A stretch of 28,204 nucleotides of DNA from a phage: the NCBI GenBank assembly GCA_021454005.1, contig GCA_021454005.1_3939.2; one strand, 5' to 3'. How positions within the stretch are numbered: position 1 is the stretch's first letter; the number at the start of each line of letters is the position of its first letter. Shown piece after piece: positions 1 through 28,204 of the stretch. The notes beneath the pieces are model-generated. The model did not search any database. It was given only the letters and a program-made list of their open reading frames with translations, and was not told where the DNA came from. The translations under genes were made by a program, and so were the position numbers.

Positions 1-191
1 AATTGATGGTTACAACTAACGTTAACACAAAGGTAAAACGTTTTTACATGCAAATTTGTGGCGTATGGTCTAGAATATCAGAATCTGACTATTGCAACTA
101 TGTAGAAACAGCTATAAACTCTAATTGCTACCTTACAAGAAATACTAAGAATTTTACAAGGCAAACAGCGATTTACTATTACGATAAATAA
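1..191 (+). CDS. hypothetical protein, 3' portion (may start upstream of the window)
   Basis: ORF in frame 3 ending TAA 189-191, immediately followed by a type-A cassette; no recognisable motif. Confidence 0.35.
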   Translation, partial: LMVTTNVNTKVKRFYMQICGVWSRISESDYCNYVETAINSNCYLTRNTKNFTRQTAIYYYDK

Positions 192-197
192 AAGTAC

Positions 198-280
198 TTT
201 ACATGGGGCTTATAGTTCGATAAAGTAAGCCCCAGATAAAGAGCTTTACCAAATTAACCCTTAAACTAGGAGATTCAAAA
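198..280 (+). promoter_or_regulatory. type-A leader cassette: TTTACA-N17-TAAAGT promoter-like hexamers enclosing hairpin GGGGCTTA/TAAGCCCC, then conserved SD (TAAACTAGGAGATTC..AAAATG)
   Basis: -35-like TTTACA 198-203, -10-like TAAAGT 221-226, inverted repeat 205-233, GGAG about 9 nt before ATG 281. Confidence 0.55.
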
Positions 281-664
281 ATGGCATATCGTGCACCTAA
301 ATTCATCAACAAAGACAACTTTCGCAACGCACTGGAGAAGTCACTTGATGAAAATTTTAAAGGCAACATTATCGTTGTTCACGCATTCAATTTTAAGTAT
401 GATGTAAACGGGAATAGAATCAACCATTACACGGCAACCATGTTAGATGGTACACTTTCAAGTGAAAAAGCCGTACTAAATGCACTGGCAGGACGTGGAA
501 AGGTATTAGTAAGATGTGATAAGAGACGTTATCAGGGCGGTGCATATGGTTATGATGATGCTGTTTACCATCTTGAAAATATGGGCTATCAAGTAGAAAA
601 AGCTGGAGCATCACAAATCATCGGCAGCGATGGTTATGTAACTATCTTCAAAATTAACAAATAA
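281..664 (+). CDS. hypothetical protein (127 aa)
   Basis: ORF with ATG directly after the conserved GGAG leader. Confidence 0.65.
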   Translation: MAYRAPKFINKDNFRNALEKSLDENFKGNIIVVHAFNFKYDVNGNRINHYTATMLDGTLSSEKAVLNALAGRGKVLVRCDKRRYQGGAYGYDDAVYHLENMGYQVEKAGASQIIGSDGYVTIFKINK

Positions 665-669
665 AGTAC

Positions 670-750
670 TTTACAAGGGGCTTATAGTTCGATAAAGTAA
701 GCCCCAGATAAAGAGCTTTACCACTCAATCCTAAATTGGAGAACTTAAAA
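670..750 (+). promoter_or_regulatory. type-A leader cassette (promoter-like hexamers + hairpin + SD)
   Basis: near-identical copy of the 198-280 cassette; TTTACA 670-675. Confidence 0.55.
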
Positions 751-1044
751 ATGGCTATTATCAAAAACGTTGTAATTACTGCAAAGACTCGTGATGACGC
801 TCGCGTTATGGCTAAAAAGTTATGCGGGAAAGTGGTTGACAATGGAAAACAATCTGCTGTAAGGTGGGGCGTGAAGGTTGATAAACAGTTGAAGTTAAAA
901 AATTCACCGATAAACCTTTTTACATGTGTAAACACTATCGGGAAGACAAATGTATACACGAAAAAGGCATACATTAGACGCGTAGCATTAACATCCCCCA
1001 TTCGTACAATGAGAAGTTATGCAAAGCTGAAAATTAACAAATAA
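751..1044 (+). CDS. hypothetical protein (97 aa)
   Basis: ATG at 751 preceded by GGAGAACTTAAAA; ORF-track start 736 lacks an SD. Confidence 0.6.
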   Translation: MAIIKNVVITAKTRDDARVMAKKLCGKVVDNGKQSAVRWGVKVDKQLKLKNSPINLFTCVNTIGKTNVYTKKAYIRRVALTSPIRTMRSYAKLKINK

Positions 1045-1049
1045 AGTAC

Positions 1050-1129
1050 TTTACAGGGGGCTTAAAAGCTGATACCTTAAGCCCCAGATAAAGAGCTTTA
1101 CCAATAAATCCTAAACTGGAGATTCAAAA
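1050..1129 (+). promoter_or_regulatory. type-A leader cassette, variant hairpin GGGGGCTTAA/TTAAGCCCC
   Basis: TTTACA 1050-1055; hairpin arms changed in a compensatory way. Confidence 0.5.
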
Positions 1130-1642
1130 ATGAAAACTGTAGACGCTACCTTTGAAGTTGTAAAAGAAAAATTCACTATTATTTATGAAGCTGTCAATTG
1201 CTTTGAAGCAAGCCATAATCTTGATAATTGGGAATTTACAGATGACCATCAAGGCGGTGTGACGATTAAAAATCCTAGCTGTCAGCGTAATGAATTTAAA
1301 TATGCAATCCCTTTACATTACAGCCTTAAACAGCTTTCAAGTGACTATGCAAAACAAGGCCGGGCAAATCCATCAAAAGAGGCTTACATCAGCTTACAGA
1401 AAGAACTAGAAAGAGATTTAGAGGCTTCAGAATATAACATTGCCGCGAAAGTTGTAGATGCAAATGGCAGCACTGTTTTAGAAAGTTTTTATATTGGTTA
1501 CGCTTTCGATTGGTGCTACAGTGACGGCGATGATTTAGAGGATAGACTAAAAGAAGAGGTGAACAACGCAGACGCAGAATCTGAAGTATTAGAACGTTTG
1601 GAATCGTTGAAAGACTCAGTGATGAATATCTTTAAGAACTAA
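1130..1642 (+). CDS. hypothetical acidic protein (170 aa)
   Basis: ORF after conserved leader; D/E-rich C-terminal half. Confidence 0.65.
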   Translation: MKTVDATFEVVKEKFTIIYEAVNCFEASHNLDNWEFTDDHQGGVTIKNPSCQRNEFKYAIPLHYSLKQLSSDYAKQGRANPSKEAYISLQKELERDLEASEYNIAAKVVDANGSTVLESFYIGYAFDWCYSDGDDLEDRLKEEVNNADAESEVLERLESLKDSVMNIFKN

Positions 1643-1651
1643 ATAGATTCC

Positions 1652-1734
1652 TTTACACGGGGTTATCAAGCTGGTAGGATAGCCCCAGATAAAGAGATTT
1701 ATCAAATAAAGCCCTTAAACTAGGAGATTCTAAA
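1652..1734 (+). promoter_or_regulatory. type-A leader cassette, variant hairpin GGGGTTATC/GATAGCCCC with -10-like TAGGAT at the conserved spacing
   Basis: TTTACA 1652-1657; hairpin arms co-vary relative to other copies. Confidence 0.5.
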
Positions 1735-2031
1735 ATGAAATTATCAAATAAAGTCCGTGAAAATTTAAGCAAGTTACTTAATAAAATTGATTTCATTGAA
1801 ACATCAAGAAATAGTCATGATGTTATGGAATGGTTACACGGAAAAATCAAAGGCCGTCGTGTAGTGATTTGCTTATGGAACAGTTGCAGGGAGTATAAAA
1901 AACCTGTATTGCAAGTCAATATTTATGATGATACTTTTAAAAGTCCTGTAAAATCTAAAAGCGATTTATTAGAATCCTATGAGATAACTGTAAATGGCAA
2001 AGTATCACGTAAAGAGGAAACACCATGTTAA
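1735..2031 (+). CDS. hypothetical protein (98 aa)
   Basis: ORF after conserved leader (GGAGATTCTAAAATG). Confidence 0.6.
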   Translation: MKLSNKVRENLSKLLNKIDFIETSRNSHDVMEWLHGKIKGRRVVICLWNSCREYKKPVLQVNIYDDTFKSPVKSKSDLLESYEITVNGKVSRKEETPC

Positions 2032-2357
2032 TGACTGGTATCACTGCAATCATTGCTATTTTCGCTCTATATAAGGCATATAAAGCCTATAATCTAGCAA
2101 ATAAGGCAACCACCCAGCAGGTTAGCAATAGCCTTGTAGAAAGCTTTCTAGGACGTTTAAGTGATGAGCAAATAAAGCGGCTAGAGATGAGCTTCAGATA
2201 TAAAGCGAAAACCTATCAGATAAGTGACATCTTCAAAGATAATTTTCAGTTAGTTGATGATTATAATTCTCTGATAAATGCTTTAAATGTCAGTGACTTA
2301 AAAGACTACTACGCTGTAATTGTTCAAGAATTGAGCAAACGAAAACAAAACTGTTGA
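2025..2357 (+). CDS. hypothetical small membrane protein (110 aa, N-terminal hydrophobic helix)
   Basis: ATG overlaps the upstream stop by 7 nt, GAGG upstream; N-terminus TGITAIIAIFALY is hydrophobic. Confidence 0.55.
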   Translation: MLMTGITAIIAIFALYKAYKAYNLANKATTQQVSNSLVESFLGRLSDEQIKRLEMSFRYKAKTYQISDIFKDNFQLVDDYNSLINALNVSDLKDYYAVIVQELSKRKQNC

Positions 2358-2446
2358 CACTGGTTTTTAGATAGATTAAATTACACATCAACGGGGAGGG
2401 AATGACCTTCCCCACTAAATAAAGTCCTAAACTGGAGATTCTGAAA
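2354..2446 (+). promoter_or_regulatory. type-B leader cassette: sigma70-like promoter TTGACA-N17-TAAATT, 5'UTR hairpin GGGGAGGG/CCTTCCCC, conserved SD
   Basis: TTGACA 2354-2359, TAAATT 2377-2382, G/C-rich inverted repeat, GGAG 9 nt before ATG 2447. Confidence 0.65.
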
Positions 2447-2605
2447 ATGTTTTGTGCAGGTGATAAAGTTGTCTGGAATGATATAGATGACGGTTTATGT
2501 ACGAAAGTTGTTGTTATCCTAGAAATTGATTATATCACTGGTGTTGCAACTGTAGCAGATAATGATATAATCTTTGATGTCTTAATTAGTGAACTGTCAA
2601 AATAA
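2447..2605 (+). CDS. hypothetical protein (52 aa; below the ORF-track size cutoff)
   Basis: ATG 2447 directly after conserved type-B leader; translated by hand to TAA 2603-2605. Confidence 0.5.
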   Translation: MFCAGDKVVWNDIDDGLCTKVVVILEIDYITGVATVADNDIIFDVLISELSK

Positions 2606-2630
2606 AACCCTTAAACTAGGAGCTTTTAAA

Positions 2631-2903
2631 ATGTACACTACTAACAATGGTCGCACCTTAAATGTCACCTTGCGTCACTATGTAGACGGTGTGATGTGCT
2701 TTGAAGATTTACGGGCTGAGCAACACATCTTAAATTGGCAAGTTGCAGGACTCCAAAAAACTGCTACAGGATACGGGAAAAAGATTCCAACCAGTTGGAA
2801 AGTATACTACGAAGGACGTTTACGCAGAATTTATCAAGATGTGCAAAGCAATAGCGCATCGAGTTACATTATAGTAAAAGGCAAAAAACTGCATTTAATG
2901 TAA
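2631..2903 (+). CDS. hypothetical protein (90 aa)
   Basis: ATG 2631 after CTTAAACTAGGAGCTTTTAAA; ORF-track start 2589 lacks an SD. Confidence 0.6.
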   Translation: MYTTNNGRTLNVTLRHYVDGVMCFEDLRAEQHILNWQVAGLQKTATGYGKKIPTSWKVYYEGRLRRIYQDVQSNSASSYIIVKGKKLHLM

Positions 2904-2908
2904 AGTAC

Positions 2909-2989
2909 TTTACAAGGGGCTTATAGTTCGATAAAGTAAGCCCCAGATAAAGAGCTTTACCACTAAATCCTAAATTGGAGAACTTAAAA
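2909..2989 (+). promoter_or_regulatory. type-A leader cassette (about 99% identical to 670-750)
   Basis: TTTACA 2909-2914; hairpin GGGGCTTA/TAAGCCCC. Confidence 0.55.
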
Positions 2990-3394
2990 ATGGCTATTAA
3001 TAACCGTGAATTATCAATTTTAAAAGCACGTTTGACCGTTAACCGGATTAATGTTATCACGTCATCAGCACCAGATGAAACACTGCAAAACATTATTGGG
3101 AAGATTCAAAGTGTTATCTTAGACGTTGAAAGCGTAAAAAACTCATTGACTGACGTTGCAGCAGGTATCACGCTAGACGGTGCACAACATGAAATGGCCG
3201 ACATGTTAGGCAAATCTAAGGTAATGAATAAAGAGTTAGATTTGAAAATGTTCCGATTTGCTGTTAAAGTGTGGTTATCTGTCGAGTATGATGCTAACTT
3301 TGCAATCGCTGACTTTTTCGCCACTTGGTTGCAGCGTAATTTGGCAAATCACGATTTCCGTAATATCTGCGATGCAATTTATGCAGAACTATAA
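2990..3394 (+). CDS. hypothetical protein (134 aa)
   Basis: ATG 2990 after conserved leader; ORF-track start 2975 lacks an SD. Confidence 0.6.
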   Translation: MAINNRELSILKARLTVNRINVITSSAPDETLQNIIGKIQSVILDVESVKNSLTDVAAGITLDGAQHEMADMLGKSKVMNKELDLKMFRFAVKVWLSVEYDANFAIADFFATWLQRNLANHDFRNICDAIYAEL

Positions 3395-3404
3395 AAAATT
3401 TTTG

Positions 3405-3497
3405 TTGACACTGGTTTTTAGATAGATTAAATTACACATCAACGGGGAGGGAATGACCTTCCCCACTAAATAAAGTCCTAAACTGGAGATTCTGAAA
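3405..3497 (+). promoter_or_regulatory. type-B leader cassette (100% identical to 2354-2446)
   Basis: TTGACA 3405-3410, TAAATT 3428-3433. Confidence 0.65.
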
Positions 3498-3701
3498 ATG
3501 GCTATTATTAATGGTTTAACCATTGAAACTACACACATCAAAGATATCAAAGTTGGTGATATAGTCCTTTCCCACGGCGTAGAAAAAACTGTCACTGCAA
3601 AGGATATCAAAGAGGATTCTTTCATGGGTAGGACTCTCTTCGGTGATTCTTATTGCTTAGGCTATCTTGCAGTTTTAAAAGTTGTCAAAAATAACAAATA
3701 A
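3498..3701 (+). CDS. hypothetical protein (67 aa)
   Basis: ORF after conserved leader. Confidence 0.55.
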   Translation: MAIINGLTIETTHIKDIKVGDIVLSHGVEKTVTAKDIKEDSFMGRTLFGDSYCLGYLAVLKVVKNNK

Positions 3702-3706
3702 AGTAC

Positions 3707-3787
3707 TTTACAAGGGGCTTAAAAGTTGATAACTTAAGCCTCAGATAAAGAGCTTTACCACTAAATCCTAAACTGGAGATTCTAAAA
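3707..3787 (+). promoter_or_regulatory. type-A leader cassette, variant hairpin GGGGCTTAA/TTAAGCCTC (G.U wobble)
   Basis: TTTACA 3707-3712; arms pair only with a G.U wobble. Confidence 0.5.
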
Positions 3788-4330
3788 ATGAAATGTTATC
3801 ACGGAACTACTCAAGAAAATTTCCTCAACCTGATTAATAACGGTGATAAACCATCAGGCGCATGGAATTGTTCGGATATGGACGGCAATTTTTACGTGTA
3901 TCCAGAAAATAAAATCTATGGCGACGATGATGAAGAGATAACATCGGAGGGCATTCAGCAAGCTCTAGGGAACGCCACTATTACGGCGGCCTTCCAGATG
4001 AAAACCCAAAATATTGTTATCTTAGAACTCGATATTCCAGATGATGAGCTAAATGATGATTATTCTTGTGATAATATGTCGAGTGTAGCAAGTTTTACAG
4101 AGTACTTTGATGTAAACTGGATTAAAAAGGTCTATACAACAGAGTTTAACGCTATGTATTCGCCTTTTTGTCTTCCTTCACTGGATAACCCAAATATGAA
4201 CTATCTTGATGAGACATTAGAACTACTTGCTAAAAGTGTTCAACAGTCGGACAGTATTCAGGTTTTTTGTGACATCATAGATACACTGACAGGAAACATT
4301 GCAGAAGAGGATTTAAAGAGCTTTTTCTAA
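3788..4330 (+). CDS. hypothetical strongly acidic protein (180 aa)
   Basis: ORF after conserved leader; runs of D/E (GDDDEE, DIPDDELNDDY). Confidence 0.65.
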   Translation: MKCYHGTTQENFLNLINNGDKPSGAWNCSDMDGNFYVYPENKIYGDDDEEITSEGIQQALGNATITAAFQMKTQNIVILELDIPDDELNDDYSCDNMSSVASFTEYFDVNWIKKVYTTEFNAMYSPFCLPSLDNPNMNYLDETLELLAKSVQQSDSIQVFCDIIDTLTGNIAEEDLKSFF

Positions 4331-4362
4331 AAACCTATGCAATCACCTTATAAACACTAATC

Positions 4363-4382
4363 AGCCCCTTGTAGGGGCTTTT
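4363..4382 (+). terminator. intrinsic terminator-like hairpin AGCCCCT-TGT-AGGGGCT followed by TTTT
   Basis: perfect 7-bp inverted repeat plus T-run, 33 nt after stop 4330. Confidence 0.55.
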
Positions 4383-4396
4383 AGAGGGCTTAAATC

Positions 4397-4630
4397 ATGC
4401 TTACAACCGTTTATCTCATCCTCTCAATTTGTAATGGTCATTCATGCGATTTTAAAGGGCTTGAAGAGTTTACAGGAAGTAAAGAAAATGCTATTCAAGT
4501 TTGCCAGATAGCAAGACAAGACTATCCCGCCAGTGATGATATACAATGTTACTTTAAGACAGAAGATGAAGACGGTATCTATTTTGACAGCGTAGATGGT
4601 CAGTATGAAATTATCATTGAAAAAGACTAG
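4397..4630 (+). CDS. hypothetical protein (77 aa)
   Basis: ORF with AGAGGG 7 nt upstream of ATG; lacks the conserved leader. Confidence 0.5.
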   Translation: MLTTVYLILSICNGHSCDFKGLEEFTGSKENAIQVCQIARQDYPASDDIQCYFKTEDEDGIYFDSVDGQYEIIIEKD

Positions 4631-4722
4631 ACAAGCCTGATAAAAATCTGTAAATTGTCAATCAACGGGGAGGGAACGACCTTACCCACTAAGTACAATC
4701 CTTAAACTAGGAGATTCAAAAA
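4628..4722 (+). promoter_or_regulatory. type-B leader cassette (TAGACA-N17-TAAATT, hairpin, SD)
   Basis: -35-like TAGACA 4628-4633 overlaps stop codon TAG of the upstream gene; TAAATT 4651-4656. Confidence 0.55.
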
Positions 4723-5064
4723 ATGGCTTATGTAACCGTAATTACCGATAAAGCTGGCGCATCTTGGTCAACTCAAGTAAGTGATAAGATGTCACCTATG
4801 CAGTGCCTAAAATACTTTGAACAGTGGAACAAAGGCGAGGACACAAGCCCCTTTCAAGTGATGCAGATTATCCATGTAGATAATGAAGGGAATAAAACGG
4901 TTTTAAATAGTGAGTACTACGCAAGCCGTTTTGAAACGAGAAGTAAAACAATGAAGCTTTTACGTGAATCCGGTTATGCCCATATCGCCGCGTTAATCTG
5001 GGATGACCTGCTAAAAAACCAACGTATCAGCTATGTAAAACCTGAAAAAATATTCATCAGTTAA
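4723..5064 (+). CDS. hypothetical protein (113 aa)
   Basis: ORF after conserved leader. Confidence 0.6.
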   Translation: MAYVTVITDKAGASWSTQVSDKMSPMQCLKYFEQWNKGEDTSPFQVMQIIHVDNEGNKTVLNSEYYASRFETRSKTMKLLRESGYAHIAALIWDDLLKNQRISYVKPEKIFIS

Positions 5065-5096
5065 TCAATAACTTACAAAAAACTTTTAAAAAAATG

Positions 5097-5125
5097 TTGA
5101 CAATACCCCTTGACATTGGTAACTT
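5097..5125 (+). promoter_or_regulatory. sigma70-like promoter TTGACA-N17-TAACTT with no gene immediately downstream
   Basis: TTGACA 5097-5102, second TTGACA inside the spacer, followed by a C4/G5 inverted repeat. Confidence 0.4.
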
Positions 5126-5193
5126 TGTTCGAGGGGGTTTATCTAAAAGGGATTCACTTAAAAGATTCTTTATAGATAAGCTCAAAAAATTAC

Positions 5194-5284
5194 TTGCAAT
5201 CAACTATCAAAACAAGTAAATTACTAATCAACGGGAAGGCAATAACCTCCCCACTAAATAAAGTCCTAAACTGGAGATTCTAAA
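5194..5284 (+). promoter_or_regulatory. type-B leader cassette (TTGCAA-N17-TAAATT, hairpin, SD)
   Basis: TTGCAA 5194-5199, TAAATT 5217-5222. Confidence 0.55.
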
Positions 5285-5815
5285 ATGAACAAATTTCAAG
5301 CTATCAACTTCATTCGTTCAAATGCTGTAATGTCTAAGCCTGTAAAAGATACATACGAATTCCGTTGTAATGGGGTACATTTCGCAACAATCACCAAATC
5401 AGAAAACGGGGCTTATTACGTTCATCGTCGTAATGTTTCAACCGTTGTAGTCTCTCACTTTATGCAAGCTGTAGCGGAATTATTACCGTTATTCTTAGAG
5501 ATTTACTTAGATGAGTGTAAAAACGTTCACAACCACGTTAAAAGCCTTTTAAACGGTTATAAAATGGCTTATGAACGCTCTATCAAGTCCTTAAACAAGT
5601 TTTACAATGCACCTGCAAACACTGTTTCAATGGCTTATGATGTAAACGGTGAGTTAGTTAGTCTCTTTAAAGTGGAAGAAATTAAACTGTATAATCTACG
5701 TCCTAGTGGTTACTCTAAGACTCTTGGTGAAGGTTTAACGTTCAATATCAAGAACTTAGAAAAAACTTTAAAAGATATTGAAAAAGATATTGACGAGACA
5801 ATAAAAAGTCTGTAA
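5285..5815 (+). CDS. hypothetical protein (176 aa)
   Basis: ORF after conserved leader. Confidence 0.65.
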   Translation: MNKFQAINFIRSNAVMSKPVKDTYEFRCNGVHFATITKSENGAYYVHRRNVSTVVVSHFMQAVAELLPLFLEIYLDECKNVHNHVKSLLNGYKMAYERSIKSLNKFYNAPANTVSMAYDVNGELVSLFKVEEIKLYNLRPSGYSKTLGEGLTFNIKNLEKTLKDIEKDIDETIKSL

Positions 5816-5881
5816 ATTGTCAATCAACGGGGAGGGAATGACCTTCCCCACTAAATAAAGTCCTAAACTGGAGTTATCAAG
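5790..5881 (+). promoter_or_regulatory. type-B leader cassette (TTGACG-N17-TAAATT); -10 overlaps stop codon of the upstream gene
   Basis: TTGACG 5790-5795, TAAATT 5813-5818 (TAA 5813-5815 is the stop of CDS 5285-5815). Confidence 0.6.
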
Positions 5882-6145
5882 ATGGAAAACGTAGAATTAA
5901 CCACACTTTTACAAATTGCAACTGACAAAGAAGATGTAGCACTGTTTCACCGTATCGAAAGCGATTTATTCAATGGTGAAATCATCAAAGAATCTTATGA
6001 AGTTGTCGGATTCAAAGATGGTAAAGCGTTTGGCTTTTTTGACCTCGACAAAGGCAACGCTGTCACAAAGTATGATGTTGTATCTTGTGAGATTCTTACA
6101 AAATACAACGAAAAAAGGCTTGCAACATACGCCAATATGCAGTAA
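5882..6145 (+). CDS. hypothetical protein (87 aa)
   Basis: ORF after conserved leader. Confidence 0.55.
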   Translation: MENVELTTLLQIATDKEDVALFHRIESDLFNGEIIKESYEVVGFKDGKAFGFFDLDKGNAVTKYDVVSCEILTKYNEKRLATYANMQ

Positions 6146-6211
6146 ATTACTAATCAACGGGAGGTGATAACCTCCCCACTAAATAAAACCCTTAAACTAG
6201 GAGATTCTAAA
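6120..6211 (+). promoter_or_regulatory. type-B leader cassette (TTGCAA-N17-TAAATT, hairpin GGGAGG/CCTCCC, SD)
   Basis: TTGCAA 6120-6125, TAAATT 6143-6148 overlapping stop TAA 6143-6145. Confidence 0.55.
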
Positions 6212-6460
6212 ATGGCAACTATCCGCGCTACTGTCAATGCCTATGGCTGTTATACTCTGGACGTTAAATTCGATATTGGTGGAACTGATGAGTGTTTTTC
6301 ATTAGTGAAGACAGTTATCAAACAAGTTATTCCAGATTATAACCCTACTGATGACTTCTGGAAAGATGCTGTAAAAGAGGCATTAAACGACGAGCATCAC
6401 TATCATTACTGGGGTGACTTGATTGTTTCCCTGTACTACAATAAACAAGGTTACAACTAA
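6212..6460 (+). CDS. hypothetical protein (82 aa)
   Basis: ATG 6212 after conserved leader; ORF-track start 6164 lies inside the leader hairpin. Confidence 0.55.
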   Translation: MATIRATVNAYGCYTLDVKFDIGGTDECFSLVKTVIKQVIPDYNPTDDFWKDAVKEALNDEHHYHYWGDLIVSLYYNKQGYN

Positions 6461-6498
6461 TCGACGCAGCGGGGCTAAATAGCCCCAGATACCTGAAC

Positions 6499-6523
6499 AG
6501 CCCCTATTTAAAGGGGCTTTTTA
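6499..6523 (+). terminator. intrinsic terminator AGCCCCT-ATTTAA-AGGGGCT-TTTTT ending the plus-strand small-gene array
   Basis: 7-bp perfect inverted repeat followed by T5; preceded by a second hairpin GGGGCT-AAAT-AGCCCC at 6470-6485. Confidence 0.7.
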
Positions 6524-6892
6524 CGTCTATCGAATCCTTATACAATCTCTTTCCATCACCTTTCCAGAATCTTCCCACTGATTCGATAGAACCTATCTCA
6601 TACCTTAAAAGCAATAACTCTATAGTCTACGCTATAACCTCTTATCAAATCAACTTAAATATAAGCCCATAACCCGAAAGGGAAGGGCAACCGTTTAAAC
6701 GCTCTATAAAGCTCTATAACAGCCTTATCAACCTAACTTAAGGGATTGCATTAACTCACCCTTAAAAGCCCTTTATAAAGCTTCTCAGAGACTTAAAAGA
6801 ATCTTATAAGGGTGTAAGCTTTATTATCTCGTTAGCTATCTTGTGAACTACTAAACAAGCCCCTTGATAGTAACTGAAAAGTATGTTATAGG

Positions 6893-6933
6893 GGCTATAA
6901 AGTTACGTAAAAGAGGCTATAAAGTTACGTAAA
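6893..6933. repeat. tandem direct repeat GGCTATAAAGTTACGTAAA x2 (22-bp period)
   Basis: identical 19-mers at 6893-6911 and 6915-6933. Confidence 0.8.
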
Positions 6934-7324
6934 TGCTAGCCCCCTTAACATCCTTTTAACAATTTCTTAACAATCCCTACATAGTTATGCTTTTAAGGCA
7001 CTTGTTAGCAACTTGTTAGCCCCTTGTTAAATCTCTGTTAAGACCACGTAAAAGCCTTGTAAGAGTCTTTGACATAGCCTTAAAAGCTCCTGTAAAGCCC
7101 TATAAAGAGCTATCTGTACATTTGGGGTGTAACTACTAGGAAGAGACTTAAAAGGGGCTATAAAGAGCTATAGAGAGCTTTTAAGAGGTATGTTTAAAGA
7201 ATCACTAAGAGGGAAAGGGAACGATAAGAAAAGAAGTAGTGACCATGTTAATAGCTTGTTAAAAAGATTAAACACTTGTTAGAAACTTGTTAATTATCTT
7301 AACAAAATAACTCTTTAAAATTAA

Positions 7325-7478
7325 CTTGTTAGCTCTTGTTAGTCATCTGTTAAGATTCTGTAAAGCCTATTCAGCACTTGTTAAGAAACTGTTAAAGCCT
7401 TGTTAGTTCTGTTAAGAATCTGTTAAGACCTTTGAAGAGTTGTTAAGAAGATGTGAGAACTGTTAAGAGATTGTTAAG
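7325..7478. repeat. array of at least 12 direct iterons (C)TTGTTA(A)G / CTGTTAAG at about 10-12 bp spacing
   Basis: copies start at about 7325, 7335, 7347, 7358, 7377, 7389, 7399, 7410, 7420, 7439, 7460, 7471; more copies at 7001-7045 and 7258-7300, some inverted. Confidence 0.75.
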
Positions 7479-8092
7479 GATATTTTAAAATTTTGCAAAG
7501 GGGATGTTACAGGGATGTTAAGGGCTACCAAGCAGATATACATCCTAGACAGATATTTTTCAGTTCCTTCAAAAACCCTAAAAAATGACTTGATAGTCCT
7601 ATTTTATAAAAATTTTAAAATTCTGAATAATTACCTAGACAGCCTTTTAAAAATACAGGTAATAACAGGCTTATAAGATACCTTGTTAGTACCGTGTTAG
7701 ACCTTGTGAGATAAGGTCTGTGAAGATATTCCTGTTAAGTTTGTTAAAACAGTCTATATAGAGGCTTAGTAATACCTAGTGAACACCTATAGAGGGTATC
7801 ATAGCTGACATAGAGATTAAGAGGTGTATAGGAGCTTCTAAGAGGGTATAGAGAGATAGTTAAGGTGATTGTATAGGTTGTTAAGAAGGCTTGTTAGAAG
7901 AGTGTTTAGATGGCTATTTAGAAGGGCTATACAGAGGGCTATTAAGACCACTAGATAGTTACTAAGATACTATATAGTACTATATAACTATATAGAGAGT
8001 AAGATTAAGAAGGTTGTTAAGAAGGATAGATATTTTGTTCACATATGATGGTGACCCAGAGGTTGGGACAACCGATAAAATTTTATAAAAGT

Positions 8093-8117
8093 AAAAAGCC
8101 CCCAATTAAGGAGGCTC
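8093..8117 (-). terminator. intrinsic terminator for the minus-strand operon (AGCCTCC-TTAATT-GGGGGCT + T5 as read on the minus strand)
   Basis: inverted repeat 8098-8116 followed on the minus strand by a U-run (A-run 8093-8097 on plus), 11 nt past stop 8128. Confidence 0.55.
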
Positions 8118-8127
8118 TTAAGATATT

Positions 8128-8676
8128 TTAAATCAGTGTTTCCAGAACTGTTTTTAGTGATGACTTGGTTGTCTGATAAAAATGAGTAAAGCCATTGTTG
8201 TTATCAAATACCTGCATCATGATATCATCTCCCTTGATTGGGTACACTCGGATATCATAGTGAAAACCATTAAAGACACAAGAACCACTACAGAATGTAC
8301 TAAAGTCAGCCACTGAGATATACTCTTCATGTCCTGTGATTTTTATACAAACACCTTTACTCGGTCTCTTAGGATTGATATCTTGCATCACAGACATACT
8401 CTGTCCACCAAGAGATACCATAGTGACCACTTTACGGTTCTTCTGTCTAAAGTACATCTTAACTTTCTGCAAAGTGTCTTCATAGAATGGATAAGACCTT
8501 TCTACAAAGATTCCTTCAAGTGGCTCTTTACCATTTTCAACTTCTCTGTTATGCCGTACTGCAAAGATAATTTGTTCGAACCAGTCAAGATTTTCTTCGG
8601 AGAGTGCTTCCCGAACATCCTTCCAGTCAAGTACTAAGTAGTTACCTTCAACTTCTTTTAAGTTATCTTTTTCCAT
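8128..8676 (-). CDS. hypothetical protein (182 aa from the internal ATG; the ORF extends to 8751)
   Basis: long minus-strand ORF; ATG 8751 has its GAGG abutting the start codon and overlaps the upstream gene by 62 nt, so Met26 at 8676 is preferred. Confidence 0.5.
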   Translation of the reverse strand: MEKDNLKEVEGNYLVLDWKDVREALSEENLDWFEQIIFAVRHNREVENGKEPLEGIFVERSYPFYEDTLQKVKMYFRQKNRKVVTMVSLGGQSMSVMQDINPKRPSKGVCIKITGHEEYISVADFSTFCSGSCVFNGFHYDIRVYPIKGDDIMMQVFDNNNGFTHFYQTTKSSLKTVLETLI

Positions 8677-8689
8677 ATCTATCACACCA

Positions 8690-9154
8690 TTATCGTAAAA
8701 CTTGATATTCTGGTACTGCGAATTTATTACTATTGTTCTTGATGAGGTCATCCTCTGAAACTAAAAATGTAATACCACATAAGTGTCTGTAACGACTATC
8801 ATACTCGAATATCTTAAACAGATATTTACCATCATGATAAACCTGTTGCACTTCACCTTCTGCAACAATCTCGCCTGTAATAAAATTTTTTAGTTTATAC
8901 ACATTACCAACTTTAGGTACTGTTTTCATCTCAGGCTCTTTTAGTGCTACACCTATTTTTGCATCACCGAGTAAATGAGAACTCTCAAAAGCTACGTGTT
9001 TCATATAAGCTTCTGAGCATTCCCAGATAAAACAATGTACAAGAACCTTAGCAGCATGTCTTGAACAGTTCAACTTATCACAAATTTCTGTGTACATCTC
9101 ATCTTTAGTTGAGTTGTCAAGCATTGCTCTTTGCACTATCTCTTTTACTTTCAT
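8690..9154 (-). CDS. hypothetical protein (154 aa)
   Basis: ORF with GGAGAG 4 nt upstream of ATG on the minus strand. Confidence 0.55.
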   Translation of the reverse strand: MKVKEIVQRAMLDNSTKDEMYTEICDKLNCSRHAAKVLVHCFIWECSEAYMKHVAFESSHLLGDAKIGVALKEPEMKTVPKVGNVYKLKNFITGEIVAEGEVQQVYHDGKYLFKIFEYDSRYRHLCGITFLVSEDDLIKNNSNKFAVPEYQVLR

Positions 9155-9572
9155 AAGCTCTCCGAATAACCCTATTAAACATTTCTAAAGTCAGCTTTCC
9201 AGATTCTAAATGTGGCATGATGAGTTTTAAAGCTTTTTCAACATCATTCACAACATCTATTATACCTTCTGCATAGGCTTCTACAAGGATATCTTTTACG
9301 TTTTGTTGGTTACCTTTTTGTGGTATCACTAGACGCATATCAAAATCATTTGCTTGAGGATGGTCACTGCCACGCCAATAACCCTCTTTGTTAAAGCTGA
9401 TGTAGTTGCCGTGGTAAAAGTGTATACCATTAACTTTAAACTTTTCCAGTACAAGGCATTGAATGGGGTATTCAGTATCCCAATCCCTGACTCCTAGAAC
9501 CTTCACTGTTGCGATATACTTCTGTGTTTTTGCATCTATGATGTCAAGTTCTTGACCAGCTATGATTTGCAT
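9117..9572 (-). CDS. hypothetical protein (151 aa)
   Basis: ORF with AAGGTAG upstream of ATG. Confidence 0.55.
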   Translation of the reverse strand: MQIIAGQELDIIDAKTQKYIATVKVLGVRDWDTEYPIQCLVLEKFKVNGIHFYHGNYISFNKEGYWRGSDHPQANDFDMRLVIPQKGNQQNVKDILVEAYAEGIIDVVNDVEKALKLIMPHLESGKLTLEMFNRVIRRAYESKRDSAKSNA

Positions 9573-9625
9573 ATTCGCTACCTTCTAAGTTTCTACAAAG
9601 GGGCTATCAAGTAACCCCTAAGTTA

Positions 9626-9850
9626 TTACTCAGACTTTTCAGTCTTCTTATCGGATTTCTTACTAGTCTTCTTCTCAGCTTTCTGCTCAGGTTCCTTCTC
9701 AGAAGTTGCCTTGATAACCATATCAAGAAGCTCTGATAAGTCACTCTTCAGCAAAGTAACAGGCTGCTCGTTGTAGAAGTTTTTGTCAAGATAAACTTTG
9801 AACTCTTCTATAGAAGGAAATCCAAAAATTGGTACAGGTGTCTTAATCAT
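9626..9850 (-). CDS. hypothetical lysine-rich protein (74 aa from Met8)
   Basis: GGAG 9 nt upstream of the third in-frame ATG; C-terminal K/E-rich tail. Confidence 0.45.
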   Translation of the reverse strand: MIKTPVPIFGFPSIEEFKVYLDKNFYNEQPVTLLKSDLSELLDMVIKATSEKEPEQKAEKKTSKKSDKKTEKSE

Positions 9851-9925
9851 TTTTAGTTTCTCCATAAGCATCTTTCAAGATTGCCTTGTTAATCATTTCA
9901 GCGATTGCAAAACGAACACATACAG

Positions 9926-10429
9926 CTATAATTGTAGGTTGCATTCTTTACTTACCTCTTCAAGTTTAATCTCAGAGTCCTTAAGTCGTTTCTTATGAAC
10001 TCTGAATCTTATTAGTGAGATGATGATACCAGCTAAAGGAACAGCATACAAGTACCAAACATCATGTACCTTTGCAGTAATCTGTGTGATAGTTAAATCT
10101 TGAGCTATGTAACTGATTGCTGATACGGCTAGTAATGTTGCTAAGAAGAAAACCAGTATCATAGCAATATTCAGACAACCTCTGGCATGGTATTCATGCT
10201 TAATGCACTTATTCTTCTCTTCAACAACCCTGTTGTAGTCGTTTGTAAAGTCTCTGTAGAAAGCTTTTAAGTATTCTTGAGTGTAGCCTTCAAAGCAACC
10301 TGTGCCGTACCAATAATCACCACCAAAGTGTGCTATGATACCGGTATCCCCATTTGGTTTGGTTACTCTCAAAGAGGTGTGATGACGAGTATCCTGATAA
10401 TCTATCTTATATCTTTCTTCGTAAATCAT
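9926..10429 (-). CDS. hypothetical membrane protein (167 aa, two predicted TM helices in the C-terminal half)
   Basis: GAGGG 8 nt upstream of ATG; hydrophobic segments IAMILVFFLATLLAVSAISYI and LYAVPLAGIIISLI. Confidence 0.55.
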   Translation of the reverse strand: MIYEERYKIDYQDTRHHTSLRVTKPNGDTGIIAHFGGDYWYGTGCFEGYTQEYLKAFYRDFTNDYNRVVEEKNKCIKHEYHARGCLNIAMILVFFLATLLAVSAISYIAQDLTITQITAKVHDVWYLYAVPLAGIIISLIRFRVHKKRLKDSEIKLEEVSKECNLQL

Positions 10430-10644
10430 TTTCCAATCCCTCTCAATCGTTTATTCCACTCAAGGTCAACAAGTCTTTGCAGGACTTTCCCTCTAGGTGT
10501 TACACCTTTTAAATCTGCATCGTAGCAACGGTAAAAGTCACCTTCAGCGTGTTTACCATAGCACTTTCTTATATTCTGACTTCTACGATATTGCTCTAAC
10601 AGGGACAGTTTGTAGTAATCTTCAACTGTAGTTAGCTTTTTCAT
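10426..10644 (-). CDS. hypothetical protein (72 aa)
   Basis: GGTGA upstream of ATG; stop overlaps the downstream start. Confidence 0.5.
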   Translation of the reverse strand: MKKLTTVEDYYKLSLLEQYRRSQNIRKCYGKHAEGDFYRCYDADLKGVTPRGKVLQRLVDLEWNKRLRGIGK

Positions 10645-10727
10645 TCTTTCACCATGAATCCTCTTAAGAAACTAAAAAGGGAACTACCTCTCGATAGCTC
10701 CCATCATAGTTAACATTGTATATTTGG

Positions 10728-11309
10728 TCAAGAGTATTTTTTAGGCAGTAATGCGCTACGTTTGTTACTCTCTTCACTCAATAGTGCGATAAATTCGTCG
10801 CCTTTACCTTTCCACGGGCTGAATGAAGGGATATGTTCGCGGATAGCCTCAATCACTGTTTTAAGTGCTGTGTTCTTCATCCACCAATCAGAATCTGCTG
10901 ATGCTACCACGTAGTATCCACCGTCATCAGTTAAAATTGGCTCTGAAATACATGGTGAAATCAAAGTGGTGATGATTGAGCCGTTGTTCATGTAGTATGT
11001 GCGCTTCATAACCTTTTCAAGAAGCTTGTGAAGGTCACCAAACAGTGTTACAAGTTCTTTGTGGTCGATGTCTTTTTCGAGGCTTGCTCGGTACTTCAAT
11101 AGTGCAGCATCAACCTCTCTGTCATTAAACTTGAAATATTGAACTTCATCAACAAGGCAAACACTGATATTGTTGACATTCATAGTCAACTTACAGACTT
11201 TTGCAGGAGAATTGATACTTGGTTGAAAAAGTGCAACACAACCTTCAATGTTCCCAAAATGTTGTACTAGTGTTACTTGTGGGGTAATATTCTGTTGCTC
11301 TTCGGACAT
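10728..11309 (-). CDS. hypothetical protein (193 aa)
   Basis: GAGGA 7 nt upstream of ATG; ATG shares its A with the upstream stop TAA (ATG 11309-11307, TAA 11311-11309). Confidence 0.6.
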   Translation of the reverse strand: MSEEQQNITPQVTLVQHFGNIEGCVALFQPSINSPAKVCKLTMNVNNISVCLVDEVQYFKFNDREVDAALLKYRASLEKDIDHKELVTLFGDLHKLLEKVMKRTYYMNNGSIITTLISPCISEPILTDDGGYYVVASADSDWWMKNTALKTVIEAIREHIPSFSPWKGKGDEFIALLSEESNKRSALLPKKYS

Positions 11310-11653
11310 TATAGTTTCCTCATTAAATACTTTTTAAGTTGTGTGTTAGGTTTCTCAAAAACTTCTATAGAAGATATCTTGACAGATTCACCACGCATAC
11401 CTGTGTGTTTGAATATATAGTACTCTAACATCCCTATATACTTTGCTGGTAAGTCATGTTTGACATACACCGTTACAGAATCTTCAAATTCAACAACCTT
11501 TGTACCATCTTTGTAGTTAAACTCTTTAGGATGGTTGTAGTTGTCGATGTCGTACATTAAAAAGAGTCTTTTCCGTTGCATATCAAGCTTATTTGTTAAA
11601 GACTCTTTGATATCTGAGAAGTTTTTGTACACTGTGACATGGAGCTTACTCAT
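11309..11653 (-). CDS. hypothetical protein (114 aa)
   Basis: ORF, translationally coupled to neighbours. Confidence 0.55.
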   Translation of the reverse strand: MSKLHVTVYKNFSDIKESLTNKLDMQRKRLFLMYDIDNYNHPKEFNYKDGTKVVEFEDSVTVYVKHDLPAKYIGMLEYYIFKHTGMRGESVKISSIEVFEKPNTQLKKYLMRKL

Positions 11654-11939
11654 CGTTAAACTCTCTGACGAAGAAATAGTTGACTTTGTTATTACCTACC
11701 ATAAGGTCAAAGCAGGTATTCTCAAAAGGTTTGTTGTAGGCATCATATGAAACATATGGGTCAGCTACTTGCTTAGTAGTGAGCTTTTTACTTGATGGGT
11801 TTAAGAGGCCACCATACAGTTTCTTGATAGCCTCTTCTACAACAGACCAGATGATTTCGTCAGTAATTTCTTCGTACAGGTCAAGTTCACGCTCTAGTGA
11901 GAAGTCACAAATAGGGAAAATAACCTGTACTTTACTCAT
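11646..11939 (-). CDS. hypothetical protein (97 aa)
   Basis: GGTGA 7 nt upstream of ATG. Confidence 0.55.
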   Translation of the reverse strand: MSKVQVIFPICDFSLERELDLYEEITDEIIWSVVEEAIKKLYGGLLNPSSKKLTTKQVADPYVSYDAYNKPFENTCFDLMVGNNKVNYFFVREFNDE

Positions 11940-12334
11940 TAACGAATCACCTGTGAGACTTGAATTGCTTCAGTTACTGACAAGTCACCTACTTTCTCTT
12001 CTTTGATAAAGGTGAAGGTAAGTTCAACAGGCTCTCGCTCTTCTTGCTCAACTGGAATACCATTAAGCTCATCAAAGATTGATTGGGTTGTCCAATCTTC
12101 ACCACCATCTGGGTAGTGGATTGCGTAAAGTGGAAACTCTAAATTATACCAAGCAAAAACAGGGCAACCATCTGCATCATCTCGACATCTGTGGAGATAT
12201 GTGTTTGTACCTTCAAAATGCAAATGGAGATTACCATTCTTCTCAAATAGAAGAGCATCTTGCAGGTCTAGTTCCTCATTTTCGCTGTAACGGCTGACAT
12301 CAACCTTAACATGGATATGACTGTTATTATTCAT
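11939..12334 (-). CDS. hypothetical protein (131 aa)
   Basis: GAGAGG 6 nt upstream of ATG. Confidence 0.55.
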   Translation of the reverse strand: MNNNSHIHVKVDVSRYSENEELDLQDALLFEKNGNLHLHFEGTNTYLHRCRDDADGCPVFAWYNLEFPLYAIHYPDGGEDWTTQSIFDELNGIPVEQEEREPVELTFTFIKEEKVGDLSVTEAIQVSQVIR

Positions 12335-12725
12335 AAAAACCTCTCTCTGCTTGTTCGATTTTTGCTCTTAAAATTTCGCAATGTTGTAAATGGTAGTTAG
12401 CTTCTTGTTCATGTGTTGCTAACTGCCTTTCCAGAACAGTTTTATAGTAACCTGCAAGTTGCTCTTTTGTCAACGGGTGTTCTGAAATAATATCAAGTCC
12501 ACTTTCGCCAAGAGGGTTGAATTGTCCATGCTCATTGACATTGTAAGTCTCAAACTTGAACAGACCATTGTTCACAGACTCAATAGGCGACAGCTCAACA
12601 AGCTCTACAGTAAACCGTGTATATACCTTGTCACCTCTTGAAACCACATTGCTTCCGACAATGCGTACAAGCGAGCCATTACGAGTGTACTTAAAAGTTC
12701 CAAAGTCACTAGCCCAAAGCTTCAT
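12327..12725 (-). CDS. hypothetical protein (132 aa)
   Basis: AAGGAG 7 nt upstream of ATG. Confidence 0.6.
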   Translation of the reverse strand: MKLWASDFGTFKYTRNGSLVRIVGSNVVSRGDKVYTRFTVELVELSPIESVNNGLFKFETYNVNEHGQFNPLGESGLDIISEHPLTKEQLAGYYKTVLERQLATHEQEANYHLQHCEILRAKIEQAERGFYE

Positions 12726-12740
12726 AGTTTTCTCCTTAGA

Positions 12741-12767
12741 AAATAAAAAAGGCTCCCGAAGGAGCCT
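12741..12767 (-). terminator. terminator-like hairpin (GGCTCC-TTCG-GGAGCC then U-run on the minus strand) directly downstream of the endolysin gene
   Basis: perfect 6-bp stem 12751-12766 with an A10 run on the plus strand at 12741-12750. Confidence 0.55.
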
Positions 12768-12776
12768 ATGAAGATA

Positions 12777-13241
12777 TTACTTTGGATATACACTGTCAAG
12801 ATAAATGTCAGCTTCCATTCTACGTCTGTTTTTCAGGCCGTTTGAAGTGACCTTCTTACCTTTTACTGTAACCTTGTTCCACCACTGCATAGCTTCTGCA
12901 CAACCGACCTTATTACCAGCATTGTGGCGCTTGATAAATGTAGAGTCCTGCATAGCTGTGATACCAATGTTGTATGTTTCACTTACAAGTGCATCAAACT
13001 CATTCTGAGAAGTTGGAACCTTGATGGCTTTGTTCACTGCTGCAACGAACTTTTCAACATCTGCAAGAAGATACTGTTCAGCTTGTTCAGCGGTAATCTT
13101 CATACCCATCTTAACAGGCTTCCCACCAATACGAATTGTCCCATACCCGATTGTAGGGATTCCGGCAGAGTCTTCGTAAGCCTCTAACTTCAGACCTTCA
13201 AAGAACTTAATAGCTTCTAAACCTTTTCTTGAGAGTTGCAT
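12777..13241 (-). CDS. endolysin, glycoside hydrolase family 24 (T4 lysozyme-like muramidase)
   Basis: N-terminal motif EGLKLEAYEDSAGIPTIGYG matches the T4-lysozyme catalytic E...D...T region; GGAGG 5 nt upstream of ATG. Confidence 0.85.
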   Translation of the reverse strand: MQLSRKGLEAIKFFEGLKLEAYEDSAGIPTIGYGTIRIGGKPVKMGMKITAEQAEQYLLADVEKFVAAVNKAIKVPTSQNEFDALVSETYNIGITAMQDSTFIKRHNAGNKVGCAEAMQWWNKVTVKGKKVTSNGLKNRRRMEADIYLDSVYPK

Positions 13242-14125
13242 TATGCCTCCCCTGCTGGGTTAACTGTAACTGTTGCCGCATTAGATGTTACAGAGCCACC
13301 TGCGCCAGTCACTACACAGGTGTAGCTTCCTGCATCAGCAGCGGTTGCACCTTCTTTGGTGTAAGTTGCAGCAGTTGCGTCTGGGATGACTTCCTCACCT
13401 TTCTTCCACTGATAACCTGTCGCACCTGTTGCCACAACATTCAGTGTTAAGGTCTCACCTTCAGTGATTTCTTGATTGGTTGGTTGCTGAGTGATTACCG
13501 GAAGTGCATTCACAGTCACTGTTGCTGCATCTGAGGTAACACTTGTTCCACCCTCTCCAGATACAACACAAGTGTATGAACCAGCGTCAGAAGGTGCTAC
13601 TGACTGTTTTGTGTAAGTTGCAGAATTGGCACTAGGGATGTCCTCACCATCCTTCTTCCACTGATATCCAGTGGCGTTAGTTGCTAGAATGCTTAGAGTA
13701 AGTGTGCCACCCTCATTGACTGTTTGACCTGTTGGTTGCTGAGTAATTGCTGGTGGCTTAATAGCATCCTTCAACTTAGCATTCAACATTGAGAACGGCT
13801 TAACTCTTGCCAGCCATTCACAATAAACTGTATCAACGTCTTTACCATTGATAATTGCATATTGTAAGTCCATAAAGAAGTCAGACGTTCTCATTTGAGC
13901 ACCAACGCTGTAAAGCAACTCATCACTAAATGGAACTTTGTAGTCTGGTTTGTAGTCAAACTTCTTAACTTCTGCAATATCAGCTTCAGGCCAATACGAA
14001 CTATAGGTAAGTGGTAAAATAGCCTCTTGATATGTTCTAAAATCATATCTCTTACCAGCCTTTACGTTCGCAACGAAGCCCTTCACAAACTCTTTGAAGT
14101 CTGGGTAAGTCTTTGCTTTAATCAT
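13241..14125 (-). CDS. protein with N-terminal domain of unknown function plus two tandem Ig-like domains
   Basis: two about 85-aa repeats (ITQQPT.Q...EG.TLTL...ATGYQWKK....IP.A..ATYTK......DAGSYTCVV.G.GG..TS.AATVTVN) with the Ig-like Y.C motif; N-terminal 120 aa paralogous to CDS 14122-14493. Confidence 0.7.
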   Translation of the reverse strand: MIKAKTYPDFKEFVKGFVANVKAGKRYDFRTYQEAILPLTYSSYWPEADIAEVKKFDYKPDYKVPFSDELLYSVGAQMRTSDFFMDLQYAIINGKDVDTVYCEWLARVKPFSMLNAKLKDAIKPPAITQQPTGQTVNEGGTLTLSILATNATGYQWKKDGEDIPSANSATYTKQSVAPSDAGSYTCVVSGEGGTSVTSDAATVTVNALPVITQQPTNQEITEGETLTLNVVATGATGYQWKKGEEVIPDATAATYTKEGATAADAGSYTCVVTGAGGSVTSNAATVTVNPAGEA

Positions 14126-14493
14126 TTCTTTTTAGCCTCTAAATGTGCGTTTAGTCTAAAATAACCTTTGTGATGCGGAGATACATCACCAACAACAATA
14201 CCTTTAACCTTATAGCCTTTACCAATTACATACTGGATATCCATAAGGAATCTTCCAAGTCCAACAATATGGAACATTGGATATAATAGGTTCTCAGAAT
14301 CTGGAATATTGATTTCAGGTTTGTAGGTACGCTGTTCGATTGTTGGTGTAATATCTTCTTCAGGCCATTTGCTGAGTCTCCATGTCAAAGGTGTTGGGAT
14401 AACATCATTAAGGTTGTACCTTTCACCATTTTGCACGGAATTGATATAGGATTGTAGGAAGCAATAAAAGTCTTTTGCACTCTTAGCTTTCAT
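14122..14493 (-). CDS. hypothetical protein (123 aa), paralog of the N-terminal domain of CDS 13241-14125
   Basis: shared motifs MxKAKS..DF, G(E/K)RY, WPE(E/A)DI, YKP(E/D), F(L/F)MD(I/L)QY(V/A)I, LNA(H/K)L. Confidence 0.6.
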   Translation of the reverse strand: MKAKSAKDFYCFLQSYINSVQNGERYNLNDVIPTPLTWRLSKWPEEDITPTIEQRTYKPEINIPDSENLLYPMFHIVGLGRFLMDIQYVIGKGYKVKGIVVGDVSPHHKGYFRLNAHLEAKKK

Positions 14494-14540
14494 TAAGTAT
14501 CCTTATAAATAGTTAAAGGGGCATCAGCCCCTATTCACAC

Positions 14541-15131
14541 TTAAGCTTTGGTCTTAAGTAGGTTCTTAAGTTTTTTAAGATTCATACTCTCATCAAACTT
14601 AAAACCAAATCCATTGACATAATCAATGAACTCGGATTTCTTACTGAGTGACAATGCGTAACTCATATCAAAGTTCTTACTTGTTTCTGCGTCTGGACTA
14701 GAGTTCACATCAAATGAAATTTCCGTAGGCTCTTGCTTACTTTTTCTCATATTATCAACCAACAAACATGTATAGTTTGCTGGATAGAAATTTACACTAC
14801 CATCAACGTAGCTGTACTTATTATTATGGATAAGGTTGGAAAATACCTTAAGGAATGTTTCTGAGTCGTGGCAAACAAGTTTGAATTGGCTGCTCTCTCC
14901 AAGCGCAACTAATGAGTACGGACTTTCACTATCAAAGTCATAATTTTGATTCGATGCCGTTACTGTTACACGCATCAAGTTATTAGCAATAGTCTTCTGT
15001 TTAAAAGAATTTTGAACATAGTGAAGACCTCTATCACACTGATTGACTAGCTCTTTAAGCAGGTCATTTGCATATGGTGAATTAATTGATACAGAGCCAT
15101 CACTATTGTAATTAAAACTTACTGTTAACAT
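14541..15131 (-). CDS. hypothetical protein (196 aa)
   Basis: AGGAG upstream of ATG. Confidence 0.6.
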   Translation of the reverse strand: MLTVSFNYNSDGSVSINSPYANDLLKELVNQCDRGLHYVQNSFKQKTIANNLMRVTVTASNQNYDFDSESPYSLVALGESSQFKLVCHDSETFLKVFSNLIHNNKYSYVDGSVNFYPANYTCLLVDNMRKSKQEPTEISFDVNSSPDAETSKNFDMSYALSLSKKSEFIDYVNGFGFKFDESMNLKKLKNLLKTKA

Positions 15132-15358
15132 TTTTCAGTTCTCCTGCGGTTTATAATTTTGCTGCAATAGAGAAACGAAGTAAACTCACTGGAAGAAACC
15201 ATTAAGTGTTGTTCACTAGATTGAGCCATTGCCCTGAAATACATTCCAGTCAAAGCATCATAGTGACTATTCTTTCCAATTGAGGTTATATAGCCATGAC
15301 TCTTTGCAGTTTGATATAAATCTATAATATCTGCGATTTCTAATTGGGAACTACACAT
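15125..15358 (-). CDS. hypothetical protein (77 aa)
   Basis: GAGGA 8 nt upstream of ATG; overlaps the neighbour by 19 nt. Confidence 0.45.
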   Translation of the reverse strand: MCSSQLEIADIIDLYQTAKSHGYITSIGKNSHYDALTGMYFRAMAQSSEQHLMVSSSEFTSFLYCSKIINRRRTEKC

Positions 15359-15501
15359 AGATAATCCTCTTGTCTTCTGTAATTTTGAAAGAACAGGTAC
15401 AGACCAATTTCAGAGGACGAATAGTAGATTAATTCTACCCTTTTTGATTCCTTACAGTGATTGGTATTCTTACCTTTCTTCGGTTTATTTGATTTTCTCA
15501 T
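15340..15501 (-). CDS. hypothetical small basic protein (53 aa), first gene of the minus-strand operon
   Basis: AAGGAG 6 nt upstream of ATG at 15501; the ORF-track start 15522 lacks an SD. Confidence 0.4.
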   Translation of the reverse strand: MRKSNKPKKGKNTNHCKESKRVELIYYSSSEIGLYLFFQNYRRQEDYLCVVPN

Positions 15502-15676
15502 TAAGTCTCCTTTGTAGAACAAGGCAGACCTACAGCTTTAAGTAAGATGGTACAGTAATCAATACAACAAGTCAAGAACTATTGCAAGTTAAAAAAGTTG
15601 TTGACAAAGTACTTGACAAGGTGTAGGCTTATAAATACTTAGAAGATAACTTAAAAGGTTCCTCTAAAAAGGCTAT

Positions 15677-15697
15677 TTAAACAGATATCTTTCTGGA
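15677..15697. promoter_or_regulatory. palindrome AGATATC-TTTCTG-GATATCT in the divergent promoter region (operator-like)
   Basis: perfect 7-bp inverted repeat between the divergent operons; TTGACA hexamers at 15599 and 15615. Confidence 0.4.
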
Positions 15698-15750
15698 TAT
15701 CTATCTTTTATCTTAAAAGCCTTTTAAGAGGTCTTATAAGAGGCATACCA

Positions 15751-16122
15751 ATGAAAAACAGAACAAACAAAGGCCAGTTTAAAAAAGGCCAGTCTGGAAA
15801 CCCATCTGGAAGACCAAAAGGCTCTCGTAACAAAAGCTCACTTGTAAAAGCTCAACTGACCATTGATAATTCTGCTGAGTTTGCTGCAAAGTTGTTTGAG
15901 GCGGTTGTTACAAGGGATGCTGCTAAGCTTGCAGAGTTCGGTTTGACGACTGACGATGTAAACCTGAAGTCGATGATGGAGGCTGGTAAAACCATCATGA
16001 CTCACTCAGCAGGTGAGATGAAAGCGATTGCAGCAGACACTAAGAAGACCCCTGATAATGGTGGTCAGTCTCAGACAGATAACAAACCAACGTTCTCTGC
16101 TGTAGCGACTCTCAAAAAATAA
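15751..16122 (+). CDS. hypothetical protein with basic N-terminal motif KKGQSGNPSGRPKG (DUF5681-like, from memory)
   Basis: AAGAGG 8 nt upstream of ATG; N-terminus GQFKKGQSGNPSGRPKGSRNK. Confidence 0.6.
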   Translation: MKNRTNKGQFKKGQSGNPSGRPKGSRNKSSLVKAQLTIDNSAEFAAKLFEAVVTRDAAKLAEFGLTTDDVNLKSMMEAGKTIMTHSAGEMKAIAADTKKTPDNGGQSQTDNKPTFSAVATLKK

Positions 16123-16134
16123 TTTTAAAAGGTG

Positions 16135-16164
16135 TTGACAGACTCTACAAAGTTGCTCTAAAGT
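16135..16164 (+). promoter_or_regulatory. promoter TTGACA-N18-TAAAGT overlapped by inverted repeat GACAGACT/AGTCTGTC
   Basis: hexamers at 16135-16140 and 16159-16164; 8-bp inverted repeat arms overlap both hexamers. Confidence 0.5.
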
Positions 16165-16203
16165 CTGTCACATCAACAAACAAATGAGAGAAGAGAGTAA
16201 AAT

Positions 16204-17619
16204 ATGAGCGAATTATTTAAACATGCGCACCTTCATGCAGGTCGAACTGAAAATGGTGCTGTAAACCATACTTCATCAATGTCTGCTCTTGTAGACTTTT
16301 ACAAAGCTGCTGGTTCAAGCCGTAGCAACGTAGAAATCTTACCAGACCTGTTCTACAAAGCTTTGCGTGAGGATGTTGATGTTGCAGTTCGTATTTTGCT
16401 TCATATGCGAGATGTACGAGAAGGTATGGGTGAGCGTAAAGCCTTCAGAACTGTTTTACTTCAAGCGATTGAAGACAAAGTTTTAGAGCCTACGCAGGTT
16501 CTTCGCATTATGGATAAGATTGCAGAACTTGGTCGTTTTGATGACTTCAAAATCTTCGTAGGTACTCGTTTCGAGACAGATGCCTTCAAACATCTAGAAG
16601 CAGCATTACTAGACCCTGCAACAGCAGGTTTGGCGGCTAAGTGGTTACCACGAGTCAAACCACGTCATAAGCAGTTTGTAAAACGTTTCTGCAAGTTTGC
16701 CAACTTGAGTGAGAAAGAGTACCGCACACTGTTGTCTGCACTATCTGATACAGTTGAGCAAAAAATCTCTGCTAATGAGTTTGGTAAGATTGACTACAGT
16801 AAGATTCCTTCACTTGCTGCTGCACGTTACCAAAAACTGTTTAACCGCAAAGATGGAGAACGCTACAAAGCTTACATCGAGTCCTTATCAAAGGGTGAGG
16901 CTAAGATTAATGCTGGTGCTGTTTACCCATACGATGTAATTAAATCTGTTAAGCATGGTAATGCAGATGTTGCTAATGAGCAGTGGAAAGCACTACCAAA
17001 CTGGATGGCAGAGGGTGAAAACATCTTGTGTATGTCTGATGTTTCAAGCTCAATGTCTTGGGTGAATTTTGGTTCAATTACTGCTCTTGATATTGGTGTT
17101 TCACTTGCATTGTATGTAGCAGAACGTAATACAGGTTGCTTTAAGAATGAGTTGATGGTTTATTCAACAAACCCTCACTTCATCGAACTGAGTGGTGATT
17201 TACGAAACCGTCATCGTCAGGTGATGCGACACGTTGAATATGGCTCAACTAACTTACAAGCAGCTTTTGACCGTATTCTTGAAACAGGTAAAAGAAACAA
17301 CTTGACTCAGAAAGATATGCCAAGTAAGCTTATCATCTTCTCCGATATGGAGTTCAATCAGGTTGATGGAGCTAACGGTCGTACAAACTTTGAAGCAATT
17401 CGTAGTAAGTACAAAAAAGCTGGATACGAAATGCCTCAACTGGTATTCTGGTACTTAGCAAACCGTAATGGTACTTGCGAAGTATCTGTTAAGGATAACG
17501 GTGTGGCAATGGTATCTGGTTTTTCTCCAGCTACTTTAAAAGCTCTGCTTGGTGGTGAGAAGTTTGACCCAATCAGCGTAATGCTCAAAGCAGTAATGAT
17601 TGACCGTTATATCTGGTAA
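16204..17619 (+). CDS. vWA-domain protein (MIDAS motif D-x-S-x-S) with N-terminal region resembling DUF2828/TROVE-like proteins
   Basis: 471-aa ORF; DVSSSMS (MIDAS-like) at about residue 280 and downstream IIFSDMEF; N-terminal TENGA...SALVDFY...R..DVREGMGER pattern recalled from DUF2828-type proteins. Confidence 0.7.
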   Translation: MSELFKHAHLHAGRTENGAVNHTSSMSALVDFYKAAGSSRSNVEILPDLFYKALREDVDVAVRILLHMRDVREGMGERKAFRTVLLQAIEDKVLEPTQVLRIMDKIAELGRFDDFKIFVGTRFETDAFKHLEAALLDPATAGLAAKWLPRVKPRHKQFVKRFCKFANLSEKEYRTLLSALSDTVEQKISANEFGKIDYSKIPSLAAARYQKLFNRKDGERYKAYIESLSKGEAKINAGAVYPYDVIKSVKHGNADVANEQWKALPNWMAEGENILCMSDVSSSMSWVNFGSITALDIGVSLALYVAERNTGCFKNELMVYSTNPHFIELSGDLRNRHRQVMRHVEYGSTNLQAAFDRILETGKRNNLTQKDMPSKLIIFSDMEFNQVDGANGRTNFEAIRSKYKKAGYEMPQLVFWYLANRNGTCEVSVKDNGVAMVSGFSPATLKALLGGEKFDPISVMLKAVMIDRYIW

Positions 17620-17637
17620 AAAGTTTTAAAAAGGGTA

Positions 17638-17666
17638 TTGACAATGTGTTTGATACCCTTTAATAT
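17638..17666 (+). promoter_or_regulatory. strong sigma70-like promoter TTGACA-N17-TAATAT flanked by inverted repeat AAGGGTAT/ATACCCTT
   Basis: hexamers at 17638-17643 and 17661-17666. Confidence 0.65.
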
Positions 17667-17728
17667 GTTCTACATAGAAACGAAACGAGAGCTTTTCTAA
17701 GATACTGAAAAATATTTTAAAAAAGTTC

Positions 17729-17758
17729 TTGACAACCACTAAAAAATAATGTTAAAGT
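17729..17758 (+). promoter_or_regulatory. promoter TTGACA-N18-TAAAGT with inverted repeat AACCACT/AGTGGTT, 27 nt upstream of the first tRNA
   Basis: hexamers at 17729-17734 and 17753-17758. Confidence 0.55.
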
Positions 17759-17784
17759 GGTTACATAGAGTTTGAAAAGTTTAT

Positions 17785-17861
17785 CTCTGTTTAGCTCAGC
17801 TTGGTAGAGCGTTCCGTTTGGGGCGGTAAGGCCGGAGGTTCAAGTCCTCCAACAGAGACCA
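17785..17861 (+). tRNA. tRNA-Pro (anticodon TGG)
   Basis: hand-folded cloverleaf: acceptor CTCTGTT/AACAGAG, anticodon loop TTTGGGG, T arm GGAGG-TTCAAGT-CCTCC, CCA encoded. Confidence 0.7.
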
Positions 17862-17868
17862 AATTAAT

Positions 17869-17946
17869 GTTCCAGTAGACAAAATGGTAAAGTCACCACT
17901 CTTTCAAAGTGGATATCTGAGGGTTCAAATCCCTTCTGGAACGCCA
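17869..17946 (+). tRNA. tRNA-Glu (anticodon TTC)
   Basis: acceptor GTTCCAG/CTGGAAC, anticodon stem CCACT/AGTGG, loop CTTTCAA, T-loop TTCAAAT, CCA encoded. Confidence 0.75.
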
Positions 17947-17953
17947 GTTTTGA

Positions 17954-18025
17954 CAGAAGACCAATTACAGCAAGCTTAATCTACTCATCTGACACGAAAT
18001 CGGACAAAGAAGATATTTGGTCTGG
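17954..18025 (+). ncRNA. spacer element copy 1: CAGAAGACCAA..TACAGCAAG...TTGGTCTGG (terminal 7-bp stem AGACCAA/TTGGTCT)
   Basis: conserved ends and covarying stem shared with copies at 18120, 18507, 18594. Confidence 0.5.
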
Positions 18026-18036
18026 TCATTGAGAAT

Positions 18037-18113
18037 TGCGGGTATAGAGAAAGGGCGTCTCACATGTCTCATTAGCATGGTATCGGCAGGTTCGACTCCT
18101 GCACCCGCCTCCA
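18037..18113 (+). tRNA. tRNA-Met (anticodon CAT)
   Basis: acceptor (T)GCGGGT/ACCCGC(C) with one unpaired position, anticodon stem CATGT/GCATG, loop CTCATTA, T arm GCAGG-TTCGACT-CCTGC, CCA encoded. Confidence 0.6.
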
Positions 18114-18119
18114 ATTTTG

Positions 18120-18179
18120 CAGAAGACCGTATTCAGCAACAAAATACTTTTTGCGGATAAAAGAAAAAACACGGTCTGG
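18120..18179 (+). ncRNA. spacer element copy 2: CAGAAGACCGT..TTCAGCAAC...ACGGTCTGG (stem AGACCGT/ACGGTCT)
   Basis: same architecture as copy 1 with a compensatory change in the stem. Confidence 0.5.
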
Positions 18180-18190
18180 CAATGTATTAA

Positions 18191-18267
18191 GGTTAGGAAG
18201 CACATAAGGTATGTGCGGTCGCCTGTTAAGCGAATGGCACAGGGTTCGAATCCCTGACTAACCGCCA
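18191..18267 (+). tRNA. tRNA-Asn (anticodon GTT)
   Basis: acceptor GGTTAGG/ACTAACC (one mismatch at 7-66), D stem GCAC/GTGC, loop CTGTTAA, T arm CAGGG-TTCGAAT-CCCTG, CCA encoded. Confidence 0.65.
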
Positions 18268-18275
18268 AATTAAAT

Positions 18276-18363
18276 GTGTCGTTATCCCGTAGATGGTAGC
18301 GGTGGGGACTGTAAATCCCTTGTCATTGAGACTCGGTAGGTTCGACTCCTACACGGCACACCA
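18276..18363 (+). tRNA. tRNA-Tyr (anticodon GTA), long variable arm
   Basis: acceptor GTGTCGT/ACGGCAC, loop CTGTAAA, variable stem GTC-ATTGA-GAC, T arm GTAGG-TTCGACT-CCTAC, CCA encoded. Confidence 0.7.
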
Positions 18364-18368
18364 ATAAA

Positions 18369-18445
18369 GGCTATGTAGTTTAACTGGAGAAAATACTCCC
18401 CTGTCACGGGAGATGATGTGAGTTCAAGTCTCATCGTAGCCGCCA
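18369..18445 (+). tRNA. tRNA-Asp (anticodon GTC)
   Basis: acceptor GGCTATG/CGTAGCC, anticodon stem CTCCC/GGGAG, loop CTGTCAC, T-loop TTCAAGT, CCA encoded. Confidence 0.75.
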
Positions 18446-18506
18446 ATTTTGAGAGGGCTATTTAGCCCCTCCCTTAAAGAGTTCTTACGAGTATTCTTTA
18501 AAGGAG

Positions 18507-18580
18507 CAGAAGACCAAATACAGCAAGAATGTATGAAATTTCAAGCCAATTTAATTTTGAAAATTTAAAACTTGGTCTGG
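18507..18580 (+). ncRNA. spacer element copy 3: CAGAAGACCAA..TACAGCAAG...TTGGTCTGG
   Basis: same architecture; stem AGACCAA/TTGGTCT. Confidence 0.5.
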
Positions 18581-18593
18581 CTCAACAAATTTA

Positions 18594-18725
18594 CAGAAGA
18601 CCGTTTACAGCAAAACTTAAACAATCTATTTCTCCGGTAAAGAAAAGGCGAAGGTTCGATTCCTTCACTCGGCAGATGTCGAGTTGGTGTAATGGTAGCA
18701 CTTAAGATGATAAACAACGGTCTGG
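18594..18725 (+). ncRNA. spacer element copy 4 (long form) with terminal stem AGACCGTT/AACGGTCT, containing tRNA-half-like hairpins
   Basis: CAGAAGACCGTTTACAGCAAA at the 5' end and AACGGTCTGG at the 3' end; interior carries a T-arm-like hairpin, an acceptor-like hairpin and a D-arm-like hairpin. Confidence 0.45.
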
Positions 18726-18726
18726 T

Positions 18727-18870
18727 AATTATCTTTGTAGATAAGTTATTAAGCTTACATGTGAGTATGCGACCACAAAGGGTGAAAGGGTAAATTCTAG
18801 ATTTAAACCCAAAAAGGCACATCGCTACAGACCTTAAGCAAGTCTGGGTAGCTTATCTACAAAGATAATT
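18727..18870. repeat. 19-bp perfect inverted repeat (AATTATCTTTGTAGATAAG / CTTATCTACAAAGATAATT) flanking 106 nt
   Basis: arms at 18727-18745 and 18852-18870; could be a long-stem RNA or a miniature inverted-repeat element. Confidence 0.6.
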
Positions 18871-18874
18871 TAAT

Positions 18875-18950
18875 GGAAGTGTAGCAGAATGGTGATGCGG
18901 CAGACTTTTAATCTGACAGGCGATGGGTTCGAATCCCTCCACTTCTACCA
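18875..18950 (+). tRNA. tRNA-Lys (anticodon TTT)
   Basis: acceptor GGAAGTG/CACTTCT (G1.U72), loop CTTTTAA, T-loop TTCGAAT, CCA encoded; close paralog of the tRNA at 20101. Confidence 0.65.
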
Positions 18951-18954
18951 ATAT

Positions 18955-19031
18955 GGTTCAGTCGCAGATAAGGTAATGCAAGGGTCTCATAAGCCCTATG
19001 AATGTGGGTTCGATTCCCATCTGAACCTCCA
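18955..19031 (+). tRNA. tRNA with anticodon CAT (Met, initiator, or Ile2/lysidine type)
   Basis: acceptor GGTTCAG/CTGAACC, anticodon stem AGGGT/GCCCT (three G-C pairs), loop CTCATAA, T arm GTGGG-TTCGATT-CCCAT, CCA encoded. Confidence 0.65.
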
Positions 19032-19032
19032 A

Positions 19033-19108
19033 GCTGGTATAGTTAAGAAGGTTATAACACTCCCCTGATAAGGGAACATCGGTGGTTCGATTCCACCTAC
19101 CAGTACCA
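19033..19108 (+). tRNA. tRNA-Ile (anticodon GAT)
   Basis: acceptor GCTGGTA/TACCAGT, D stem GTTA/TAAC, loop CTGATAA, T arm GGTGG-TTCGATT-CCACC, CCA encoded. Confidence 0.7.
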
Positions 19109-19123
19109 ATTTCAATAAAGTTG

Positions 19124-19152
19124 TTGACATTGAGATGTGACTACTTTATAGT
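19124..19152 (+). promoter_or_regulatory. sigma70-like promoter TTGACA-N17-TATAGT inside the tRNA array
   Basis: hexamers at 19124-19129 and 19147-19152; about 200 nt of unassigned sequence follows before the next tRNA. Confidence 0.6.
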
Positions 19153-19355
19153 AACCTTAGTTTTCGTTGCGTAGCGTCTATTTTGCAAATTTAAAATAAA
19201 TGCAAACGACAATGTTTTTCTGGCAGTAGCTTGATAGGCTAAACACCAGTGAGGTCTTCCAATCCCTCATCAAAGAATTTGGCGTACTAGCCCACGGTAT
19301 GATTAATAAGGTGGGCATCTTTAAGGGCTTTCTAAGAGAGTCTTTAAAGATTAAT

Positions 19356-19432
19356 GCACCCTTAGTTCAATTGGATAGAGCAACGGTCTTCTAAATCGTT
19401 AGTTACAGGTTCGAATCCTGTAGGGTGTGCCA
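19356..19432 (+). tRNA. tRNA-Arg (anticodon TCT)
   Basis: acceptor GCACCCT/AGGGTGT, D arm GTTC-AATTGGATA-GAGC, anticodon stem ACGGT/ATCGT, loop CTTCTAA, T arm ACAGG-TTCGAAT-CCTGT, CCA encoded. Confidence 0.75.
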
Positions 19433-19450
19433 ATTAGTTAGCAGATTACT

Positions 19451-19490
19451 TAGACGACCTAAGCGGGTCTTCCTGTAGGGAGGTGGTCTG
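19451..19490 (+). ncRNA. possible degenerate fifth copy of the AGACC...GGTCTG spacer element
   Basis: TAGACGACC...GGTGGTCTG with 6 of 7 stem positions pairing; weaker match. Confidence 0.25.
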
Positions 19491-19574
19491 TATCTCATGT
19501 TTTCCAGAACATGTAAATAATCTGAGAAGGGGCTTTACAGTGTTGAGATAATACGGTAAGCTTCGAATTACAGT

Positions 19575-19657
19575 ATGGGACGATGTTAAGACTCTAAGGC
19601 ATGAGCAACGGCCTCCAAAACCGTTTCAAAGGGGTTCAACTCCTCCGTCCCATGCCA
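19575..19657 (+). tRNA. tRNA-Trp (anticodon CCA), atypical (about 7 extra nt between acceptor stem and D arm)
   Basis: acceptor ATGGGAC/GTCCCAT (7 of 7), anticodon stem ACGGC/ACCGT with loop CTCCAAA, T arm AGGGG-TTCAACT-CCTCC, CCA encoded; D region does not fold canonically by hand. Confidence 0.5.
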
Positions 19658-19670
19658 AAGTCTTATTAGG

Positions 19671-19758
19671 GGTAGGTAGCGGCTAATGGTAGCCAAACTG
19701 TCTTGAAAACAGTTGCCACTGTAGAGATACGGTGAGGGTTCGACTCCTTTACTTACCG
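19671..19758 (+). tRNA. tRNA-Ser (anticodon TGA), long variable arm
   Basis: acceptor GGTAGGT/ACTTACC, anticodon stem ACTGT/ACAGT, loop CTTGAAA, long variable arm, T-loop TTCGACT; CCA not fully encoded. Confidence 0.7.
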
Positions 19759-19914
19759 CCTAATAAGATTTACACCGTCCATGCTTGCTCGCATTTTCGG
19801 TTTATCCCTCGTGTATTGTCGTACACTGATAAAGCACCTAGTAGGTGTCACGGAGAAGAGATAATATCAAGCTCTCCAAAGGTTCTAGTCACCGGATTAA
19901 ACAAGACTATGCAA

Positions 19915-19935
19915 AGACCTATTTAGGTCTTTTTA
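19915..19935 (+). terminator. intrinsic terminator AGACCT-ATTT-AGGTCT-TTTTT within the tRNA array
   Basis: perfect 6-bp inverted repeat plus T5. Confidence 0.6.
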
Positions 19936-20014
19936 GAGGGCTTCTAAGGTTATTAGTCGCTTGTTGTGGAACCTTGTTGCTCAGGTTCTTAGAAGTTCTC
20001 TAAAAAGATTTAAT

Positions 20015-20093
20015 GGGAGATTGACGGCAACTTGGTAGACCTATCTCGCTTAGAACGAGATGCTTGAGGGTTCGAATCCCTTGTCTCCTACCA
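20015..20093 (+). tRNA. tRNA with anticodon TAG (Leu by the standard code) but a short variable arm
   Basis: acceptor GGGAGAT/GTCTCCT, anticodon stem (A)TCTCG/CGAGA(T), loop CTTAGAA, variable region about 4 nt, T arm GAGGG-TTCGAAT-CCCTT, A73, CCA encoded. Confidence 0.55.
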
Positions 20094-20100
20094 AATTAAT

Positions 20101-20176
20101 GCAGGTGTAGCAAAATGGTTATGCGGCTGACTCTTAATCAGTAAGACGATGGGTTCAATTCCCTCCACCTGTACCA
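20101..20176 (+). tRNA. tRNA-Lys (anticodon CTT)
   Basis: acceptor GCAGGTG/CACCTGT, anticodon stem GCTGA/TCAGT, loop CTCTTAA, T-loop TTCAATT, CCA encoded. Confidence 0.65.
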
Positions 20177-20182
20177 GACATT

Positions 20183-20258
20183 GGGGATGTAGTTTACATG
20201 GTTAAAACATAAGTTTTGCAAACTTAAGTACAGGGTTCAATTCCCTGCTTCTCCACCA
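20183..20258 (+). tRNA. tRNA-Ala (anticodon TGC)
   Basis: acceptor GGGGATG/CTTCTCC with a G3.U70 pair (Ala identity element), D stem GTTT/AAAC, anticodon stem TAAGT/ACTTA, loop TTTGCAA, CCA encoded. Confidence 0.75.
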
Positions 20259-20264
20259 ATTAGT

Positions 20265-20339
20265 GCATCCATAGTTTAAACGGGAAAATTACAGTCTTCC
20301 AAACTGAGGTTGAGGGTTCGATTCCCTCTGGATGCTCCA
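20265..20339 (+). tRNA. tRNA-Gly (anticodon TCC)
   Basis: acceptor GCATCCA/TGGATGC, loop CTTCCAA, T arm GAGGG-TTCGATT-CCCTC, CCA encoded. Confidence 0.7.
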
Positions 20340-20346
20340 AATTAAT

Positions 20347-20422
20347 GCTCCTATCGTATAATTGGCTATTACGGTTGCCTTGTAAGCAACTTATCAGGGT
20401 TCGAATCCTTGTGGGAGCACCA
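20347..20422 (+). tRNA. tRNA-Thr (anticodon TGT)
   Basis: acceptor GCTCCTA/TGGGAGC, anticodon stem GTTGC/GCAAC, loop CTTGTAA, T-loop TTCGAAT, CCA encoded. Confidence 0.75.
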
Positions 20423-20517
20423 ATTCAGAGGTCAAGTGAAAGACCGCTGGTGTCAACTGAAGACCGTAACAAATTCCACGGAGTTGAGTTAGCGGCACAA
20501 CTTCAGACCTCTTTCAT

Positions 20518-20592
20518 GCTCGCTTAGTTTATATGGTAAAACATCACCCTTACAAGATGAAGAAAAAGGTTCAAGTCCTTTAGTGAGTACCA
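20518..20592 (+). tRNA. tRNA-Val (anticodon TAC)
   Basis: acceptor GCTCGCT/AGTGAGT (two G.U pairs), D stem GTTT/AAAC, loop CTTACAA, T arm AAAGG-TTCAAGT-CCTTT, CCA encoded. Confidence 0.65.
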
Positions 20593-20593
20593 T

Positions 20594-20671
20594 GTTCCAG
20601 TATCCCAATTGGCAGAGGATGCAAGCTCAAACCTTGTATTAGTGACGGTTCGAATCCGTCTTGGAACACCA
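20594..20671 (+). tRNA. tRNA with anticodon CAA (Leu by the standard code) but a short variable arm
   Basis: acceptor GTTCCAG/TTGGAAC, D arm ATCC-CAATTGGCAGA-GGAT, anticodon stem GCAAG/CTTGT, loop CTCAAAC, variable region about 6 nt, T arm GACGG-TTCGAAT-CCGTC, A73, CCA encoded. Confidence 0.55.
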
Positions 20672-20676
20672 ATTTT

Positions 20677-20752
20677 GCAGGATTAGTTCAAATGGATAGA
20701 GCAACAGTCTACGAAGCTGTTAATAGGGGTTCGAATCCCTTATCCTGCGCCA
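20677..20752 (+). tRNA. tRNA-Arg (anticodon ACG)
   Basis: acceptor GCAGGAT/ATCCTGC (7 of 7), D arm GTTC-AAATGGATA-GAGC, anticodon stem ACAGT/GCTGT, loop CTACGAA, CCA encoded. Confidence 0.8.
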
Positions 20753-20769
20753 GATAAAAAGGTGATACT

Positions 20770-21012
20770 ATGCAAACATTAACAGTAGTTGAACATGAAA
20801 ACTGTGAGAATATTGAGTTTGTCAGGGTCATTGGTGTTGAACACCACATTTTCTTAAAAGTAGGGTACTTATGTGACCCCGCTAGAGTAGAAAGATTTAT
20901 ACGTGATTGTTTTGGTGGTAGACAGCTAAAGAGTGTTATTTTTGAGACAGTTTTACCAGAAGGTTTAGAAACGAATAATAACATTTATCTCCTTACAAGG
21001 ATTAGACGATGA
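20770..21012 (+). CDS. hypothetical protein (80 aa) embedded in the tRNA array
   Basis: AAGGTGA 5 nt upstream of ATG; stop overlaps the next start (ATGA). Confidence 0.55.
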   Translation: MQTLTVVEHENCENIEFVRVIGVEHHIFLKVGYLCDPARVERFIRDCFGGRQLKSVIFETVLPEGLETNNNIYLLTRIRR

Positions 21013-21566
21013 GATATTTAAAATATGCTTCATGGATTTTCCTAGCTTTGCTAGAACCATTAGCAGCAACCTTAGCAGTTATCTTAGCACCTTTCGTAGT
21101 TCCATTTTACAGTGAGAAGAAAGGCCACTTACCTTTCGGATTTAGATGGATGGAGACATATGACAACCCAATTGATGGTGACGAAGGTCATATCGAACGA
21201 TGGGCTAAGATTAGAAAGATTGGTAAGCTGGGTGTCTACATGCAGAGAGTCGGATGGCTCTGGAGAAACAAAGCTTATAACTTCTCTTACCATGTATTAG
21301 GAAGAGATGTAAAAGATGTTACTAAGTGGAAAGGTAATATCAACGTAAGTTCTGACCCTGAAGATAATCAGACAGGTTATCTCCTAATGTGGAACAGTAA
21401 TGCTTGGGGATTATTCGCTTTTATCCCATCAATTAAAGTCTTTGGTAAACAGTTTTACTGGAGAATTTATATTGGATGGAAACTAAAAAGTGTTGTCCCA
21501 GAAGAAAGAGCATTCTCAAGGGAAAGAGTTATGTTGGCATTCTTTATTCATCCACTGAGAAAGTAA
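21009..21566 (+). CDS. hypothetical membrane protein (185 aa, N-terminal TM segment)
   Basis: translationally coupled to the upstream ORF; N-terminus WIFLALLEPLAATLAVILAPFVVPF is hydrophobic. Confidence 0.6.
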   Translation: MRYLKYASWIFLALLEPLAATLAVILAPFVVPFYSEKKGHLPFGFRWMETYDNPIDGDEGHIERWAKIRKIGKLGVYMQRVGWLWRNKAYNFSYHVLGRDVKDVTKWKGNINVSSDPEDNQTGYLLMWNSNAWGLFAFIPSIKVFGKQFYWRIYIGWKLKSVVPEERAFSRERVMLAFFIHPLRK

Positions 21567-21574
21567 AGATTTAA

Positions 21575-21650
21575 AGGGGATTAGTTTACAAGGTTAAAAC
21601 CTCGGTCTTTGAAATCGAAGAAGTTGGTTCAATTCCAACATCCCCCGCCA
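21575..21650 (+). tRNA. tRNA-Gln (anticodon TTG)
   Basis: acceptor AGGGGAT/ATCCCCC (position 1-72 unpaired A.C), D stem GTTT/AAAC, anticodon stem TCGGT/ATCGA, loop CTTTGAA, T arm GTTGG-TTCAATT-CCAAC, CCA encoded. Confidence 0.65.
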
Positions 21651-21652
21651 AT

Positions 21653-21731
21653 GCTCCATTACTCCAATTGGCAGAGAGGCCAGACTTAAAATCTGTGTTA
21701 TGTATCGGTTCGAATCCGATATGGAGTACCA
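21653..21731 (+). tRNA. tRNA with anticodon TAA (Leu by the standard code) but a short variable arm
   Basis: acceptor GCTCCAT/ATGGAGT, D region CCAATTGGCAGAG, anticodon stem (C)CAGA/TCTG(T), loop CTTAAAA, variable region about 7 nt, T arm ATCGG-TTCGAAT-CCGAT, A73, CCA encoded. Confidence 0.55.
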
Positions 21732-21736
21732 AATTT

Positions 21737-21812
21737 AGCGGTATAGCATAACTGGCAATGCAACAGTCTCTGAAGCTGTCCTATTAAGGTTCAAATCCTT
21801 ATGCCGCTGCCA
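21737..21812 (+). tRNA. tRNA-Gln (anticodon CTG)
   Basis: acceptor AGCGGTA/TGCCGCT, anticodon stem ACAGT/GCTGT, loop CTCTGAA, T arm TAAGG-TTCAAAT-CCTTA, CCA encoded. Confidence 0.65.
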
Positions 21813-21843
21813 CTTCTAAGGGTTCTTACGAGAGTCCTTAAAT

Positions 21844-21919
21844 GTGGCCTTATCATAAATGGTAATGACCCATGCTGTGAACATGGTCTATACGGGTTCA
21901 AATCCCGTAGGTCACCCCA
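21844..21919 (+). tRNA. tRNA-His (anticodon GTG)
   Basis: acceptor GTGGCCT/AGGTCAC, D stem TCAT/ATGA, anticodon stem CCATG/CATGG, loop CTGTGAA, discriminator C73, CCA encoded. Confidence 0.75.
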
Positions 21920-21924
21920 ATTTA

Positions 21925-21999
21925 TAGTCCAAGTAGCTTATATGGTTAAAGCGCGTGTCTGAAAAACATGAGAAGAGGGTTCAAATCCCACTGGACTAC
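21925..21999 (+). tRNA. tRNA-Phe (anticodon GAA)
   Basis: acceptor TAGTCCA/TGGACTA (7 of 7), anticodon stem CGTGT/ACATG, loop CTGAAAA, T-loop TTCAAAT; D arm irregular; CCA only partly encoded. Confidence 0.6.
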
Positions 22000-22017
22000 C
22001 AATTTCAAAGGTGCTTA

Positions 22018-22752
22018 ATGAAAGAGATGACAGAACAAGGTAAGGAGATTTTTAATCTCTTAAAAACCGGTAAAGGGTTTTCTAACCCACTTATTACTGG
22101 TGCAGCAGTTCTCGGTGGAACCGTAGCTGCCTCTACATCACTTGTAAGCTCTATTAGTTCTGTAACAGACCCTACAATGCAGGAGAAACTTGTTGCTGCT
22201 GGACTTACAACAGTCCTTCTAAACAGCTTTACAACAAGCCTTACAAGCACTACAGCAACTACTAAGACCCTGACAGACTACGGTCAAAAATCTATTGATG
22301 AGTTTTCATCACGTATGCAGGTAGCAAAGGGATATTCCAATGTTATGGGTGCAGCAGGAGAACAAGTTGGTTGTACACCGTTCAGTGGTATTATGGGTGT
22401 TGCTACAGAATATGGTCAAAAAGCTATTGATACGATTAACAGTACACTAGAGAGTGTTAACGATGTATTAAGTGACTTACAAGACGCTATTGACAAGGGT
22501 CTTGATACTGTTTCTGATTTAGCTAACCAAGCTGTCAGTAAGATTAATGAAGGTATCTCAAAGATTACAGCTTATGCAGATGAAGTTGTGCAGATGATTG
22601 AAGAAGAAGCTGCCCTTATTGCAGAGTACCTTAAAACGAATATCAATGGGTTCTTAGCAGGTATCTTACCAGACTGGTTTGACGATGCCTGTAAAACTGG
22701 TGTAATTGACACTATTGCAACACCAGAAATGAAGAACGCATTACAGAAATAA
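22018..22752 (+). CDS. hypothetical Ser/Thr/Ala-rich protein (244 aa)
   Basis: ATG 22018 with AAAGG upstream; the ORF-track start 21955 lies inside tRNA-Phe. Confidence 0.6.
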   Translation: MKEMTEQGKEIFNLLKTGKGFSNPLITGAAVLGGTVAASTSLVSSISSVTDPTMQEKLVAAGLTTVLLNSFTTSLTSTTATTKTLTDYGQKSIDEFSSRMQVAKGYSNVMGAAGEQVGCTPFSGIMGVATEYGQKAIDTINSTLESVNDVLSDLQDAIDKGLDTVSDLANQAVSKINEGISKITAYADEVVQMIEEEAALIAEYLKTNINGFLAGILPDWFDDACKTGVIDTIATPEMKNALQK

Positions 22753-22754
22753 AT

Positions 22755-22847
22755 GGAAGATTAACCCTAAAAGGTAAGGGAGCAGTTTGCTAAACTGCCA
22801 GTAGCTGAGAAATCGGTGTACCAGTTCAAGTCTGGTATCTTCCTCCA
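22755..22847 (+). tRNA. tRNA-Ser (anticodon GCT), long variable arm
   Basis: acceptor GGAAGAT/ATCTTCC (7 of 7), anticodon stem GCAGT/ACTGC, loop TTGCTAA, long variable arm, T arm ACCAG-TTCAAGT-CTGGT, CCA encoded. Confidence 0.75.
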
Positions 22848-22851
22848 ATTT

Positions 22852-22927
22852 GAATCCGTGACAGAAATGGCTATGTGCCTGTCTGCAAAACAGGTTTATA
22901 AGGGTTCGAGTCCCTTCGGATTCTCCA
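22852..22927 (+). tRNA. tRNA-Cys (anticodon GCA)
   Basis: acceptor GAATCCG/CGGATTC (7 of 7), anticodon stem CCTGT/ACAGG, loop CTGCAAA, T arm AAGGG-TTCGAGT-CCCTT, CCA encoded. Confidence 0.8.
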
Positions 22928-22964
22928 AGTTATTTTACTCTCTCTCAATTAAAATAATAATAAT

Positions 22965-23024
22965 GCCCTGCTATAAGTATTCTTCCTTTCGCTACCGAAG
23001 AGTATTTTTAGACAGGGCTTTTTT
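22965..23024 (+). terminator. compound terminator after the tRNA array (outer stem GCCCTG/CAGGGC with nested stem, then TTTTTT)
   Basis: inverted repeat 22965-22970 / 23013-23018 followed by T6. Confidence 0.55.
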
Positions 23025-23089
23025 ACAGAGTTATACTTTATAAGAAGGCTTATACAGTATGTCTCTGACGTACATTGTGGTTTCTCCTT

Positions 23090-23113
23090 GACGGTCTCTG
23101 TGCCGTCTTTTTT
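23090..23113 (+). terminator. intrinsic terminator GACGG-TCTCTGTG-CCGTC-TTTTTT
   Basis: 5-bp G/C stem plus T6, immediately upstream of the packaging module. Confidence 0.6.
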
Positions 23114-23149
23114 AAGGAGAAACATGGTTAATTATTTGGAGAAAACATA

Positions 23150-23350
23150 ATGAGTGAGACCGTTTACAAAGAACTTTATGAAGCTAATAAAAAGCTAGAA
23201 TTTATGCAGAACACTATCATGGCAATTGCAGATAGATTATCTGTAGCAACAGGTATTGATATTAAAGAAGCATCTATGGATGCACTTCTTGATGCTGTTG
23301 ATGAAAAGTTCGAAGTTAAAAAAGAAGAGACTGCTACAGACTCTGAATAA
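23150..23350 (+). CDS. hypothetical small acidic protein (66 aa) immediately upstream of the terminase
   Basis: GGAG 9 nt upstream of ATG; the position is where a small terminase subunit would be expected, but no motif supports that. Confidence 0.55.
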   Translation: MSETVYKELYEANKKLEFMQNTIMAIADRLSVATGIDIKEASMDALLDAVDEKFEVKKEETATDSE

Positions 23351-23371
23351 TTCTATTTGCGGAGGCGCTTA

Positions 23372-24973
23372 ATGGACTTAAATGCTGTTAAGCAGAAGCG
23401 AGTGGAAGATGTTAGGAAAGTCCTAGCTGGAGAGTTGGGGCTTTCTGATGAAGTAAAAGAAATTATTAAATCATTCGGTAAAGACCCCTCTAAATTCCTT
23501 CCAACTCAAATTCTGACTTTATTAAGATACACACCAGACCAAGTTCGCCTTATCTTTAAATTGATGACTGATAAGAACTATGTAGCCCCTCAGCCGGGTT
23601 CTCAAGAGGTCTTTTTAAATACTAATGCTGACTTGGTTCTCTATGGTGGTGCTGCTGGTGCTGGTAAGACTGCCGCATTGTTAATGGACTCTTTAAGATT
23701 TATTGAAGACCCTAACTATAATGCTGTATATTTCCGTCGAAATACAACACAGTTACAAGGTGGTTTATGGCCTGCTGCAAAGAAACTATTTGGTAAGTTT
23801 GGTGGGATTCCTCACGAGCAGAAAATGACTATCACATTCCCTTCTGGGGCAACTATCAAGTTTACCTACCTAGAACTTGAAAAGCACGCTGAAGGTCATC
23901 AGGGTATTGAATACTCAGCTATTTACTTTGACGAAGGTACACACTTCTCTGCTTCACAGATTTCATACCTACAAACCCGTCTACGTTCTGGTGCTGAAGG
24001 CGATTCATACATGAAGATTTCCATGAACCCAGACAGAGACCACTTTATTTACGATTGGGTAGAGCCATTCTTAGATGAAGAAGGCTACCCAGACCCTGAA
24101 AAATGTGGTCGTATTCGTTGGTATGTTATGAACGATGGTGTGATGGTTTCTGATTGGGAGAGAGACAAGATTCTTGAAATGTTCCCTCTTGAGATTCCTC
24201 AAACATACACCTTCATCTCTGGTACGATTGATGATAACCCAATTCTTGACTTCTTAGAACCTAAATATCGTGGTAAGTTGGAAAACAACACACCTGTAAA
24301 CGTTGCAAGACTTCGTTTCGGTAACTGGAAGGCTCGTGCAGAAGGTTCAAACTATTGGCAAAGACAATGGTGTGAGATTGTTGATTCACTCCCAGAAGAT
24401 GTGTTTGATGTCAGAGCATGGGACTTAGCAGCAACTTTACCATCTGAGATTAACCCTAATCCAGACTGGACAGCAGGTGTTAAGATGGGTAAATCTAAAA
24501 AAGACGGTTGCTATTATATCATTGATGTAGTAAGATTTAGAGATAGACCCTCTGGAGTCGAAACACAAATTAATTTGACTGCTGAAAGTGACGGTAAGCG
24601 AACTGGTATTTTTATCCCTCAAGACCCAGGCGCTGCTGGTAAATCCTACGCAACATCCCTCATCAGGAAACTTGCCGAGAAAGGCTATCGTGCAAGAGCT
24701 AAACCAACAAATAAAGATAAAGTTACCCGATTTGCGGGGTTTTCTGCTGCTTCTGAAGCTGGACTTGTAAAAGTCTTGAGAGGTAGTTGGAATGAAGCTT
24801 ACTTCCAAGAGCTTGAAGGCTTTTGTGGTGATGGTAAAACTAAAGATGACCAAGTGGATGCTACCAGTGATGCTTTCAACAGTCTTAACGAAGTTAAATT
24901 ATTCAAGCCACCATCAATGGGTGCTCACACAGACTTAGTGAGAGGAAACCCATATGAGGGGCTTAGACGTTGA
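23372..24973 (+). CDS. terminase large subunit
   Basis: Walker A-like LYGGAAGAGKT, Walker B-like AIYFDEGTHF, C-terminal acidic residues consistent with an RNaseH-like nuclease domain; ATG 23372 with GGAGG 7 nt upstream (ORF-track start is TTG 23357). Confidence 0.85.
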   Translation: MDLNAVKQKRVEDVRKVLAGELGLSDEVKEIIKSFGKDPSKFLPTQILTLLRYTPDQVRLIFKLMTDKNYVAPQPGSQEVFLNTNADLVLYGGAAGAGKTAALLMDSLRFIEDPNYNAVYFRRNTTQLQGGLWPAAKKLFGKFGGIPHEQKMTITFPSGATIKFTYLELEKHAEGHQGIEYSAIYFDEGTHFSASQISYLQTRLRSGAEGDSYMKISMNPDRDHFIYDWVEPFLDEEGYPDPEKCGRIRWYVMNDGVMVSDWERDKILEMFPLEIPQTYTFISGTIDDNPILDFLEPKYRGKLENNTPVNVARLRFGNWKARAEGSNYWQRQWCEIVDSLPEDVFDVRAWDLAATLPSEINPNPDWTAGVKMGKSKKDGCYYIIDVVRFRDRPSGVETQINLTAESDGKRTGIFIPQDPGAAGKSYATSLIRKLAEKGYRARAKPTNKDKVTRFAGFSAASEAGLVKVLRGSWNEAYFQELEGFCGDGKTKDDQVDATSDAFNSLNEVKLFKPPSMGAHTDLVRGNPYEGLRR

Positions 24974-24989
24974 TAGCTAGGTGAGAAGA

Positions 24990-26456
24990 ATGGCAGATAT
25001 TACAGAAACACAAGAAAGCTTACCACCATTTAGAATGGGTGAAGTAGGTTCTTTGGGTCTGAAGGTTAAGAATGGAAGAATCTATGAAGAACCTCGTCAG
25101 GCACTAAGGTTCCCTGAAAGTATTAAAACTTTCCAATTAATGATGCGTGACCCTGCTGTAGCAGCATCTGTAAATATTATTAAGATGTTTGTCAGAAAAG
25201 TCAACTGGAGATTCGTACCTCCAAAGGGAAAAGAGCAAGACCCTAAAATGCTTGAAAGAGCAGACTTCTTTAATTCTTTAATGGATGACATGGAGCATGA
25301 TTGGGCAGATTTTATTAATTCTGTAATGTCATTCTGCACTTATGGGTTCTGTGTTAACGAGAAAGTTTATAAGAAGCGACAGGGTAAAAAAGGAAAGTAC
25401 CAGTCAAAATTTGATGATGGTCTAATTGGATGGGCTAAATTACCAATCAGAAACCAATCAACACTTGATAAGTGGTATTTTGACGAAGACTTTAGAAAAG
25501 TTACTGGTGTTAGACAGAATCTGAGAAATGTTTCACATATTGCTGGAGCAATTAATCTCGGAGAAAGGCCACTAACAAGAAAACTTCCACGAGCTAAATT
25601 CATGCTGTTTAAGTATGATGATGAATATGGAAACCCAGAAGGTCGTTCACCATTACTTAATGCCTATGTACCGTGGAAGTATAAAGTTCAGATTGAAGAG
25701 TACGAAGCCGTTGGTGTTTCAAGAGACTTGGTAGGTATGCCAAAGATTGGTTTACCACCAGATTATCTGGATGAAAATGCAGAACCTGAAAAGAAAGCTT
25801 TCGTACAATACTGCAAAACTGTTGTTAACGATATGATTGCTAATGATAGAGCAGGTTTAATCTGGCCTAGATATATCGACCCAGATACTAAAGAGGATAT
25901 TTTCGAGTTCTCATTAGTTTCTAGACAGGGTGCTAAAGCATACGATACAGGTTCTATTATTGACAGATATTCCAAGCAGATTATGATGGCATTTATGTCA
26001 GATGTTCTTGCTATGGGTCAGTCAAAATATGGTTCATTCTCTCTTGCAGATTCTAAGACAAGCTTACTAGCGATGTCAGTAGATATTCTGCTGAAGCAAA
26101 TTAAGAACGTAATTAACCGTGATTTAGTTGCACAGACTTATGCTCTTAATATGTGGGACGATGAAGAACATGTACAAATCACATATGATGATATCGAAAC
26201 TCCAGACCTTGAAGCAATTGGTTCTTATATCCAGAAGACTGTTGCAGTAGGTGCTTTGGAAGTTGACAAAGAGCTATCTAACAAGCTTAGAGAGCATATT
26301 GGTCTTCCTCCTGCTGATGAGTCTCAGCCAGTATCTGAAAAGCTTTCTCCAAATAGCCAAAGCCGTTCAGGAGATGGTTATAAGACCGCTGGAGAAGGTA
26401 CTGCAAAGACACCTTCAGCGAAAGACCCAAGCACAGCAAATAAGGCAAATAAATAA
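24990..26456 (+). CDS. putative portal protein
   Basis: 488-aa ORF immediately after the terminase and upstream of the prohead protease; assigned by size and synteny only; ATG 24990 with AGGTGA upstream. Confidence 0.6.
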   Translation: MADITETQESLPPFRMGEVGSLGLKVKNGRIYEEPRQALRFPESIKTFQLMMRDPAVAASVNIIKMFVRKVNWRFVPPKGKEQDPKMLERADFFNSLMDDMEHDWADFINSVMSFCTYGFCVNEKVYKKRQGKKGKYQSKFDDGLIGWAKLPIRNQSTLDKWYFDEDFRKVTGVRQNLRNVSHIAGAINLGERPLTRKLPRAKFMLFKYDDEYGNPEGRSPLLNAYVPWKYKVQIEEYEAVGVSRDLVGMPKIGLPPDYLDENAEPEKKAFVQYCKTVVNDMIANDRAGLIWPRYIDPDTKEDIFEFSLVSRQGAKAYDTGSIIDRYSKQIMMAFMSDVLAMGQSKYGSFSLADSKTSLLAMSVDILLKQIKNVINRDLVAQTYALNMWDDEEHVQITYDDIETPDLEAIGSYIQKTVAVGALEVDKELSNKLREHIGLPPADESQPVSEKLSPNSQSRSGDGYKTAGEGTAKTPSAKDPSTANKANK

Positions 26457-26956
26457 TGGCTGAAGTTATCTCTATTTCAAATGCTACACGAGTGCATTCG
26501 TATAGAGGTGTTCTTATCATTACTGACAAGTTATCTGTAGAGGCTGGCTCAAGGGTCAGCCTTTCAGGTTATGTAAGTGATGGTGGAACCTCTGACGTTT
26601 TCACTATTTGCAGGTTACTTGATGCTCCAATGAGTGGAAAACCGTTTATTTCAGGAAATTGTAGTGAAATTGTTAAAATTCCATTTGACAGTTCATGCCT
26701 TTTGGGTGTAAAGTTATATAACTGCGAGAATAAACGTATCAATGTTAATAGCATTGAAGCCGCTTTCATTACCCTCGACACTGCATTTCAATCTCCAATG
26801 ACAGTTAATAAAGAAACAAACAGACTTGAATACATTTTTTCACAAAATGATTACAAAGTACTTGTCAAAGGCAAAGTATATGATATGATTGTAAATGTGG
26901 TAGATGAATCTGGTAACCATTCAACAGTCCTTAAACAAAAAGTAAGGTTTAATTAA
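26456..26956 (+). CDS. hypothetical protein (166 aa), head module
   Basis: ORF translationally coupled to the portal gene (ATG overlaps the stop). Confidence 0.55.
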   Translation: MAEVISISNATRVHSYRGVLIITDKLSVEAGSRVSLSGYVSDGGTSDVFTICRLLDAPMSGKPFISGNCSEIVKIPFDSSCLLGVKLYNCENKRINVNSIEAAFITLDTAFQSPMTVNKETNRLEYIFSQNDYKVLVKGKVYDMIVNVVDESGNHSTVLKQKVRFN

Positions 26957-27288
26957 TGGGAACATTAACTATTGATGGTAAGAATAAAATCCTCGCCACG
27001 CTAACCCCAACGACTATTATTTTACACAATGTAGACCCAACGGCAGACCCTACAGCAAATAAGGTTACTCAGCCAGTGGCTATTTATTTTTCTGAACCGG
27101 ATAATGGCTTAATTGCCTCAGAAGATACAGTTAATATTACTGTTCCAGCTTCTGCAACGGTCTCACACTATAGCTTGTGGGATGCTAACGATAAATGCGT
27201 GGCAACTGGTGCTCTTAGCAAACCTCAATTCTTTGCTGAAGAAGGTATCTATGTTATCTCTTCAGTCTCTGTAGATTTAAACAAATAG
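26956..27288 (+). CDS. hypothetical protein (110 aa), head module
   Basis: ORF translationally coupled to the upstream gene. Confidence 0.55.
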   Translation: MGTLTIDGKNKILATLTPTTIILHNVDPTADPTANKVTQPVAIYFSEPDNGLIASEDTVNITVPASATVSHYSLWDANDKCVATGALSKPQFFAEEGIYVISSVSVDLNK

Positions 27289-27299
27289 GGTGAGTAAAA

Positions 27300-28204
27300 A
27301 TGAGTTCGAATATCTTCAGACTTGCTGATAGATTATTCAACCAACCTTTACTAGCCACTGAATCATTAGCTCACTCAGCAGCAACTTATGTGAATAACAG
27401 ATTGCTGGGTGATGTCCAAGCAGCAGTAAACTTTGATAAACCCAAAGGTGAAGCAAGAAGTCTTTTAAAAGTAAAAGATGACATTGCTATTATCCCTATT
27501 ATGGGTGGTTTAACCCATCGTATGACATTCATTGATGCAATGTGTACAGGTGGATTAAGTTCTTATGAAGGTTTGCGTAGAGGCTTTGACGAAGCTTTAG
27601 CAGATGAGTCAATCAAGACTATTGTTCTGCACATCGATTCTGGTGGTGGTGAAGCTTCAGGTTGCTTTGAATTAGCACGTCACATTATGGCTTCAAGAGG
27701 CCAAAAGAAAATTATTGCTTATGTAGATGAGTTCGCTTGTTCCGCTGCATACGCTCTTGCATCTTCTGCTGAAGAAATTATTGCATCACCAGATGCAGAT
27801 GTTGGTTCTATTGGTGTAATTATGGTTCATCAGGAATTAACTAAGGCATTTGAAAAGAATGGCGTAACAATTAACGTCATCAAAGCTGGTGAGTTTAAAG
27901 GTATGGGTTCACCATTCCAAGCACTCTCAGAAGAAAGCAAAGAAAGACTTCAAAAGAGAATTAATGATACCTACGCAACCTTTACAGGTTTTGTAGCCGA
28001 ATCTCGTAATCTCTCTGAAGAAGCTGTAAAGAATACTGAGGCGAATGTTTATTCTGCTCAGGAAGCTCTTGAACTTGGTTTAATTAACTCAATCATGTCT
28101 CAAGATGATTTCTTAAATTACTTACAAGGTTCTGAAGAGGCTCCTGTAAGTTTAAACGTTAACAATTCAGGTGAAGAAATGACTGAACAAGAAAAGCAAG
28201 AACT
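27300..28204 (+). CDS. prohead (head maturation) protease, S49/SppA-ClpP-like family; 3' end beyond the window
   Basis: hand-translated open frame from ATG 27300 (AGGGTGAG upstream) to the window end; motifs IVLHIDSGGGEA and FACSAAYALAS match the S49 serine-peptidase core. Confidence 0.75.
   Translation, partial: MSSNIFRLADRLFNQPLLATESLAHSAATYVNNRLLGDVQAAVNFDKPKGEARSLLKVKDDIAIIPIMGGLTHRMTFIDAMCTGGLSSYEGLRRGFDEALADESIKTIVLHIDSGGGEASGCFELARHIMASRGQKKIIAYVDEFACSAAYALASSAEEIIASPDADVGSIGVIMVHQELTKAFEKNGVTINVIKAGEFKGMGSPFQALSEESKERLQKRINDTYATFTGFVAESRNLSEEAVKNTEANVYSAQEALELGLINSIMSQDDFLNYLQGSEEAPVSLNVNNSGEEMTEQEKQE

Follow-up and report, generated by a model that had tools for sequence, protein, structure and literature searches.

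The array of small genes and its cassettes

The window, i.e. the whole stretch of 28,204 nucleotides that was analysed, comes from a Felixounavirus with about 91% identity to Escherichia phage finno. It carries a tandem array of small + strand genes, which begins upstream of the window; the first gene is represented by its 3' end, and its finno homologue is an ORF with its start at L002:1986, after a type-B-like promoter (TTGACT-N17-TAATAT) and a hairpin. No function is known for any of the array proteins tested. Two families of repeats (types A and B), each about 90 bases long and comprising a predicted host-type promoter, an RNA hairpin and a ribosome site, are confined within the window to the array at 281-6460 (Table 1). 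The initial annotation had placed both families here, in front of nearly every small gene; both are present with six copies each, and the wording narrows to 12 of the 15 small + strand genes (six type A, six type B), since those starting at 2025, 2631 and 4397 have no cassette. In finno, 12 cassettes and 13 RBS modules all lie inside one 6.5-kb array, with one further relative at rIIA/rIIB. The array ends at the sole canonical intrinsic terminator that a terminator scan found on the + strand of the window (6499-6523), whose Felix O1 counterpart is t23 (PMC3185647).

Table 1. Positions of the cassettes and related features in the window. For type A the hairpin column gives the upper hairpin; the ATG column gives the first base.
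Feature	Position	Strand	-35	-10	Hairpin	Lower stem, 3' strand	SD	ATG	Remarks
First array gene, 3' end	3-191	+							Start and promoter upstream of the window; finno homologue compared
Type A cassette 1	190-283	+	TTTACA 198-203	TAAAGT 221-226	205-233	234-248	269-272	281	Lower stem, 5' strand 190-196
Type A cassette 2	662-753	+	670-675	693-698	677-705	706-720	738-741	751	Lower stem begins with stop TAA 662-664
Type A cassette 3	1042-1132	+	1050-1055	TACCTT 1073-1078	1057-1085	1086-1100	1118-1121	1130	
Type A cassette 4	1644-1737	+	1652-1657	TAGGAT 1675-1680	GGGGTTATC/GATAGCCCC 1659-1686	1687-1701		1735	Diverged
Type A cassette 5	2901-2992	+	2909-2914	2932-2937	2916-2944	2945-2959		2990	
Type A cassette 6	3699-3790	+	3707-3712	TAACTT 3730-3735	3714-3742	3743-3757		3788	
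Type B cassette 1	2340-2449	+	TTGACA 2354-2359	TAAATT 2377-2382	2393-2413		2434-2437	2447	A-tract; ATCAAC 2387-2392
Type B cassette 2	3391-3500	+	3405-3410	3428-3433	3444-3464		3485-3488	3498	
Type B cassette 3	4614-4725	+	TAGACA 4628-4633	4651-4656	4667-4687			4723	
Type B cassette 4	5180-5287	+	TTGCAA 5194-5199	5217-5222	5233-5252			5285	
Type B cassette 5	5776-5884	+	TTGACG 5790-5795	TAAATT 5813-5818	5829-5849			5882	
Type B cassette 6	6106-6214	+	TTGCAA 6120-6125	TAAATT 6143-6148	GGGAGGT/ACCTCCC 6159-6177			6212	
RBS-only linker AAAACCCTTAAACTAGGAGCTTTTAAAATG	2606-2633	+							Before gene 2631-2903; shared 3' module without promoter or hairpin; D7 family
Array end	6470-6523	+							Reduced type A upper hairpin, GGGGCTAAATAGCCCC followed by AGATACC; then terminator AGCCCCTATTTAAAGGGGCT + TTTTT

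Type B cassettes

A search for the type B hairpin core, with up to three mismatches allowed, gave four matches in the window against 0 expected, and two more diverged copies are found at 5233-5252 and 6159-6177. All six copies contain a TTGACA-like hexamer, N17 and TAAATT; cassette 2 has 98 nt identical to cassette 1. Among 98 distinct copies conservation is limited to the TTGACA-like -35 (T97 T83 G94 A67 C56 A65), the TAAATT -10 (T96 A97 A92 A86 T78 T97) and ATCAAC, with the 17 spacer positions free, and the -35 is preceded, at 5-10 nt, by an A-tract. The fixed hexamers, unconstrained spacer and A-tract together form a sigma70-like pattern, which bears out the description of the repeats as promoter/hairpin/RBS cassettes; we infer that type B is a sigma70-type promoter, with predicted activity. 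The annotators of vB_EcoM_ASO1A likewise labelled type B sites as promoters. The hairpin follows 2-4 nt past the predicted start and precedes the ribosome site common to both families; its covariation is modest. The stop codon of the upstream gene lies within a promoter hexamer in four copies, not in three as first counted: TGA 2355-2357 (in TTGACA), TAG 4628-4630 (in TAGACA), and TAA 5813-5815 and TAA 6143-6145, both in TAAATT.

Type A cassettes

The type A core AGATAAAGAGCTTTACC, searched with up to three mismatches, has six matches, all on the + strand (at 234, 706, 1086, 1687, 2945 and 3743; chance expectation 0.14). TTTACA-N17-TAnnnT is present in 6/6 of these copies, and the second hexamer is TAAAGT (three copies), TACCTT, TAGGAT or TAACTT; cassettes 2 and 5 are 99% identical. 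Looking at distinct type A cores, 107 of 108 keep TTTACA followed by TAnnnT, at N17 in 100 copies and N18 in seven, with 12 different -10 hexamers. The spacing is kept though hairpin length varies (28, 29 or 30 nt), as the initial annotation had proposed for the -10-like hexamer: 17-18 nt are kept through the changes in hairpin length. Where a cassette has no 3' strand of the lower stem, a -35-like hexamer persists, separated by 1 nt from the G-run that follows (in Kolesnikvirus, TTTACA or TTGCAA), and in the finno relative between rIIA and rIIB the hexamers around GGGGCTTTGAAGCCCC match the consensus perfectly (TTGACA-N18-TATAAT). The -10 of type A is a weak match (3-4 of 6 positions), and promoter-like sites as a whole are hardly more frequent than expected in DNA this rich in AT (35 found, 26 expected). 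The lower stem overlaps TTTACA in part, so pairing could explain some of the conservation of this hexamer.

Concerning the structure, the hairpin first recognised, GGGGCTTA/TAAGCCCC, is real, but it is part of a full structure of about 60 nt, which extends from the upstream stop codon to a point short of the RBS. Its 24 positions comprise 12 in the lower stem, a 3x3 internal loop and 9 bp in the upper stem, and this three-part hairpin is the minimum-free-energy fold of the type A copies (z -3.7 to -5.0; cassette 2: MFE -21.6, z -5.0). The wobble pairing in two copies, reported earlier together with compensatory changes of the arms, is seen as U.G at 1659-1686 and one G.U pair at 3714-3742; in the lower stem of cassette 4 (TAGAT/ATTTA) there is a compensatory change from G-C to U-A. 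Across 60 distinct stems 97.0% of the cells are paired, two-sided changes occur in 82 cells compared with 20.3 in shuffles (reached by 0/500 shuffles), and the covariation score is 0.216 compared with at most 0.034 when the partners are slid, counts which are inflated by the kinship of the copies by descent and which refer to a structure drawn from the same sequences. Pairing is maintained through changes at four upper-stem pairs and at two to three lower-stem pairs. G.U pairs take up 109 of 1200 stem cells (9%) and fit the + sense only. The Kolesnikvirus copies keep the fold with GGUG/CACC arms (z -6.6). The strong covariation and the many wobble pairs argue for the proposal that the type A hairpin acts at the RNA level.

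Modularity across phages

Six gene families are preceded by type A in some phages and by type B in others (e.g. MAYRA: 11 type A, 9 type B). The presence or absence of genes between phages is bounded by cassettes, with the ends of the gene indels falling inside them; phage Barry is without the MKTVD gene and has a chimeric cassette, with the crossover in the shared 3' part. The cassettes appear to be the recombination joints at which related phages gained, lost and swapped genes. The view of a highly modular early region agrees with this modularity and with RT-PCR of Felix O1, in which the expression of several genes of the array is maximal at 5 min (PMC3185647).

Proposed function and alternatives

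Based on the repeats, the covarying structure, the pattern of hexamer conservation and the shuffling demonstrated above, we consider it probable that both repeats belong to the PeSL (promoter-early stem-loop) kind of composite regulatory cassette, here in a Felix O1-like myovirus. Each cassette would combine a host sigma70 promoter with a G-run/C-run stem-loop and a standard RBS module, and would turn the small gene behind it into a self-contained expression unit. In type B, the A-tract, TTGACA-like -35, N17 and TAAATT would lead to a transcription start inside the invariant ATCAAC, and the hairpin GGGGAGGG/CCUUCCCC, 2-4 nt from the 5' end, would be in a position able to shield the mRNA from 5'-end-dependent decay. 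In type A, a putative promoter, TTTACA-N17-TAnnnT, is superimposed on the 60-nt hairpin: the lower stem would contain the -35, the upper stem the spacer, and the loop the TA of the -10, with the predicted start at the A of AGAUAAAG, directly 3' of the upper stem. Since the hairpin is upstream of this predicted start, the complete hairpin would exist only in read-through RNA, so it would act there and not in the 5' UTR of its own transcript. Its most likely role is to set or protect the 3' end of the upstream message, through attenuation or double-strand-specific processing, while the promoter would restart transcription. As long direct repeats, nearly identical and sharing their 3' part, the cassettes would also offer portable homology for gene deletion, insertion and re-heading. 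Promoter activity, start sites and hairpin effects on RNA are here deduced from sequence. A literature search for transcript-end data from any Felixounavirus returned none.

Type A could instead be a site of RNA processing or stability only, with no promoter, within a polycistronic early transcript from the type B promoters; we regard this as unlikely. An RNase III-like cut on the 3' side of the internal loop would leave the upstream mRNA with a protective 3' hairpin and give the downstream one a defined 5' end, and the resemblance to promoter hexamers would be a by-product of stem and loop constraints. The three-part architecture suits a double-strand-specific nuclease, the hairpin spans the stop codon to just before the RBS, the early RNase III sites of T7 are also a repeated hairpin family adjoining promoters, and the weak -10 hexamers point the same way. 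Every type A copy follows a gene and a type-B-like promoter heads the array, so read-through RNA would be on hand for each copy. However, when the hairpin length changes, the TA and T of the -10 keep their distance from TTTACA and not from the 3' arm, and two invariant bases in the otherwise free loop have no obvious RNA reason. The -35-like hexamers also stay put in relatives without a pairing partner, with perfect TTGACA/TATAAT at rIIA/rIIB, and types A and B interchange before the same genes. Moreover, processing and promoter functions of type A are compatible, not exclusive.

Slightly less probable again is that the hairpins are terminators or attenuators insulating each gene, the RNA-stability roles proposed above then being wrong. 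WebGeSTer labels the type B hairpin a terminator in the vB_EcoM_ASO1A, XTG1 and KhF2 records, UUAUAAU follows the rIIA/rIIB relative, and a PeSL stem-loop cut lacZ expression about as much as rrnB T1 (PMC2839356). The terminator scan, however, flags 6499-6523 only, and it found no U-run after a type A or type B hairpin in the window, so neither is a canonical intrinsic terminator; termination at the type B hairpin would abort the cassette's transcript a few nt after the predicted start. Very improbable, in our judgement, is an action of the palindromes in DNA with an incidental RNA fold, as cruciforms, recombinase targets or operators at which a dimeric phage or host protein shuts off early transcription. 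The hairpins and the promoter hexamers do overlap, as would suit a repressor, two window copies fold about equally well on the reverse strand, and the PeSL authors speculated that a recombination protein might bind GGGG...CCCC (PMC2839356). Yet a protein site predicts conserved bases, whereas type A shows compensatory pair changes; the 9% of G.U cells would become A.C mismatches on the other strand or other cruciform arm, and the arms differ between genera (GGGG/CCCC vs GGUG/CACC) with the fold retained.

Comparison with known systems

PeSLs are mobile regulatory cassettes of the T4-like phages RB49/phi1, T4/PST and KVP40/nt-1 (PMC2839356, Arbiol et al. 2010; PMC4122927, Comeau et al. 2014). 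Like the Felix-type cassettes they have an upstream stop codon within an AT-rich stretch, a sigma70-type -35/N17/-10, a GGGG...CCCC-type stem-loop with G-T pairs (between the boxes, over the -10 or after it) and an SD and ATG at the 3' end; they cluster in a hyperplastic region of small genes of unknown function, with indels and replacements between close relatives at the cassettes, and the T4/PST promoter consensus TTTACW-N17-TAYWAT resembles type A. The Felix-type cassettes differ in belonging to the Ounavirinae lineage, with no sequence homology to PeSLs, in forming two highly uniform families rather than many variants, in sharing one RBS module and in the 12-position lower stem of type A, which gives a predicted two-turn hairpin from the stop codon into the new transcript.

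The T7 early region reportedly contains the RNase III sites R0.3, R0.5, R1, R1.1 and R1.3, whose approximate positions are attributed to Dunn and Studier in 1983. These are likewise repeated intergenic hairpins with an upper stem, internal loop and lower stem, lying between small early genes and adjoining promoters, and the type A hairpins would similarly provide every gene with a separate mRNA that carries a 3' hairpin. The T7 sites have no sequence similarity to the Felix-type hairpin, in which cleavage is putative; their loops measure 3-5 nt and, unlike type A, their hairpins contain no promoter. Belasco and co-workers are said to have described 5'-terminal stabilising stem-loops of E. coli mRNAs, of the ompA 5' UTR type, which protect against 5'-end-dependent decay. 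The type B hairpin, 2-4 nt from the predicted 5' end, would have the geometry reported as protective, with the difference that its start site is predicted. Two classes of short intergenic repeats before genes of halovirus HF2 were shown to act as promoters; these are archaeal promoters, and the abstract describes no hairpin or RBS module (PMC8707807).

In the repeat list of Felix O1, type A figures as a 57-bp repeat and the type B promoter as a 39-bp repeat, and the same paper states secondary promoters and temporal control as unknown (PMC3185647). The features DR_1 to DR_9 of the wV8 GenBank record have the same sequences as the cassettes. These direct repeats were recorded as repeats only, without a promoter, structure or recombination role. 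The principle is a known one, extended here from T4-like phages to the Ounavirinae, in which these repeats, previously listed without interpretation, match the PeSL pattern.

Genomic setting of the small-gene array

Megablast of positions 1-8000 returned 261 phage records, nearly all of them Felixounavirus phages of Escherichia, Salmonella, Shigella and Citrobacter, and the top match is Escherichia phage finno, with 91% identity across the full 8 kb. The window belongs to Felixounavirus (Ounavirinae). The region is a series of plus-strand hypothetical genes in annotated relatives; after the array come a terminator, a gene-free stretch, minus-strand genes and a tRNA cluster (the window holds 26 tRNA genes; Felix O1 is reported with 22). 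Ten array proteins were searched: none has a Pfam family, nine match only PHROGs families of unknown function and one has no PHROGs match. The window opens partway through the array's first gene, which in finno is preceded by a terminator and a type-B-like promoter (TTGACT-N17-TAATAT), with a long A/T tract before the promoter.

The gene-free stretch lies between the plus-strand array and the minus-strand genes. It is crowded with YTGTTAR motifs, many of them phased at 10-11 bp, and also has GCTATAAAG repeats and long imperfect inverted repeats. The stretch looks like an iteron or protein-binding array and is possibly an origin or a regulatory hub; the finno annotation has only two bare repeat_regions there.

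Coordinates of the features in the window
Feature	Position	Details
Small-gene array	281-6460	15 genes
Near-identical last codons before type A	651-666, 1031-1046, 3688-3703	AAA ATT/ATA AAC AAA TAA
Type A cassette A3	1042-1132	
Type A cassette A4	1644-1737	
Short hairpin	4363-4379	AGCCCCTTGTAGGGGCT then TTTT; after gene 3788-4330
Gene without cassette	4397	own GAGGG ribosome site
Extra promoter-like site	5097-5125	TTGACA-N17-TAACTT
Region of extra site and second hairpin	5094-5185	second hairpin 45 nt, fold z -4.0
Array end: stripped-down type A upper hairpin, then terminator	6470-6523	hairpin GGGGCTAAATAGCCCC then AGATACC; without both hexamers
Predicted terminator	6499-6523	plus strand
Gene-free stretch	6530-8100	about 1.6 kb without sizeable ORF
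YTGTTAR cluster	6956-8020	27 of 50 window matches
Inverted repeats	6941-6986 with 7458-7503	
tRNA cluster	17785-22927	plus strand, 26 genes

Occurrence of the two cassette families

A repeat finder recovered both cassette families in the window. The type A core AGATAAAGAGCTTTACC is present in six copies (0.14 expected), and the type B hairpin core in four copies at up to three mismatches (0 expected), with two further diverged copies; the two families of six copies each that the initial annotation had described were therefore confirmed. Outside the array, the rest of the 28-kb window contains no further copy. The initial claim that nearly every gene of the array is preceded by a cassette holds for 12 of the 15 genes and fails for three. 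GGAG is found 5-9 nt 5' of the ATG in all 12 copies. The proposed reading as promoter, hairpin and ribosome-binding site (RBS) is supported, with refinements. The short hairpin upstream of the cassette-free gene at 4397 is a terminator in the annotation of the related phages Barry and wV8.

A scan of viral contigs with a type A 16-mer gave 120 loci. Profile searches of these loci, finno and Barry yielded 165 type A and 126 type B hits; taken together with their flanks, 148 of the former and 114 of the latter are distinct. BLAST with a single cassette found type A in 289 phage records, including those of a Citrobacter phage (Michonne) and 29 Erwinia phages, and type B in 251 records. In finno the 12 cassettes are all located at 18.7-24.9 kb of the 87.5-kb genome and share one 6.5-kb stretch with the full set of 13 RBS modules common to both types; one relative is found elsewhere, at rIIA/rIIB.

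Type B cassettes

Alignment of 98 distinct type B copies, anchored on the first hairpin base, restricts conservation to three blocks; the 17 positions between blocks 1 and 2 are free. An A-tract is found 5-10 nt 5' of the first hexamer (A in 54-87 of 93 copies). Such base conservation is typical of a genuine sigma70 promoter preceded by an UP-like element. In four copies, one more than initially reported, a hexamer contains the stop codon of the gene before it.

In all copies the -10 ends 10 nt 5' of the hairpin, which places the predicted start within ATCAAC; the hairpin would then be located 2-4 nt from the 5' end. Hairpins that stabilise a 5' terminus are those whose stem-loop lies within about 4 nt of the 5' triphosphate end. 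The type B hairpin is preserved in very different forms (GGGGAGGG/CCTTCCCC, GGGAGGT/ACCTCCC and GGGGTAAGCAAGCCCC), and true covariation is modest. Some GenBank records label the hexamers as a promoter and the hairpin as a terminator; the latter label is unlikely, since the hairpin lies 3' of its own predicted start and lacks a U-run. Type B very probably acts as a strong early promoter and gives the transcript a 5' hairpin.

Conserved elements of the type B and type A cassettes
Element	Location	Composition
Type B block 1	-39 to -34 from hairpin	T97 T83 G94 A67 C56 A65 (n=98)
Type B block 2	-16 to -11 from hairpin	T96 A97 A92 A86 T78 T97 (n=98)
Type B block 3	-6 to -1 from hairpin	ATCAAC, 94-98/98
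Type A lower stem, outer	starts with upstream stop codon	6 bp UAAAGU/GCUUUA
Type A mismatch	between 6-bp and 5-bp stems	1x1
Type A lower stem, inner		5 bp CUUUA/UAAAG
Type A internal loop		3x3 CAN/AGA
Type A upper stem		9 bp
Type A terminal loop		10-12 nt
Type A pair 5	upper stem	C-G 30, U.G 28, U-A 1
Type A pair 7	upper stem	U-A 42, A-U 18
Type A pair 8	upper stem	A-U 40, U-A 14
Type A pair 9	upper stem	A-U 16, C-G 16, U-A 12, U.G 11
Type A columns 5-50	lower stem	G-C 42, U-A 10
Type A columns 6-49	lower stem	U.G 53, U-A 4, C-G 3

RNA structure of the type A cassettes

All type A copies folded in 76-nt windows adopt an identical minimum-energy structure, with energies from -18.8 to -21.9 kcal/mol and z-scores from -3.7 to -5.0. 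For pair counting, the copies were anchored on their flanks and the loop was replaced by a fixed linker, because plain MAFFT places a gap in the 3' arm of the 28-nt class that would miscount pairs. Among the 60 distinct stem sequences, which are related by descent and from which the structure itself was derived, 97.0% of 1200 cells are paired, and both sides have changed in 82 cells compared with 20.3 in shuffles (a value reached by 0 of 500 shuffles). The covariation score of the same set is 0.216, against at most 0.034 with slid partners.

Wobble pairs account for 109 cells in total. As they become A.C mismatches on the opposite strand, the selected structure is that of the plus (mRNA) sense; a strand-wise comparison of folding energies did not separate the strands, two copies folding equally well when reversed. 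The covariation and the wobble pairs bear out the suggestion that the type A hairpin is an RNA-level structure. In Kolesnikvirus (Erwinia and Cronobacter phages) the three-part fold is kept with GGUG/CACC in place of GGGG/CCCC and longer upper stems, with z-scores down to -6.6; by prediction, this fold is independent support for the structure. The stripped-down type A hairpin at the end of the array directly precedes the only canonical terminator of the region.

Promoter, hairpin or both in type A

The sequence CTTTACA is invariant in 108 of 108 aligned distinct type A cores, with CTTTATA in one further diverged copy outside this set, and the upstream stop TAA lies 5-8 nt 5' of the -35. The sole invariant loop bases are TA, 17 nt (100 cores) or 18 nt (seven cores) past TTTACA; the pattern TAnnnT, with T four bases past TA, is present in 107 of 108 cores as twelve different hexamers. 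Hairpins shortened by one base have lost it 3' of the -10 hexamer, and those with an extra base have an 18-nt spacer. Some relatives have no 3' strand of the lower stem, which leaves CTTTA without a pairing partner, and a -35-like hexamer (TTTACA or TTGCAA) is still found one base before the G-run. The relative at finno rIIA/rIIB (L128, 30660-30715, minus strand), TAAAGTGC-TTGACA-A-GGGGCTTTGAAGCCCC-T-TATAAT, has the perfect consensus TTGACA-N18-TATAAT around a 6-bp GGGGCT/AGCCCC hairpin and no lower stem. Other registers are seen in Kolesnikvirus, among them TAAAAT within the hairpin loop, and a true terminator with TTTACA in the loop and TATACT 18 nt downstream. Such terminator/promoter overlaps, with the hairpin GGGGCTTTACAGCCCC and a T-run, are located at about 9010-9100 in Erwinia phage vEam_PM_27 (L125) and about 6205-6295 in L126. 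The hexamer patterns are those predicted by a promoter and not by RNA pairing alone. Judging by the -10, transcription would start at the A immediately 3' of the upper stem, so that the promoter's own transcript would lack the hairpin, which would be present only in read-through RNA. Type A probably combines a weaker promoter with a surrounding, well-supported RNA hairpin whose effect falls on read-through transcripts.

Intrinsic termination was rejected for both types: neither has a U-run, the sequence next to the hairpin on its 3' side being AGAUAAAG in type A and ACUAAAUAAAG in type B, and the terminator scan of the plus strand of the window found a single site, at the array end. A permissive Rfam scan of 1-8200 gave nothing in the array, and 1-6500 had no match even at E<=1. 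Concerning cleavage, type A resembles the early RNase III sites of T7, a repeated hairpin family likewise adjoining promoters: it has about two turns of imperfect, covariation-supported double-stranded RNA with an internal loop (6 bp + 1x1 mismatch + 5 bp + 3x3 loop + 9 bp), and it is the added lower stem of the predicted fold that gives it the dimensions of an RNase III substrate. It is conceivable, albeit rather unlikely, that the same 60 nt serve as a sigma70 promoter in DNA and as a two-turn hairpin in read-through RNA that RNase III, or a different nuclease specific for double strands, cleaves on the 3' side of the internal loop, at the very A where the promoter starts. The downstream mRNA would then be identical whether it arose by read-through or by new initiation, and the upstream mRNA would retain a protective 3' hairpin. 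If this dual use were true, gene dosage would be independent of cassette order and the genes could be shuffled freely.

The extra promoter-like site is wrapped in a CCCCU...GGGGG hairpin and followed by a second hairpin; no ORF is found between this region and the next type B cassette. It may encode a small RNA, be a leader or be what is left of a cassette.

Exchange and recombination of cassettes

For six downstream gene families the type of the preceding cassette differs between phages; among them are MAYRA (11 A, 9 B), MAYVT (4 A, 15 B) and MKCFH (17 A, 2 B). In ordered maps of 23 loci, genes are present or missing between conserved neighbours and are always bounded by cassettes. The window's MKTVD gene is absent from Barry, where a single chimeric cassette takes its place; this cassette matches A3 in its left flank and hairpin and A4 in its RBS allele. 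These three lines of evidence uphold the initial description of the region as modular. Cassette-to-cassette fusions with the gene removed were found at two loci; these are head-to-tail fusions (L005, about 7348-7430; L048, about 1009-1108) in which the gene is excised exactly from the ATG (…AAAATG|CTTTACATGGGG…). TAAAATG at the end of the RBS is similar to TAAAGTG at the start of the cassette, and gene-precise deletion could occur by microhomology. Three unrelated genes upstream of type A share near-identical last codons; as these run into the cassette, the repeat, and hence the recombination unit, extends a few codons into the coding sequence. Both types are recombination joints.

Comparison with known cassettes

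Felix O1-like phages are used for Salmonella typing and biocontrol. The cassettes offer concrete promoter and RNA-element candidates for about 12 early genes per Felix O1-like genome, and, as each packs a promoter, an RNA end structure and an RBS into a self-contained unit of about 90 bp, they could serve as parts for phage engineering. The Felix O1 paper lists both as direct repeats, assigns them no function and describes promoters and temporal control as unknown (PMC3185647). The wV8 record marks the same repeats as DR_1 to DR_9, and the wV8 paper mentions neither repeats nor promoters. Our search of an incomplete literature collection found no transcript maps of Felixounavirus or Bas63, no earlier functional reading of the repeats and no application of the PeSL concept to this group.

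The design principle and evolutionary role of such cassettes are already described elsewhere, for the promoter-early stem-loops (PeSLs). In PeSLs the stop codon of the preceding gene lies in an AT-rich sequence, the promoter is sigma70-like, the stem-loop is of the GGGG...CCCC type, contains G-T pairs and takes one of several registers with respect to the boxes, and the 3' end carries an SD and ATG; PeSLs cluster before ORFans in hyperplastic regions, and their copies recombine with each other (PMC2839356, PMC4122927). Types A and B likewise have sigma70-like boxes about 17 bp apart, an AT-rich stretch with the upstream stop codon 5' of the -35, and an SD and start codon at the 3' end. The stem-loop spans the spacer and -10 in type A and follows the -10 in type B, with other registers in relatives. 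The Felix-type cassettes are also concentrated in a hyperplastic region before genes of unknown function, and indel and replacement junctions between close relatives lie within them. PeSLs were described from T4-like myoviruses, whereas the window is from a Felixounavirus of the Ounavirinae; given this host lineage, we class the Felix-type cassettes as elements of the PeSL kind from a different lineage and not as homologues. The PeSL authors stated that evidence for such plasticity in other viruses was still lacking and raised the question themselves (PMC2839356). Types A and B extend the PeSL-like composite cassettes to a new phage lineage, and cassette shuffling of the PeSL type would not be limited to T4-like phages.

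Follow-up and report, generated by a model that had tools for sequence, protein, structure and literature searches.

What do two pairs of nearly identical direct repeats do among the small genes of a phage early region, and could they drive the loss or duplication of these genes, as the initial annotation proposed? The window, that is the whole stretch of 28,204 nucleotides analysed here, comes from a Felixounavirus (a Felix O1-like phage). The A pair (662-760 and 2901-2999) is 99 nt long and 99% identical, C726 versus A2965 being the sole difference, and both copies contain ATGGCTATTA; the B pair (2352-2449 and 3403-3500) is 100% identical over 98 nt, one base longer than the 97 first reported. 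The interleaving described before is also present, since A (662), B (2352), A' (2901) and B' (3403) follow one another on the + strand, with A and A' 2239 bp apart and B and B' 1051 bp apart. In fact each pair consists of the most similar members of a six-copy cassette family, and all 12 copies lie on the + strand in 190-6221, one before each small early gene, with type A starting at 190, 662, 1042, 1643, 2901 and 3699 and type B at 2352, 3403, 4626, 5191, 5788 and 6141. For the A core CCCCAGATAAAGAG there are 6 + strand matches in 190-3800, where chance would give 0.12 in the window, and for the B core TAAATTNNNNATCAACGGG there are 6 where it would give 0.07, so that a chance origin is excluded. 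A seventh match to the A core, with 2 mismatches, is seen at 20748 in the tRNA region. The six-member family behind each pair had not been mentioned in the initial annotation. The cassettes, 71-97 nt long in all 12 cases, occupy the whole intergenic space, and the upstream stop codon is at or within the 5' edge of every one. The A and B pairs are, in short, copies of promoter/hairpin/ribosome-site cassettes of about 95 bp that precede each small early gene.

All cassettes have the same layout: upstream stop codon, predicted sigma-70-type promoter, GGGG...CCCC hairpin, Shine-Dalgarno sequence and ATG, in this order. The predicted promoters, TTTACA-17-TAAAGT in type A and TTGACA-17-TAAATT in type B, match 9-10 of the 12 consensus positions, and the cassettes may accordingly be read as putative early promoters of the host sigma-70 type. 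In type A the stem GGGGCTTAT/GTAAGCCCC surrounds the spacer and the -10, and is set in a longer imperfect palindrome taking in the stop codon and the -35; in type B the stem GGGGAGGG/CCTTCCCC lies about 10 nt past the -10, where the 5' end of the mRNA is predicted. An AT-rich tract is found before the -35 in the A copies (AACAAATAAAGTAC) and in B2 (TAAAAAATTTTTG), in B1, B4, B5 and B6 the coding sequence upstream contains the -35, and AAACTGGAG, AAATTGGAG or AAACTAGGAG is located 8-10 nt upstream of the ATG in every copy. Across 26 distinct variants the -35 hexamer, positions 1, 2 and 6 of the -10 and the G/C stem are invariant, as are Shine-Dalgarno positions, and the loop is otherwise variable. 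Most hairpins fold better than shuffled sequence (z from -2.5 to -5 in type A; two type-B copies are weaker), and stem pairing is retained in 94.8% of cells across the variants, with a modest covariation in which both sides have changed at 2 pairs. A scan for simple terminator patterns did not call these hairpins, and no U-tract follows the stems; the depositors of ASO1A predicted terminators at the cassettes with WebGeSTer. Judging from the sequence, the hairpin might attenuate or terminate read-through, or protect the mRNA end. Most likely the primary role of the repeats is regulatory and their part in recombination is secondary.

Followed along the + strand, A1 (190-280) leads gene 281-664, belongs to the repeat families D1 and D8, and has a promoter-like TTTACA-17-TAAAGT at 198-226 and an RNA fold of -26.6 kcal/mol (z -4.95). 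A2 (662-750), the former A, extends from the stop TAA at 662-664 to the ATG at 751, with a predicted -35 TTTACA (670-675) and -10 TAAAGT (693-698), the inner hairpin GGGGCTTAT/GTAAGCCCC at 677-685/697-705, an outer stem at 662-673/708-720, the Shine-Dalgarno GGAG at about 738-741 and an RNA fold of -24.2 kcal/mol (z -4.95). A3 (1042-1129, leading 1130-1642), recognised by repeat family and RNA fold, has relatives' breakpoints at 1043 and 1134/1135, and A4 (1643-1734, leading 1735-2031), a variant with the stem GGGGTTATC/GATAGCCCC, has them at 1637/1643 and 1716. Between A and B lie four small early genes (751-1044, 1130-1642, 1735-2031 and 2025-2357, spanning 751-2357), open reading frames whose PHROG matches are all of unknown function. 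In B1 (2352-2446), the former B, the -35 TTGACA (2354-2359) shares bases with the TGA that ends gene 2025-2357, and is followed by the -10 TAAATT (2377-2382), the hairpin GGGGAGGG-AATGA-CCTTCCCC (2393-2413), the Shine-Dalgarno GGAG (2434-2437) and the ATG at 2447; its RNA fold is -17.9 kcal/mol, and the ASO1A annotation gives a promoter and a predicted terminator at its orthologue. Before gene 2631-2903 there is a linker (2600-2630, repeat family D10) with the Shine-Dalgarno part only (AAATAAAACCCTTAAACTAGGAG...), namely the 3' third of the cassettes. A5 (2901-2989, the former A') and B2 (3403-3497, the former B') lead genes 2990-3394 and 3498-3701. A6 (3699-3787), again recognised by repeat family and RNA fold, leads gene 3788-4330; homology breaks at 3696/3791 here in ASO1A and LF82P1, and ASO1A annotates an extra 246-nt gene at this place. 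Further downstream B3 (4626-4722, leading 4723-5064) has breakpoints at 4661, 4703 and 4716, B4 (5191-5284) leads 5285-5815, B5 (5788-5881, leading 5882-6145) has its predicted promoter within the 3' end of gene 5285-5815 with the stop TAA as part of the -10, and B6 (6141-6211, leading 6212-6460) is identified by its B core match and RNA fold.

Recombination between the members of either pair was expected to delete or duplicate a block of 1-2.2 kb and to leave differences in gene content at the repeats among relatives. Such differences are found among 21 relatives, and public genomes contain the deletion junctions of both pairs. In LF110P1, LF82P1 and SUT_S820 the block from B to B' (2447-3394, with genes 2447-2605, 2631-2903 and 2990-3394) is missing as a unit, and 2449 is joined to 3403 via one B cassette; the deletion is exact, and LF110P1 has 99.6% identity over the junction. 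The A x A' junction, where about 758 is joined to 2901-2999 via one A cassette, is found in vB_EcoM_DE7 only. As for duplication, no tandem duplicate of either block was found; in Barry 127 bp at A' are perfectly duplicated in tandem, which could be an artefact. Moreover, most relatives vary at cassettes in having or lacking single genes. For example, gene 2447-2605 is lost through a 2450/2600 junction in 10 of the 21 relatives and through 2449/2602 in an eleventh, at the linker described above, with a crossover zone in the 34-bp Shine-Dalgarno region 2416-2450/2600-2634 that leaves out the hairpin; gene 5882-6145 is lost through a 5873/6142 junction in Felix O1, UAB_Phi87, REP5 and DE7. The crossover zones differ from event to event. 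The opposite outcome, the same gene content with divergent cassettes and no variants, was looked for in the relatives and was not found.

It is quite probable that the repeats are portable regulatory cassettes of the Felixounavirus early region which recombine by shared homology. Each would supply the stop-codon context of the upstream gene, an early promoter, a G/C-rich stem-loop, a Shine-Dalgarno sequence and the ATG of the next gene, and because about a dozen copies with 60-100% mutual identity and the same orientation lie within 6 kb, the cassettes could also provide homologous stretches for general recombination while genomes replicate or during co-infection, on which recombination enzymes would presumably act. 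Exchange between two copies in one genome would delete the intervening genes, and the excised segment would presumably be a circle with one hybrid cassette that might re-enter through any of the other cassettes; between genomes, exchange would lead to allele swaps and to gene gain or loss. In favour of this, 22 of the 28 unique homology breakpoints in the 21 relatives fall inside cassettes, which make up 20.5% of the region (binomial 7e-11). It must be weighed against it that selection against gene-disrupting indels would by itself produce an enrichment there, because the intergenic spaces are entirely cassettes. The repeats might then be purely regulatory, their near-identity being kept by purifying selection and the indels being unrelated events that survive only between genes, and both the invariant -35, -10 and Shine-Dalgarno positions and two deletions in DE7 that are not cassette-mediated agree with this. 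We nevertheless regard this explanation as unlikely, since the junctions are single hybrid cassettes without scars, and since the pairs vary together within genomes in a manner that uniform selection does not predict.

This joint variation is restricted to particular pairs. The edit distance between A2 and A5 is 5.2 within genomes versus 7.6 between them (p about 2e-4), and that between B1 and B2 is 20.3 versus 24.5 (p about 4e-4); concerted evolution is strongly significant in these two pairs only, marginal in three further type-A pairs (p 0.02-0.04) and not significant in the remaining cassette pairs tested. Lineage-specific variants without evident function are in fact shared by the two copies of a pair in one genome: two alleles of the B promoter (-35/spacer) are concordant between B1 and B2 in 12 of 16 genomes, and in finno GAGTAAATT...GGGGCGGG is present in B1 and B2 alike. 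Gene conversion would hold A and A', and B and B', nearly identical. Genes can also change their cassettes, as had been suggested from the genes behind the two A copies. The w281 gene family has a type A cassette ahead of it in 10 genomes, a type-B-like one in 6 and a degenerate one in a seventh, which supports cassette exchange. Genes 751-1044 and 2990-3394 do both begin with MAI and are otherwise dissimilar (BLASTP gives no alignment), but this start is not specific to type A, because the B'-led gene at 3498 also begins with MAII. Mosaicism is seen in the window too: it resembles LF110P1 at 1-2400 and again at about 4800-6900, and ASO1A/ULIM9 between cassette B1 and about 4350.

The most complex rearrangement is that of vB_EcoM_DE7, which carries the order w281-A-w2990 together with the reciprocal junction w2631-A-w751. 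The excised block is found 2.3 kb downstream, circularly permuted, within another B cassette: the re-inserted segment reads window 2600-2999 / 662-932 / ... / 2012-2449 and lies between w4723 and w5285, at the site of B4. The B copies flanking it share 78 exact bp, and the A copy within it shares 81 exact bp with the deletion junction. An A x A' circle would carry this w2631-A-w751 junction, which in DE7 lies re-inserted at a B cassette. However, DE7 is the sole record with this arrangement among about 290, and a misassembly is possible because the order is exactly an alternative path of the assembly graph through the interleaved A, B, A, B repeats of 78-81 exact bp. That the structural variants or the near-identity in general are short-read assembly artefacts of repeats of about 100 bp, for which the duplication in Barry might also be cited, seems to us very improbable: genomes of many laboratories contain the repeat pairs, those of Felix O1 coming from Sanger sequencing, three records of at least two origins have the B x B' deletion (89-99.6% identity), single genes come and go at cassettes in most relatives, the deletions inside genes of DE7 cannot come from repeat collapse, and repeats of 78-98 bp are spanned by typical reads. 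Within the reading of recombining cassettes, the interleaving A, B, A', B' would mean that a segment cut out via one family keeps a cassette of the other family for re-integration elsewhere. We tentatively suggest, as a possibility that has rather less than even chances, that the interleaved families amount to gene transposition without a recombinase, the A x A' circle re-entering the same or a co-infecting genome by B x B. If so, DE7 would be a natural fossil of a full cycle of excision and re-integration.

Cassettes of this kind have been described in T4-type phages as PeSLs (promoter-early stem-loop), known from RB49/phi1, PST/T4 and nt-1/KVP40, and the accounts given there present experimental evidence of their architecture and behaviour, with circles and indels reported and re-insertion proposed only (Arbiol et al. 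2010, PMC2839356; Comeau et al. 2014, PMC4122927). As far as these accounts describe them, both have a sigma-70-like early promoter and a GGGG...CCCC stem-loop, then a Shine-Dalgarno sequence and ATG; the PeSL stem-loop lies in the stretch separating the -35 from the -10, overlaps the -10 or lies just past it, where the present ones also fall, and the 16-18 nt spacing of PeSL promoters includes the 17-nt spacers predicted here. The PeSL description also includes an AT-rich tract before the -35, which is seen here in the A copies and in B2, and a stem-loop that terminates or attenuates upstream transcription. In both cases many copies of one orientation sit close together in a plastic region whose small genes have no known function, the motifs bound indels between close relatives, and circular intermediates with one hybrid cassette are proposed. 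The present cassettes join the PeSL kind, which is well supported, and the grounds for this membership are architecture and behaviour and not descent, because the 250-290 records matching the cassettes are all Ounavirinae, namely Felixounavirus and its Erwinia, Hafnia and Citrobacter relatives, and none is a T4-like myovirus. Type A occurs at 1345 places in 288 phage records across this subfamily and type B at 1128 places in 251. We know of no sequence relationship between PeSLs and the present cassettes. They differ moreover in the lineage (Ounavirinae, with genomes of about 87 kb and terminal repeats), in forming two discrete and highly conserved sequence families in contrast to the loose consensus given for PeSLs, in the longer imperfect palindrome of type A, and in being known from sequence, whereas function is demonstrated there by experiment; on the other hand DE7 offers a candidate natural product of re-integration. 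If the cycle proposed for DE7 is real, PeSL-type shuffling would have arisen independently in, or spread between, unrelated virulent phage lineages.

The same elements were listed in the genome paper of Felix O1 as repeats only, a 57-bp one (CTTTACATGGGGCTTAAAAGTCTGTAAAGTAAGCCCCAGATAAAGAGCTTTACCACT) between genes 15/16 and 19/20 and a 39-bp one (TTGACACTGGTTTTTAGATAGATTAAATTACACATCAAC) between genes 18/19 and 20/21, in the same interleaved A, B, A', B' order as in the window, with no mention of promoters, hairpins, wider families or a role in recombination (Whichard et al. 2010, PMC3185647). Integron cassettes, with their attC hairpins and IntI, are also similar in that small promoter-served genes are moved as units via circles at structured repeats. 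A dedicated recombinase of phage or host that reads the GGGG...CCCC hairpin and moves genes as circles could account for the G/C hairpin conserved in every cassette and for the relocated, permuted block in DE7, and the same speculation appears for PeSLs in the account of Arbiol et al. (PMC2839356). Such a system is quite improbable here. A recombinase/integrase-like family was sought among the ten genes scanned (281-4330) and none was found, 9 of the 10 having PHROG matches of unknown function only, and one no match; the exchange points are scattered across the repeat without a fixed crossover, even in a part free of the hairpin, and the exchange tracts match the longest exact identity (78-98 bp), as homology-dependent exchange predicts. 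Unlike in integrons, every cassette has its own predicted promoter, and the exchange most likely proceeds by general homologous recombination. Finally, the cassettes resemble the morons and linkers of modular phage evolution, in which single genes with their own transcription signals are gained and lost and conserved intergenic linkers are the exchange points; morons are thought, in the account of PMC2839356, to move by illegitimate recombination without conserved flanks, whereas in the present case the flanks are the conserved element.

The repeat finder aligned 662-760 with 2901-2999 over 99 nt at 99% identity, with C726 against A2965 as the sole mismatch, and found 2352-2449 and 3403-3500 to be identical across 98 nt. 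On the + strand the type-A cassettes A (662) and A' (2901) and the type-B cassettes B (2352) and B' (3403) follow one another in the order A, B, A', B', with 2239 bp from A to A' and 1051 bp from B to B'; the near-identity of the first pair, the identity of the second and their interleaving, all pointed out in the initial annotation, are thereby borne out. Each pair is part of a family with six copies, type A (A1-A6) at 190, 662, 1042, 1643, 2901 and 3699 and type B (B1-B6) at 2352, 3403, 4626, 5191, 5788 and 6141, so numbered that A and A' are A2 and A5 while B and B' are B1 and B2; every copy lies on the + strand and occupies the entire gap between two small ORFs. The type-A core CCCCAGATAAAGAG has 6 matches on the + strand between 190 and 3800, against 0.12 expected in the window, and a further one with 2 mismatches lies in the tRNA region at 20748; for the type-B core TAAATTNNNNATCAACGGG the matches number 6 against 0.07 expected. 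A chance origin of the repeats is excluded. The genes 751-1044 and 2990-3394, each 3' of an A copy, both start with MAI and otherwise differ, as had been noticed; BLASTP between the two gave no alignment, and an ancient duplication of a gene together with its cassette is therefore not supported. The ATGGCTATTA start is moreover not specific to type A, because the gene 3498-3701 after B' starts with MAII too.

The cassettes lie in an early block of small genes transcribed rightward. The first 8 kb of the window matched 261 records of phages, which belong almost without exception to Felixounavirus (Felix O1-like, Ounavirinae), with Escherichia phage finno as the best collinear relative (91%). 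Type A was found at 1345 places in 288 records, including phages of Erwinia, Hafnia and Citrobacter, and type B at 1128 places in 251 records; judging by these matches the cassettes are present throughout the subfamily Ounavirinae. No functional annotation was gained for the shuffled genes, since nine of the ten scanned have matches in PHROG families of unknown function alone and the tenth has none.

In a type-A cassette, the stop codon TAA is followed by a -35 hexamer TTTACA, a 17-nt spacer and a -10 hexamer TAAAGT; the inverted repeat GGGGCTTAT/GTAAGCCCC surrounds the spacer and the -10, and the invariant CAGATAAAGAG stands before a Shine-Dalgarno site and the start codon ATG. The predicted RNA fold of the element is a longer imperfect hairpin (-21 to -27 kcal/mol; z -2.5 to -5 against shuffles), whose outer stem TAAAGTACTTTA/TAAAGAGCTTTA includes the stop codon and the -35. 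In type B the -35 is TTGACA, overlapping in B1 the TGA that ends the upstream gene, and the -10 is TAAATT after a 17-nt spacer, including in B5 and B6 the upstream TAA stop; ten nt past the -10 stands the hairpin GGGGAGGG-AATGA-CCTTCCCC (-18 kcal/mol), and a Shine-Dalgarno site and the ATG close the cassette. Among 26 distinct variants of type A, taken from 18 relatives and the window, no change is seen in the -35 hexamer, the G/C stem or the CAGATAAAG box, and the only invariant columns of the otherwise variable loop are -10 positions 1, 2 and 6, a pattern that would be expected of a working promoter. The stem is paired in 94.8% of cells, which together with both-sided changes at two pairs lends only modest support to a selected structure. 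Rfam holds no family matching the cassettes, and its only match, Phe_leader at 8089-8149, is at chance level. In GenBank the depositors of ASO1A, a close relative, annotate the type-B element as a promoter and, after it, a predicted rho-independent terminator; a scan for intrinsic-terminator patterns did not call the cassette hairpins, because no U-tract comes after them.

On this anatomy each cassette would start transcription of the next gene; type-A starts are predicted near 706 and 2945, type-B starts near 2390 and 3441. Only transcripts reading through from upstream could form the type-A hairpin, which is therefore a candidate attenuator or 3'-end structure, while the type-B hairpin, 3-4 nt from the predicted 5' end, is also a candidate 5' stabiliser. 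At their other edge, the three unrelated genes preceding type-A cassettes at 648-664, 1030-1044 and 3685-3701 have nearly the same final codons, AAAATTAACAAATAA in two of them (...KINK*) and AAAAATAACAAATAA in one (...KNNK*). The cassette homology therefore reaches 14-17 nt into the upstream coding sequence, and it seems that a cassette supplies the last residues of whichever gene precedes it.

The homologous region from 21 relatives was aligned, each to window 1-8200, following the suggestion of the initial annotation to compare gene content across related phages. Gene order is broadly kept while gene content varies, and nearly all discontinuities lie in cassettes. LF110P1 is 99.4% identical to window 1-2449 and then resumes at 3403, its two alignments overlapping by one 98-bp B cassette, that is, an exact deletion between B and B'; a query with this junction also recovered LF82P1 (97.3%) and the divergent Salmonella phage SUT_S820 (89.3%), making three of the 251 records in all. 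In Escherichia phage vB_EcoM_DE7, the homologue of the gene starting at 281 (w281) is joined straight to that of the gene at 2990 (w2990) via one A cassette, the corresponding deletion between A and A'. Recombination at either pair had been proposed to delete or duplicate a block of genes: deletions are found at both pairs and tandem duplications at neither, as every match to the B'-to-B query came in two pieces over about 1.15 kb, as in the normal arrangement, and the A'-to-A query matched DE7 alone.

Further junctions were seen in the alignments. In Felix O1, position 283 is joined to 1043 with loss of genes 281-664 and 751-1044, and 3503 to 4661 with loss of three genes (3498-3701, 3788-4330, 4397-4630); LNA1 joins 765 to 1637 and lacks genes 751-1044 and 1130-1642; six relatives have lost or replaced gene 1130-1642 (1135 to 1643, 1134 to 1716), and four have lost gene 5882-6145 (5873 to 6142). 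A 52-codon gene is missing from 11 of the 21 relatives through a 34-bp Shine-Dalgarno homology (2450 to 2600; in REP5 2449 to 2602), and homology breaks from 3696 to 3791 in ASO1A and LF82P1, where ASO1A annotates an extra 246-nt gene. Altogether 22 of 28 distinct breakpoints fall inside cassette intervals, although these cover 20.5% of the region (binomial 7e-11), an enrichment to which selection against gene disruption also adds, because the intergenic space is all cassette; two further breakpoints lie at most 3 nt from a cassette interval. More weight falls on the junctions themselves, which are hybrid cassettes without scars. IMG/VR scans for the exact A-to-A' and B-to-B' junction patterns found no match among only about 10 relevant contigs, and this says little, because a control pattern for the normal arrangement of A with the gene at 751 (w751) matched only 10 contigs.

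Two records show further changes at cassettes. The metagenomic Felixounavirus contig IMGVR_UViG_3300045988_004931, one of these IMG/VR contigs, carries about 290 bp extra with a type-A cassette between B2 and the gene at 3498 (reverse-complement coordinates 3370-3716), so that this gene is led by type A, not type B; this is another insertion bounded by cassettes, with a swap of cassette type. Escherichia phage Barry has at 4017-4271 a perfect tandem duplication (2 x 127 bp) of the last ~50 nt of the gene at 2631 (w2631) and most of the A' cassette, either a real product of slippage or unequal exchange at a cassette or an assembly artefact.

The block missing from the A-A' site of DE7 is found 2.3 kb downstream, between the homologues of the genes at 4723 and 5285. 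There its order is window 2600-2999, then 662-932 ... 2012-2449; in other words it is circularly permuted, with a junction of w2631, A and w751 at its middle, and a query for this junction matched DE7 in a single piece (94% coverage) as the sole such record. The two B cassettes flanking the block have 78 exact bp in common, including the private variant GGAATGGCC, and the two A copies 81 exact bp. Such an order would be expected if a circle excised between A and A' had re-entered via its own B cassette at B4. It may also be a misassembly, as interleaved exact repeats of 78-81 bp permit a valid alternative traversal of the assembly graph and the order is unique to this record; however, the moved block carries two in-gene deletions, which repeat confusion cannot make. 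These deletions are not cassette-mediated: at DE7 7908-8210 a 258-nt w751 allele runs on in frame into the final 47 nt of the gene at 1130, and the gene at 1735 is reduced to its 3' end, which holds the ribosome site for the gene at 2025. The DE7 arrangement is a candidate complete product of excision and re-integration.

The initial annotation had taken the common MAI start of otherwise different genes after the A copies to suggest cassette exchange. Exchange is supported by the w281 family, which is led by type A in 10 genomes, by a type-B-like cassette (TTGACT-N17-TA[GA]TAT, then GCATCAACGGGGAGGG...) in 6 and by a degenerate one in a seventh; the cassette types are interchangeable before the same gene. 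Escherichia phage fjerdesal has, upstream of its homologue of w281, a 12-G run (GGGGGGGGGGGGAAATGCCGGACCCC) in place of the B-type hairpin; this is either a homopolymer sequencing error or a real degenerate cassette. The window itself is mosaic, 99-100% LF110P1-like at 1-2400 and ~4800-6900 and 100% ASO1A/ULIM9-like from cassette B1 to ~4350.

Under mere conservation, the A' of a genome should be no nearer to its own A than the A' of other genomes. The mean edit distance between A2 and A5 is 5.2 within against 7.6 between genomes (permutation p ~2e-4, 14 genomes), and between B1 and B2 20.3 against 24.5 (p ~4e-4, 16 genomes), p-values that are approximate because the genomes are phylogenetically non-independent; of the other computable pairs, which exclude those with B4, three of type A are marginal (p 0.02-0.04) and the rest not significant. 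For the two alleles of the B promoter (TTGACACTGG..., TTGATTTTGG...), B1 and B2 are concordant in 12 of 16 genomes, and private variants common to both copies occur, for example GAGTAAATT...GGGGCGGG in finno. Because copies within a genome are closer than copies between genomes, the near-identity of the pairs in the window is a recurring and actively maintained state, arising either via gene conversion or via repeated excision and insertion.

The exchanges probably proceed by general homologous recombination, because the crossover zones vary by event and match the longest exact identities and no recombinase lies nearby; for the same variation, and with no recombinase among the ten genes scanned, site-specific recombination is unlikely. 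The interleaving would mean that a segment excised through one family keeps a cassette of the other, through which it could re-enter elsewhere.

The genome paper of Felix O1 lists the same elements: a 57-bp repeat is shared by the spaces between genes 15/16 and 19/20, and one of 39 bp by those between 18/19 and 20/21, with identical interleaving. It leaves them uninterpreted and does not count them among its promoters (PMC3185647). The promoter-early stem-loop cassettes (PeSLs) of T4-type phages are described as ~100 bp long from stop codon to ATG; their early promoter is sigma-70-like, and their GGGG...CCCC stem-loop lies between -35 and -10, overlaps the -10 or is found downstream of it. They cluster among ORFans of hyperplastic regions and bound indels between close relatives, and mini-circles were detected by inverse PCR (PMC2839356, PMC4122927). 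All architectural features tested recur in the Felix O1-like cassettes except the AT-rich tract upstream of the -35, which is found in some copies only, and the cassettes match the PeSL definition in architecture and behave alike. The original scope of PeSLs is T4-like phages, whereas the present cassettes belong to an unrelated phage lineage, and our literature search found no paper applying the concept to Felix O1-like phages. The repeats, listed in 2010, and the mechanism, described for T4-type phages, are already known; what is added here is that the predicted junctions are found in nature, that the pairs show signs of concerted evolution, and that DE7 is a candidate product of excision and re-integration. 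The initial observation of interleaved repeats is confirmed and its interpretation supported.

Felix O1-like phages are widely used in typing, biocontrol and therapy of Salmonella and E. coli. Isolates vary most in the early-gene block, whose probable role is to take over the host, and promoter-carrying modules recombining at cassettes would account for the presence/absence patterns across hundreds of genomes. The interleaved 78-99 bp repeats can mislead short-read assemblies; the cassette model also predicts that production stocks will be unstable at defined junctions and offers ready-made sites to add or remove genes by homologous recombination. More broadly, the PeSL concept now covers phages other than the T4-like ones, and the use of regulatory cassettes as recombination linkers may thus be a general solution among large virulent phages.

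Some neighbouring features merit mention. The records of NBEco004, GE_vB_7A, vB_EcoM_E9, Pr103Blw, SeKF_63 and I14.1 start or end exactly at window 7527-7529, where Pr103Blw annotates a short direct terminal repeat. A physical genome end is probably located there; the window would therefore cross the genome-end junction, with the early cassette block transcribed toward the terminus. The surrounding ~1.6 kb (6500-8100) has no ORF of at least 60 aa on either strand, separates the rightward early block from leftward genes starting at 8128 and shows patchy identity to relatives (82-100%), which annotate short repeat regions in its counterpart (finno 9910-9938 and 10833-10867, for example). Farther on, 26 tRNA genes are clustered on the + strand at 17785-22927, against 22 reported for Felix O1 (PMC3185647), and their T-arms explain the repeat families D3-D13 of the repeat finder. 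Finally, a record labelled Staphylococcus phage SA1 (GU169904.1, 147 kb) is at 132605-132913 93% identical to the Felixounavirus early region, which one Campylobacter-labelled record also matches; both records are probably chimeric or contaminated.

What the first reader, a model, noticed from the sequence alone, without database searches (positions are those of the whole stretch)
1130..4330. Strongly acidic small proteins in the early array (candidate DNA mimics or anti-defence proteins)
CDS 3788-4330 (180 aa) contains dense D/E runs (GDDDEE, DIPDDELNDDYSCD, EEDLKSFF), and CDS 1130-1642 (170 aa) has an acidic C-terminal half. Small acidic proteins expressed from strong early promoters in phages are often DNA mimics or inhibitors of host nucleases or restriction systems. 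This is a hypothesis from composition and context only.
Basis: inference. Interest (0 to 1): 0.45.

Follow-up and report, generated by a model that had tools for sequence, protein, structure and literature searches.

The report
Acidic phage protein is an ADP-ribosyltransferase fold
One of the two acidic small proteins in this FelixO1-like phage is not a DNA look-alike: it belongs to a large, unnamed family of phage proteins with the fold of NAD-using ADP-ribosyltransferase enzymes, while the other protein remains of unknown function.

Summary
The window is a Felixounavirus genome segment, about 92% identical to phages finno and KEP1. Both ORFs are real, conserved and acidic. CDS 3788-4330 has pI 4.05 and net charge -24. 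CDS 1130-1642 has pI 4.54 and net charge -15.

A profile search finds at least 409 clusters of stand-alone proteins of about 180-200 aa, all unannotated and uniformly acidic (median pI 4.26). They share an N-terminal H-G-T-[TS] motif, an invariant Tyr 31 residues later, and an invariant D-x-S-C-x-N-M loop. Homologues occur in Ounavirinae, Pakpunavirus and ~137-kb Vibrio phages, always as solo genes within arrays of small genes.

Best reading: an early-expressed NAD+-dependent mono-ADP-ribosyltransferase acting on a host or defence target. The fold is well supported. Activity and target are inferred.

The parts
3788..4330 (+). Gene for a 180-aa, strongly acidic, stand-alone ART-fold protein (phrog_3303; bas63_0107 in phage Bas63)
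3800..3811 (+). Motif 1: H5-G6-T7-T8 on predicted strand beta1, the NAD-binding hallmark of H-type ARTs
   Evidence: H in 143/146, G in 138/146 and T in 125/146 family members. This is the only segment that aligns by sequence to E. coli KptA 'LYHGT', to Runella Tpt1 and to Pfam PARP positions 50-75.
3890..3904 (+). Motif 2 candidate: F35-Y36-V37-Y38-P39 on predicted strand beta2. Y36 is invariant and residue 38 is always aromatic
   Evidence: Y36 in 145/146; position 38 is W, Y or H; strand E35-39. The H-to-Y spacing of 31 residues compares with 33-34 in diphtheria toxin and PARP1 (those spacings are from memory, so this is inference).
3863..3874 (+). W26-N-C28-S29: second conserved block, with W26 invariant and S29 in 141/146
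   Evidence: Its role is unknown. It may be a counterpart of the [H/S]-x-[S/T] element of other ART clades (inference).
4031..4078 (+). Acidic run plus family signature loop (residues 82-97) with invariant D91-x-S93-C94-x-N96-M97, between predicted strands 74-82 and 101-103
   Evidence: D91 146/146, S93 146/146, C94 133/146, N96 130/146, M97 143/146. Residues 92-96 are the only segment with pLDDT below 50.
3920..3937 (+). Acidic run G45-DDDEE50 at the N-terminus of the long helix 48-70. This stretch is conserved as acidic across the family
   Evidence: Columns 46 and 49 are at least 66% D/E. Positions 45-50 are mostly D/E.
4121..4147 (+). Predicted strand 112-120 (IKKVYTTEF), a candidate for beta5. 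E119 is a possible third catalytic residue in this phage but is D/E in only 42% of the family
   Evidence: Assigning it as beta5 is inference from strand order only.
3699..3787 (+). Repeated upstream cassette (D1 copy): TTTACA -35-like box, GGGGCTTA...TAAGCCTC hairpin and GGAG SD
   Evidence: Five copies in the window, 74-100% identical. The promoter scan picks up the sibling copies.
1130..1642 (+). Gene for a 170-aa acidic protein of unknown fold (phrog_4190; Felix01p032 and bas63_0101 homologue)
1042..1129 (+). Repeated upstream cassette (D1 copy) in front of the 170-aa gene

Best explanation
CDS 3788-4330 encodes a minimal, stand-alone enzyme of the ADP-ribosyltransferase (ART) superfamily. 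The protein starts directly with strand beta1 carrying H-G-T-T, which binds the nicotinamide end of NAD+. Strand beta2 carries the invariant Tyr36. The third triad position is not fixed, as in mono-ART PARPs and Tpt1. A family-specific invariant loop, D91-x-S-C-x-N-M, sits next to conserved acidic patches. A C-terminal helical extension (residues 122-180) follows the roughly 120-residue catalytic core. The gene is probably transcribed from its own promoter-like cassette soon after infection. I infer that the protein uses host NAD+ to mono-ADP-ribosylate a host or defence macromolecule. Because the enzyme is so acidic (net -24), that target is more likely a basic, nucleic-acid-binding protein than DNA or RNA itself. 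This would parallel T4 Alt/ModA/ModB (host takeover) or AcrIF11 (defence inactivation). What is shown: the fold, the motif conservation, the family breadth and the solo-gene context. What is inferred: NAD+ binding, catalysis, early timing and the nature of the target. CDS 1130-1642 is a separate, unrelated conserved acidic protein. Its function cannot be assigned and it is not part of this mechanism.
Confidence: 0.5

Rival explanations
1. The protein is a catalytically inactive ART-fold protein that only binds NAD+ or an ADP-ribose-derived molecule. It might act as a sponge for immune signals such as Thoeris-type ADPR derivatives, or as a stoichiometric inhibitor or pseudo-enzyme that occupies a host partner.
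For: The NAD-binding motif 1 and Tyr36 are invariant, while the classical catalytic acid on beta5 is not conserved. The protein is small and solo and sits in an accessory-type gene array. The carrier phages invest in NAD+/ADPR metabolism through NARP1.
Against: ARTs without the third acidic residue are known to be active, for example Tpt1 with H-H-h, TreTu with an atypical triad, and PARPs lacking the third residue (PMC9825190). An invariant Asp/Ser/Cys/Asn loop looks more like chemistry than passive binding. No similarity was found to known sponges, although none was searched for specifically.
Confidence: 0.2
2. The protein is a nucleic-acid-directed ART. It would be either an RNA 2'-phosphotransferase-like repair enzyme (Tpt1/KptA-like, working with the phage's polynucleotide kinase, phosphatase and 26 tRNAs) or a DarT-like DNA ADP-ribosyltransferase.
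Against: The protein begins at the H-G-T motif, so it lacks Tpt1's N-terminal RNA-binding lobe, which carries most of the catalytic Arg-His-Arg-Arg tetrad (the tetrad is from memory; the lack of any N-terminal extension is shown). hhalign against KptA aligns only 19 columns. A net charge of -24 with only 4.4% K+R is unfavourable for binding polyanions.
Confidence: 0.1
3. This is the first reader's hypothesis: one or both proteins are Ocr/ArdA-type DNA mimics that block restriction enzymes or other DNA-binding defence proteins through surface carboxylates alone.
Confidence: 0.05

Closest known systems
AcrIF11 (anti-CRISPR ADP-ribosyltransferase of phages and plasmids)
   Different: There is no detectable sequence similarity and the structural score is weak. 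The signature loop D-x-S-C-x-N-M and the C-terminal helical extension are not known from AcrIF11. No link to CRISPR was tested.
Tpt1/KptA RNA 2'-phosphotransferase (H-H-h clade), NAD+ lobe
   Different: The phage protein lacks the N-terminal RNA lobe. The second triad residue is Tyr rather than His. The protein is strongly acidic. Only 19 columns align by profile.
Minimal toxin ARTs TreTu/TreX (Rhs effectors) and CT/LT/pertussis-type toxins (R-S-E clade)
   Different: Those enzymes carry Arg on beta1 where this family has an invariant His. They also come with immunity proteins or secretion and delivery domains, whereas this gene has no conserved neighbour.
T4 Alt, ModA, ModB (phage host-takeover ARTs)
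   Same: They are phage-encoded ARTs deployed at the start of infection to modify host proteins (PMC9503650).
   Different: They belong to the R-S-E clade. Alt is packaged in the virion and is much larger. No similarity was found by any search here.
'p0068-like' H-Y-[EDQ] ART family of enterophages (Aravind group survey)
   Same: It is described as one of the most frequent viral ART families, found in Escherichia, Shigella and Salmonella phages (PMC9503650). This host range matches the Ounavirinae members of the present family.
   Different: In some of those phages that family is reported as paired with a Dmd-domain antitoxin. I found no Dmd-like or otherwise conserved neighbour. The paper's accession lists were not available, so identity with this family is unresolved.
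Ocr (T7 gp0.3) and ArdA DNA mimics
   Same: They are small, very acidic, early-expressed or early-transferred proteins of mobile elements.
   Different: Their fold is different and no sequence or structure match was found. The invariant residues in the present family are mostly non-acidic.

Membership tests
ADP-ribosyltransferase (ART) superfamily | Split beta-sheet ART fold | tested here: met
ADP-ribosyltransferase (ART) superfamily | Triad position 1: His or Arg on beta1, within h-h-H-G-[ST] | tested here: met
   H5-G6-T7 lies on predicted strand 2-8 and is present in 143, 138 and 125 of 146 members. It aligns to KptA, Tpt1 and PARP motif 1.
ADP-ribosyltransferase (ART) superfamily | Triad position 2: Tyr, His or Ser on beta2 | tested here: inconclusive
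   Y36 is invariant (145/146) and lies on predicted strand 35-39, 31 residues after H5. Equivalence to the catalytic Tyr could not be verified without coordinates or a residue-level superposition.
ADP-ribosyltransferase (ART) superfamily | Triad position 3: Glu, Asp or Gln (or a hydrophobic residue in H-H-h and mono-ART PARPs) on beta5 | tested here: inconclusive
   No invariant acid lies on predicted strand 112-120; E119 is D/E in 42%. The invariant D91 lies in a loop. This is compatible with an H-Y-hydrophobic or an H-Y-D arrangement.
ADP-ribosyltransferase (ART) superfamily | Binds NAD+ and transfers ADP-ribose | not testable with these tools
   This needs biochemistry.
Tpt1/KptA | Two-lobe architecture with an N-terminal RNA-binding lobe carrying catalytic Arg and His residues | tested here: not met
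   The protein starts at motif 1, with H at residue 4-11 in 134/146 members. hhalign aligns only residues 1-19 to KptA 101-119.
Ocr (T7 gp0.3) DNA mimic | Ocr sequence family and all-helical elongated DNA-shaped dimer | tested here: not met
ArdA DNA mimic | ArdA sequence family and three-domain curved acidic structure | tested here: not met
T4 Alt/ModA/ModB (R-S-E phage ARTs) | Arg on beta1, S-T-S on beta2 and E-x-E on beta5 | tested here: not met
   Beta1 carries an invariant His. There is no STS or ExE motif in register.
ART toxin with antitoxin or immunity partner (DarTG, Tre/Tri, p0068-Dmd type) | A conserved adjacent partner gene | tested here: not met
   All-against-all BLASTP of ORFs within 4 kb in five independent lineages finds only the ART-like gene shared. 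Neighbours show no Dmd, macro or other hit. Remote homology of partners is not excluded.

The most novel reading that the evidence does not exclude
This family would be a previously unnamed, widespread class of hyper-acidic 'mimic-enzymes'. The conserved carboxylate patches would steer the ART onto the positively charged nucleic-acid-binding surfaces of host or defence proteins such as restriction, CRISPR, nucleoid or RNA polymerase components. The ART would then inactivate those surfaces covalently by ADP-ribosylation, using the invariant D-x-S-C-x-N-M loop in a non-canonical catalytic arrangement. The phage's NARP1 pathway would replenish the NAD+ consumed.
Probability: 0.15. Interest if true: 0.8.

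Novelty: new variant of a known kind. Interest (0 to 1): 0.55.

Why it matters
Felixounaviruses and Pakpunaviruses are among the most used Salmonella, E. coli and Pseudomonas therapy and biocontrol phages, yet this conserved gene is annotated 'hypothetical' in all 376 cultured genomes that carry it. Recognising it as an ART-fold protein turns an anonymous acidic ORF into a directly testable enzyme hypothesis, through NAD+ labelling and knock-outs in Bas63. It adds a large family of at least 409 clusters, with an unusual conserved loop, to the set of phage NAD+-utilising effectors. It may also explain why these phages carry NAD+ reconstitution genes. It further shows that acidity alone is a poor predictor of DNA mimicry.

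Tried and rejected
- **Curated libraries.** Pfam, PHROGs, NCBIfam and PADLOC scans of both proteins and of distant relatives gave no informative hit. PHROGs returned only 'unknown function' families.
- **PDB sequence searches.** phmmer and profile searches gave nothing significant; the only suggestive hit was a Tpt1 motif-1 match at E 1.4.
- **hhalign against E. coli KptA.** The family profile aligned over only 19 columns, probability 1.8%.
- **Pfam PARP hits.** They cover motif 1 only.
- **Other loci.** Two single distant proteins found nothing in viral contigs. tblastn against plasmids found no match.
- **Fold libraries.** afdb50 was not available. BFVD gave only unnamed proteins and one DarT.
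- **Dmd or antitoxin partner.** Neighbours gave no Dmd or other hit and no neighbour is conserved across lineages.
- **The 'p0068' ART family.** Its identity with this family could not be checked, because supplements were not held and the 2015 review was not held.
- **Expression timing.** A literature search for Felixounavirus transcriptomes found none.
- **NAD salvage genes in the window.** I first guessed that the large ORFs at 23.4-26.5 kb were NAD salvage genes. This was rejected: they are terminase and portal.
Full report
**Where the window comes from.** Bases 1000-4700 match 249 phage records. The best are Escherichia phages KEP1 and finno at about 92% identity, and the matching records are Felixounavirus and related Ounavirinae that infect Escherichia, Salmonella, Shigella and Citrobacter. 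In phage finno all eleven genes under the match are 'hypothetical protein'. The rest of the window holds 26 tRNA genes, terminase, portal, an Ig-domain protein and a DUF2828/DUF7788 protein. In the BASEL phage Bas63 (JohannRWettstein) the two genes of the finding are bas63_0101 and bas63_0107.

**Checking the observation.** Both ORFs are present with ATG starts behind GGAG ribosome-binding sites, and the quoted acidic strings are there.
- The 180-aa protein (3788-4330) has D+E 17.8%, K+R 4.4%, net charge -24 and pI 4.05. It is the most acidic of the 56 ORFs of at least 60 aa in the window.
- The 170-aa protein (1130-1642) has net charge -15 and pI 4.54. The charge is concentrated in residues 91-150.
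- Acidity is a conserved property in both families.
- Each gene follows a copy of a 99-nt repeated cassette that contains a TTTACA box, a GGGGCTTA/TAAGCCCC hairpin and the SD. There are five copies of this cassette, and a second cassette type precedes the other small genes.

The composition and the 'array' description are therefore confirmed. 'Early' and 'strong promoter' remain inference, because I found no Felixounavirus expression data.

**What the 180-aa protein is.** No curated library recognises it. Pfam, NCBIfam and PADLOC give nothing, and PHROGs places it in phrog_3303, 'unknown function'. Close homologues (42-89% identity) come only from FelixO1-like phages.

Their alignment showed an N-terminal C-[YF]-H-G-T-T, then F-Y-V-Y-P, then I-L-E-L-D-I-P. 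This reminded me of H-type ADP-ribosyltransferases, so I tested that idea by structure. AF2 on the alignment gave a confident model: pLDDT 84, pTM 0.81, and only residues 92-96 below 50.

No Ocr or ArdA structure appears. The published description of TreTu names Tpt1 and CNFy as its closest structural relatives (PMC9825190). That is the same neighbourhood found here.

**Family breadth and conserved sites.** A profile search of 1.84 billion representatives found 409 clusters with E of 0.001 or lower, and 200 with E of 1e-10 or lower. Nearly all are stand-alone proteins of 170-215 aa.

In an alignment of 146 of them the following residues are conserved:

| Residue | Count out of 146 |
|---|---|
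| H5 | 143 |
| G6 | 138 |
| T7 | 125 |
| W26 | 146 |
| S29 | 141 |
| Y36 | 145 |
| D91 | 146 |
| S93 | 146 |
| C94 | 133 |
| N96 | 130 |
| M97 | 143 |

Residue 38 is always aromatic (W, Y or H), and A59 and A63 are each present in 120 of 146.

The H-G-T motif lies within the first 4-11 residues in 134 of 146 members, so the proteins begin with strand beta1 and have no N-terminal domain.

The only parts that align by sequence to known ARTs are these first ~20 residues. They match Pfam PARP positions 50-75 (4 of 60 members, below threshold), Runella Tpt1 and E. coli KptA 'LYHGT' at the start of its NAD+ lobe.

A canonical Glu on the predicted fifth strand is not conserved. E119 is D/E in 42% of the family, E80 is Glu in 53%, and position 82 is D/E in 77%. 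The triad may therefore be H-Y-hydrophobic, as in mono-ART PARPs and akin to Tpt1's H-H-h. Alternatively, the invariant D91 may supply the acid. I could not settle this without coordinates.

The family is uniformly acidic. Median pI is 4.26 over the 150 best representatives, and median net charge is -21 in the 146-sequence alignment, with acidic columns clustered at 45-50 and 82-95.

**Distribution and context.** tblastn finds the gene in 376 cultured phage records: Felixounavirus, Mooglevirus, Suspvirus, Erwinia phiEa21-4-like phages, Pectobacterium Arno18, ~137-kb Vibrio phages and about 80 Pseudomonas Pakpunavirus genomes. It is 'hypothetical' everywhere. None was found in plasmids.

In Pakpunavirus, in Vibrio phage F88 and in four metagenomic contigs, it again sits in long arrays of small co-directional genes. 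In the metagenomic loci these arrays include SprT-like, methyltransferase, DUF932, NUDIX and MPTase-PolyVal genes.

An all-against-all comparison of ORFs within 4 kb shows that only the ART-like gene itself is shared between lineages. It is therefore a solo gene with no conserved immunity or antitoxin partner.

Sampled genomes from the cultured lineages that carry it also encode a Nampt/Namat-type enzyme. Bas63, VpaE1_ev035 and ITTPL appear in both hit lists, and Mooglevirus, Erwinia and Vibrio relatives also carry one. In Bas63 that gene is part of the NARP1 NAD+ reconstitution pathway (10.1101/2024.02.11.579819), and Pakpunavirus has the same pathway plus a macro-domain protein (PMC12846349). 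Because Nampt-like genes occur in 1,936 phage records and these phages are related to one another, this is only weak support for an NAD+-linked role.

**Most likely mechanism.** The fold, the invariant NAD-binding motif, the invariant Tyr and the invariant polar loop together argue for a ligand-binding, probably catalytic, site rather than a charge-only surface. I therefore favour an NAD+-dependent mono-ADP-ribosyltransferase made soon after infection that modifies a host or defence macromolecule (confidence 0.5).

The extreme negative charge makes a basic protein target more likely than nucleic acid; this is inference. The closest functional analogues are AcrIF11 and T4 Alt/Mod, but the protein is not a member of either family. 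It is not a Tpt1 orthologue because it lacks the N-lobe. It is not an R-S-E enzyme because beta1 carries His.

The rivals are:
- an inactive NAD+/ADPR-ligand binder or pseudo-enzyme (0.2)
- a nucleic-acid-directed ART (0.1)
- the original DNA-mimic idea (0.05)

The remainder is left unassigned.

A survey by the Aravind group mentions a frequent 'p0068-like' H-Y-[EDQ] ART family in Escherichia, Shigella and Salmonella phages, which in some of those phages is paired with a Dmd-domain antitoxin (PMC9503650). I could not verify whether that is this family. No Dmd-like neighbour was found here and the accession lists were unavailable. If it is the same family, the fold assignment is not new, although it has not reached any annotation resource I could query.

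**The 170-aa protein.** It belongs to phrog_4190 ('unknown function'). Homologues occur in Ounavirinae (67-92% identity in the aligned set) and, at 36-47%, in Vequintavirinae such as PVP-SE1 gp200, whose annotation cites Felix01p032.

The best conserved block, WE[FL]TDxHQGGVT[VI]KN...RNx[FY]KY[AG]IPLxYSL at residues 34-66, is not acidic, and it is exactly the part that cannot be modelled. The acidic C-terminal helices are the least conserved part in distant homologues, which are nevertheless acidic overall (pI 4.1-4.3).

No evidence supports or excludes mimicry, and the function is unknown. Its phyletic distribution only partly overlaps that of the ART-like gene, so the two are not a functional pair by co-occurrence.

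**Verdict.** The interesting object is the 180-aa gene. It represents an unannotated, widespread, uniformly acidic family of minimal ART-fold proteins in virulent myoviruses, with a non-canonical conserved loop. It is a new variant of a known kind and is directly testable in Bas63.

Noticed in passing
window 190-288, 662-760, 1042-1140, 2901-2999, 3699-3797; and 2352-2449, 3403-3500, 4626-4723, 5191-5288, 5788-5885, 6141-6198: Two families of ~98-nt repeated intergenic cassettes precede almost every small gene of the + strand array. Each has a sigma70-like -35/-10 pair, a G+C-rich hairpin and an SD. Two copies (2352-2449 and 3403-3500) are 100% identical. They resemble the promoter-early stem-loop (PeSL) shuffling cassettes of T4-type phages (from memory).
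   Followed up: partly
window 6987-7485 (within the gene-free gap ~6520-8120): Dense arrays of CTTGTTA(A/G)-type motifs at 11-nt and 31-nt spacing lie where gene polarity and GC skew switch. Phage finno annotates 'repeat_region' features in the equivalent gap. This may be an origin or a regulator-binding array.
   Followed up: no
window 4397-4630 (+): A third very acidic small protein (77 aa, pI 4.08, net -11, several Cys) lies immediately downstream of the ART-like gene. It belongs to phrog_4640, unknown function. It is not conserved next to the ART-like gene in other lineages.
   Followed up: partly
window 17785-22927: A cluster of 26 tRNA genes is interspersed with DUF7338 and DUF7217 proteins.
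   Followed up: no
window 16204-17619 (+): A 471-aa protein with DUF2828 and DUF7788 domains sits directly upstream of the tRNA cluster.
   Followed up: no
window 1229-1327 (residues 34-66 of the 170-aa protein): The most conserved block of the 170-aa family, shared with Vequintavirinae homologues, is exactly the region AF2 cannot model (pLDDT below 50). It may fold only on a partner or ligand.
   Followed up: partly
L010 2746-5454 (Bas63 genes 79-80), about 13 kb upstream of the ART-like gene on the same strand: The NARP1 NAD+ reconstitution operon (Adps and Namat) lies in the same rightward gene block as the ART-like gene in Bas63. Nampt/Namat-type genes are present in sampled genomes of the cultured lineages that carry the ART-like family.
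   Followed up: partly
L002, L003, L005, L006 (metagenomic contigs with distant family members): Distant homologues sit in long arrays of small genes together with SprT-like, GP88, methyltransferase, DUF932, NUDIX and MPTase-PolyVal genes. This repertoire is typical of counter-defence or accessory regions of large phages or conjugative elements.
   Followed up: partly

Follow-up and report, generated by a model that had tools for sequence, protein, structure and literature searches.

The window, a 28,204-nucleotide stretch of phage DNA that is about 98% identical to known Felixounavirus isolates, carries on its minus strand a compact unit of three genes. The first (14122-14493) encodes a protein of 123 aa that is a stand-alone homologue of a capsid-binding domain (CapBD; phrog_4463), the second (13241-14125) a 294-aa homologue of the head decoration protein Hex-Dec/gp20, and the third (12777-13241) a GH24 endolysin of 154 aa (PF00959 Phage_lysozyme over residues 13-143 in Pfam, E=6.7e-41; phrog_7 endolysin in a PHROG profile search). 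The small gene and Hex-Dec are linked by a conserved Shine-Dalgarno sequence and by an ATGA at 14122-14125, in which the stop codon of the former overlaps the start codon of the latter, an arrangement that suggests translational coupling. A TAATG near 13241 joins the Hex-Dec stop to the lysin start in the same manner, and the lysin is thus predicted to be translationally coupled to Hex-Dec. The original prediction, made from the letters of the DNA, had called the first two reading frames with these ends and had noted the overlap with the lysin gene; all of this holds.

The unit is bounded on both sides. It is ended by a strong intrinsic terminator 3' of the lysin gene, found by scan and by sequence (12745-12767, minus strand; AGGCTCC-TTCG-GGAGCCT followed by a T-run), and a terminator is annotated at the same place in phage Mordin. 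At the other end an AAGGA ribosome-binding site (14500-14504, minus strand) precedes the small gene and lies 3' of a GC-rich, intrinsic-terminator-like hairpin (14515-14532, minus strand; AGGGGC-TGAT-GCCCCT and TTT) that separates the small gene from its upstream neighbour. This hairpin has a fold z-score of -3.1, is kept in all six aligned lineages and is also annotated as a terminator in Mordin. A scan of the region for sigma-70 promoters returned fewer sites than shuffled sequence and therefore supports no usable promoter call. The upstream neighbour (14541-15131, minus strand) encodes a 196-aa protein of unassigned function (phrog_4034) that matches no Pfam family, and its gene adjoins the CapBD gene in all of the Ounavirinae lineages inspected. 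Its homologue in the relative L013 carried a 'faint' PF26097 flag; a partner similar to T4 Inh was considered and rejected, as none of four homologues gave a match (hmmscan, E<=10).

The 294-aa protein is almost certainly the Hex-Dec capsid decoration protein of the Ounavirinae. In phmmer searches it matches Bas63 Hex-Dec (9ncf_S, E=2e-248) and Sf14 gp20 (9c2d_S, E=1.5e-164) from residue 1 onward, and both matches span the full N-terminal domain and the Ig repeats. Homology to these chains delimits a CapBD at aa 1-120 (13766-14125; 118 aa in the published structures), which is followed by two Ig-like domains at aa ~123-207 (13505-13759) and ~208-292 (13250-13504), all on the minus strand. The Pfam families Ig_3, Ig_2 and I-set each match two stretches, ~124-207 and ~209-288, the two domains are identical at 56 of 87 positions (64%), and an AlphaFold model (pLDDT 91) has the matching alpha/beta N-domain and two beta-sandwiches, bearing out the tandem Ig-like domains that had been predicted. 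The anchor is 96-97% identical to that of Bas63, evolves under strong constraint (dN/dS 0.04) and retains Arg79 (AQMR79TSD) and Arg107 (LAR107VKPF), which are invariant in 46 homologues.

Hex-Dec/gp20 has been solved by cryo-EM in Bas63 (9NCF) and Sf14 (9C2D, 9C3A). The T=9 head has 80 hexamers, and the anchor is found as a monomer at the centre of the 60 that are pentamer-proximal; the 20 on the icosahedral three-fold axes are left vacant. In Sf14 gp20 Arg79 and Arg107 are reported to form salt bridges to Asp221 of the capsid protein, and the authors ascribe the selectivity to an altered Asp221 geometry in the three-fold hexamers (PMC11821841). The two published proteins share with the 294-aa protein the CapBD with both arginines, the Ig-like repeats and the position next to the lysin, and differ from it in the number of Ig-like domains, which is four in Bas63, three in Sf14 and two here, a variation in copy number (one to four among relatives) that has already been described. 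Felix O1 gp36, which is Hex-Dec, has been detected in virions, and from this and from orthology we infer that the protein of the window is likewise located at hexamer centres. Its N-terminal anchor of ~120 aa would dock as a monomer in the 60 pentamer-proximal hexamers, at their acidic centre, with Arg79 and Arg107 bridging to aspartates of the capsid protein, and the two Ig-like domains would point outward, probably for weak adhesion. The original prediction had offered two alternatives for the pair, a cell-wall-binding accessory of the lysin or a virion decoration unrelated to it, and for the long protein the second was right. Its identity was already known, and with structure and location in print since 2025 the long gene adds nothing new; what is gained is the correction of its widespread mis-annotation as 'tail protein'.

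In its working Hex-Dec resembles T4 Hoc, which is also a monomeric, non-essential decoration at hexamer centres and in which several Ig-like domains in series are likewise mounted on a small domain that binds the capsid. The order of the domains is reversed, however, the anchor being C-terminal in Hoc and N-terminal in Hex-Dec, and the authors of the Bas63 structure describe the fold of the Hex-Dec anchor as larger than, and topologically distinct from, that of Hoc. Furthermore, the PHROG 'Hoc-like head decoration' profiles match the Ig region of the 294-aa protein only (residues 120-292), and no Hoc chain is among the matches listed in fold searches with the anchor model. Together with the reversed order, these two results argue that Hex-Dec is Hoc-like in how it works and not a member of the Hoc family. 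To our knowledge Hoc has no anchor-only paralog. The likeness to T5 pb10 is confined to the Ig part in the same way: it is to the Ig region of the 294-aa protein that the PDB chains 5lxk_A and 8zvi_a ('Decoration protein') align, and the anchor domains match neither in sequence nor in fold.

Judged by their sequences, the genes at 14122-14493 and 13241-14125 are true paralogs, with a similarity far beyond chance. The proteins are 35% identical over 101 aa (BLASTP, E=1e-15) and their PHROG profiles cross-match (phrog_3995 against the short protein, 4e-15; phrog_4463 against the long one, 6e-16), in agreement with the duplication that had been proposed for the pair. Thirty-three core positions are invariant in both paralog clades, and the motifs cited for the duplication all lie in columns that do not vary across the two. 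The order of secondary-structure elements in the small protein is that of the N-domain of the long one, and the fold of its AlphaFold model, of moderate confidence (pLDDT 74), is a capsid-binding domain homologous to the Hex-Dec anchor. We therefore regard the short protein, with very little doubt, as a CapBD paralog. It ends 3-5 residues past the anchor domain, lacks the Ig-like repeats and has no Pfam match (E<=1). Its equivalents are Felix O1 ORF37, Sf14 gp021, Bas63 bas63_0125 and SUSP1 agp126.

The origin of the small gene can be read from relatives with a single copy. Such CapBD proteins of Ounavirinae-like phages have a homologous N-terminal anchor (profile E 2e-9 to 1e-4; BFVD match) and share a genomic slot between a ~200-aa gene and the lysin, but their display module is a BIG2 domain or a low-complexity tail as against the I-set Ig domains found here. 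In Kolesnikvirus (Erwinia phages phiEa104 and Fifi318 gp116) one gene combines CapBD and BIG2, and in the metagenomic P0104 one gene combines CapBD with a Lys/Ser-rich tail. These proteins represent the state before duplication, and one duplication within the Ounavirinae, after the split from Kolesnikvirus, gave rise to the small gene. The downstream copy had originally been thought to have gained its Ig domains after the duplication. This is not supported: the single-copy relatives in the same slot (Kolesnikvirus and the metagenomic L013 and L012) already bear a C-terminal display module, and the upstream small gene is thus more parsimoniously a derived, anchor-only duplicate.

The duplicate has been kept, and has diverged in a particular way. 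Of 253 phage records 233 have it intact, and it lies directly upstream of Hex-Dec in each of four lineages: Felixounavirus, Mooglevirus, Suspvirus and a metagenomic one at 45% identity. The family as a whole, with 12 representatives among 1.84 billion, is restricted to Ounavirinae-like phages. Purifying selection acts on the gene (26 pairwise comparisons, dN/dS 0.13, synonymous divergence reaching ~1.2). Conservation is highest in the C-terminal half of the protein, where the contact loops lie and which is nearly invariant between genera. The small protein evolves faster than the Hex-Dec anchor, with an identity across the deepest split of 45% versus 57%, 19 versus 4 substitutions against Bas63 and a dN/dS of 0.13 versus 0.04. 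Thirty-eight fixed differences separate the two clades, and these include both of the arginines that distinguish Bas63 Hex-Dec and Sf14 gp20 from the Ig-less small protein. In a comparison of 48 sequences the small protein has an invariant Gly (VGLG) at the position of Arg79. Copies from Felixounavirus, Mooglevirus and Suspvirus carry Gln or His in place of Arg107, and in P0099, the deepest lineage, the corresponding stretch reads PRKYGY and aligns ambiguously. Lys109 is invariant throughout the family, and some single-copy outgroup anchors also lack Arg79 and Arg107, so that loss of the two arginines is no proof that capsid binding has been lost. Net charge, compared between the small protein and the Hex-Dec anchor, is inconsistent between genera and uninformative on binding.

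Published work on related phages bears on when the small protein is made and where it is found. By RT-PCR in Felix O1, ORF36 and ORF37 belong to the 60-min class and ORF35 and ORF38 to the 25-min class; the small-gene transcript thus peaks late, alongside that of Hex-Dec, unlike the lysin, which is in the 25-min class. The small protein is not in the virion proteome of Felix O1, whose table gives the top 17 proteins at >=25% coverage and includes proteins of 9.7-13.7 kDa. It is also missing from the VpaE1 set, as far as the text of that paper conveys (Table S2 is an image), and from the Sf14 virion table, which lists only proteins with assigned roles; proteins detected in these three proteomes include the 12-copy portal and others of 10-14 kDa. 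The genomes of Bas63 and Sf14 both encode the small protein, but neither structure paper models or mentions it, the Sf14 supplement has no mention of gp21, and the Bas63 paper states that no density was seen on the remaining hexamers, in maps that are icosahedrally averaged, so that a monomer on a symmetry axis would blur. A known virion fold and a location in the virion, which together would set both proteins apart from the lysin, are established for the long protein; for the small protein the fold is established, but it is not reported in virions.

The small gene is dispensable. The 19 records that lack it share one deletion junction and so represent one natural lineage, in which the Hex-Dec CapBD is unchanged (REP9), and SUSP1 agp126 scored 'Not Fit' in a CRISPRi-ART knock-down screen, a method that gives false negatives, as the lysozyme of SUSP1 was also 'Not Fit'.

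We favour, with modest confidence, the interpretation that a capsid decoration gene is paired here with its anchor-only duplicate, and that the product of the duplicate is an accessory of head decoration that does not form part of the virion; a role specifically in morphogenesis is a more tentative proposal. The small protein has the fold of the anchor, with its hydrophobic core, and no display domains; its contact loops were remodelled and the changes became fixed (Gly for Arg79, Gln/His for Arg107). As a non-virion, or at most sub-stoichiometric, accessory it may bind the hexamer centre in a state or position free of Hex-Dec, candidates being the prohead or, transiently, the 20 three-fold hexamers, or it may bind Hex-Dec itself, and in either case it would modulate the place or timing of Hex-Dec loading. 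It would be non-essential, like most Hoc-type decorations.

Had the small protein been neofunctionalised away from the capsid, with a host factor, a component of defence or counter-defence or another phage protein as its target, one would likewise expect it to evolve faster, to carry fixed differences (38, the two capsid-contact arginines among them) and to be absent from reported virion proteins; moreover, accessory host-interaction genes are often dispensable, as this one is in the laboratory and in one natural lineage. We nonetheless consider this rather unlikely, given the strict adjacency to Hex-Dec with start/stop overlap over four lineages, the late class that the two genes have in common, the lack of any defence-related or other domain signal in Pfam and PHROG, and the restriction of the family to Ounavirinae-like phages. 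A further reading, which we hold to be improbable, is that the two paralogs split the hexamer classes of the T=9 head, with Hex-Dec on 60 and the Ig-less paralog recognising the distinct centre geometry of the 20 three-fold hexamers or of prohead hexamers, where it may be a hidden cap erased by averaging or a transient gatekeeper of the 60-site pattern. If this were true, site selectivity in decoration would be set by a dedicated paralog and not by capsid geometry alone.

More doubtful still is a permanent place on the virion for the small protein, as a second decoration, devoid of Ig domains, at sites without Hex-Dec, which may be the 20 three-fold hexamers, the pentons or portal-proximal capsomers. 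The protein does have the fold of a hexamer-centre anchor and is expressed late, exactly one hexamer class is vacant of Hex-Dec, the Sf14 authors blame Asp221 geometry for the selectivity of Hex-Dec and it is precisely the regions of Arg79 and Arg107 that have changed and become fixed, and the contact-loop half is the most conserved; a small monomer on an axis and of low copy number may have been blurred by averaging and so missed. However, Bas63 encodes the gene and yet shows no density on its other hexamers, the three-fold hexamer centre of Sf14 was modelled with nothing reported bound, and the protein is listed in none of the virion proteomes of Felix O1, VpaE1 and Sf14, in which the 12-copy portal and proteins of 10-14 kDa were detected. 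It is very improbable that the duplication left the small gene without function or in decay: its loss in one lineage with an unaltered Hex-Dec anchor and the 'Not Fit' score would fit, but selection on it is purifying, 233 of 253 records and the lineage at 45% identity have an unbroken frame, and its C-terminal half hardly varies between genera. Lastly, a cell-wall- or peptidoglycan-binding accessory pair for the GH24 endolysin is scarcely credible despite the adjacency and overlap of the genes and a synteny of CapBD gene and lysin kept throughout the Ounavirinae, as the shared N-domain is a capsid anchor, the long protein is on the capsid by cryo-EM and virion proteomics, neither protein has a LysM, SH3, PG_binding or other wall-binding domain (Pfam, E<=1, where the long protein matches Ig-type families only), and the Felix O1 lysin belongs to another temporal class than ORF36 and ORF37; as far as the evidence goes, the lysin is a neighbour of Hex-Dec and not its functional partner.

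The useful outcome concerns the small gene, which is still labelled 'hypothetical' or 'tail protein' and was overlooked by both structure papers: it is a conserved, late-expressed copy of the anchor of a decoration protein and nothing else. Such a minimal capsid anchor could serve phage display on Felix O1-type phages, which find use in Salmonella diagnostics and biocontrol. In Felixounavirus an A-AAA-AAG-like run lies just ahead of the overlap between the small gene and Hex-Dec. A programmed frameshift fusing the two proteins was considered and rejected: the run is missing in Mooglevirus, the two frames are related differently in the Suspvirus phage EP1, and the listed mass of Felix O1 gp36, 31.6 kDa, is as expected without fusion.

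Over this region, many genomes of Felixounavirus, the Felix O1-like myophages that infect E. coli, Salmonella and Shigella, show 96-98% identity; one Felixounavirus-like record is titled 'Staphylococcus phage SA1'. On the minus strand, a small gene of 123 aa (14122-14493) adjoins one of 294 aa (13241-14125), exactly as in the original prediction, and is joined to it by an ATGA overlap; the predicted stop/start overlap with the endolysin is TAATG, and that neighbour is a 154-aa GH24 lysozyme (12777-13241, minus strand; Pfam PF00959, 7e-41). The small and large proteins are clearly homologous, as had been proposed: residues 1-99 of the former align with residues 2-100 of the latter at 35% identity (BLASTP, E=1e-15), their PHROG profiles cross-match reciprocally at ~1e-15, and the shared motifs originally listed all lie in columns invariant in both groups. 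The two tandem Ig-like domains of the 294-aa protein are likewise supported by Pfam (Ig_3, Ig_2 and I-set, two stretches each) and by an AlphaFold model (pLDDT 91) in which an alpha/beta N-domain precedes beta-sandwiches at ~126-206 and 210-289.

Felixounavirus relatives usually carry the 294-aa gene as a 'tail protein', which is wrong. The protein aligns from residue 1 with capsid chain S of Bas63 (9NCF, E=2e-248) and Sf14 (9C2D/9C3A, E=1.5e-164). This chain, Hex-Dec/gp20, is described as a monomer resembling Hoc: its capsid-binding domain (CapBD, the N-terminal ~118 aa) occupies hexamer centres in the T=9 head, at the 60 pentamer-proximal positions, and its Ig-like domains, 1 to 4 in number, project outwards; the 20 hexamers on three-fold axes are reported empty (PMC12609058; PMC11821841). 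Arg79 and Arg107 of CapBD bridge to Asp221 of the capsid protein (PMC11821841), and both are kept here. Since, in addition, the Felix O1 orthologue gp36 was detected in virions by mass spectrometry, the Ig-bearing gene is a known capsid decoration protein, the second of the roles originally envisaged, and homology establishes its mechanism. It belongs to the Hex-Dec/gp20 family; T4 Hoc works alike, but its domain order is reversed and its anchor fold different, which places the long protein outside the Hoc family. About 10 kb separate the gene from the structural module, which has the terminase at 23357 and the portal at 24981; such a distance is also remarked for Bas63 (PMC12609058).

Comparison of the Ig region (13250-13759) with relatives P0052-P0097 and the Bas63 locus (L017, 1328-2710) gave orthologue lengths of 210 aa with one repeat, 294 aa with two, 372-377 aa with three and 460 aa with four. 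Here the two repeats agree at 56 of 87 positions (64%), as would fit repeats being gained and lost through recombination; such variation has already been described for Bas63 (PMC12609058) and Sf14 (PMC11821841).

The small protein has no Pfam match and constitutes a separate PHROG with no assigned function. By sequence, the PDB chains matching it are the CapBDs of 9ncf_S and 9c2d_S alone (E=6e-12), the same two chains are the only Foldseek matches of its AlphaFold model (pLDDT 74; TM 0.65, next E~0.75), and it shares a helix-helix-strand-strand order with the N-domain of the long protein. It is thus the capsid anchor copied as a protein in its own right, and it lacks two defining features of the Hex-Dec/gp20 family whose anchor it has, the display domains and Arg79/Arg107. 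An exhaustive profile search found only 12 members among 1.84 billion representatives, and the family is therefore very small and confined to these phages. The paralogy is not mentioned in the Bas63 or Sf14 structure papers, the SUSP1 screen annotation or the other papers searched; some automated annotations (some records, UniRef) call the small paralog a 'tail protein', which implies that similarity to the neighbouring gene was detected. Most of the biology of the locus is therefore known already, and a single small element is new and testable. Two small-paralog entries, P0008 and P0051, are filed under Escherichia coli; these and the 'Staphylococcus phage SA1' record are likely mislabelled or contaminating phage contigs.

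Four lineages have the small gene as the immediate upstream neighbour of Hex-Dec: Felixounavirus (Felix O1 ORF37, Bas63 bas63_0125), Mooglevirus (Sf14 gp021), Suspvirus (SUSP1 agp126; present but unannotated in EP1) and a metagenomic relative of 87 kb, with a copy of just 45% identity. In a neighbour-joining tree the small proteins form one clade and the Hex-Dec anchors another, which points to one duplication event. Relatives farther away carry only one gene at this site, flanked by a ~200-aa gene and the lysin, so the duplication post-dates the Kolesnikvirus split. These single genes already carry a C-terminal module (BIG2 in Kolesnikvirus, a Lys/Ser-rich tail in the metagenomic locus L013), and the gain of Ig domains by the downstream copy, as first proposed, is not needed: most simply, the anchor-only gene is the derived copy. 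On its upstream side the CapBD gene always adjoins a gene for a phrog_4034 protein of unknown function (~185-205 aa; 14541-15131, minus strand), kept in every lineage examined, including those without the small paralog (homologues in L010, L012, L013 and L018); a weak Phage_Inh_N signal from Pfam on one of the homologues could not be reproduced.

Mean dN/dS is 0.13 for the small gene, 0.04 for CapBD, 0.18 for Ig1 and 0.08 for the lysin, and the reading frame of the small gene is unbroken in 233 of 253 phage records. Between 48 small proteins and 46 Hex-Dec anchors, 33 invariant positions are common, mostly in the core, and 38 are fixed differently, concentrated in the C-terminal half. Arg79 has become an invariant Gly and the loop around Arg107 is remodelled, with Gln or His at that position in Felixounavirus, Mooglevirus and Suspvirus. 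Judged by these patterns, the small gene is functional, and the substitutions read as a changed but conserved specificity, not decay.

By RT-PCR in Felix O1, ORF36 and ORF37 are both maximal at 60 min, with the portal, baseplate and fibre genes; for ORF35 (lysin) and ORF38 the maximum comes at 25 min. A GC-rich hairpin occupies the same position upstream of the small gene in all 6 lineages aligned, and the Shine-Dalgarno and start of Hex-Dec lie inside the 3' end of the small gene. We tentatively favour an accessory role in head decoration for the small protein, which would act late and be absent from the virion or sub-stoichiometric in it; its anchor fold would bind a hexamer centre in a state or position free of Hex-Dec, or Hex-Dec itself. 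Neofunctionalisation toward a non-capsid target seems a less probable outcome. A hidden virion cap at the three-fold hexamers is more doubtful still: gp37 is absent from the Felix O1 virion list, which includes gp36 and proteins of 9.7-13.7 kDa, the VpaE1 set (the Felix O1 set plus three unrelated additions) does not report the small protein, the Sf14 table lists gp20 and not gp21, and no extra hexamer density is reported although the gene is present in Bas63 and Sf14, the two phages whose capsids have been solved; these negatives are imperfect, the lists being thresholded or partial and the maps symmetry-averaged. That the gene is a functionless remnant is very improbable given its constraint; agp125 (Hex-Dec) and agp126 both scored 'Not Fit' in the SUSP1 CRISPRi-ART screen, in which false negatives occur, since the lysozyme also scored 'Not Fit'. 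The lysin accessory first suggested, adjacent to the endolysin as the pair is, is scarcely credible beside the 25 and 60 min peaks.

REP9 (L003, 2806-2997) and 18 other records, one natural Felixounavirus lineage, carry a pseudogenised small-paralog remnant (ATG to ATA, frameshifts, a ~220-bp deletion) with an unchanged Hex-Dec anchor, and are ready-made natural deletion mutants.

Elsewhere in the window, divergent from the Hex-Dec operon, a 123-aa DUF5681 protein of unknown function is encoded at 15751-16122 (plus strand; PF18932, 7e-14). SUSP1 agp130 (372 nt, unknown function), in the matching position, scored 'Fit' by CRISPRi-ART; orthology of the two would make this an important gene with no known role. 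Directly before the tRNA cluster, at 16204-17619 (plus strand), comes a 471-aa DUF2828 and DUF7788 protein that is annotated as 'RNA-binding protein' in RefSeq relatives; the synteny holds in all Ounavirinae-like loci examined (L010, L013, Sf14, Mordin), and the protein may be functionally linked to the tRNAs. The cluster (17785-22927, plus strand) holds 26 genes by ARAGORN, 24 of them also above the Rfam gathering threshold, where 22 are published for Felix O1 and 23 for wV8; its tRNA-Arg(tct) at 19356 is missing where ASO1A is annotated over this region. A 265-aa DUF7217 ORF (21955-22752, plus strand) is listed with a GTG start that overlaps tRNA-Phe (21926-22001), and the true start is probably farther downstream.

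Follow-up and report, generated by a model that had tools for sequence, protein, structure and literature searches.

Why do several promoters of a Felix O1-like phage contain inverted repeats that bracket or overlap their own hexamers? The window analyzed here, a stretch of 28,204 nt, was identified as Felixounavirus DNA and shares 99.7% identity with Escherichia phage vB_EcoM_ASO1A (ASO1A). A sequence-only reading had proposed that promoters at 16135 (P1), 17638 (P2), and 17729 (P3) share one layout with the type-A cassettes of a small-gene array: a −35 hexamer followed by an inverted repeat that reaches a −10, often TAAAGT. This observation was partly confirmed. All promoter coordinates and sequences were correct, and the quoted arms were present where placed, those of P1 and P2 being longer (9 bp) than reported. 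The layout was inexact at P2, whose 5′ arm precedes the −35 and whose loop holds the −35 (the hexamer is split between stem and loop). Moreover, the P3 repeat proved to be weak, and TAAAGT failed as a signature (see below). The features are listed in Table 1.

Table 1. Promoters and inverted repeats in the window, by window position.
Feature	Position	Strand	Elements
P1 promoter	16135-16164	+	−35 TTGACA 16135-16140, N18, −10 TAAAGT 16159-16164
P1 inverted repeat	16136-16170	+	TGACAGACT 16136-16144 / AGTCTGTCA 16162-16170; perfect 9 bp, 17-nt loop
P2 promoter	17638-17666	+	−35 TTGACA 17638-17643, N17, −10 TAATAT 17661-17666
P2 inverted repeat	17630-17661	+	AAAGGGTAT 17630-17638 / ATACCCTTT 17653-17661; 9 perfect pairs
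P3 promoter	17729-17758	+	−35 TTGACA 17729-17734, N18, −10 TAAAGT 17753-17758
P3 weak repeat	17734-17762	+	AACCACT 17734-17740 / AGTGGTT 17756-17762; 7 bp
Type-A copy	198-233	+	TTTACA; arms GGGGCTTA 205-212 / TAAGCCCC 226-233; −10 TAAAGT 221-226; upstream stop 189-191
Type-A copy	670-705	+	arms 677-684 / 698-705; −10 TAAAGT 693-698; upstream stop 662-664
Type-A variant	1050-1085	+	GGGGCTTAA 1057-1065 / TTAAGCCCC 1077-1085; −10 TACCTT
Type-A variant, compensatory arm changes	1652-1686	+	GGGGTTATC 1659-1667 / GATAGCCCC 1678-1686; one U·G pair; −10 TAGGAT
Type-A copy	2909-2944	+	arms 2916-2923 / 2937-2944; −10 TAAAGT
Type-A variant	3707-3742	+	GGGGCTTAA 3714-3722 / TTAAGCCTC 3734-3742; one G·U pair; −10 TAACTT

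P1 to P3 were compared across approximately 45 related loci; the phage collection contains 253 Felixounavirus records. IMG/VR matches to the 471-aa protein encoded downstream of P1 were approximately 40% identical, too remote for promoter comparison. Because homologues from Erwinia Kolesnikvirus have repeats of only 5 bp, deep conservation of the repeats is not demonstrable. A literature search for transcriptome, start-site, RNA-end, or reporter data on Felixounavirus (Felix O1-like phages) found none.

P1 to P3 and all type-A copies have TTGACA or TTTACA, a spacer of 17 to 18 nt, and TAnnnT. UP-like A/T tracts are present at all of them, lying upstream at P1 (approximately 16113-16131) and P2. 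The P1 hexamers are conserved across 43 related loci, and P1 is predicted to drive the 471-aa DUF2828/DUF7788 gene at 16204. P2 and P3 form a tandem pair ahead of a tRNA cluster, with P2 coming first. P3, with a predicted 5′ end at approximately 17763-17765, lies upstream of tRNA-Pro (17785); no stop codon precedes it, and no ORF follows. A Y-RNA-like element beside the DUF2828/DUF7788 "RNA-binding protein" gene was also considered but is unsupported: an Rfam scan of 15400-17800 matched no RNA family.

The repeats of P1, P2, and the type-A copies are regularly placed. These elements lie between tandem plus-strand genes, in intergenic regions of 80-100 nt, with promoter and hairpin nested in 40-50 bp. 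The 5′ arm begins 10-16 nt past the upstream same-strand stop codon, with distances of 13 nt at P1 (TAA 16120-16122 of a DUF5681 gene) and 10 nt at P2 (TAA 17617-17619 of the 471-aa gene). The 3′ arms finish no later than the predicted start site. At P1 the arm ends on that site (predicted 5′ end, approximately 16170-16172), and at P2 its last nucleotide is the initial T of the −10 (predicted 5′ end, approximately 17672-17674). Each type-A hairpin is followed by CAGATAAAG, the A of which is the predicted start.

The type-A cassettes, of which the window has six copies (198-3742) and related viral contigs from IMG/VR contain 105 distinct ones, allowed the pairing to be examined in detail. In a loop-trimmed alignment of 46 equal-length variants, 98.6% of the cells were paired versus 87.1% upon shuffling (0/500), and the covariation score was 0.317 versus 0.116; slid controls reached at most 59%. 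Three pairs were altered on both sides in a compensatory manner. On the sense strand we counted 401 Watson-Crick pairs, 35 G·T pairs, and 2 A·C pairs. Compensatory and wobble-type changes are thus confined to the sense strand, a pattern that argues for a structure in single-stranded nucleic acid (RNA) and not for a protein that reads duplex DNA. The plus-strand fold was the more stable one in 33 of 49 variants; for the copy at 1652-1686, it reached −14.2 kcal/mol versus −9.5 kcal/mol for the minus strand. Thus, selection maintains sense-strand pairing in the type-A hairpin.

At P2, the stem comprises 12 pairs when G·U pairs are counted, taking in TTGA of the −35. Variable sites among related loci fell in the loop (6/9) rather than in the arms (1/18; p=0.0017), and the plus-strand fold was more stable in all seven variants. 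The proposal that form is conserved rather than sequence was therefore borne out, by two-sided changes in type-A and by near-invariant arms around a variable loop at P2. At P1, where the repeat lengthens to 12 pairs if one C·A mismatch is allowed, covariation was sought across the relatives and none was found; one-sided changes yield G·U, and the proposed pairing draws on conservation and these wobble changes. In the strand test, the minus-strand fold of P1 was the more stable one in 10 of 15 Felixounavirus variants. P1 is thus ambiguous, and its role in sense RNA is putative.

On balance, we favor the view that P1, P2, and the type-A elements are composites of a promoter and a hairpin that terminates or attenuates upstream transcripts. 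Promoter activity, start sites, folding in vivo, and the terminating or attenuating effect are all inferred from sequence. A strong sigma-70-type promoter (UP-like A/T tract, TTGACA or TTTACA, 17-18 nt, TAnnnT) would have a hairpin-forming repeat nested inside it, just past the stop codon of the upstream gene. Because the hairpin precedes the predicted start site, both arms would be transcribed only by RNA polymerases coming from upstream. A stem-loop would then form at the 3′ end of upstream transcripts, read-through would be terminated or attenuated, and neighboring transcription units would be insulated. Transcripts from the embedded promoter would be unaffected, because the 5′ arm is missing from them. 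Overlapping the signals may also save space in the short intergenic regions.

Most of these hairpins are not followed by the U-tract that marks canonical intrinsic terminators, and their long loops (11-17 nt) are poor for termination. By analogy with promoter-coupled terminators, promoter-bound polymerase may aid termination at them. One speculative extension, to which we attach little weight, is that such hairpins are conditional terminators, their efficiency set by the occupancy of the embedded promoter by RNA polymerase or a phage factor. Redistribution of host polymerase during infection would then change read-through and provide a built-in timing and insulation device for Felix O1-like phages, for which no polymerase modifiers and no mechanism of temporal control are known. 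According to the Felix O1 genome paper, this phage has no RNA polymerase gene, and its terminator read-through and temporal control are unexplained.

We also asked whether the hairpins act in RNA without terminating, as protective 3′-end stem-loops or processing signals that stabilize the upstream message after read-through and cleavage, like intercistronic stabilizers. The evidence for sense-strand pairing applies equally here, and so does the position just past stop codons. U-tracts are absent downstream of P1 (CATCAACAAAC) and of type-A (AGATAAAGAG), and loops this long would not permit efficient intrinsic termination. However, tight nesting in a promoter is left unexplained except by economy of space, and an analogous PeSL (promoter-early stem-loop) reduced a downstream reporter about as much as a strong terminator (PMC2839356). 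We therefore regard a purely nonterminating role as rather unlikely. Stabilizing and terminating roles are not mutually exclusive.

The overlap might instead be functionless, with independent intergenic signals crowded together in a compact genome and some of the repeats, such as those of P3 and of a promoter at 19124, arising by chance. When non-hexamer positions were permuted with the hexamers held fixed, the repeats of P1 (p=0.004), P2 (p=0.008), and the type-A cassette at 198 (p=0.006) each exceeded the shuffles. The repeats of P3 (p=0.09) and 19124 (p=0.06) were not significant in this test. Predicted RNA folds of P1, P2, and type-A ranged from −12 to −15 kcal/mol with z scores of −2.1 to −4.4 (P1, −12.2 kcal/mol, z −2.1; P2, −12.6 kcal/mol, z −3.95, its repeat also being flagged as terminator-like), and the P3 fold reached −6.7 kcal/mol. 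A C-to-T change cuts the P3 repeat to 4 perfect bp in ASO1A and in about one-third of the related loci examined. In the Mooglevirus-type relatives (the six most divergent loci), a different 6-bp repeat takes its place. The P3 repeat is thus probably fortuitous. The repeats of P1, P2, and type-A exist and exceed chance.

In a genome-wide scan of ASO1A, inverted repeats of at least 8 bp were found at 8 of 37 intergenic promoter-like sites versus 0 of 101 coding ones. Among random 56-nt windows, such repeats occurred in 7.6% of intergenic and 1.0% of coding windows. Since intergenic DNA already has this background, the enrichment over it is only approximately 2.6-fold (5 of 25 independent loci; p=0.037). 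Promoters in divergent regions (ASO1A 24062+, 24036−, and 64929+), which have no same-strand transcription upstream, showed best repeats of at most 5 bp. The intergenic background and the instability of the P3 repeat fit a functionless overlap, but enrichment persists above that background, and the same placement, with the 5′ arm 10-16 nt past a stop codon and the 3′ arm ending by the start site, recurs in unrelated sequences. We consider a functionless overlap improbable.

The first option of the sequence-only reading was operators for dimeric regulators; such regulators, from phage or host, would repress or time the promoters. The palindromes do cover the −35 and −10, where repressors act, the arms of P1 and P2 are conserved in sequence, and P1 shows no strand preference. 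A terminator palindrome can also double as a transcription factor site, as for LexA at yobI/ruvA (bioRxiv 10.64898/2026.08.19.745784). However, the arms are mutually unrelated, as had been noted from the start, and no palindrome has a second copy in the 87.6-kb genome. Each operator would therefore need its own protein, that is, four regulators for four unrelated arm sequences. No half-site is common to the promoters, and half-site centers lie 21-26 bp apart across loops of 4-21 nt. Moreover, the type-A arms change in a compensatory manner that admits G·T but not A·C, for which a protein that reads the duplex would not select. There is only a slight chance, in our judgment, that the repeats are operators.

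Action at the DNA level, by cruciform or hairpin extrusion that modulates promoter opening or, at P1, through a mirror-image minus-strand promoter, is highly improbable: the P1 minus strand does have a promoter-like match (GTGACA N18 TAGAGT, 16171-16142) and the more stable fold, but no minus-strand gene lies downstream for such a promoter to express, the G·T versus A·C asymmetry means that only one strand pairs well, 11- to 17-nt loops extrude poorly, and the promoters have consensus sigma-70 elements, unlike known hairpin promoters of the phage N4 type, in a phage group whose member Felix O1 does not encode an RNA polymerase.

The other suggestion of the sequence-only reading, a structure-dependent promoter class, was likewise not supported. 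The promoters combine consensus sigma-70 hexamers with UP-like tracts, and TAnnnT is kept in all type-A variants but one, independently of the stem. Among 49 distinct type-A cores, only T-12, A-11, and T-7 of the −10 are kept. These hexamer invariants are under selection separate from the stem. We also rejected TAAAGT as a special −10. It differs both in relatives (TAGAGT at P1, TATAGT at P3) and among cassette paralogs, which use about a dozen hexamers; TATCTT is the commonest (16/49), and TAAAGT accounts for 8/49. Its recurrence is due mostly to a single cassette subtype with several copies.

The composite of promoter and hairpin that we favor has several implications. The design, defined in T4-type phages and lately generalized to bacteria, would be extended to an unrelated myovirus lineage, the Ounavirinae. 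It offers a testable account of insulation between tandem early genes in Felix O1-like phages and suggests how near-identical phages gain and lose small ORFs. Annotation is improved as well: the ASO1A reference record marks P1 as a promoter but does not mark P2, P3, or any type-A promoter or hairpin. The design also matters for the engineering of Felix O1-like therapeutic phages.

Among known systems, the hairpin promoters of the phage N4 virion RNA polymerase have 5- to 7-bp stems, 3-nt loops, and a dedicated polymerase, and they are not known to carry sigma-70 hexamers. They thus differ from the elements described here in loop length (11-17 nt here), in the consensus-like sigma-70 hexamers here, and in the polymerase, which Felix O1 lacks. 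Symmetric operators of the LexA or lambda CI type also place a palindrome over the −35 and/or −10. In contrast to them, the present arms have no common half-site, change in a compensatory and wobble-tolerant manner, and are separated by long, variable spacers.

Promoter-coupled intrinsic terminators occur widely among bacteria (Fletcher, Forrest et al., bioRxiv 10.64898/2026.08.19.745784). They terminate at most 35 bp (peak, approximately 10 bp) before a start site on the same strand, and a shift of the hairpin to 30-40 bp upstream of the promoter is reported to alter termination or promoter output (bioRxiv 10.64898/2026.08.19.745784). Like the elements described here, these terminators are found between tandem genes, and their palindrome may double as a transcription factor site. 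Their stem-loop DNA lies on or next to the −35 of the promoter that follows. P2 has this geometry, with its stem over the −35, TTT directly before the −10 TAATAT, and a sequence-predicted termination site approximately 5-8 bp before the predicted start site. P1 and type-A differ in that the 3′ arm covers or passes the −10 and a T-tract is absent.

The other close parallel is the PeSL cassettes of the T4-type phages RB49/phi1, T4/PST, and KVP40/nt-1 (Arbiol et al. 2010, PMC2839356; Comeau et al. 2014, PMC4122927). Their stem-loops lie between the −35 and −10 or overlap the −10, tolerate G-T pairs, and terminate transcription in a reporter (PMC2839356). Common to both are an A/T-rich tract that contains the stop codon of the preceding gene, sigma-70 boxes, a G-T-tolerant stem-loop between or over the boxes, and then a Shine-Dalgarno sequence and a start codon. 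The six type-A copies and P1 show the complete arrangement of stop codon, Shine-Dalgarno sequence, and start codon; at P2 a stop codon lies upstream but the predicted targets are tRNAs, and P3 has neither the stop codon nor an ORF. Putative promoter boxes are present at P1 to P3 and all type-A copies, and the stem-loop at P1, P2, and type-A, with P3 marginal. Repetition as a sequence-conserved motif of approximately 100 bp, grouped with the small ORFs of a hyperplastic region, applies to type-A but not to the single-copy P1, P2, and P3. Like PeSL cassettes, the type-A cassettes are repeated in a small-ORF array and have GGGG/CCCC stems. Both systems also show ORF-plus-cassette indels between near-identical phages that end inside cassettes. 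The window differs from ASO1A by two such indels, each comprising one ORF and one cassette, with both end points inside type-A cassettes; this putative recombination signature fits what PeSL-mediated shuffling predicts. The host phage is, however, a Felixounavirus (Ounavirinae) and not T4-type, its cassettes have no sequence similarity to T4-type cassettes, and P2 and P3 precede tRNAs and not an ORF. A promoter-with-hairpin design is thus already known from T4-type phages and bacteria, and the elements described here are a new example of it, not a new mechanism.

The 2.3 kb around P1, P2 and P3, three predicted plus-strand promoters with inverted repeats (see table), showed 99.7% identity to Escherichia phage vB_EcoM_ASO1A (Ounavirinae, Felixounavirus) and matched 253 Felix O1-like records in sequence searches. 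P2 and P3 lie between a 471-amino-acid (aa) gene and the 26-tRNA cluster that begins at 17785. The 471-aa protein, which adjoins this cluster, is named 'RNA-binding protein' or 'vWFA protein' in some records, and relatives at ~40% identity are common across unrelated phage contigs. No Rfam families, including Y-RNA-like ones, were found beside its gene. An array of small plus-strand ORFs fills the first 6.5 kb of the window, with a repeated cassette ahead of each ORF. The ~1.6 kb without annotated genes between this rightward array and leftward genes contain several short palindromes and repeats, among them two copies of TTACGTAA spaced by 14 nt, TATATAGTactatataACTATATA and TTAACA motifs in clusters.

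Features of the window and of ASO1A (window coordinates unless ASO1A is named)
Feature	Coordinates	Strand	Remarks
P1	16135	+	
P2	17638	+	
P3	17729	+	
UP-like A/T tract, P1	16113-16134		resembles full UP element
UP-like A/T tract, P2	17620-17637		resembles full UP element
UP-like A/T tract, P3	17708-17728		resembles full UP element
P1 reverse complement	16171-16142	-	GTGACA N18 TAGAGT
DUF5681 gene	15751-16122	+	upstream neighbour of P1
471-aa DUF2828/DUF7788 gene	16204-17619	+	downstream neighbour of P1
19124 promoter repeat	19115-19149		TTGACA 19124, N17, TATAGT; 7-bp repeat ATAAAGT/ACTTTAT
Stretch without annotated genes	about 6460-8128; ASO1A record 14665-16312		
Type B cassettes, second repeated type	2354-2413, 3405-3464, 4628-4687, 5790-5849		
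Promoter-like site	12799-12750	-	TTGACA N17 TATCTT; terminator AGGCTCCttcgGGAGCCT+T6
Promoter-like site	10731-10679	-	TTGACC N17 TATGAT; terminator GGGAGCTATCgagaGGTAGTTCCC+T5
rIIA/rIIB junction	ASO1A		TTGACA-AGGGGCTtcaaAGCCCCT-TAGAAT; entire hairpin within spacer
Promoter/hairpin	ASO1A 58899-58945	-	13-bp repeat; -35 in loop, -10 in 3' arm
3' of nrdD	ASO1A		true terminator, run of ten T (AAGGTGATGT...ACATCACCTT); starts directly after a TTGACA
Indel regions	1-289/659-760, 3696-3791; ASO1A record 8528-8628, 11566-11661, 11901-11997		
Extra ORF + cassette unit	window, about 290-659; ASO1A, record 11661-11901		

A sequence check placed all three hexamer pairs where the sequence-only reading had put them. 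The arms it described exist; those of P1 and P2 are longer than reported, with nine perfect pairs each, and P3 has seven. With G·U pairs counted, the P2 stem comprises 12 pairs and takes in TTGA of the -35. Directly upstream of the -35, all three promoters carry a near-consensus UP-like tract, AAAAA(T/G)..TTTTAAAA(A), and ACAT is present at the expected start site of each. The full-UP-like tracts suggest that P1, P2 and P3 may be very strong promoters. P1 is palindromic, and as a result its reverse complement scores as a promoter too; no minus-strand gene lies downstream of this match.

Chance was assessed by holding the hexamers fixed, shuffling the remaining positions and counting repeats at least as long as observed. 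This gave p values of 0.004 for P1, 0.008 for P2 and 0.006 for A198, the copy at 198 of the type-A cassettes (promoter and hairpin units repeated in the small-ORF array, six copies in the window), compared with 0.09 for P3. RNA folds were -12.2 (P1), -12.6 (P2) and -15.3 kcal/mol (type-A), and their z values lay between -2.1 and -4.4; P3 reached only -6.7 kcal/mol. Among 45 related loci collected from IMG/VR, metagenomes and GenBank, the P3 repeat has a C>T change in about one-third, ASO1A included, and a G>T mismatch at one locus, and the six most divergent loci, Mooglevirus-type relatives, carry a different 6-bp repeat instead (AACACT N7 AGTGTT). Chance explains the P3 repeat, which we regard as fortuitous or marginal, but not those of P1, P2 or type-A. 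The best hexamer match of the tRNA region, at 19124, is also bracketed by a repeat, its 5' arm upstream of the -35 and its 3' arm reaching into the -10; alone, this repeat is not significant (p=0.06; z -1.4) and is perhaps due to chance.

In a genome-wide scan of the assembled full ASO1A genome, a repeat of at least 8 bp occurred at 8/37 intergenic promoter-like sites versus 0/101 coding ones, and at 5/25 versus 0/101 after collapsing to independent loci (Fisher p=0.0002). Random 56-nt windows carried such repeats in 7.6% of intergenic and 1.0% of coding cases. A similar frequency at random positions was thus rejected against the whole genome, but only weakly against intergenic DNA, because of that 7.6% background and an enrichment at promoters of only ~2.6-fold (p=0.037). 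Inverted repeats are a property of this phage's intergenic DNA.

In the 45 related loci, the P2 arms were invariant bar one A>G change, giving U·G, whereas 6/9 free loop positions varied (Fisher p=0.0017). The 12-pair stem carries four substitutions, each of which preserves plus-strand pairing, and the plus strand gave the more stable fold in 7/7 variants. The P1 arms are largely conserved, and their one-sided transitions all yield G·U. No covariation was found at P1 (91.7% paired vs 91.9% in shuffles), and its minus-strand RNA folded better in 10/15 Felixounavirus variants; these results do not establish a role in sense RNA for P1.

For type-A, one pattern scan yielded 105 distinct copies with 49 distinct cores. 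The -35, TTTACA, is invariant, and the -10 is always TAnnnT except in a single TAAAGC variant and in copies that carry a 1-nt insertion. Its hexamer takes about a dozen forms in the 49 cores (TATCTT 16, TAAAGT 8, TAAGAT 6, others); TAAAGT does not hold as a signature -10, its recurrence in the window reflecting mainly one cassette subtype present three times. Of the cells at the nine stem positions, 401 were Watson-Crick, 35 were G·T, 2 were A·C and 12 fell outside these classes. In an ungapped alignment tested against 500 shuffles and slid controls, 98.6% of cells were paired versus 87.1% shuffled (0/500), with slid controls at 59% at most, and the covariation score was 0.317 versus 0.116 (0/500). 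In three pairs both partners change (UA/AU, AU/UA, AU/CG/UA/UG). Since TAnnnT is kept while pairing and covariation exceed the shuffles, the -10 element and a sense-strand-pairing stem are therefore both under selection within the same nucleotides. Compared with 99%-identical ASO1A, the window shows two indels, each corresponding to precisely one small ORF with one type-A cassette. Their end points all fall within type-A cassettes, as would be expected for recombination between cassettes.

In P1, P2 and each of the six type-A copies of the window, the stop codon of the upstream plus-strand gene lies 10-16 nt ahead of the start of the 5' arm, and the 3' arm extends no further than the predicted start site; a conserved AGATAAAGAGCTTTAC in type-A begins exactly at the expected transcription start. 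Given this placement, only polymerases coming from upstream would transcribe both arms, and transcripts started at the embedded promoter could not form the hairpin. Divergent-region promoters of ASO1A without same-strand upstream transcription (n=3) have best repeats of at most 5 bp. P1, P2 and type-A are best read as composite promoter/hairpin modules of a Felixounavirus, similar to PeSLs (promoter-early stem-loops) and promoter-coupled terminators; promoter activity, start sites and a terminating effect we infer. Stabilisation of RNA 3' ends by the hairpins, rather than termination, is a serious rival reading, as most of them have no U-tract. The sequence-only reading, largely right in observation and only partly so in interpretation, had proposed operators for dimeric regulators or a structure-dependent promoter class. 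The arms are indeed unrelated in sequence, each palindrome occurring once in the genome, but operators are disfavoured by the absence of a shared half-site among promoters, by arm changes of compensatory or wobble type and by variable half-site spacing. Cruciform or structure-read promoters are disfavoured by the strand asymmetry of pairing, the length of the loops and the presence of consensus sigma-70 elements.

Further promoter/hairpin examples are listed in the table. Strong U-tract terminators lie 0-3 nt past the two minus-strand promoter-like sites; RNA from these sites would start within the 5' arm and so escape termination. Type B cassettes consist of a TTGACA-like -35, N17, TAAATT, ~10 nt ending in ATCAAC and a hairpin, GGGGAGGgaatgaCCTTCCCC. 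The hairpin begins 10 nt past the -10 and no more than a few nucleotides from the predicted transcription start; RNA made from the promoter itself would thus contain most or all of the hairpin, which may serve as a 5' stabiliser or an attenuator. In the ASO1A record, the type B hairpins are annotated as terminators.

PeSLs are composite promoter/terminator cassettes described in T4-type phages (Arbiol et al. 2010; PMC2839356). Their stem-loop caused termination in a lacZ reporter (PMC2839356), and recombination between copies leads to ORF shuffling (PMC2839356; PMC4122927). Type-A cassettes agree with PeSLs at every sequence-level criterion; P1 and P2 have the same design but are each present in a single copy. 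According to a 2026 preprint (bioRxiv 10.64898/2026.08.19.745784), promoter-coupled terminators number in the hundreds across A. baumannii, E. coli and B. subtilis and show enrichment between tandem genes, with stem-loop DNA overlapping the -35 and a T-tract ahead of the -10; the coupled promoter raises termination, and the palindrome is sometimes also a transcription-factor site. The geometry of P2 matches theirs. The Felix O1 genome paper left terminator read-through and temporal control unexplained, and our literature search found no prior description of the composite promoter/hairpin design in Felix O1-like phages. The design itself is already known, and the Felixounavirus elements are a new example of it.

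What the first reader, a model, noticed from the sequence alone, without database searches (positions are those of the whole stretch)
17785..22927. Dense tRNA array that appears to cover all 20 amino acids
I fold 27 tRNA genes by hand: Pro, Glu, Met x2 (CAT), Asn, Tyr, Asp, Lys x2, Ile, Arg x2, Trp, Ser x2, Ala, Gly, Thr, Val, Gln x2, His, Phe, Cys and three Leu-anticodon tRNAs. Most encode their CCA end, and several are separated by only 1-5 nt. A near-complete set suggests the phage supplements or replaces host tRNAs, either for codon-usage reasons or to resist host tRNA depletion or cleavage.
Basis: partly seen in the sequence, partly recalled or inferred. Interest (0 to 1): 0.5.

Follow-up and report, generated by a model that had tools for sequence, protein, structure and literature searches.

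The report
Known phage tRNA array, hidden RNAs
This is the real but already annotated block of about 26 transfer-RNA genes of a Felix O1-type coliphage; the gaps between the tRNAs also hold unannotated small RNA genes that look like partners of the Ro60-like protein encoded just upstream.

Summary
The window comes from a Felixounavirus (98.4% identical to Escherichia phage vB_EcoM_ASO1A). ARAGORN tRNA genes at exactly 17785-22927, all on the + strand. Rfam passes 24 of them. 25 of 26 encode CCA, and eight junctions are 1-5 nt. The programs cover 19 amino acids. It does have a CCA anticodon, A1-U72, G73 and a 3' CCA, but its D region is aberrant. Close relatives are annotated with 25-26 tRNAs, and published work shows that Felixounavirus tRNA-Ser(UGA) can replace missing host tRNAs. 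The array and its interpretation are therefore already known.

The array also contains genes that are not tRNAs. Four elements (17958-18724) have a 7-bp stem followed by NNN-CAGCAA. They belong to a covarying RNA family that sits beside DUF2828 genes in very different phages. The window's DUF2828 protein (16204-17619) has the Ro60 fold. One of the four elements carries a permuted tRNA-like module, as YrlA Y RNAs do. The short elements share their design with Dictyostelium Class I RNAs. A tmRNA-like tag frame (ANDNVFLAVA**, 19202-19237) with no tRNA-like domain recurs in unrelated phages.

The parts
16204..17619 (+). Ro60-like protein gene (DUF2828 + DUF7788; HEAT ring + vWA with an intact DxSxS MIDAS motif), directly upstream of the array
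   Evidence: Pfam hits at E 1e-30 and 3e-43. AF2 model with pLDDT 87.4. The top 10 Foldseek PDB hits are all Ro60/Rsr/TROVE, E 2e-8 to 1e-6, TM 0.5-0.64. D279, S281 and S283 are invariant in 33 homologues. 98.1% identical to the homologous protein of phage Bas63 (JohannRWettstein), whose gp130 is reported to be Ro60-like and to counter the Ppl defence.
17638..17758 (+). two sigma70-like promoter matches (17638-17666, 17729-17758) ahead of the first tRNA
   Evidence: 10 of 12 consensus matches each, with a perfect TTGACA. These are pattern matches only.
17785..17946 (+). tRNA-Pro(UGG) 17785-17861 and tRNA-Glu(UUC) 17869-17946
   Evidence: ARAGORN; Rfam 57.7 and 60.4 bits
17958..18024 (+). Y-like RNA 1: 7-bp stem AGACCAA/UUGGUCU, linker UUA, CAGCAA, 3' G; an outer 4-bp helix UGAC/GUCA flanks the stem
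   Evidence: Model R1, built without any Felixounavirus sequence, gives 25.9 bits, E 1.9e-4. Fold.
18037..18113 (+). tRNA with anticodon CAU; U1xC72 mismatch with G2-C71 and C3-G70 (initiator-like acceptor end); U at position 37; no three G-C pairs in the anticodon stem
   Evidence: ARAGORN; Rfam 28.5 bits, just under the cut-off of 29
18124..18178 (+). Y-like RNA 2: AGACCGU/ACGGUCU, linker AUU, CAGCAA, 3' G; outer helix UUGC/GCAA
   Evidence: R1 gives 31.7 bits, E 5.6e-6, the best hit in the window. Rfam Dicty_Class_I matches the full model at 24 bits against a cut-off of 41.5.
18191..18445 (+). tRNA-Asn(GUU) 18191-18267, tRNA-Tyr(GUA) 18276-18363 (long variable arm), tRNA-Asp(GUC) 18369-18445
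   Evidence: ARAGORN; Rfam
18511..18579 (+). Y-like RNA 3: AGACCAA/UUGGUCU, linker AUA, CAGCAA, 3' G; outer helix GAGC/GCUC
   Evidence: R1 gives 26.0 bits, E 1.7e-4. Fold z-score -2.7.
18598..18724 (+). Y-like RNA 4, long form: the same stem (AGACCGU/ACGGUCU) + UUA + CAGCAA frame encloses a permuted tRNA-like module, in the order V-like hairpin, T arm GAAGG-UUCGAUU-CCUUC, closed acceptor-like hairpin ACUCGGC-AGAU-GUCGAGU, D arm GUGU-AAUGGUA-GCAC
   Evidence: The minimum-energy fold gives this four-way junction. 10 of 12 long forms from different phages have the same order of parts. Homologous long forms in LeBron and in L022 hit Rfam YrlA at 39-40 bits. This copy itself gives no YrlA hit.
18730..18867 (+). 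unassigned, highly structured gap element with a 21-bp closing stem
   Evidence: MFE -44.9 kcal/mol, z-score -6.0, 0 of 200 shuffles fold as well
18875..19108 (+). tRNA-Lys(UUU) 18875-18950, tRNA CAU 18955-19031, tRNA-Ile(GAU) 19033-19108
   Evidence: ARAGORN; Rfam 54-62 bits
19124..19152 (+). best sigma70-like promoter match in the region (TTGACA-17-TATAGT)
   Evidence: 11 of 12 matches. The same site is annotated as a promoter in ASO1A.
19158..19311 (+). tmRNA-like coding piece. The tag frame GCA AAC GAC AAU GUU UUU CUG GCA GUA GCU UGA UAG spells ANDNVFLAVA** at 19202-19237, and its end lies in a hairpin. No tRNA-like domain was found.
   Evidence: Rfam tmRNA hits are weak only: 15-29 bits. 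The same block occurs in Cba120, EspM4VN, Klebsiella P5026 and Escherichia S192, with synonymous changes that keep the peptide. It is nearly invariant in Felixounaviruses.
19356..19432 (+). tRNA-Arg(UCU), which reads AGA/AGG
   Evidence: ARAGORN; Rfam 62.8 bits. AGA is used 7.7x more than in the host.
19575..19657 (+). Trp-like tRNA candidate, 83 nt: A1-U72, G73, CCA end, loop CU-CCA-AA (anticodon 19615-19617) closed by a C31xA39 mismatch, T loop UUCAACU, D region 7 nt too long
   Evidence: Read from the sequence. Fold. Not called by ARAGORN. Rfam gives only a tRNA-Sec hit of 23 bits, E 0.4. The body is identical in 7 genomes while the flanks vary. The variants seen elsewhere are loop changes at 32/38 and two stem-breaking changes, with no compensatory change.
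19671..19760 (+). tRNA-Ser(UGA), the only gene without an encoded CCA
   Evidence: ARAGORN; Rfam 33.2 bits. The Felixounavirus Ser-UGA tRNA is functional according to PMC12269064.
19922..20013 (+). unassigned 26-bp hairpin in the Ser/Leu gap
   Evidence: z-score -4.0, 0 of 200 shuffles fold as well
20015..20422 (+). tRNA-Leu(UAG) 20015-20093, Lys(CUU) 20101-20176, Ala(UGC) 20183-20258, Gly(UCC) 20265-20339, Thr(UGU) 20347-20422
   Evidence: ARAGORN; Rfam. Leu-UAG scores only 30.5 bits.
20427..20513 (+). unassigned long hairpin in the Thr/Val gap
   Evidence: MFE -30.7 kcal/mol, z-score -2.9
20518..20752 (+). tRNA-Val(UAC) 20518-20592, Leu(CAA) 20594-20671, Arg(ACG) 20677-20752
   Evidence: ARAGORN; Rfam
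20770..21566 (+). two ORFs inside the array: 20770-21012 (80 aa, no family) and 21009-21566 (185 aa, DUF7338)
   Evidence: ORF list; Pfam; annotated as CDS in relatives
21575..22001 (+). tRNA-Gln(UUG) 21575-21650, Leu(UAA) 21653-21731, Gln(CUG) 21737-21812, His(GUG) 21844-21919, Phe(GAA) 21926-22001
   Evidence: ARAGORN; Rfam
22018..22752 (+). ORF inside the array (DUF7217)
   Evidence: Pfam E 1e-88; annotated as CDS in relatives
22755..22927 (+). tRNA-Ser(GCU) 22755-22847 and tRNA-Cys(GCA) 22852-22927
   Evidence: ARAGORN; Rfam
23090..23107 (+). terminator-like hairpin followed by a T run, after the array
   Evidence: pattern scan

Best explanation
The region is the RNA-gene island of a Felix O1-type myovirus. 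Shown: it holds 26 canonical tRNA genes, all co-oriented and mostly 1-8 nt apart, and 25 of them encode CCA. Inferred: they are transcribed rightward as a few polycistronic precursors from sigma70-like promoters at about 17640, 17730 and 19124, and host RNase P and 3' trimming enzymes cut them out. The set is minimalist. There is one U34 (or A34) tRNA for each four-codon box (UGG, UGC, UCC, UGU, UAC, UGA, UAG, ACG), plus tRNAs for the two-codon sets. If the Trp-like gene works and one CAU tRNA reads AUA, the set could decode nearly every codon (inference). It matches the A/U-ending codons that the AT-rich phage genes over-use, so it tops up decoders that are rare in the host and can replace host tRNAs that are missing. 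Replacement has been shown in the literature for Felixounavirus tRNA-Ser(UGA). The same transcription units also carry non-tRNA RNAs. Four are stem + CAGCAA RNAs, and one of those contains a permuted tRNA-like module. I infer that they are the Y-RNA-type partners of the Ro60-fold DUF2828 protein encoded immediately upstream, and that cleavage of the flanking tRNAs releases them from the precursor. There is also a tmRNA-like tag-coding piece.
For: 26 tRNA calls, 24 of them above the Rfam cut-off. CCA ends are in the gene sequences. Relatives with 95-98% identity are annotated with 25-26 tRNAs in the same order. Felix O1 and wV8 were published with 22 and 23 tRNAs, and the genus with 17-23. Codon usage fits the phage tRNA set. 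REP05-12 Felixounaviruses infect a host that lacks tRNA-Ser UGA/CGA. For the Y-like RNAs, model R1, built only from seven non-Felixounavirus phages, finds three window elements as the top three hits (E 6e-6 to 2e-4; the next hit has E 0.38). R1 gives 49 hits with E <= 0.1 in 75 independent DUF2828 loci, all on the gene strand and close to the gene. The stem is paired in 99% of cells against 64% in shuffles, and 6 of 7 pairs covary. The base after the stem, which the scan did not select for, is G in 120 of 146 hits. The protein has the Ro60 fold. The long-form architecture is shared by 10 of 12 examples.
Against: No expression, processing or charging data were available here. The promoter scan as a whole is not enriched over shuffles (20 sites against 16.1 expected). 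The host codon table was recalled from memory. The number of tRNAs varies among relatives, and homing endonucleases interrupt the array in some of them, so individual genes are dispensable. Binding of the stem + CAGCAA RNAs to the DUF2828 protein is inferred only from gene neighbourhood and from analogy with Ro60. The window's long element does not hit the Rfam YrlA model.
Confidence: 0.85

Rival explanations
1. The main selective value of the array is insurance against host defences that cleave or deplete tRNAs (anticodon nucleases, retron- or toxin-type tRNases), not adjustment to codon usage. The phage copies would differ from the host tRNAs at the positions the nucleases recognise.
For: Most Felixounavirus species of the BASEL collection escape retron Eco2, which cuts tRNAs (PMC12916289). 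That paper cites work on phage tRNAs evading tRNA-targeting defences. The set is nearly complete rather than limited to rare codons. The Trp-like gene varies in concert at loop positions 32 and 38 in REP10 and ESCO50. The upstream Ro-like gene is reported to counter the Ppl defence.
Against: The over-used codons match the phage tRNAs well, which codon adjustment alone explains. The two explanations can both be true.
Confidence: 0.35
2. The Trp-like element at 19575-19657 is not a working tRNA-Trp. It would be a decaying pseudogene or a tRNA-like RNA with another role, and the phage set then covers 19 amino acids.
For: ARAGORN does not call it at default or relaxed thresholds. The Rfam tRNA model does not match it. 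The D region is about 7 nt too long and has only a 3-bp stem. There is a C31xA39 mismatch. The fold z-score is only -0.9. 35FD (G29xA41) and REP10 (acceptor stem) each carry a stem-breaking substitution, and no compensatory change was seen. No relative annotates it.
Against: The body is identical in 7 genomes while the flanks vary. It combines a CCA anticodon, A1-U72 and G73, which is the E. coli TrpRS identity set (own knowledge). It also has an encoded CCA end and a canonical T loop.
Confidence: 0.4
3. The stem + CAGCAA elements are not partners of the Ro-like protein. They would be processing, termination or cis-regulatory signals, for example spacers that guide tRNA precursor cleavage or leaders that control the DUF2828 mRNA.
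For: They lie in a tRNA precursor and next to the gene. In some phages they abut the start codon of the DUF2828 gene (L004, L005, L008). No binding data exist.
Against: They occur beside DUF2828 genes in phages that have no tRNA array there (Staphylococcus S-CoN_Ph10, LeBron, LAh_8). They lie either upstream or downstream of the gene, in tandem sets of 2-5. The unpaired CAGCAA, the G-C second pair and the 3' G are conserved while the stems covary. Some enclose a YrlA-like tRNA mimic, the hallmark of Ro60-bound Y RNAs (PMC4201824).
Confidence: 0.2
4. Much of the array is dispensable baggage kept by linkage and shuffled by homing endonucleases, with little effect on fitness.
For: tRNA counts in the genus range from 17 to 26 depending on phage and annotation tool. 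HNH and other endonuclease genes are inserted in the array in some relatives.
Against: Gene order and sequence are conserved at 90-98% across more than 230 records. The anticodon set is non-redundant. Function is demonstrated for Ser-UGA.
Confidence: 0.1

Closest known systems
tRNA gene clusters of Felix O1-like phages (Felix O1, wV8, typing phage 1, ASO1A, REP05-12)
   Same: Same genes in the same order at 95-98% nucleotide identity. Relatives are annotated with 22-26 tRNAs. The Ser-UGA tRNA is shown to be functional in REP phages.
   Different: Nothing material differs for the tRNAs. None of the records inspected annotates the Trp-like gene, the four stem + CAGCAA RNAs or the tmRNA-like piece.
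tRNA clusters of T4 and T5 (own knowledge; Bailly-Bechet et al. 2007 is cited)
   Same: Tightly packed, co-transcribed tRNA genes with interspersed small stable RNAs and homing endonucleases. The tRNAs match codons that the phage over-uses.
   Different: The set here is larger than T4's eight tRNAs and is built as a minimal one-per-box set. Its three Leu tRNAs lack the long variable arm.
Ro60 / Y RNA modules: Salmonella Rsr-YrlA-YrlB, cluster C mycobacteriophages, Thermus phage phiLo (PMC4201824, PMC12135203)
   Same: A Ro60-fold protein has small RNAs encoded beside it on the same strand, both long and short forms. The long form mimics a tRNA with a T arm, a closed acceptor-like stem and a D arm. 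Long forms in other phages score 39-40 bits with Rfam YrlA.
   Different: The protein matches Pfam DUF2828/DUF7788 and not the TROVE model. It has no sequence hit in the PDB. The conserved RNA motif is CAGCAA three bases after a 7-bp stem, not the GNCGAA/CGAA bulge. The window's long form gives no YrlA hit.
Dictyostelium Class I RNAs (Rfam RF01414; PMC7919456)
   Same: About 55-65 nt long. A short covarying stem joins the 5' and 3' ends. The stem has an invariant G at its 5' end. The motif (U)UACAGCAA lies directly 3' of the 5' strand, the interior is variable, and the 3' end is C-U-G. RF01414 is the only non-tRNA Rfam family that repeatedly hits these elements over its full length.
   Different: All scores are below the cut-off (24-30 bits against 41.5). 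The hosts are phages of bacteria, whereas Class I RNAs were reported as unique to Dictyostelia. No Dictyostelium sequence was compared directly. The only direct binder of Class I RNA named there is an RRM protein, Rnp1A. Whether Dictyostelium has a DUF2828 protein could not be checked.
tmRNA (ssrA), two-piece tmRNAs, and the TLD-only ssrA of mycobacteriophage DS6A (PMC4131195)
   Same: An A-rich stretch precedes a GCA resume-type codon. The tag is ANDxxxLAVA or ANDDVVLMAA, like E. coli ANDENYALAA (own knowledge). It ends in double stops that lie in a hairpin. Synonymous changes between phages keep the peptide.
   Different: There is no acceptor stem or T arm. ARAGORN does not call it. Rfam scores are 15-29 bits against cut-offs of 47-84. 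The 2014 census of phage ssrA genes does not list Felix O1-like or ViI-like phages.

Membership tests
Bacterial-type tRNA genes (Rfam RF00005 / ARAGORN) | Cloverleaf covariance score at or above the curated cut-off | tested here: met
   24 of 26 genes score 30.5-62.8 bits against a cut-off of 29. Met 18037 scores 28.5 bits. Tyr 18276 scores only with the tRNA-Sec model. All 26 are called by ARAGORN.
Complete 20-amino-acid tRNA set | At least one program-verified tRNA for each amino acid | tested here: not met
   19 amino acids are covered. No Trp call at default or relaxed thresholds.
tRNA-Trp (E. coli-type identity), for element 19575-19657 | CCA anticodon in a 7-nt loop, G73 discriminator, A1-U72 pair | tested here: met
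   Read directly from the sequence. That these three features form the identity set is own knowledge.
tRNA-Trp, for element 19575-19657 | Canonical cloverleaf: two bases between the acceptor and D stems, a 3-4 bp D stem, a fully paired anticodon stem | tested here: not met
   10 nt lie before a 3-bp D stem, and there is a C31xA39 mismatch. No hit to the Rfam tRNA model.
Bacterial class II tRNA-Leu | Long variable arm of 13 nt or more | tested here: not met
   The genes are 78-79 nt including CCA. The variable loops are 6-7 nt. A73 and a Leu-type D arm (3-bp stem, AAUUGGCAGA loop) are present.
Ro60 / TROVE proteins, for ORF 16204-17619 | Ring of HEAT-like repeats plus a C-terminal vWA domain with a MIDAS motif | tested here: met
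   The top 10 Foldseek hits are all Ro60/Rsr over the full length. DxSxS is invariant.
Ro60 / TROVE proteins, for ORF 16204-17619 | Sequence membership: a Pfam TROVE domain hit or a sequence hit to a solved Ro60 | tested here: not met
   Pfam gives only DUF2828 and DUF7788. phmmer against PDB sequences gives no hit at E <= 1.
Ro60 / TROVE proteins, for ORF 16204-17619 | Binds Y RNAs | not testable with these tools
   Inferred only from the gene neighbourhood.
YrlA-type Y RNA (Rfam RF02553), for element 18598-18724 | Score at or above the cut-off of 69 bits | tested here: not met
   No hit even at E <= 10 in a 161-nt search. Homologous long forms in LeBron and L022 reach 39-40 bits.
YrlA-type Y RNA, for element 18598-18724 | A terminal stem enclosing a tRNA-like module with a T arm, a closed acceptor-like stem and a D arm | tested here: met
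   The minimum-energy fold shows it. 10 of 12 long forms have the same order of parts.
YrlA-type Y RNA | GNCGAA(N0-1)G motif near the 5' end | tested here: not met
   The elements carry NNN-CAGCAA at that place. The motif is as defined in PMC4201824.
Dictyostelium Class I RNA (Rfam RF01414), for elements 1-3 | Short covarying stem joining the ends, with a conserved 5' G | tested here: met
   7-bp stem, 99% paired, 6 of 7 pairs covary, G-C second pair in 44 of 44.
Dictyostelium Class I RNA, for elements 1-3 | 11-nt motif CCUUACAGCAA next to the 5' strand, with near-invariant U3, C6, C9, A10, A11 | tested here: met
   C6, C9, A10 and A11 are present in 4 of 4 window elements, U3 in 2 of 4. The commonest linker across phages is UUA. 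The motif is as defined in PMC7919456.
Dictyostelium Class I RNA, for elements 1-3 | Rfam score at or above the cut-off of 41.5 bits | tested here: not met
   24 bits in the window. 24.7-29.6 bits in other phages.
tmRNA (ssrA), for element 19158-19311 | tRNA-like domain with a G3-U70 acceptor stem, a T arm and a CCA end | tested here: not met
   ARAGORN makes no tmRNA call at default settings. At the relaxed threshold it only builds chimeras with neighbouring tRNAs. Nothing of the kind appears in the alignment.
tmRNA (ssrA), for element 19158-19311 | Tag reading frame that starts at an Ala codon and ends in a hydrophobic A-rich tail plus a stop inside a helix | tested here: met
   ANDNVFLAVA** in the window. 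Five phage versions keep the peptide through synonymous changes.

The most novel reading that the evidence does not exclude
The four stem + CAGCAA RNAs hidden in the tRNA array belong to a widespread, so far unannotated family of phage small RNAs. These would be the Y-RNA counterparts of the DUF2828 branch of Ro60-like proteins. The family has short forms of about 55-65 nt and long forms that carry a permuted tRNA mimic. It is found next to DUF2828 genes in phages of Enterobacteria, Aeromonas, Campylobacter, Listeria, Staphylococcus, Enterococcus, Bacillus and Mycobacterium. The probability given applies to this claim. A further claim is less likely, roughly one in four. The short forms have the same design as Dictyostelium Class I RNAs, which were thought to be unique to social amoebae. 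This predicts that Class I RNAs bind a DUF2828/Ro-type protein. In this phage the ribonucleoprotein sits with a near-complete tRNA set and a tmRNA-like tag RNA, so it may act on tRNA or translation surveillance, or on defences such as Ppl.
Probability: 0.6. Interest if true: 0.8.

Novelty: already known. Interest (0 to 1): 0.4.

Why it matters
The tRNA array adds nothing new: it is annotated in near-identical genomes and its function has been probed experimentally. The re-reading matters in three ways. First, it gives sequence-level candidates for a guess made in the PhageMaP preprint, that some RNA genes next to Bas63 gp130 are Y RNAs. It shows that these are not among the annotated tRNAs but lie in the gaps between them. 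Second, it defines a testable RNA signature (7-bp stem, 3-nt linker, CAGCAA, 3' G) for a large family of Ro60-like proteins of unknown function. That family occurs in phages, and DUF2828 is also reported in plants. Third, it suggests a protein partner for the Class I RNAs of Dictyostelium, whose function is unknown. The tmRNA-like tag piece shared by Felix O1-like and ViI-like phages is a further unexplained RNA that touches on ribosome rescue.

Tried and rejected
1. ARAGORN at a relaxed threshold still did not call Trp. It produced 'permuted tmRNA' calls that merely join the tag frame to neighbouring tRNAs, so I treated them as artefacts.
2. The Rfam YrlA model gave no hit on the window's long element.
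3. A sequence search of the Ro-like protein against PDB chains gave no hit. Only the fold comparison worked.
4. The AlphaFold-database fold library was not available, so I could not list eukaryotic DUF2828 homologues or look for one in Dictyostelium.
5. Avesson et al. 2011, which reports the proteins pulled down with Class I RNA, is not held. The supplementary phage table of Chen et al. 2014 is not held either.
6. A literature search for ACAGCAA plus 'Y RNA' returned only noise. A search for DUF2828 returned five unrelated papers, four on plants and one on a tardigrade genome.
7. The MAFFT alignment of the long forms (A5) misaligned the T arms. I therefore built no covariance model for them and used an explicit parser of the parts instead.
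8. I first read the T-arm and D-arm halves at 18640-18705 as remnants of a tandem tRNA duplication. I rejected this because the same permuted order, framed by the same stem + CAGCAA, recurs in unrelated phages.
9. I considered that the tag frame might be a small ATG-initiated ORF. I rejected this because the overlapping ATG is absent in Cba120, while the GCN-AAY-GAY frame is kept.
10. An earlier count gave the tag frame as 19205-19240. The correct coordinates are 19202-19237.

Full report
**Identity of the window**

The 5.7 kb around the finding matches 368 phage records. 233 of them cover at least 80% of it. The best is Escherichia phage vB_EcoM_ASO1A at 98.4% identity, and nearly all are Felixounaviruses, that is, Felix O1-like myoviruses. 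G+C is 34-44% along the window.

**Check of the observation**

ARAGORN finds 26 tRNA genes, all on the + strand, from 17785 to 22927. Rfam's tRNA model passes its curated cut-off for 24 of them, with E from 1e-6 to 1e-11. Met 18037 reaches 28.5 bits against a cut-off of 29, and Tyr 18276 scores only with the tRNA-Sec model. 25 of the 26 encode CCA; Ser-UGA does not. Eight junctions are 1-5 nt and seven more are 6-8 nt. No program calls Trp, at default or relaxed thresholds. The programs verify 19 amino acids.

**The Trp-like element**

It has these features:
- acceptor stem AUGGGAC/GUCCCAU, then G, then CCA;
- anticodon loop CU-CCA-AA, closed by a C31xA39 mismatch;
- T loop UUCAACU;
- ten bases instead of two before a 3-bp D stem.

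A1-U72, G73 and the CCA anticodon are the identity set of E. coli TrpRS (own knowledge). The body is identical in seven Felixounavirus genomes whose flanks vary. More distant relatives show a paired change at loop positions 32 and 38. They also show two stem-breaking substitutions, and no compensatory change. I rate it as a plausible but unproven non-canonical tRNA-Trp, at about 60%.

**What is already known**

Close relatives are annotated with the same genes in the same order: 25 tRNAs in ASO1A and 26 in typing phage 1. Felix O1 and wV8 were published with 22 and 23 tRNAs, and a genus survey gave 17-23. The eight REP05-12 phages that infect the recoded host Syn61-delta-3, which lacks tRNA-Ser UGA/CGA, are reported to be Felixounaviruses encoding a seryl-tRNA. 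REP9 and REP10 match this window. The array and the idea that it replaces host tRNAs are therefore already known.

**How the array works**

The anticodon set is minimalist. There is one tRNA per four-codon box (UGG, UGC, UCC, UGU, UAC, UGA, UAG, ACG), plus tRNAs for the two-codon sets. In 27 window ORFs (5324 codons, GC3 0.33), the codons most over-used relative to E. coli are all read by phage tRNAs: AGA 7.7x, ACA 3.6x, AAG 3.2x, CUA and UCA 2.75x, GUA and CCA 2.2x. The host table in that comparison was recalled from memory.

Perfect TTGACA promoter matches lie at 17638, 17729 and 19124, and a terminator-like hairpin lies at 23090. These are pattern matches only. Co-transcription and processing by host RNase P and 3' trimming enzymes are inferred from established tRNA biology. 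Three ORFs sit inside the array (20770-21012, 21009-21566, 22018-22752).

**The gene upstream**

ORF 16204-17619 matches DUF2828 and DUF7788. It has no sequence hit in the PDB. A confident model (pLDDT 87.4) matches Ro60, Rsr and the Thermus phage Ro60 as its ten best PDB hits over the full length. The vWA MIDAS motif is invariant. It is 98.1% identical to the homologous protein of phage Bas63 (JohannRWettstein). A preprint reports that Bas63 gp130 is Ro60-like, that it counters the Ppl defence, and only guesses that 'some tRNA genes are possibly Y RNAs'.

**The stem + CAGCAA RNAs**

Four gaps between the first tRNAs hold elements of the form AG-N5, NNN, CAGCAA ... N5-CU, G. Each has an outer 4-bp helix that differs in sequence between copies.

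The same design sits next to DUF2828 genes, on the same strand and often in tandem sets of 2-5, in these phages:
- Aeromonas LAh_8
- Campylobacter F370
- Mycobacterium LeBron
- Listeria A511
- Staphylococcus S-CoN_Ph10
- Enterococcus VRE9_2
- Bacillus PK-3

In 75 metagenomic viral loci, a fixed-geometry scan finds the design far more often on the gene strand. One scan gave 102 hits against 27 on the opposite strand and 18 in shuffles. A stricter scan over all loci gave 146 against 27. The base after the stem, which the scan did not select for, is G in 120 of 146 hits.

A covariance model built only from the seven isolates above gave these results:
- It ranks the three short window elements first in the whole window (E 5.6e-6, 1.7e-4, 1.9e-4; the next hit has E 0.38).
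- It gives 49 hits with E <= 0.1 in the 75 loci, all on the gene strand and near the gene.
- On those hits the stem is 99% paired against 64% in shuffles, 6 of 7 pairs covary, and the G-C second pair is invariant.

This is a real structured RNA family tied to DUF2828 genes.

**The long form**

Element 4 (18598-18724) encloses a V-like hairpin, a T arm, a closed acceptor-like hairpin and a D arm. Ten of twelve long forms from different phages have the same parts in the same order. The long forms of LeBron and L022 hit Rfam YrlA at 39-40 bits, below its cut-off of 69. The window copy gives no YrlA hit. This is the architecture of the tRNA-mimicking Y RNAs that bind bacterial Ro60. The conserved motif differs, however: CAGCAA here, against GNCGAA/CGAA there. 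I infer that these RNAs are the Y-RNA counterparts for the DUF2828 protein. In this phage, cleavage of the flanking tRNAs would release them from the precursor. Binding is not shown.

**Resemblance to Dictyostelium Class I RNAs**

The only non-tRNA Rfam family that repeatedly matches the short forms over its full length is Dicty_Class_I_RNA, at 24-30 bits against a cut-off of 41.5. The defining features of that class are a length of about 60 nt, a short covarying stem with a conserved 5' G, and an 11-nt motif CCUUACAGCAA next to the 5' strand. All are present here. That paper reports the class as unique to Dictyostelia.

I could not test whether Dictyostelium has a DUF2828 protein. DUF2828 does occur in plants. 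The resemblance is a lead, not a membership.

**The tmRNA-like piece**

Downstream of the 19124 promoter, 19202-19237 reads ANDNVFLAVA followed by two stops, preceded by an A-rich stretch. About 100-125 nt around it recur in unannotated intergenic DNA of Cba120, EspM4VN, Klebsiella P5026 and Escherichia S192. Their tags are ANDNTFLAVA, ANDDVVLMAA, ANDTELLAVA and ANDDVVLMAA. Synonymous changes keep the peptide, and the stop codons lie in a conserved hairpin.

No tRNA-like domain is found. A 2014 census of phage ssrA genes lists neither group of phages. What the piece does is unknown. It could be a coding piece that needs a separate acceptor RNA, or a decoy.

**Context**

22 of 60 metagenomic DUF2828 loci have tRNA or tmRNA genes within 3 kb, every one on the DUF2828 strand. 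One of them has a full tmRNA. Ro-like protein, Y-like RNAs, tRNAs and tmRNA-type RNAs thus tend to travel together.

**Verdict**

The finding as stated is ordinary. The unannotated RNAs inside its coordinates are the part that deserves follow-up.

Noticed in passing
window 17958-18024, 18124-18178, 18511-18579, 18598-18724: Four unannotated stem + NNN-CAGCAA RNAs lie in the tRNA gaps. They belong to a covarying family that sits beside DUF2828 (Ro60-fold) genes in many unrelated phages. The fourth encloses a permuted tRNA-like module.
   Followed up: yes
window 18125-18178; L004 4139-4192 and 4597-4659; L059 4689-4748; L039 2802-2860: The short forms repeatedly give full-length but sub-threshold hits (24-30 bits against a cut-off of 41.5) to Rfam Dicty_Class_I_RNA. 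They share its defining layout: a short terminal stem, (U)UACAGCAA next to the 5' strand, and a C-U-G 3' end.
   Followed up: partly
window 19158-19311 (tag frame 19202-19237); L092 1501-1596, L093 1501-1620, L094 1501-1621, L095 1501-1597: A tmRNA-like tag-coding RNA (ANDNVFLAVA**) with no tRNA-like domain is shared with ViI-like phages (Cba120, EspM4VN), Klebsiella P5026 and Escherichia S192. Synonymous changes between them keep the peptide.
   Followed up: partly
window 20015-20093, 20594-20671, 21653-21731; L017 6864-6940, 7214-7291: All three Leu-anticodon tRNAs are 78-79 nt with 6-7 nt variable loops, so they lack the long arm of bacterial tRNA-Leu. They keep A73 and a Leu-type D arm. 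A phage related at only 48% protein identity has the same short Leu tRNAs. Another (L022 6498-6585) has a normal 88-nt one.
   Followed up: partly
window 18037-18113 and 18955-19031: Both CAU tRNAs have U73. The first has a U1xC72 mismatch with G2-C71 and C3-G70, like an initiator, but it lacks the three G-C pairs in the anticodon stem and has U at position 37. Which of the two is Met, fMet or Ile2 is not settled.
   Followed up: no
window 18730-18867, 19922-20013, 20427-20513: Three further gap elements fold far better than shuffles (z-scores -6.0, -4.0 and -2.9). They have 21-26 bp closing stems and match no Rfam family.
   Followed up: no
window 18474-18501, 19318-19350, 21813-21843: Read by eye, short hairpins of the type UUAAAG..UCUUACGAG..CUUUAA recur at the ends of tRNA sub-clusters. 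They may be processing or termination signals. Only the first was folded (z-score -3.9 together with its neighbour).
   Followed up: no
L096 (REP10) and L098 (ESCO50), the region homologous to window 19606-19622: In two relatives the Trp-like gene has C32 changed to U and A38 changed to C together, with the CCA anticodon unchanged. This is a coordinated change in the anticodon loop.
   Followed up: no
L008 (Listeria A511), L010 (Enterococcus VRE9_2), L011 (Bacillus PK-3), L005 (Campylobacter F370), L017, L022, L039, L048: DUF2828 genes are often embedded in or next to co-oriented tRNA arrays. In PK-3 and L017 the stem + CAGCAA RNAs are interleaved with the tRNAs, as in this window. Campylobacter F370 keeps the order Met-gap-Asn-Tyr next to the gene.
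   Followed up: partly
L076 6696-7187: A metagenomic phage with a DUF2828 gene carries a complete tmRNA 2.3 kb downstream (85.5 bits; tag EEVELAVAA*).
   Followed up: no
L008 2465-3016 (Listeria A511): A ROOL RNA match just under its cut-off (87.5 bits against 99.1) lies between tRNA genes about 1 kb upstream of the DUF2828 gene.
   Followed up: no
L004 4866-4970 (Aeromonas LAh_8): The annotated start of the DUF2828 CDS is probably about 100 nt too far upstream. That stretch holds two stem + CAGCAA elements, and similarity to the other proteins begins at MNLFQAINNNGRTENGA.
   Followed up: no
L018 2276-2370, L019 2737-2836, L024 149-280, L030 1265-1373, L042 2734-2828: A second kind of long form has the same stem + CAGCAA frame but a different conserved insert (..GAACCUUUCUGGAGGGGAAAGCAAAAACUCGCCAAAA..) in place of the tRNA-like module.
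   Followed up: no

What the first reader, a model, noticed from the sequence alone, without database searches (positions are those of the whole stretch)
17954..18725. Family of covarying stem elements (CAGAAGACC...GGTCTGG) between tRNA genes
Four clear copies (17954-18025, 18120-18179, 18507-18580, 18594-18725) and a possible degenerate fifth (19451-19490) sit in tRNA spacers. Each starts with CAGAAGACC-NN-(T/A)T(T/A)CAGCAA(N) and ends with GGTCTGG. The bases next to AGACC pair with the bases before GGTCT and change together between copies (AGACCAA/TTGGTCT, AGACCGT/ACGGTCT, AGACCGTT/AACGGTCT), while the 40-110 nt interiors are unrelated. Compensatory change of this kind is a signature of selection on a base-paired structure. 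Copies 1 and 2 start 6-8 nt after a tRNA 3' end and end about 12 nt before the next tRNA 5' end, so the stem would bring a tRNA trailer and the next leader together. This is consistent with processing-site stems or a family of small stable RNAs; I do not recognise the sequence.
Basis: seen in the sequence. Interest (0 to 1): 0.8.

Follow-up and report, generated by a model that had tools for sequence, protein, structure and literature searches.

The report
Phage Y-like RNAs beside Ro60-like gene
The four repeated stem elements are genes for small non-coding RNAs that most likely bind the Ro60-shaped protein encoded just upstream; the RNA family is widespread in phages, is not in Rfam, and closely resembles the "Class I" RNAs that were thought to be unique to social amoebae.

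Summary
Four copies sit at 17951-18028, 18117-18182, 18504-18583 and 18591-18728 (+), and their stems covary. The proposed fifth copy is not a member. The window is a Felix O1-like phage (Felixounavirus).

The ORF directly upstream (16204-17619) is DUF2828 plus a vWA domain. Its AlphaFold model matches only Ro60/Rsr structures over its full length.

The same RNA module recurs on the gene strand next to this protein's gene in many phages. The module is a 7-bp covarying helix, then single-stranded (U)UACAGCAA, a variable interior, the 3' strand and an unpaired G. It occurs in Yersinia, Aeromonas, Campylobacter, Listeria, Bacillus, Rhizobium and Mycobacterium phages. It also occurs in 37 of 65 metagenomic phage loci, often with no tRNA nearby.

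Copy 4 carries a circularly permuted tRNA-like domain, like bacterial YrlA Y RNAs. The elements are therefore Y RNA-like partner RNAs, not tRNA-processing stems. Their protein-binding module (ACAGCAA) differs from the canonical CGAA motif.

A covariance model trained only on Dictyostelid Class I RNAs specifically finds these phage RNAs. That suggests the two belong to one RNA class.

Expression, protein binding and function are inferred, not shown.

The parts
16135..16164 (+). Sigma-70-like promoter (TTGACA-18-TAAAGT) in front of the Ro60-like gene
   Evidence: Consensus scan, 10 of 12 matches. This is a pattern match only.
16204..17619 (+). Gene for a 471-aa Ro60-fold protein (DUF2828 HEAT-like ring plus a DUF7788/vWA domain; phrog_850 'RNA-binding protein'). 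It is the proposed protein partner of the RNAs.
   Evidence: Pfam: DUF7788 3e-43, DUF2828 1e-29, no TROVE hit. PHROG 850, 2e-184. AlphaFold2 model pLDDT 87.6, pTM 0.87. The top 12 Foldseek PDB hits are all Ro60/Rsr/TROVE over the full length: 2i91 TM 0.66, phage phiLo Ro60 9l5y/9kop, Rsr 2nvo. Mycobacteriophage homologues (34% identity) are annotated 'Ro-like RNA binding protein'.
17638..17758 (+). Two tandem promoter-like sites (17638-17666 and 17729-17758) at the head of the tRNA/small-RNA cluster
   Evidence: Consensus scan, 10 of 12 each. The first tRNA starts at 17785.
17951..18028 (+). Copy 1, short form. Basal helix UGAC/GUCA; AGA/G loop; helix AGACCAA/UUGGUCU (17958-17964 with 18017-18023); UUACAGCAA; 43-nt interior with a hairpin. 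Lies between tRNA-Glu and tRNA-Met.
   Evidence: R1 42.9 bits (this copy was in the training set). R3 27.3 bits, E 2e-4 (R3 was trained without Ounavirinae sequences).
18117..18182 (+). Copy 2, short form. Basal helix UUGC/GCAA; AGA/G loop; helix AGACCGU/ACGGUCU; AUUCAGCAA; 31-nt interior with a CUUUU..AAAAG hairpin. Lies between tRNA-Met and tRNA-Asn.
   Evidence: R1 49.1 bits, R3 35.3 bits. Rfam Dicty_Class_I_RNA 24 bits. Orthologues switch the basal pair G-C to A-U: UUGC/GCAA becomes UUAC/GUAA.
18504..18583 (+). Copy 3, short form. Basal helix GAGC/GCUC; AGA/G loop; helix AGACCAA/UUGGUCU; AUACAGCAA; 45-nt interior.
   Evidence: R1 45.0 bits, R3 32.6 bits.
18591..18728 (+). Copy 4, long form (YrlA-like). 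Basal helix UUAC/GUAA; AGA/G loop; helix AGACCGUU/AACGGUCU; UACAGCAA; then a circularly permuted tRNA-like domain.
   Evidence: Fold. Partial tRNA model match over the V hairpin and T arm, 22 bits. R1 33.5 bits (this copy was not in the training set) and R3 25.3 bits. The closed acceptor stem differs completely between genera yet stays paired: ACUCGGC/GUCGAGU in Felix, ACACG/CGUGU in SUSP2, ACCCUUC/GAAGGGU in Moogle.
18629..18645 (+). Copy 4: anticodon-arm-like or V hairpin (UUUCU-CCGGUAA-AGAAA)
18650..18666 (+). Copy 4: T arm (GAAGG-UUCGAUU-CCUUC)
18667..18684 (+). Copy 4: acceptor stem closed by a 4-nt loop (ACUCGGC-AGAU-GUCGAGU)
18686..18702 (+). Copy 4: D arm (GGUGU-AAUGGUA-GCACU)

Best explanation
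The four elements are genes for small non-coding RNAs of the Y RNA type. They are the RNA partners of the ring-shaped Ro60-fold protein (DUF2828 + vWA) encoded directly upstream at 16204-17619.

Shown by computation:
- The RNAs share a covarying terminal helix followed by an invariant single-stranded (U)UACAGCAA.
- The same module lies on the gene strand, usually within 600 nt of the homologous protein gene, across very distant phages.
- The protein has the Ro60 fold.
- Copy 4 has a permuted tRNA-like domain arranged like YrlA: V hairpin, T arm, closed acceptor stem, D arm.

Inferred:
1. The RNAs are co-transcribed with the tRNAs from the promoters at about 17638 and 17729, and the tRNA-maturation nucleases release them. 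The lineage-specific 4-bp basal helix and AGA/G loop either help excision or extend the protein-binding helix, as the bulged helix does in animal Y RNAs.
2. The helix plus the ACAGCAA strand is the handle the Ro-like ring binds. It replaces the GNCGAA/GGUCCGA motif of canonical Y RNAs.
3. The variable interior is the effector module. In copies 1-3 it is a small hairpin. In copy 4 it is a tRNA mimic.
4. As in known Ro60-Y RNA particles, the RNA would gate the ring or tether it to other factors, such as host PNPase or tRNA-handling enzymes. That would give the phage an RNA quality-control, repair or decoy particle that serves its own large tRNA set during infection.
For: Four exact copies with compensatory helix changes.

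Protein:
- The model is confident (pLDDT 87.6).
- The only full-length PDB matches are Ro60/Rsr and phage phiLo Ro60; the next hits are isolated vWA domains.
- A profile-to-PDB sequence search gives a weak Ro60 hit at the MIDAS region.

Family-wide association:
- Hand-found members lie beside the homologous gene in Yersinia, Aeromonas, Campylobacter, Mycobacterium, Listeria, Bacillus and Rhizobium phages.
- Covariance model R1 finds 42 hits of at least 30 bits in 37 of 65 metagenomic Ro-like loci. All are on the gene strand, and 38 of 42 lie within 600 nt of the gene.
- In 839 kb of control viral DNA, every locus of which contains the 5' half-motif, the best hit scores 24.8 bits.

Covariation: 98-99% of cells paired, 7 of 7 pairs with double changes, slid controls 26-49%.

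Link to Y RNAs:
- The middle RNA of the mycobacteriophage trio is closed by the same module and matches Rfam YrlA in its T, acceptor and D parts (37.9 bits, E 5e-7 locally).
- Published work places Y RNA-like RNAs next to Ro60 genes in bacteria and in some phages (PMC4201824, PMC12135203).

Support for direct binding: KVP40-type phages carry a mini-copy (GACAUU-UUACAGCAA-SD-AAUGUC) in the 5' UTR of the protein gene, with the AUG inside the 3' strand. This is the classic layout of translational autoregulation by an RNA-binding protein.

Aeromonas phages carry tRNA-shaped RNAs in which this module replaces the anticodon arm. That is the circular permutation of copy 4.

RNA ligase 2 genes lie within 5 kb in two groups.
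Against: - There are no expression, end-mapping or binding data. Everything rests on sequence, structure prediction and gene neighbourhood.
- The canonical Ro-binding motif (GNCGAAN0-1G) is absent.
- Rfam YrlA does not match copy 4 at E <= 10.
- The protein does not match Pfam TROVE and is only 12-16% identical to solved Ro60s. Calling it 'Ro60-like' is a fold-level statement.
- 28 of 65 Ro-like loci show no hit of at least 30 bits within 5 kb.
- The curated alignment A2 was selected for having a stem, and A3 was fitted to the model. Their pairing percentages therefore lean towards the structure.
- R3 is not fully independent of the Felix copies, because its members were found with R1.
- The biological role (quality control, repair, decoy) is by analogy only.
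Confidence: 0.75

Rival explanations
1. The stems are processing signals of the polycistronic tRNA precursor. Each stem pairs a tRNA trailer with the next leader to guide an endonuclease, and the excised spacer has no function of its own.
For: In this window, copies 1 and 2 fill tRNA spacers almost exactly. The additional covarying 4-bp basal helix is seen only in the Felix O1 and Yersinia lineages, where the elements lie between tRNAs. A separate long-stem element follows copy 4.
Against: The same module lies next to the Ro-like gene in loci with no tRNA within 5 kb: the RNA is present in 37 of 65 loci, tRNAs in only 16 of 60. It forms tandem arrays of eight or more copies with no tRNAs between them in Aeromonas phage 4_4572. 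An invariant single-stranded motif, a tRNA-like interior and a 5'-UTR mini-copy are not expected of a spacer. Copies 3 and 4 are adjacent to each other, not to tRNAs.
Confidence: 0.08
2. They are a real small-RNA family that does not work through the neighbouring Ro-like protein. For example, they could be regulators or sponges that bind a host factor or another phage protein. The gene adjacency would then reflect only the clustering of RNA genes.
For: Direct binding is untested. The one protein shown to bind the look-alike Dictyostelid Class I RNAs directly is an RRM protein, Rnp1A (PMC7919456). In Ounavirinae the RNAs have their own promoters and are not in an operon with the protein gene.
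Against: Co-location on the same strand persists across phages of Proteobacteria, Firmicutes, Actinobacteria and Campylobacterota whose surrounding genes differ. The mini-copy sits over the SD and AUG of the protein's own mRNA. There is precedent in Ro60-Y RNA gene pairs (PMC4201824).
Confidence: 0.12
3. They are DNA-level repeats, such as recombination, homing or REP-like sites, or transcription terminators or attenuators, rather than RNA genes.
For: They are short, repeated, dyad-symmetric sequences in intergenic DNA.
Against: They are strictly strand-specific: 0 of 68 and 0 of 31 model hits are on the opposite strand. The helices keep pairing through G-U intermediates, which pair only in RNA, for example AGGCC/GGUCU and ACUGU/ACGGU in Moogle. 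No T-tract follows the stems. The interiors hold tRNA-like arms.
Confidence: 0.03
4. They are self-cleaving ribozymes or intron-like elements that circularise or permute tRNA-like RNAs.
For: Copy 4 is a circular permutation of a tRNA-shaped RNA seen in Aeromonas phages.
Against: No ribozyme or intron family matches, even at E <= 10. The conserved core is only a 7-bp helix plus 7-9 single-stranded bases. Both permutation forms can be encoded directly.
Confidence: 0.02

Closest known systems
Bacterial and phage Y RNAs with Ro60/Rsr, especially YrlA (Rfam RF02553; Chen et al. 2014, PMC4201824) and Thermus phage phiLo Yrl1/Yrl2 with phiRo60 (PMC12135203)
   Same: Small RNAs encoded beside a ring-shaped HEAT-plus-vWA protein. 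The 5' and 3' ends pair into a stem that carries a conserved motif. The design is modular, with a handle and a variable effector. One RNA per genome carries a tRNA-like domain in the order V, T arm, closed acceptor stem, D arm (copy 4). There are several different Y RNAs per genome.
   Different: The conserved handle is helix plus single-stranded (U)UACAGCAA, not GNCGAAN0-1G or GGUCCGA. Rfam YrlA does not match copy 4 and reaches only 37.9 of 69 bits on the mycobacteriophage member. The protein is Pfam DUF2828/DUF7788, not TROVE. Here the RNAs are embedded in a 26-tRNA cluster and carry an extra basal helix.
Dictyostelid Class I RNAs (Rfam RF01414; Kjellin et al. 2021, PMC7919456)
   Same: They are 42-65 nt long. 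They begin (AA)G, have a 6-bp covarying terminal stem immediately followed by CCUUACAGCAA, then a variable interior that often holds a UUC...GAAA hairpin, and they end CUG(U). The phage consensus is AAAG-GNNNN-UUACAGCAA...NNNNC-CUG. Rfam's model gives 23-30 bits on phage members. My model, trained only on 31 Dictyostelid sequences, gives up to 30.6 bits (E 7e-5) and 16 hits of at least 21 bits beside phage Ro-like genes. Controls give none of at least 21 bits. Some Class I RNAs also contain T-arm-like hairpins: DpuR-22, asu_can_20, ppa_can_99.
   Different: Class I RNAs are eukaryotic, are transcribed from DUSE promoters, and are reported as unique to Dictyostelia. Their only proven direct binder is an RRM protein. 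The four copies in this window are weak matches (best 24 bits with Rfam, 13.8 bits with R2) and are linked to Class I only through the wider phage family. Whether Dictyostelium encodes a DUF2828 protein could not be tested here.
Stable RNAs of unknown function inside phage tRNA clusters (T4 species 1 and species 2 RNAs); from general knowledge, not tested here
   Same: Small stable RNAs co-transcribed with phage tRNAs and processed out of the same precursor.
   Different: No sequence comparison was made here. I know of no T4 gene for this protein and did not check.

Membership tests
Y RNA / YrlA (RF02553) | Encoded next to a Ro60 (Rsr) gene | tested here: met
   All four lie 330-1110 nt downstream of a gene whose model matches only Ro60 structures over its full length. 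The adjacency is conserved in 37 of 65 distant loci. Caveat: the protein is Ro60-like by fold, not by Pfam TROVE.
Y RNA / YrlA (RF02553) | The 5' and 3' ends pair into a stem that carries the Ro-binding motif GNCGAAN0-1G (GGUCCGA in animals) | tested here: not met
   The terminal stem is present and covaries. The motif is absent: the conserved elements are AAG at the helix base and (U)UACAGCAA after the 5' strand.
Y RNA / YrlA (RF02553) | tRNA-like domain in the order V, T arm, closed acceptor stem, D arm | tested here: met
   Met for copy 4 only. Long forms in Yersinia, Mycobacterium, Bacillus and Rhizobium phages show the same layout. Copies 1-3 lack it, as do YrlB-type Y RNAs.
Y RNA / YrlA (RF02553) | Score at or above Rfam's gathering threshold (69 bits) | tested here: not met
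   No YrlA match on copy 4 at E <= 10. The mycobacteriophage member scores 37.9 bits.
Y RNA / YrlA (RF02553) | Physical association with Ro60 in cells | not testable with these tools
   This needs RIP, CLIP or EMSA.
Ro60 / TROVE protein family (the partner protein) | TROVE (PF05731) sequence signature | tested here: not met
   Pfam gives only DUF2828 and DUF7788, for this protein and for six distant homologues. phmmer against PDB finds nothing. The profile search gives Ro60 at E 0.86 in the vWA region only.
Ro60 / TROVE protein family (the partner protein) | Ring of HEAT-like repeats closed by a vWA domain with a MIDAS motif | tested here: met
   The model has pLDDT 87.6. Foldseek's top 12 hits are all Ro60/Rsr/phage Ro60, with 507-567 aligned columns and TM 0.49-0.66. 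D279, S281 and S283 (DxSxS) are invariant.
Dictyostelid Class I RNA (RF01414) | Short covarying stem joining the 5' and 3' ends, with the conserved motif CCUUACAGCAA directly 3' of the 5' strand, and AAG / CUGU termini | tested here: inconclusive
   The window copies have AAG-ACCNN-(U/A)U(U/A)CAGCAA...NNGGU-CUG-G, the same layout with a 7-bp stem. Scores are low: 24 and 12.8 bits with Rfam, 13.8 bits with R2. Other members of the phage family match much better, at 25-30.6 bits.
Dictyostelid Class I RNA (RF01414) | Rfam gathering score of 41.5 bits; DUSE promoter about 60 nt upstream | tested here: not met
   The best Rfam score on any phage member is 29.8 bits. The phage genes use bacterial-type promoters.
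tRNA-precursor processing stem | Occurs only between co-transcribed tRNAs, pairing trailer with leader | tested here: not met
   The family occurs without tRNAs in most metagenomic loci and as tandem arrays. Copies 3 and 4 abut each other.

The most novel reading that the evidence does not exclude
The phage RNAs and the Dictyostelid Class I RNAs are one RNA class. Both have a terminal helix plus the UUACAGCAA handle and swappable interiors that sometimes mimic tRNA. The ancestral partner of this class would be the DUF2828 branch of Ro60-like ring proteins.

Class I RNAs were discovered in 2004, are abundant, affect development, and are held to be unique to social amoebae. On this reading they would be Y RNA-like RNAs with phage and bacterial relatives. 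A DUF2828/vWA protein (the family is known in plants) would be a predicted but so far unrecognised Class I partner.
Probability: 0.4. Interest if true: 0.9.

Novelty: new variant of a known kind. Interest (0 to 1): 0.8.

Why it matters
- It gives a name and a testable function to four conserved unannotated elements in the Felix O1 group, which includes typing and therapy phages. It also does so for a gene that databases label only 'RNA-binding protein', 'vWFA' or 'DUF2828'. That gene is present in 710 of 50,697 phage records, including Listeria A511, KVP40-like Vibrio phages, Aeh1, Campylobacter phages and many mycobacteriophages.
- It defines a widespread RNA family that is absent from Rfam. 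Its protein-binding module differs from that of canonical Y RNAs. Ro60-type particles would therefore come in at least two RNA-recognition types.
- The permuted and non-permuted tRNA-shaped versions, and the frequent placement at tRNA clusters and near RNA ligase genes, point to a phage particle that deals with tRNA damage or surveillance. This is relevant to anticodon-nuclease defences.
- The match to Dictyostelid Class I RNAs turns a twenty-year-old question about what those RNAs do into a direct experiment: does a DUF2828 protein bind them?

Tried and rejected
- **Known RNA families.** The Rfam scan of 17000-23500 and of copy 4 alone found no family at gathering score apart from tRNAs. No ribozyme, intron, tmRNA or riboswitch explains the elements.
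- **Exact-pattern scans of IMG/VR.** CAGAAGACCNNNNNCAGCAA returned only Ounavirinae contigs with four copies each, plus about 100 single chance matches that lack the 3' partner. AGACNNTTTACAGCAA returned almost only chance matches. Those loci were reused as a negative control. L232, the one locus with a Ro-like gene, had the match 1 kb away inside another gene and was rejected.
Rejected.
- **Sequence-level link of the protein to Ro60.** phmmer against PDB found nothing and the profile search was only marginal. The link rests on fold.
- **Does Dictyostelium encode a DUF2828 protein?** The afdb50 fold library was unavailable. Literature searches for DUF2828, PF11443 and UCP015417 found only plant and tardigrade mentions. 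A motif search of the truncated Dictyostelium proteomes in the Kjellin supplement found only an unrelated vWA protein. The question remains unresolved.
- **Papers not held.** These were the Chen 2014 supplementary tables listing phage YrlAs, Sim et al. 2020 and Avesson et al. 2011, which reports the four Class I-binding proteins.
- **Autoregulatory mini-copy in this window.** I looked in the 5' UTR of the window's own Ro-like gene. There is none; only a promoter-overlapping inverted repeat is present.
Full report
**What the window is.** The 3-kb region around the finding is 96-98% identical to Felix O1-like phages, such as E. coli O157 typing phage 1 (genus Felixounavirus). Homologous DNA occurs in 290 phage records. 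ARAGORN finds 26 tRNA genes, all on the + strand, between 17785 and 22927. The elements lie in the first part of this cluster.

**Checking the observation.**
- AGAAGACCNNNNNCAGCAA occurs exactly at 17955, 18121, 18508 and 18595 (+). The five other matches need three mismatches, and no shuffle reaches nine matches.
- Each copy ends with GGTCTGG, and the helix AGACCNN/NNGGUCU forms in the minimum-energy fold.
Outside a 5'-AGA/3'-G internal loop, every copy has a further 4-bp helix that differs between copies in a compensatory way: UGAC/GUCA, UUGC/GCAA, GAGC/GCUC, UUAC/GUAA. Among 53 distinct orthologous sequences from Ounavirinae this basal helix always pairs. In copy 2 it switches from UUGC/GCAA to UUAC/GUAA.
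- The full spans are 17951-18028, 18117-18182, 18504-18583 and 18591-18728.
- The proposed fifth copy at 19451-19490 lacks CAGCAA and is not found by any model.

**Copy 4 is a permuted tRNA mimic.** Inside its closing helix, in order, are:
- a 5-bp/7-nt-loop hairpin (18629-18645);
- a canonical T arm, GAAGG-UUCGAUU-CCUUC (18650-18666);
- a 7-bp acceptor-like stem closed by a tetraloop (18667-18684);
- a D arm (18686-18702).

Rfam's tRNA model aligns the first two parts at 22 bits. The closed acceptor stem has entirely different sequences in Felixounavirus, Suspvirus and Mooglevirus but always pairs. This order (V, T, closed acceptor stem, D) is the published architecture of YrlA, the tRNA-like bacterial Y RNA (PMC4201824, section read).

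**The neighbouring gene.**
- The ORF at 16204-17619 ends 330 nt before copy 1. Pfam assigns it DUF2828 plus DUF7788, a vWA-type domain. PHROGs calls it 'RNA-binding protein'.
- It has no sequence-level hit in the PDB. A profile of 40 homologues gives only a marginal Ro60 match at the MIDAS region.
- An AlphaFold2 model built on that alignment is confident (pLDDT 87.6, pTM 0.87).
- Its twelve best Foldseek matches in the PDB are all Ro60-type rings, aligned over the whole length: Xenopus and human Ro60, Deinococcus Rsr, and the Ro60 of Thermus phage phiLo. Everything below them is an isolated vWA domain.
- tblastn finds the protein in 710 phage records. These include mycobacteriophages, where it is annotated 'Ro-like RNA binding protein'. 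Six distant homologues give the same Pfam result and no TROVE hit.
- The protein is therefore a Ro60-fold paralogue that sequence databases keep apart from TROVE.

**The RNA travels with the protein gene.** I fetched the gene's surroundings in distant phages and scanned for a stem followed by CNGCAA. The same module turned up on the gene strand in unannotated gaps beside the gene:

| Phage | What was found |
|---|---|
| Yersinia phage P778 | Four copies interleaved with tRNAs. The helix is GGACUGU/ACAGUCC, with two compensatory differences from the Felix helix, followed by an identical UUACAGCAA |
| Aeromonas phage 4_4572 | Eight or more copies |
| Campylobacter Los1 | Two copies |
| Mycobacteriophage Kingsolomon | Three copies |
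| Listeria A511 | Three copies |
| Bacillus MrDarsey | Five copies |
| A Rhizobium phage | Three or four copies |

An alignment of 25 short members from eight phage groups keeps C-A-G-C-A-A nearly invariant. Its seven helix pairs are 99.4% paired, and every pair shows double changes. With partners slid by 1-3 columns, only 26-45% are paired. This set was chosen for having a stem, so I built a covariance model (R1) and ran less biased tests:
- In the window, with filters off, R1 finds only the four copies: 49.1, 45.0, 42.9 and 33.5 bits. The last was not in the training set. The next best hit scores 13.8 bits.
- In 839 kb of unrelated viral contigs that all contain the 5' half-motif by construction, the best hit scores 24.8 bits.
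- In 65 metagenomic viral loci fetched only because they encode a 39-47%-identical homologue of the protein, R1 finds 68 hits, every one on the gene strand. Of these, 42 score at least 30 bits, in 37 loci, and 38 of those 42 lie within 600 nt of the gene.
- The 61 distinct hits are 98.1% paired, with 148 double-change cells. Slid controls give 29-49%.
- A model rebuilt from those metagenomic hits alone (R3) recovers the four window copies at 25-35 bits.
- Only 16 of 60 of these loci have any tRNA within 5 kb. The RNA therefore follows the protein gene, not tRNAs.

**Further anatomy that bears on mechanism.**
- In the mycobacteriophage, the middle RNA is closed by UGGACCCC/GGGGUCCA plus CACAGCAA. 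Its interior matches Rfam YrlA in the T arm, acceptor stem and D arm (37.9 bits), but not in the CGAA handle. The tRNA-like effector is thus shared with canonical YrlA, while the handle is different.
- Aeromonas phages 4_4572 and Aeh1 have tRNA-shaped RNAs with a normal open acceptor end and CCA. One is annotated as a 122-nt tRNA-Val. In them a hairpin plus UUACAGCAA or UUUACCGCAA replaces the anticodon arm. This is the circular permutation of copy 4.
- KVP40-type Vibrio phages have no RNA copies within the 4-5 kb of flanking DNA examined on either side of the gene. Instead, the gene's 5' UTR contains GACAUU-UUACAGCAA-(Shine-Dalgarno)-AAUGUC, with the start codon inside the 3' strand. A ligand mimic over the ribosome-binding site of an RNA-binding protein's own mRNA is the standard arrangement for translational autoregulation. 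I take it as indirect support that the protein binds this module.
- RNA ligase 2 genes lie within 5 kb in the Aeromonas and Rhizobium phages.

**How it most likely works.**
- *Shown:* a conserved, covarying, strand-specific RNA module beside a Ro60-fold gene, and a YrlA-like tRNA mimic in one of the four RNAs.
- *Inferred:* the RNAs are transcribed with the tRNAs from the promoter-like sites at 17638 and 17729 and are released by tRNA-processing nucleases. The helix plus ACAGCAA is the handle bound by the ring. The variable interior is an effector module.
- *By analogy:* in Deinococcus, Salmonella and Thermus phage phiLo, Ro60-Y RNA particles gate the ring or tether it to PNPase (PMC4201824, PMC12135203). 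The phage particle would then act in RNA surveillance, repair or decoy functions linked to its own tRNA pool.
- The role of the lineage-specific basal helix is open. It may aid excision from the precursor or extend the binding helix.

**The unexpected resemblance to Class I RNAs.**
- Rfam's only non-tRNA hit on the copies was Dicty_Class_I_RNA (24 bits on copy 2, 12.8 on copy 4). The same model gave 23-30 bits on members in Aeromonas, Rhizobium and Listeria phages.
- The published description of Class I RNAs (PMC7919456) matches the phage consensus AAAG-GNNNN-UUACAGCAA...NNNNC-CUG almost feature for feature. They are 42-65 nt long, start AAG, have a 6-bp covarying terminal stem directly followed by CCUUACAGCAA, have a variable interior, and end CUGU.
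- I took 31 Class I sequences of five Dictyostelid species from that paper's supplement and built a model from them alone (R2).
- On the 65 Ro-like phage loci, R2 gives 46 hits. The top score is 30.6 bits (E 7e-5), and 16 hits score at least 21 bits. The top 24 are all on the gene strand, at the positions R1 had found.
- On the 839-kb control, R2 gives 8 hits. The best is 20.1 bits and is partial.
- On named phages, R2 finds the Aeromonas members at 27-29 bits and copy 2 of the window at only 13.8 bits.
- Conversely, a sequence-only profile of the metagenomic phage hits matches 37 of 37 Class I RNAs (median 5.2 bits), while the best of 1850 shuffles scores 4.2.
- Some Class I RNAs also contain T-arm-like hairpins: GGGGUUCGAAUCCCC in DpuR-22, and others in asu_can_20 and ppa_can_99.
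- The paper states that Class I RNAs were not found outside Dictyostelia. Its searches did not include phages.
- I could not test whether Dictyostelium encodes a DUF2828 protein. Common descent, transfer, or convergence on a shared partner all remain open.

**Comparison with what is known, and novelty.** Y RNA-like RNAs next to Ro60 genes are established in bacteria. Among phages they are reported for mycobacteriophages, CcrColossus, Bacillus phage G and Thermus phage phiLo (PMC4201824; PMC12135203). In kind, the finding is therefore known. Three things are new as far as the held literature and Rfam show:
- the Felix O1-group RNAs themselves;
- the distinct ACAGCAA handle that goes with the DUF2828 branch of Ro-like proteins across many phage lineages;
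- the link to Class I RNAs.

As YrlA members, the copies fail two defining tests (the CGAA motif and the Rfam score). I therefore describe them as working like Y RNAs, not as YrlA.

**Limits.**
- There is no transcript or binding evidence.
- The Ro60 assignment is at fold level only.
- A2 was stem-selected and A3 was model-fitted.
- R3 is not fully independent of R1.
- E-values from the shortened calibration are rough.
- 28 of 65 loci have no strong hit.
- The four window copies themselves match the Dictyostelid models only weakly.

Noticed in passing
window 18726-18874 (+): Directly after copy 4 and before tRNA-Lys, a 149-nt stretch folds with a closing stem of about 24 bp around a 95-nt interior (-47.5 kcal/mol, z = -7.1, 0 of 200 shuffles as good). 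The stem is kept in SUSP2 and Moogle with 4 compensatory pairs, while the interior diverges. It could be another structured RNA or an RNase III-type processing stem. It has no Rfam match.
   Followed up: partly
L005 3964-4005; L264 and L265 about 4965-5005; L285 4943-4984: KVP40-type Vibrio phages carry a 40-nt mini-version of the RNA module in the 5' UTR of the Ro-like gene. It encloses the Shine-Dalgarno sequence, and the AUG lies in the 3' strand. This looks like a translational autoregulation operator. Another lineage (L285) has a mini-element just upstream of its SD.
   Followed up: partly
L242 2494-2610 (Aeromonas phage 4_4572); L243 9184-9305 (Aeh1, annotated tRNA-Val, 122 nt): These are tRNA-shaped RNAs with a normal acceptor end and CCA. 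A hairpin plus UUACAGCAA or UUUACCGCAA and a V hairpin replace the anticodon arm. This is the circular permutation of the long form (copy 4). They are probably mis-annotated as tRNAs with insertions.
   Followed up: partly
L246 3465-4016 (Listeria phage A511): A ROOL RNA (RF03087; 87.5 bits, E 2e-16, just under the gathering score of 99.1) lies between the tRNA cluster and the three Y-like RNAs and Ro-like gene gp57.
   Followed up: no
Dictyostelid sequences from PMC7919456 supplement (DpuR-22, asu_can_20, ppa_can_99; DdR-66/67, DpuR-27 to 30): Some Class I RNAs contain tRNA T-arm-like hairpins (GGUUCGAAUCC). The long ones share a UAGAAUAGGUGGGAG...GUGAAAUACCACC segment that looks like a piece of large-subunit rRNA (from memory, not tested). 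This suggests mimic modules, as in Y RNAs.
   Followed up: no
window 19109-19355, 19433-19670, 19761-20014: Three unannotated gaps of about 240-250 nt lie inside the tRNA cluster. The best promoter-like site of the region (11 of 12 matches) is at 19124-19152. Rfam gives only weak tmRNA-like sub-threshold hits (15-29 bits) across 19050-19355. None belongs to the Y-like family.
   Followed up: partly
window 18446-18506: Between tRNA-Asp and copy 3 are a GC-rich hairpin (GAGAGGGCUAUUUAGCCCCUCCC) and a second hairpin (z = -3.1). No T-tract follows. The role is unclear; it may be a processing or pause site.
   Followed up: no
L242 10071-10994; L248 10702-11374: RNA ligase 2 genes lie about 4 kb downstream of the Ro-like gene in Aeromonas phage 4_4572 and in a Rhizobium phage. 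This fits an RNA-repair neighbourhood.
   Followed up: no
window 15751-16122: A DUF5681 ORF (phrog_4114) immediately precedes the Ro-like gene, and an ORF of matching size occupies that position in SUSP2, Moogle and the Yersinia phage. Its function is unknown, and it is a possible third component.
   Followed up: no
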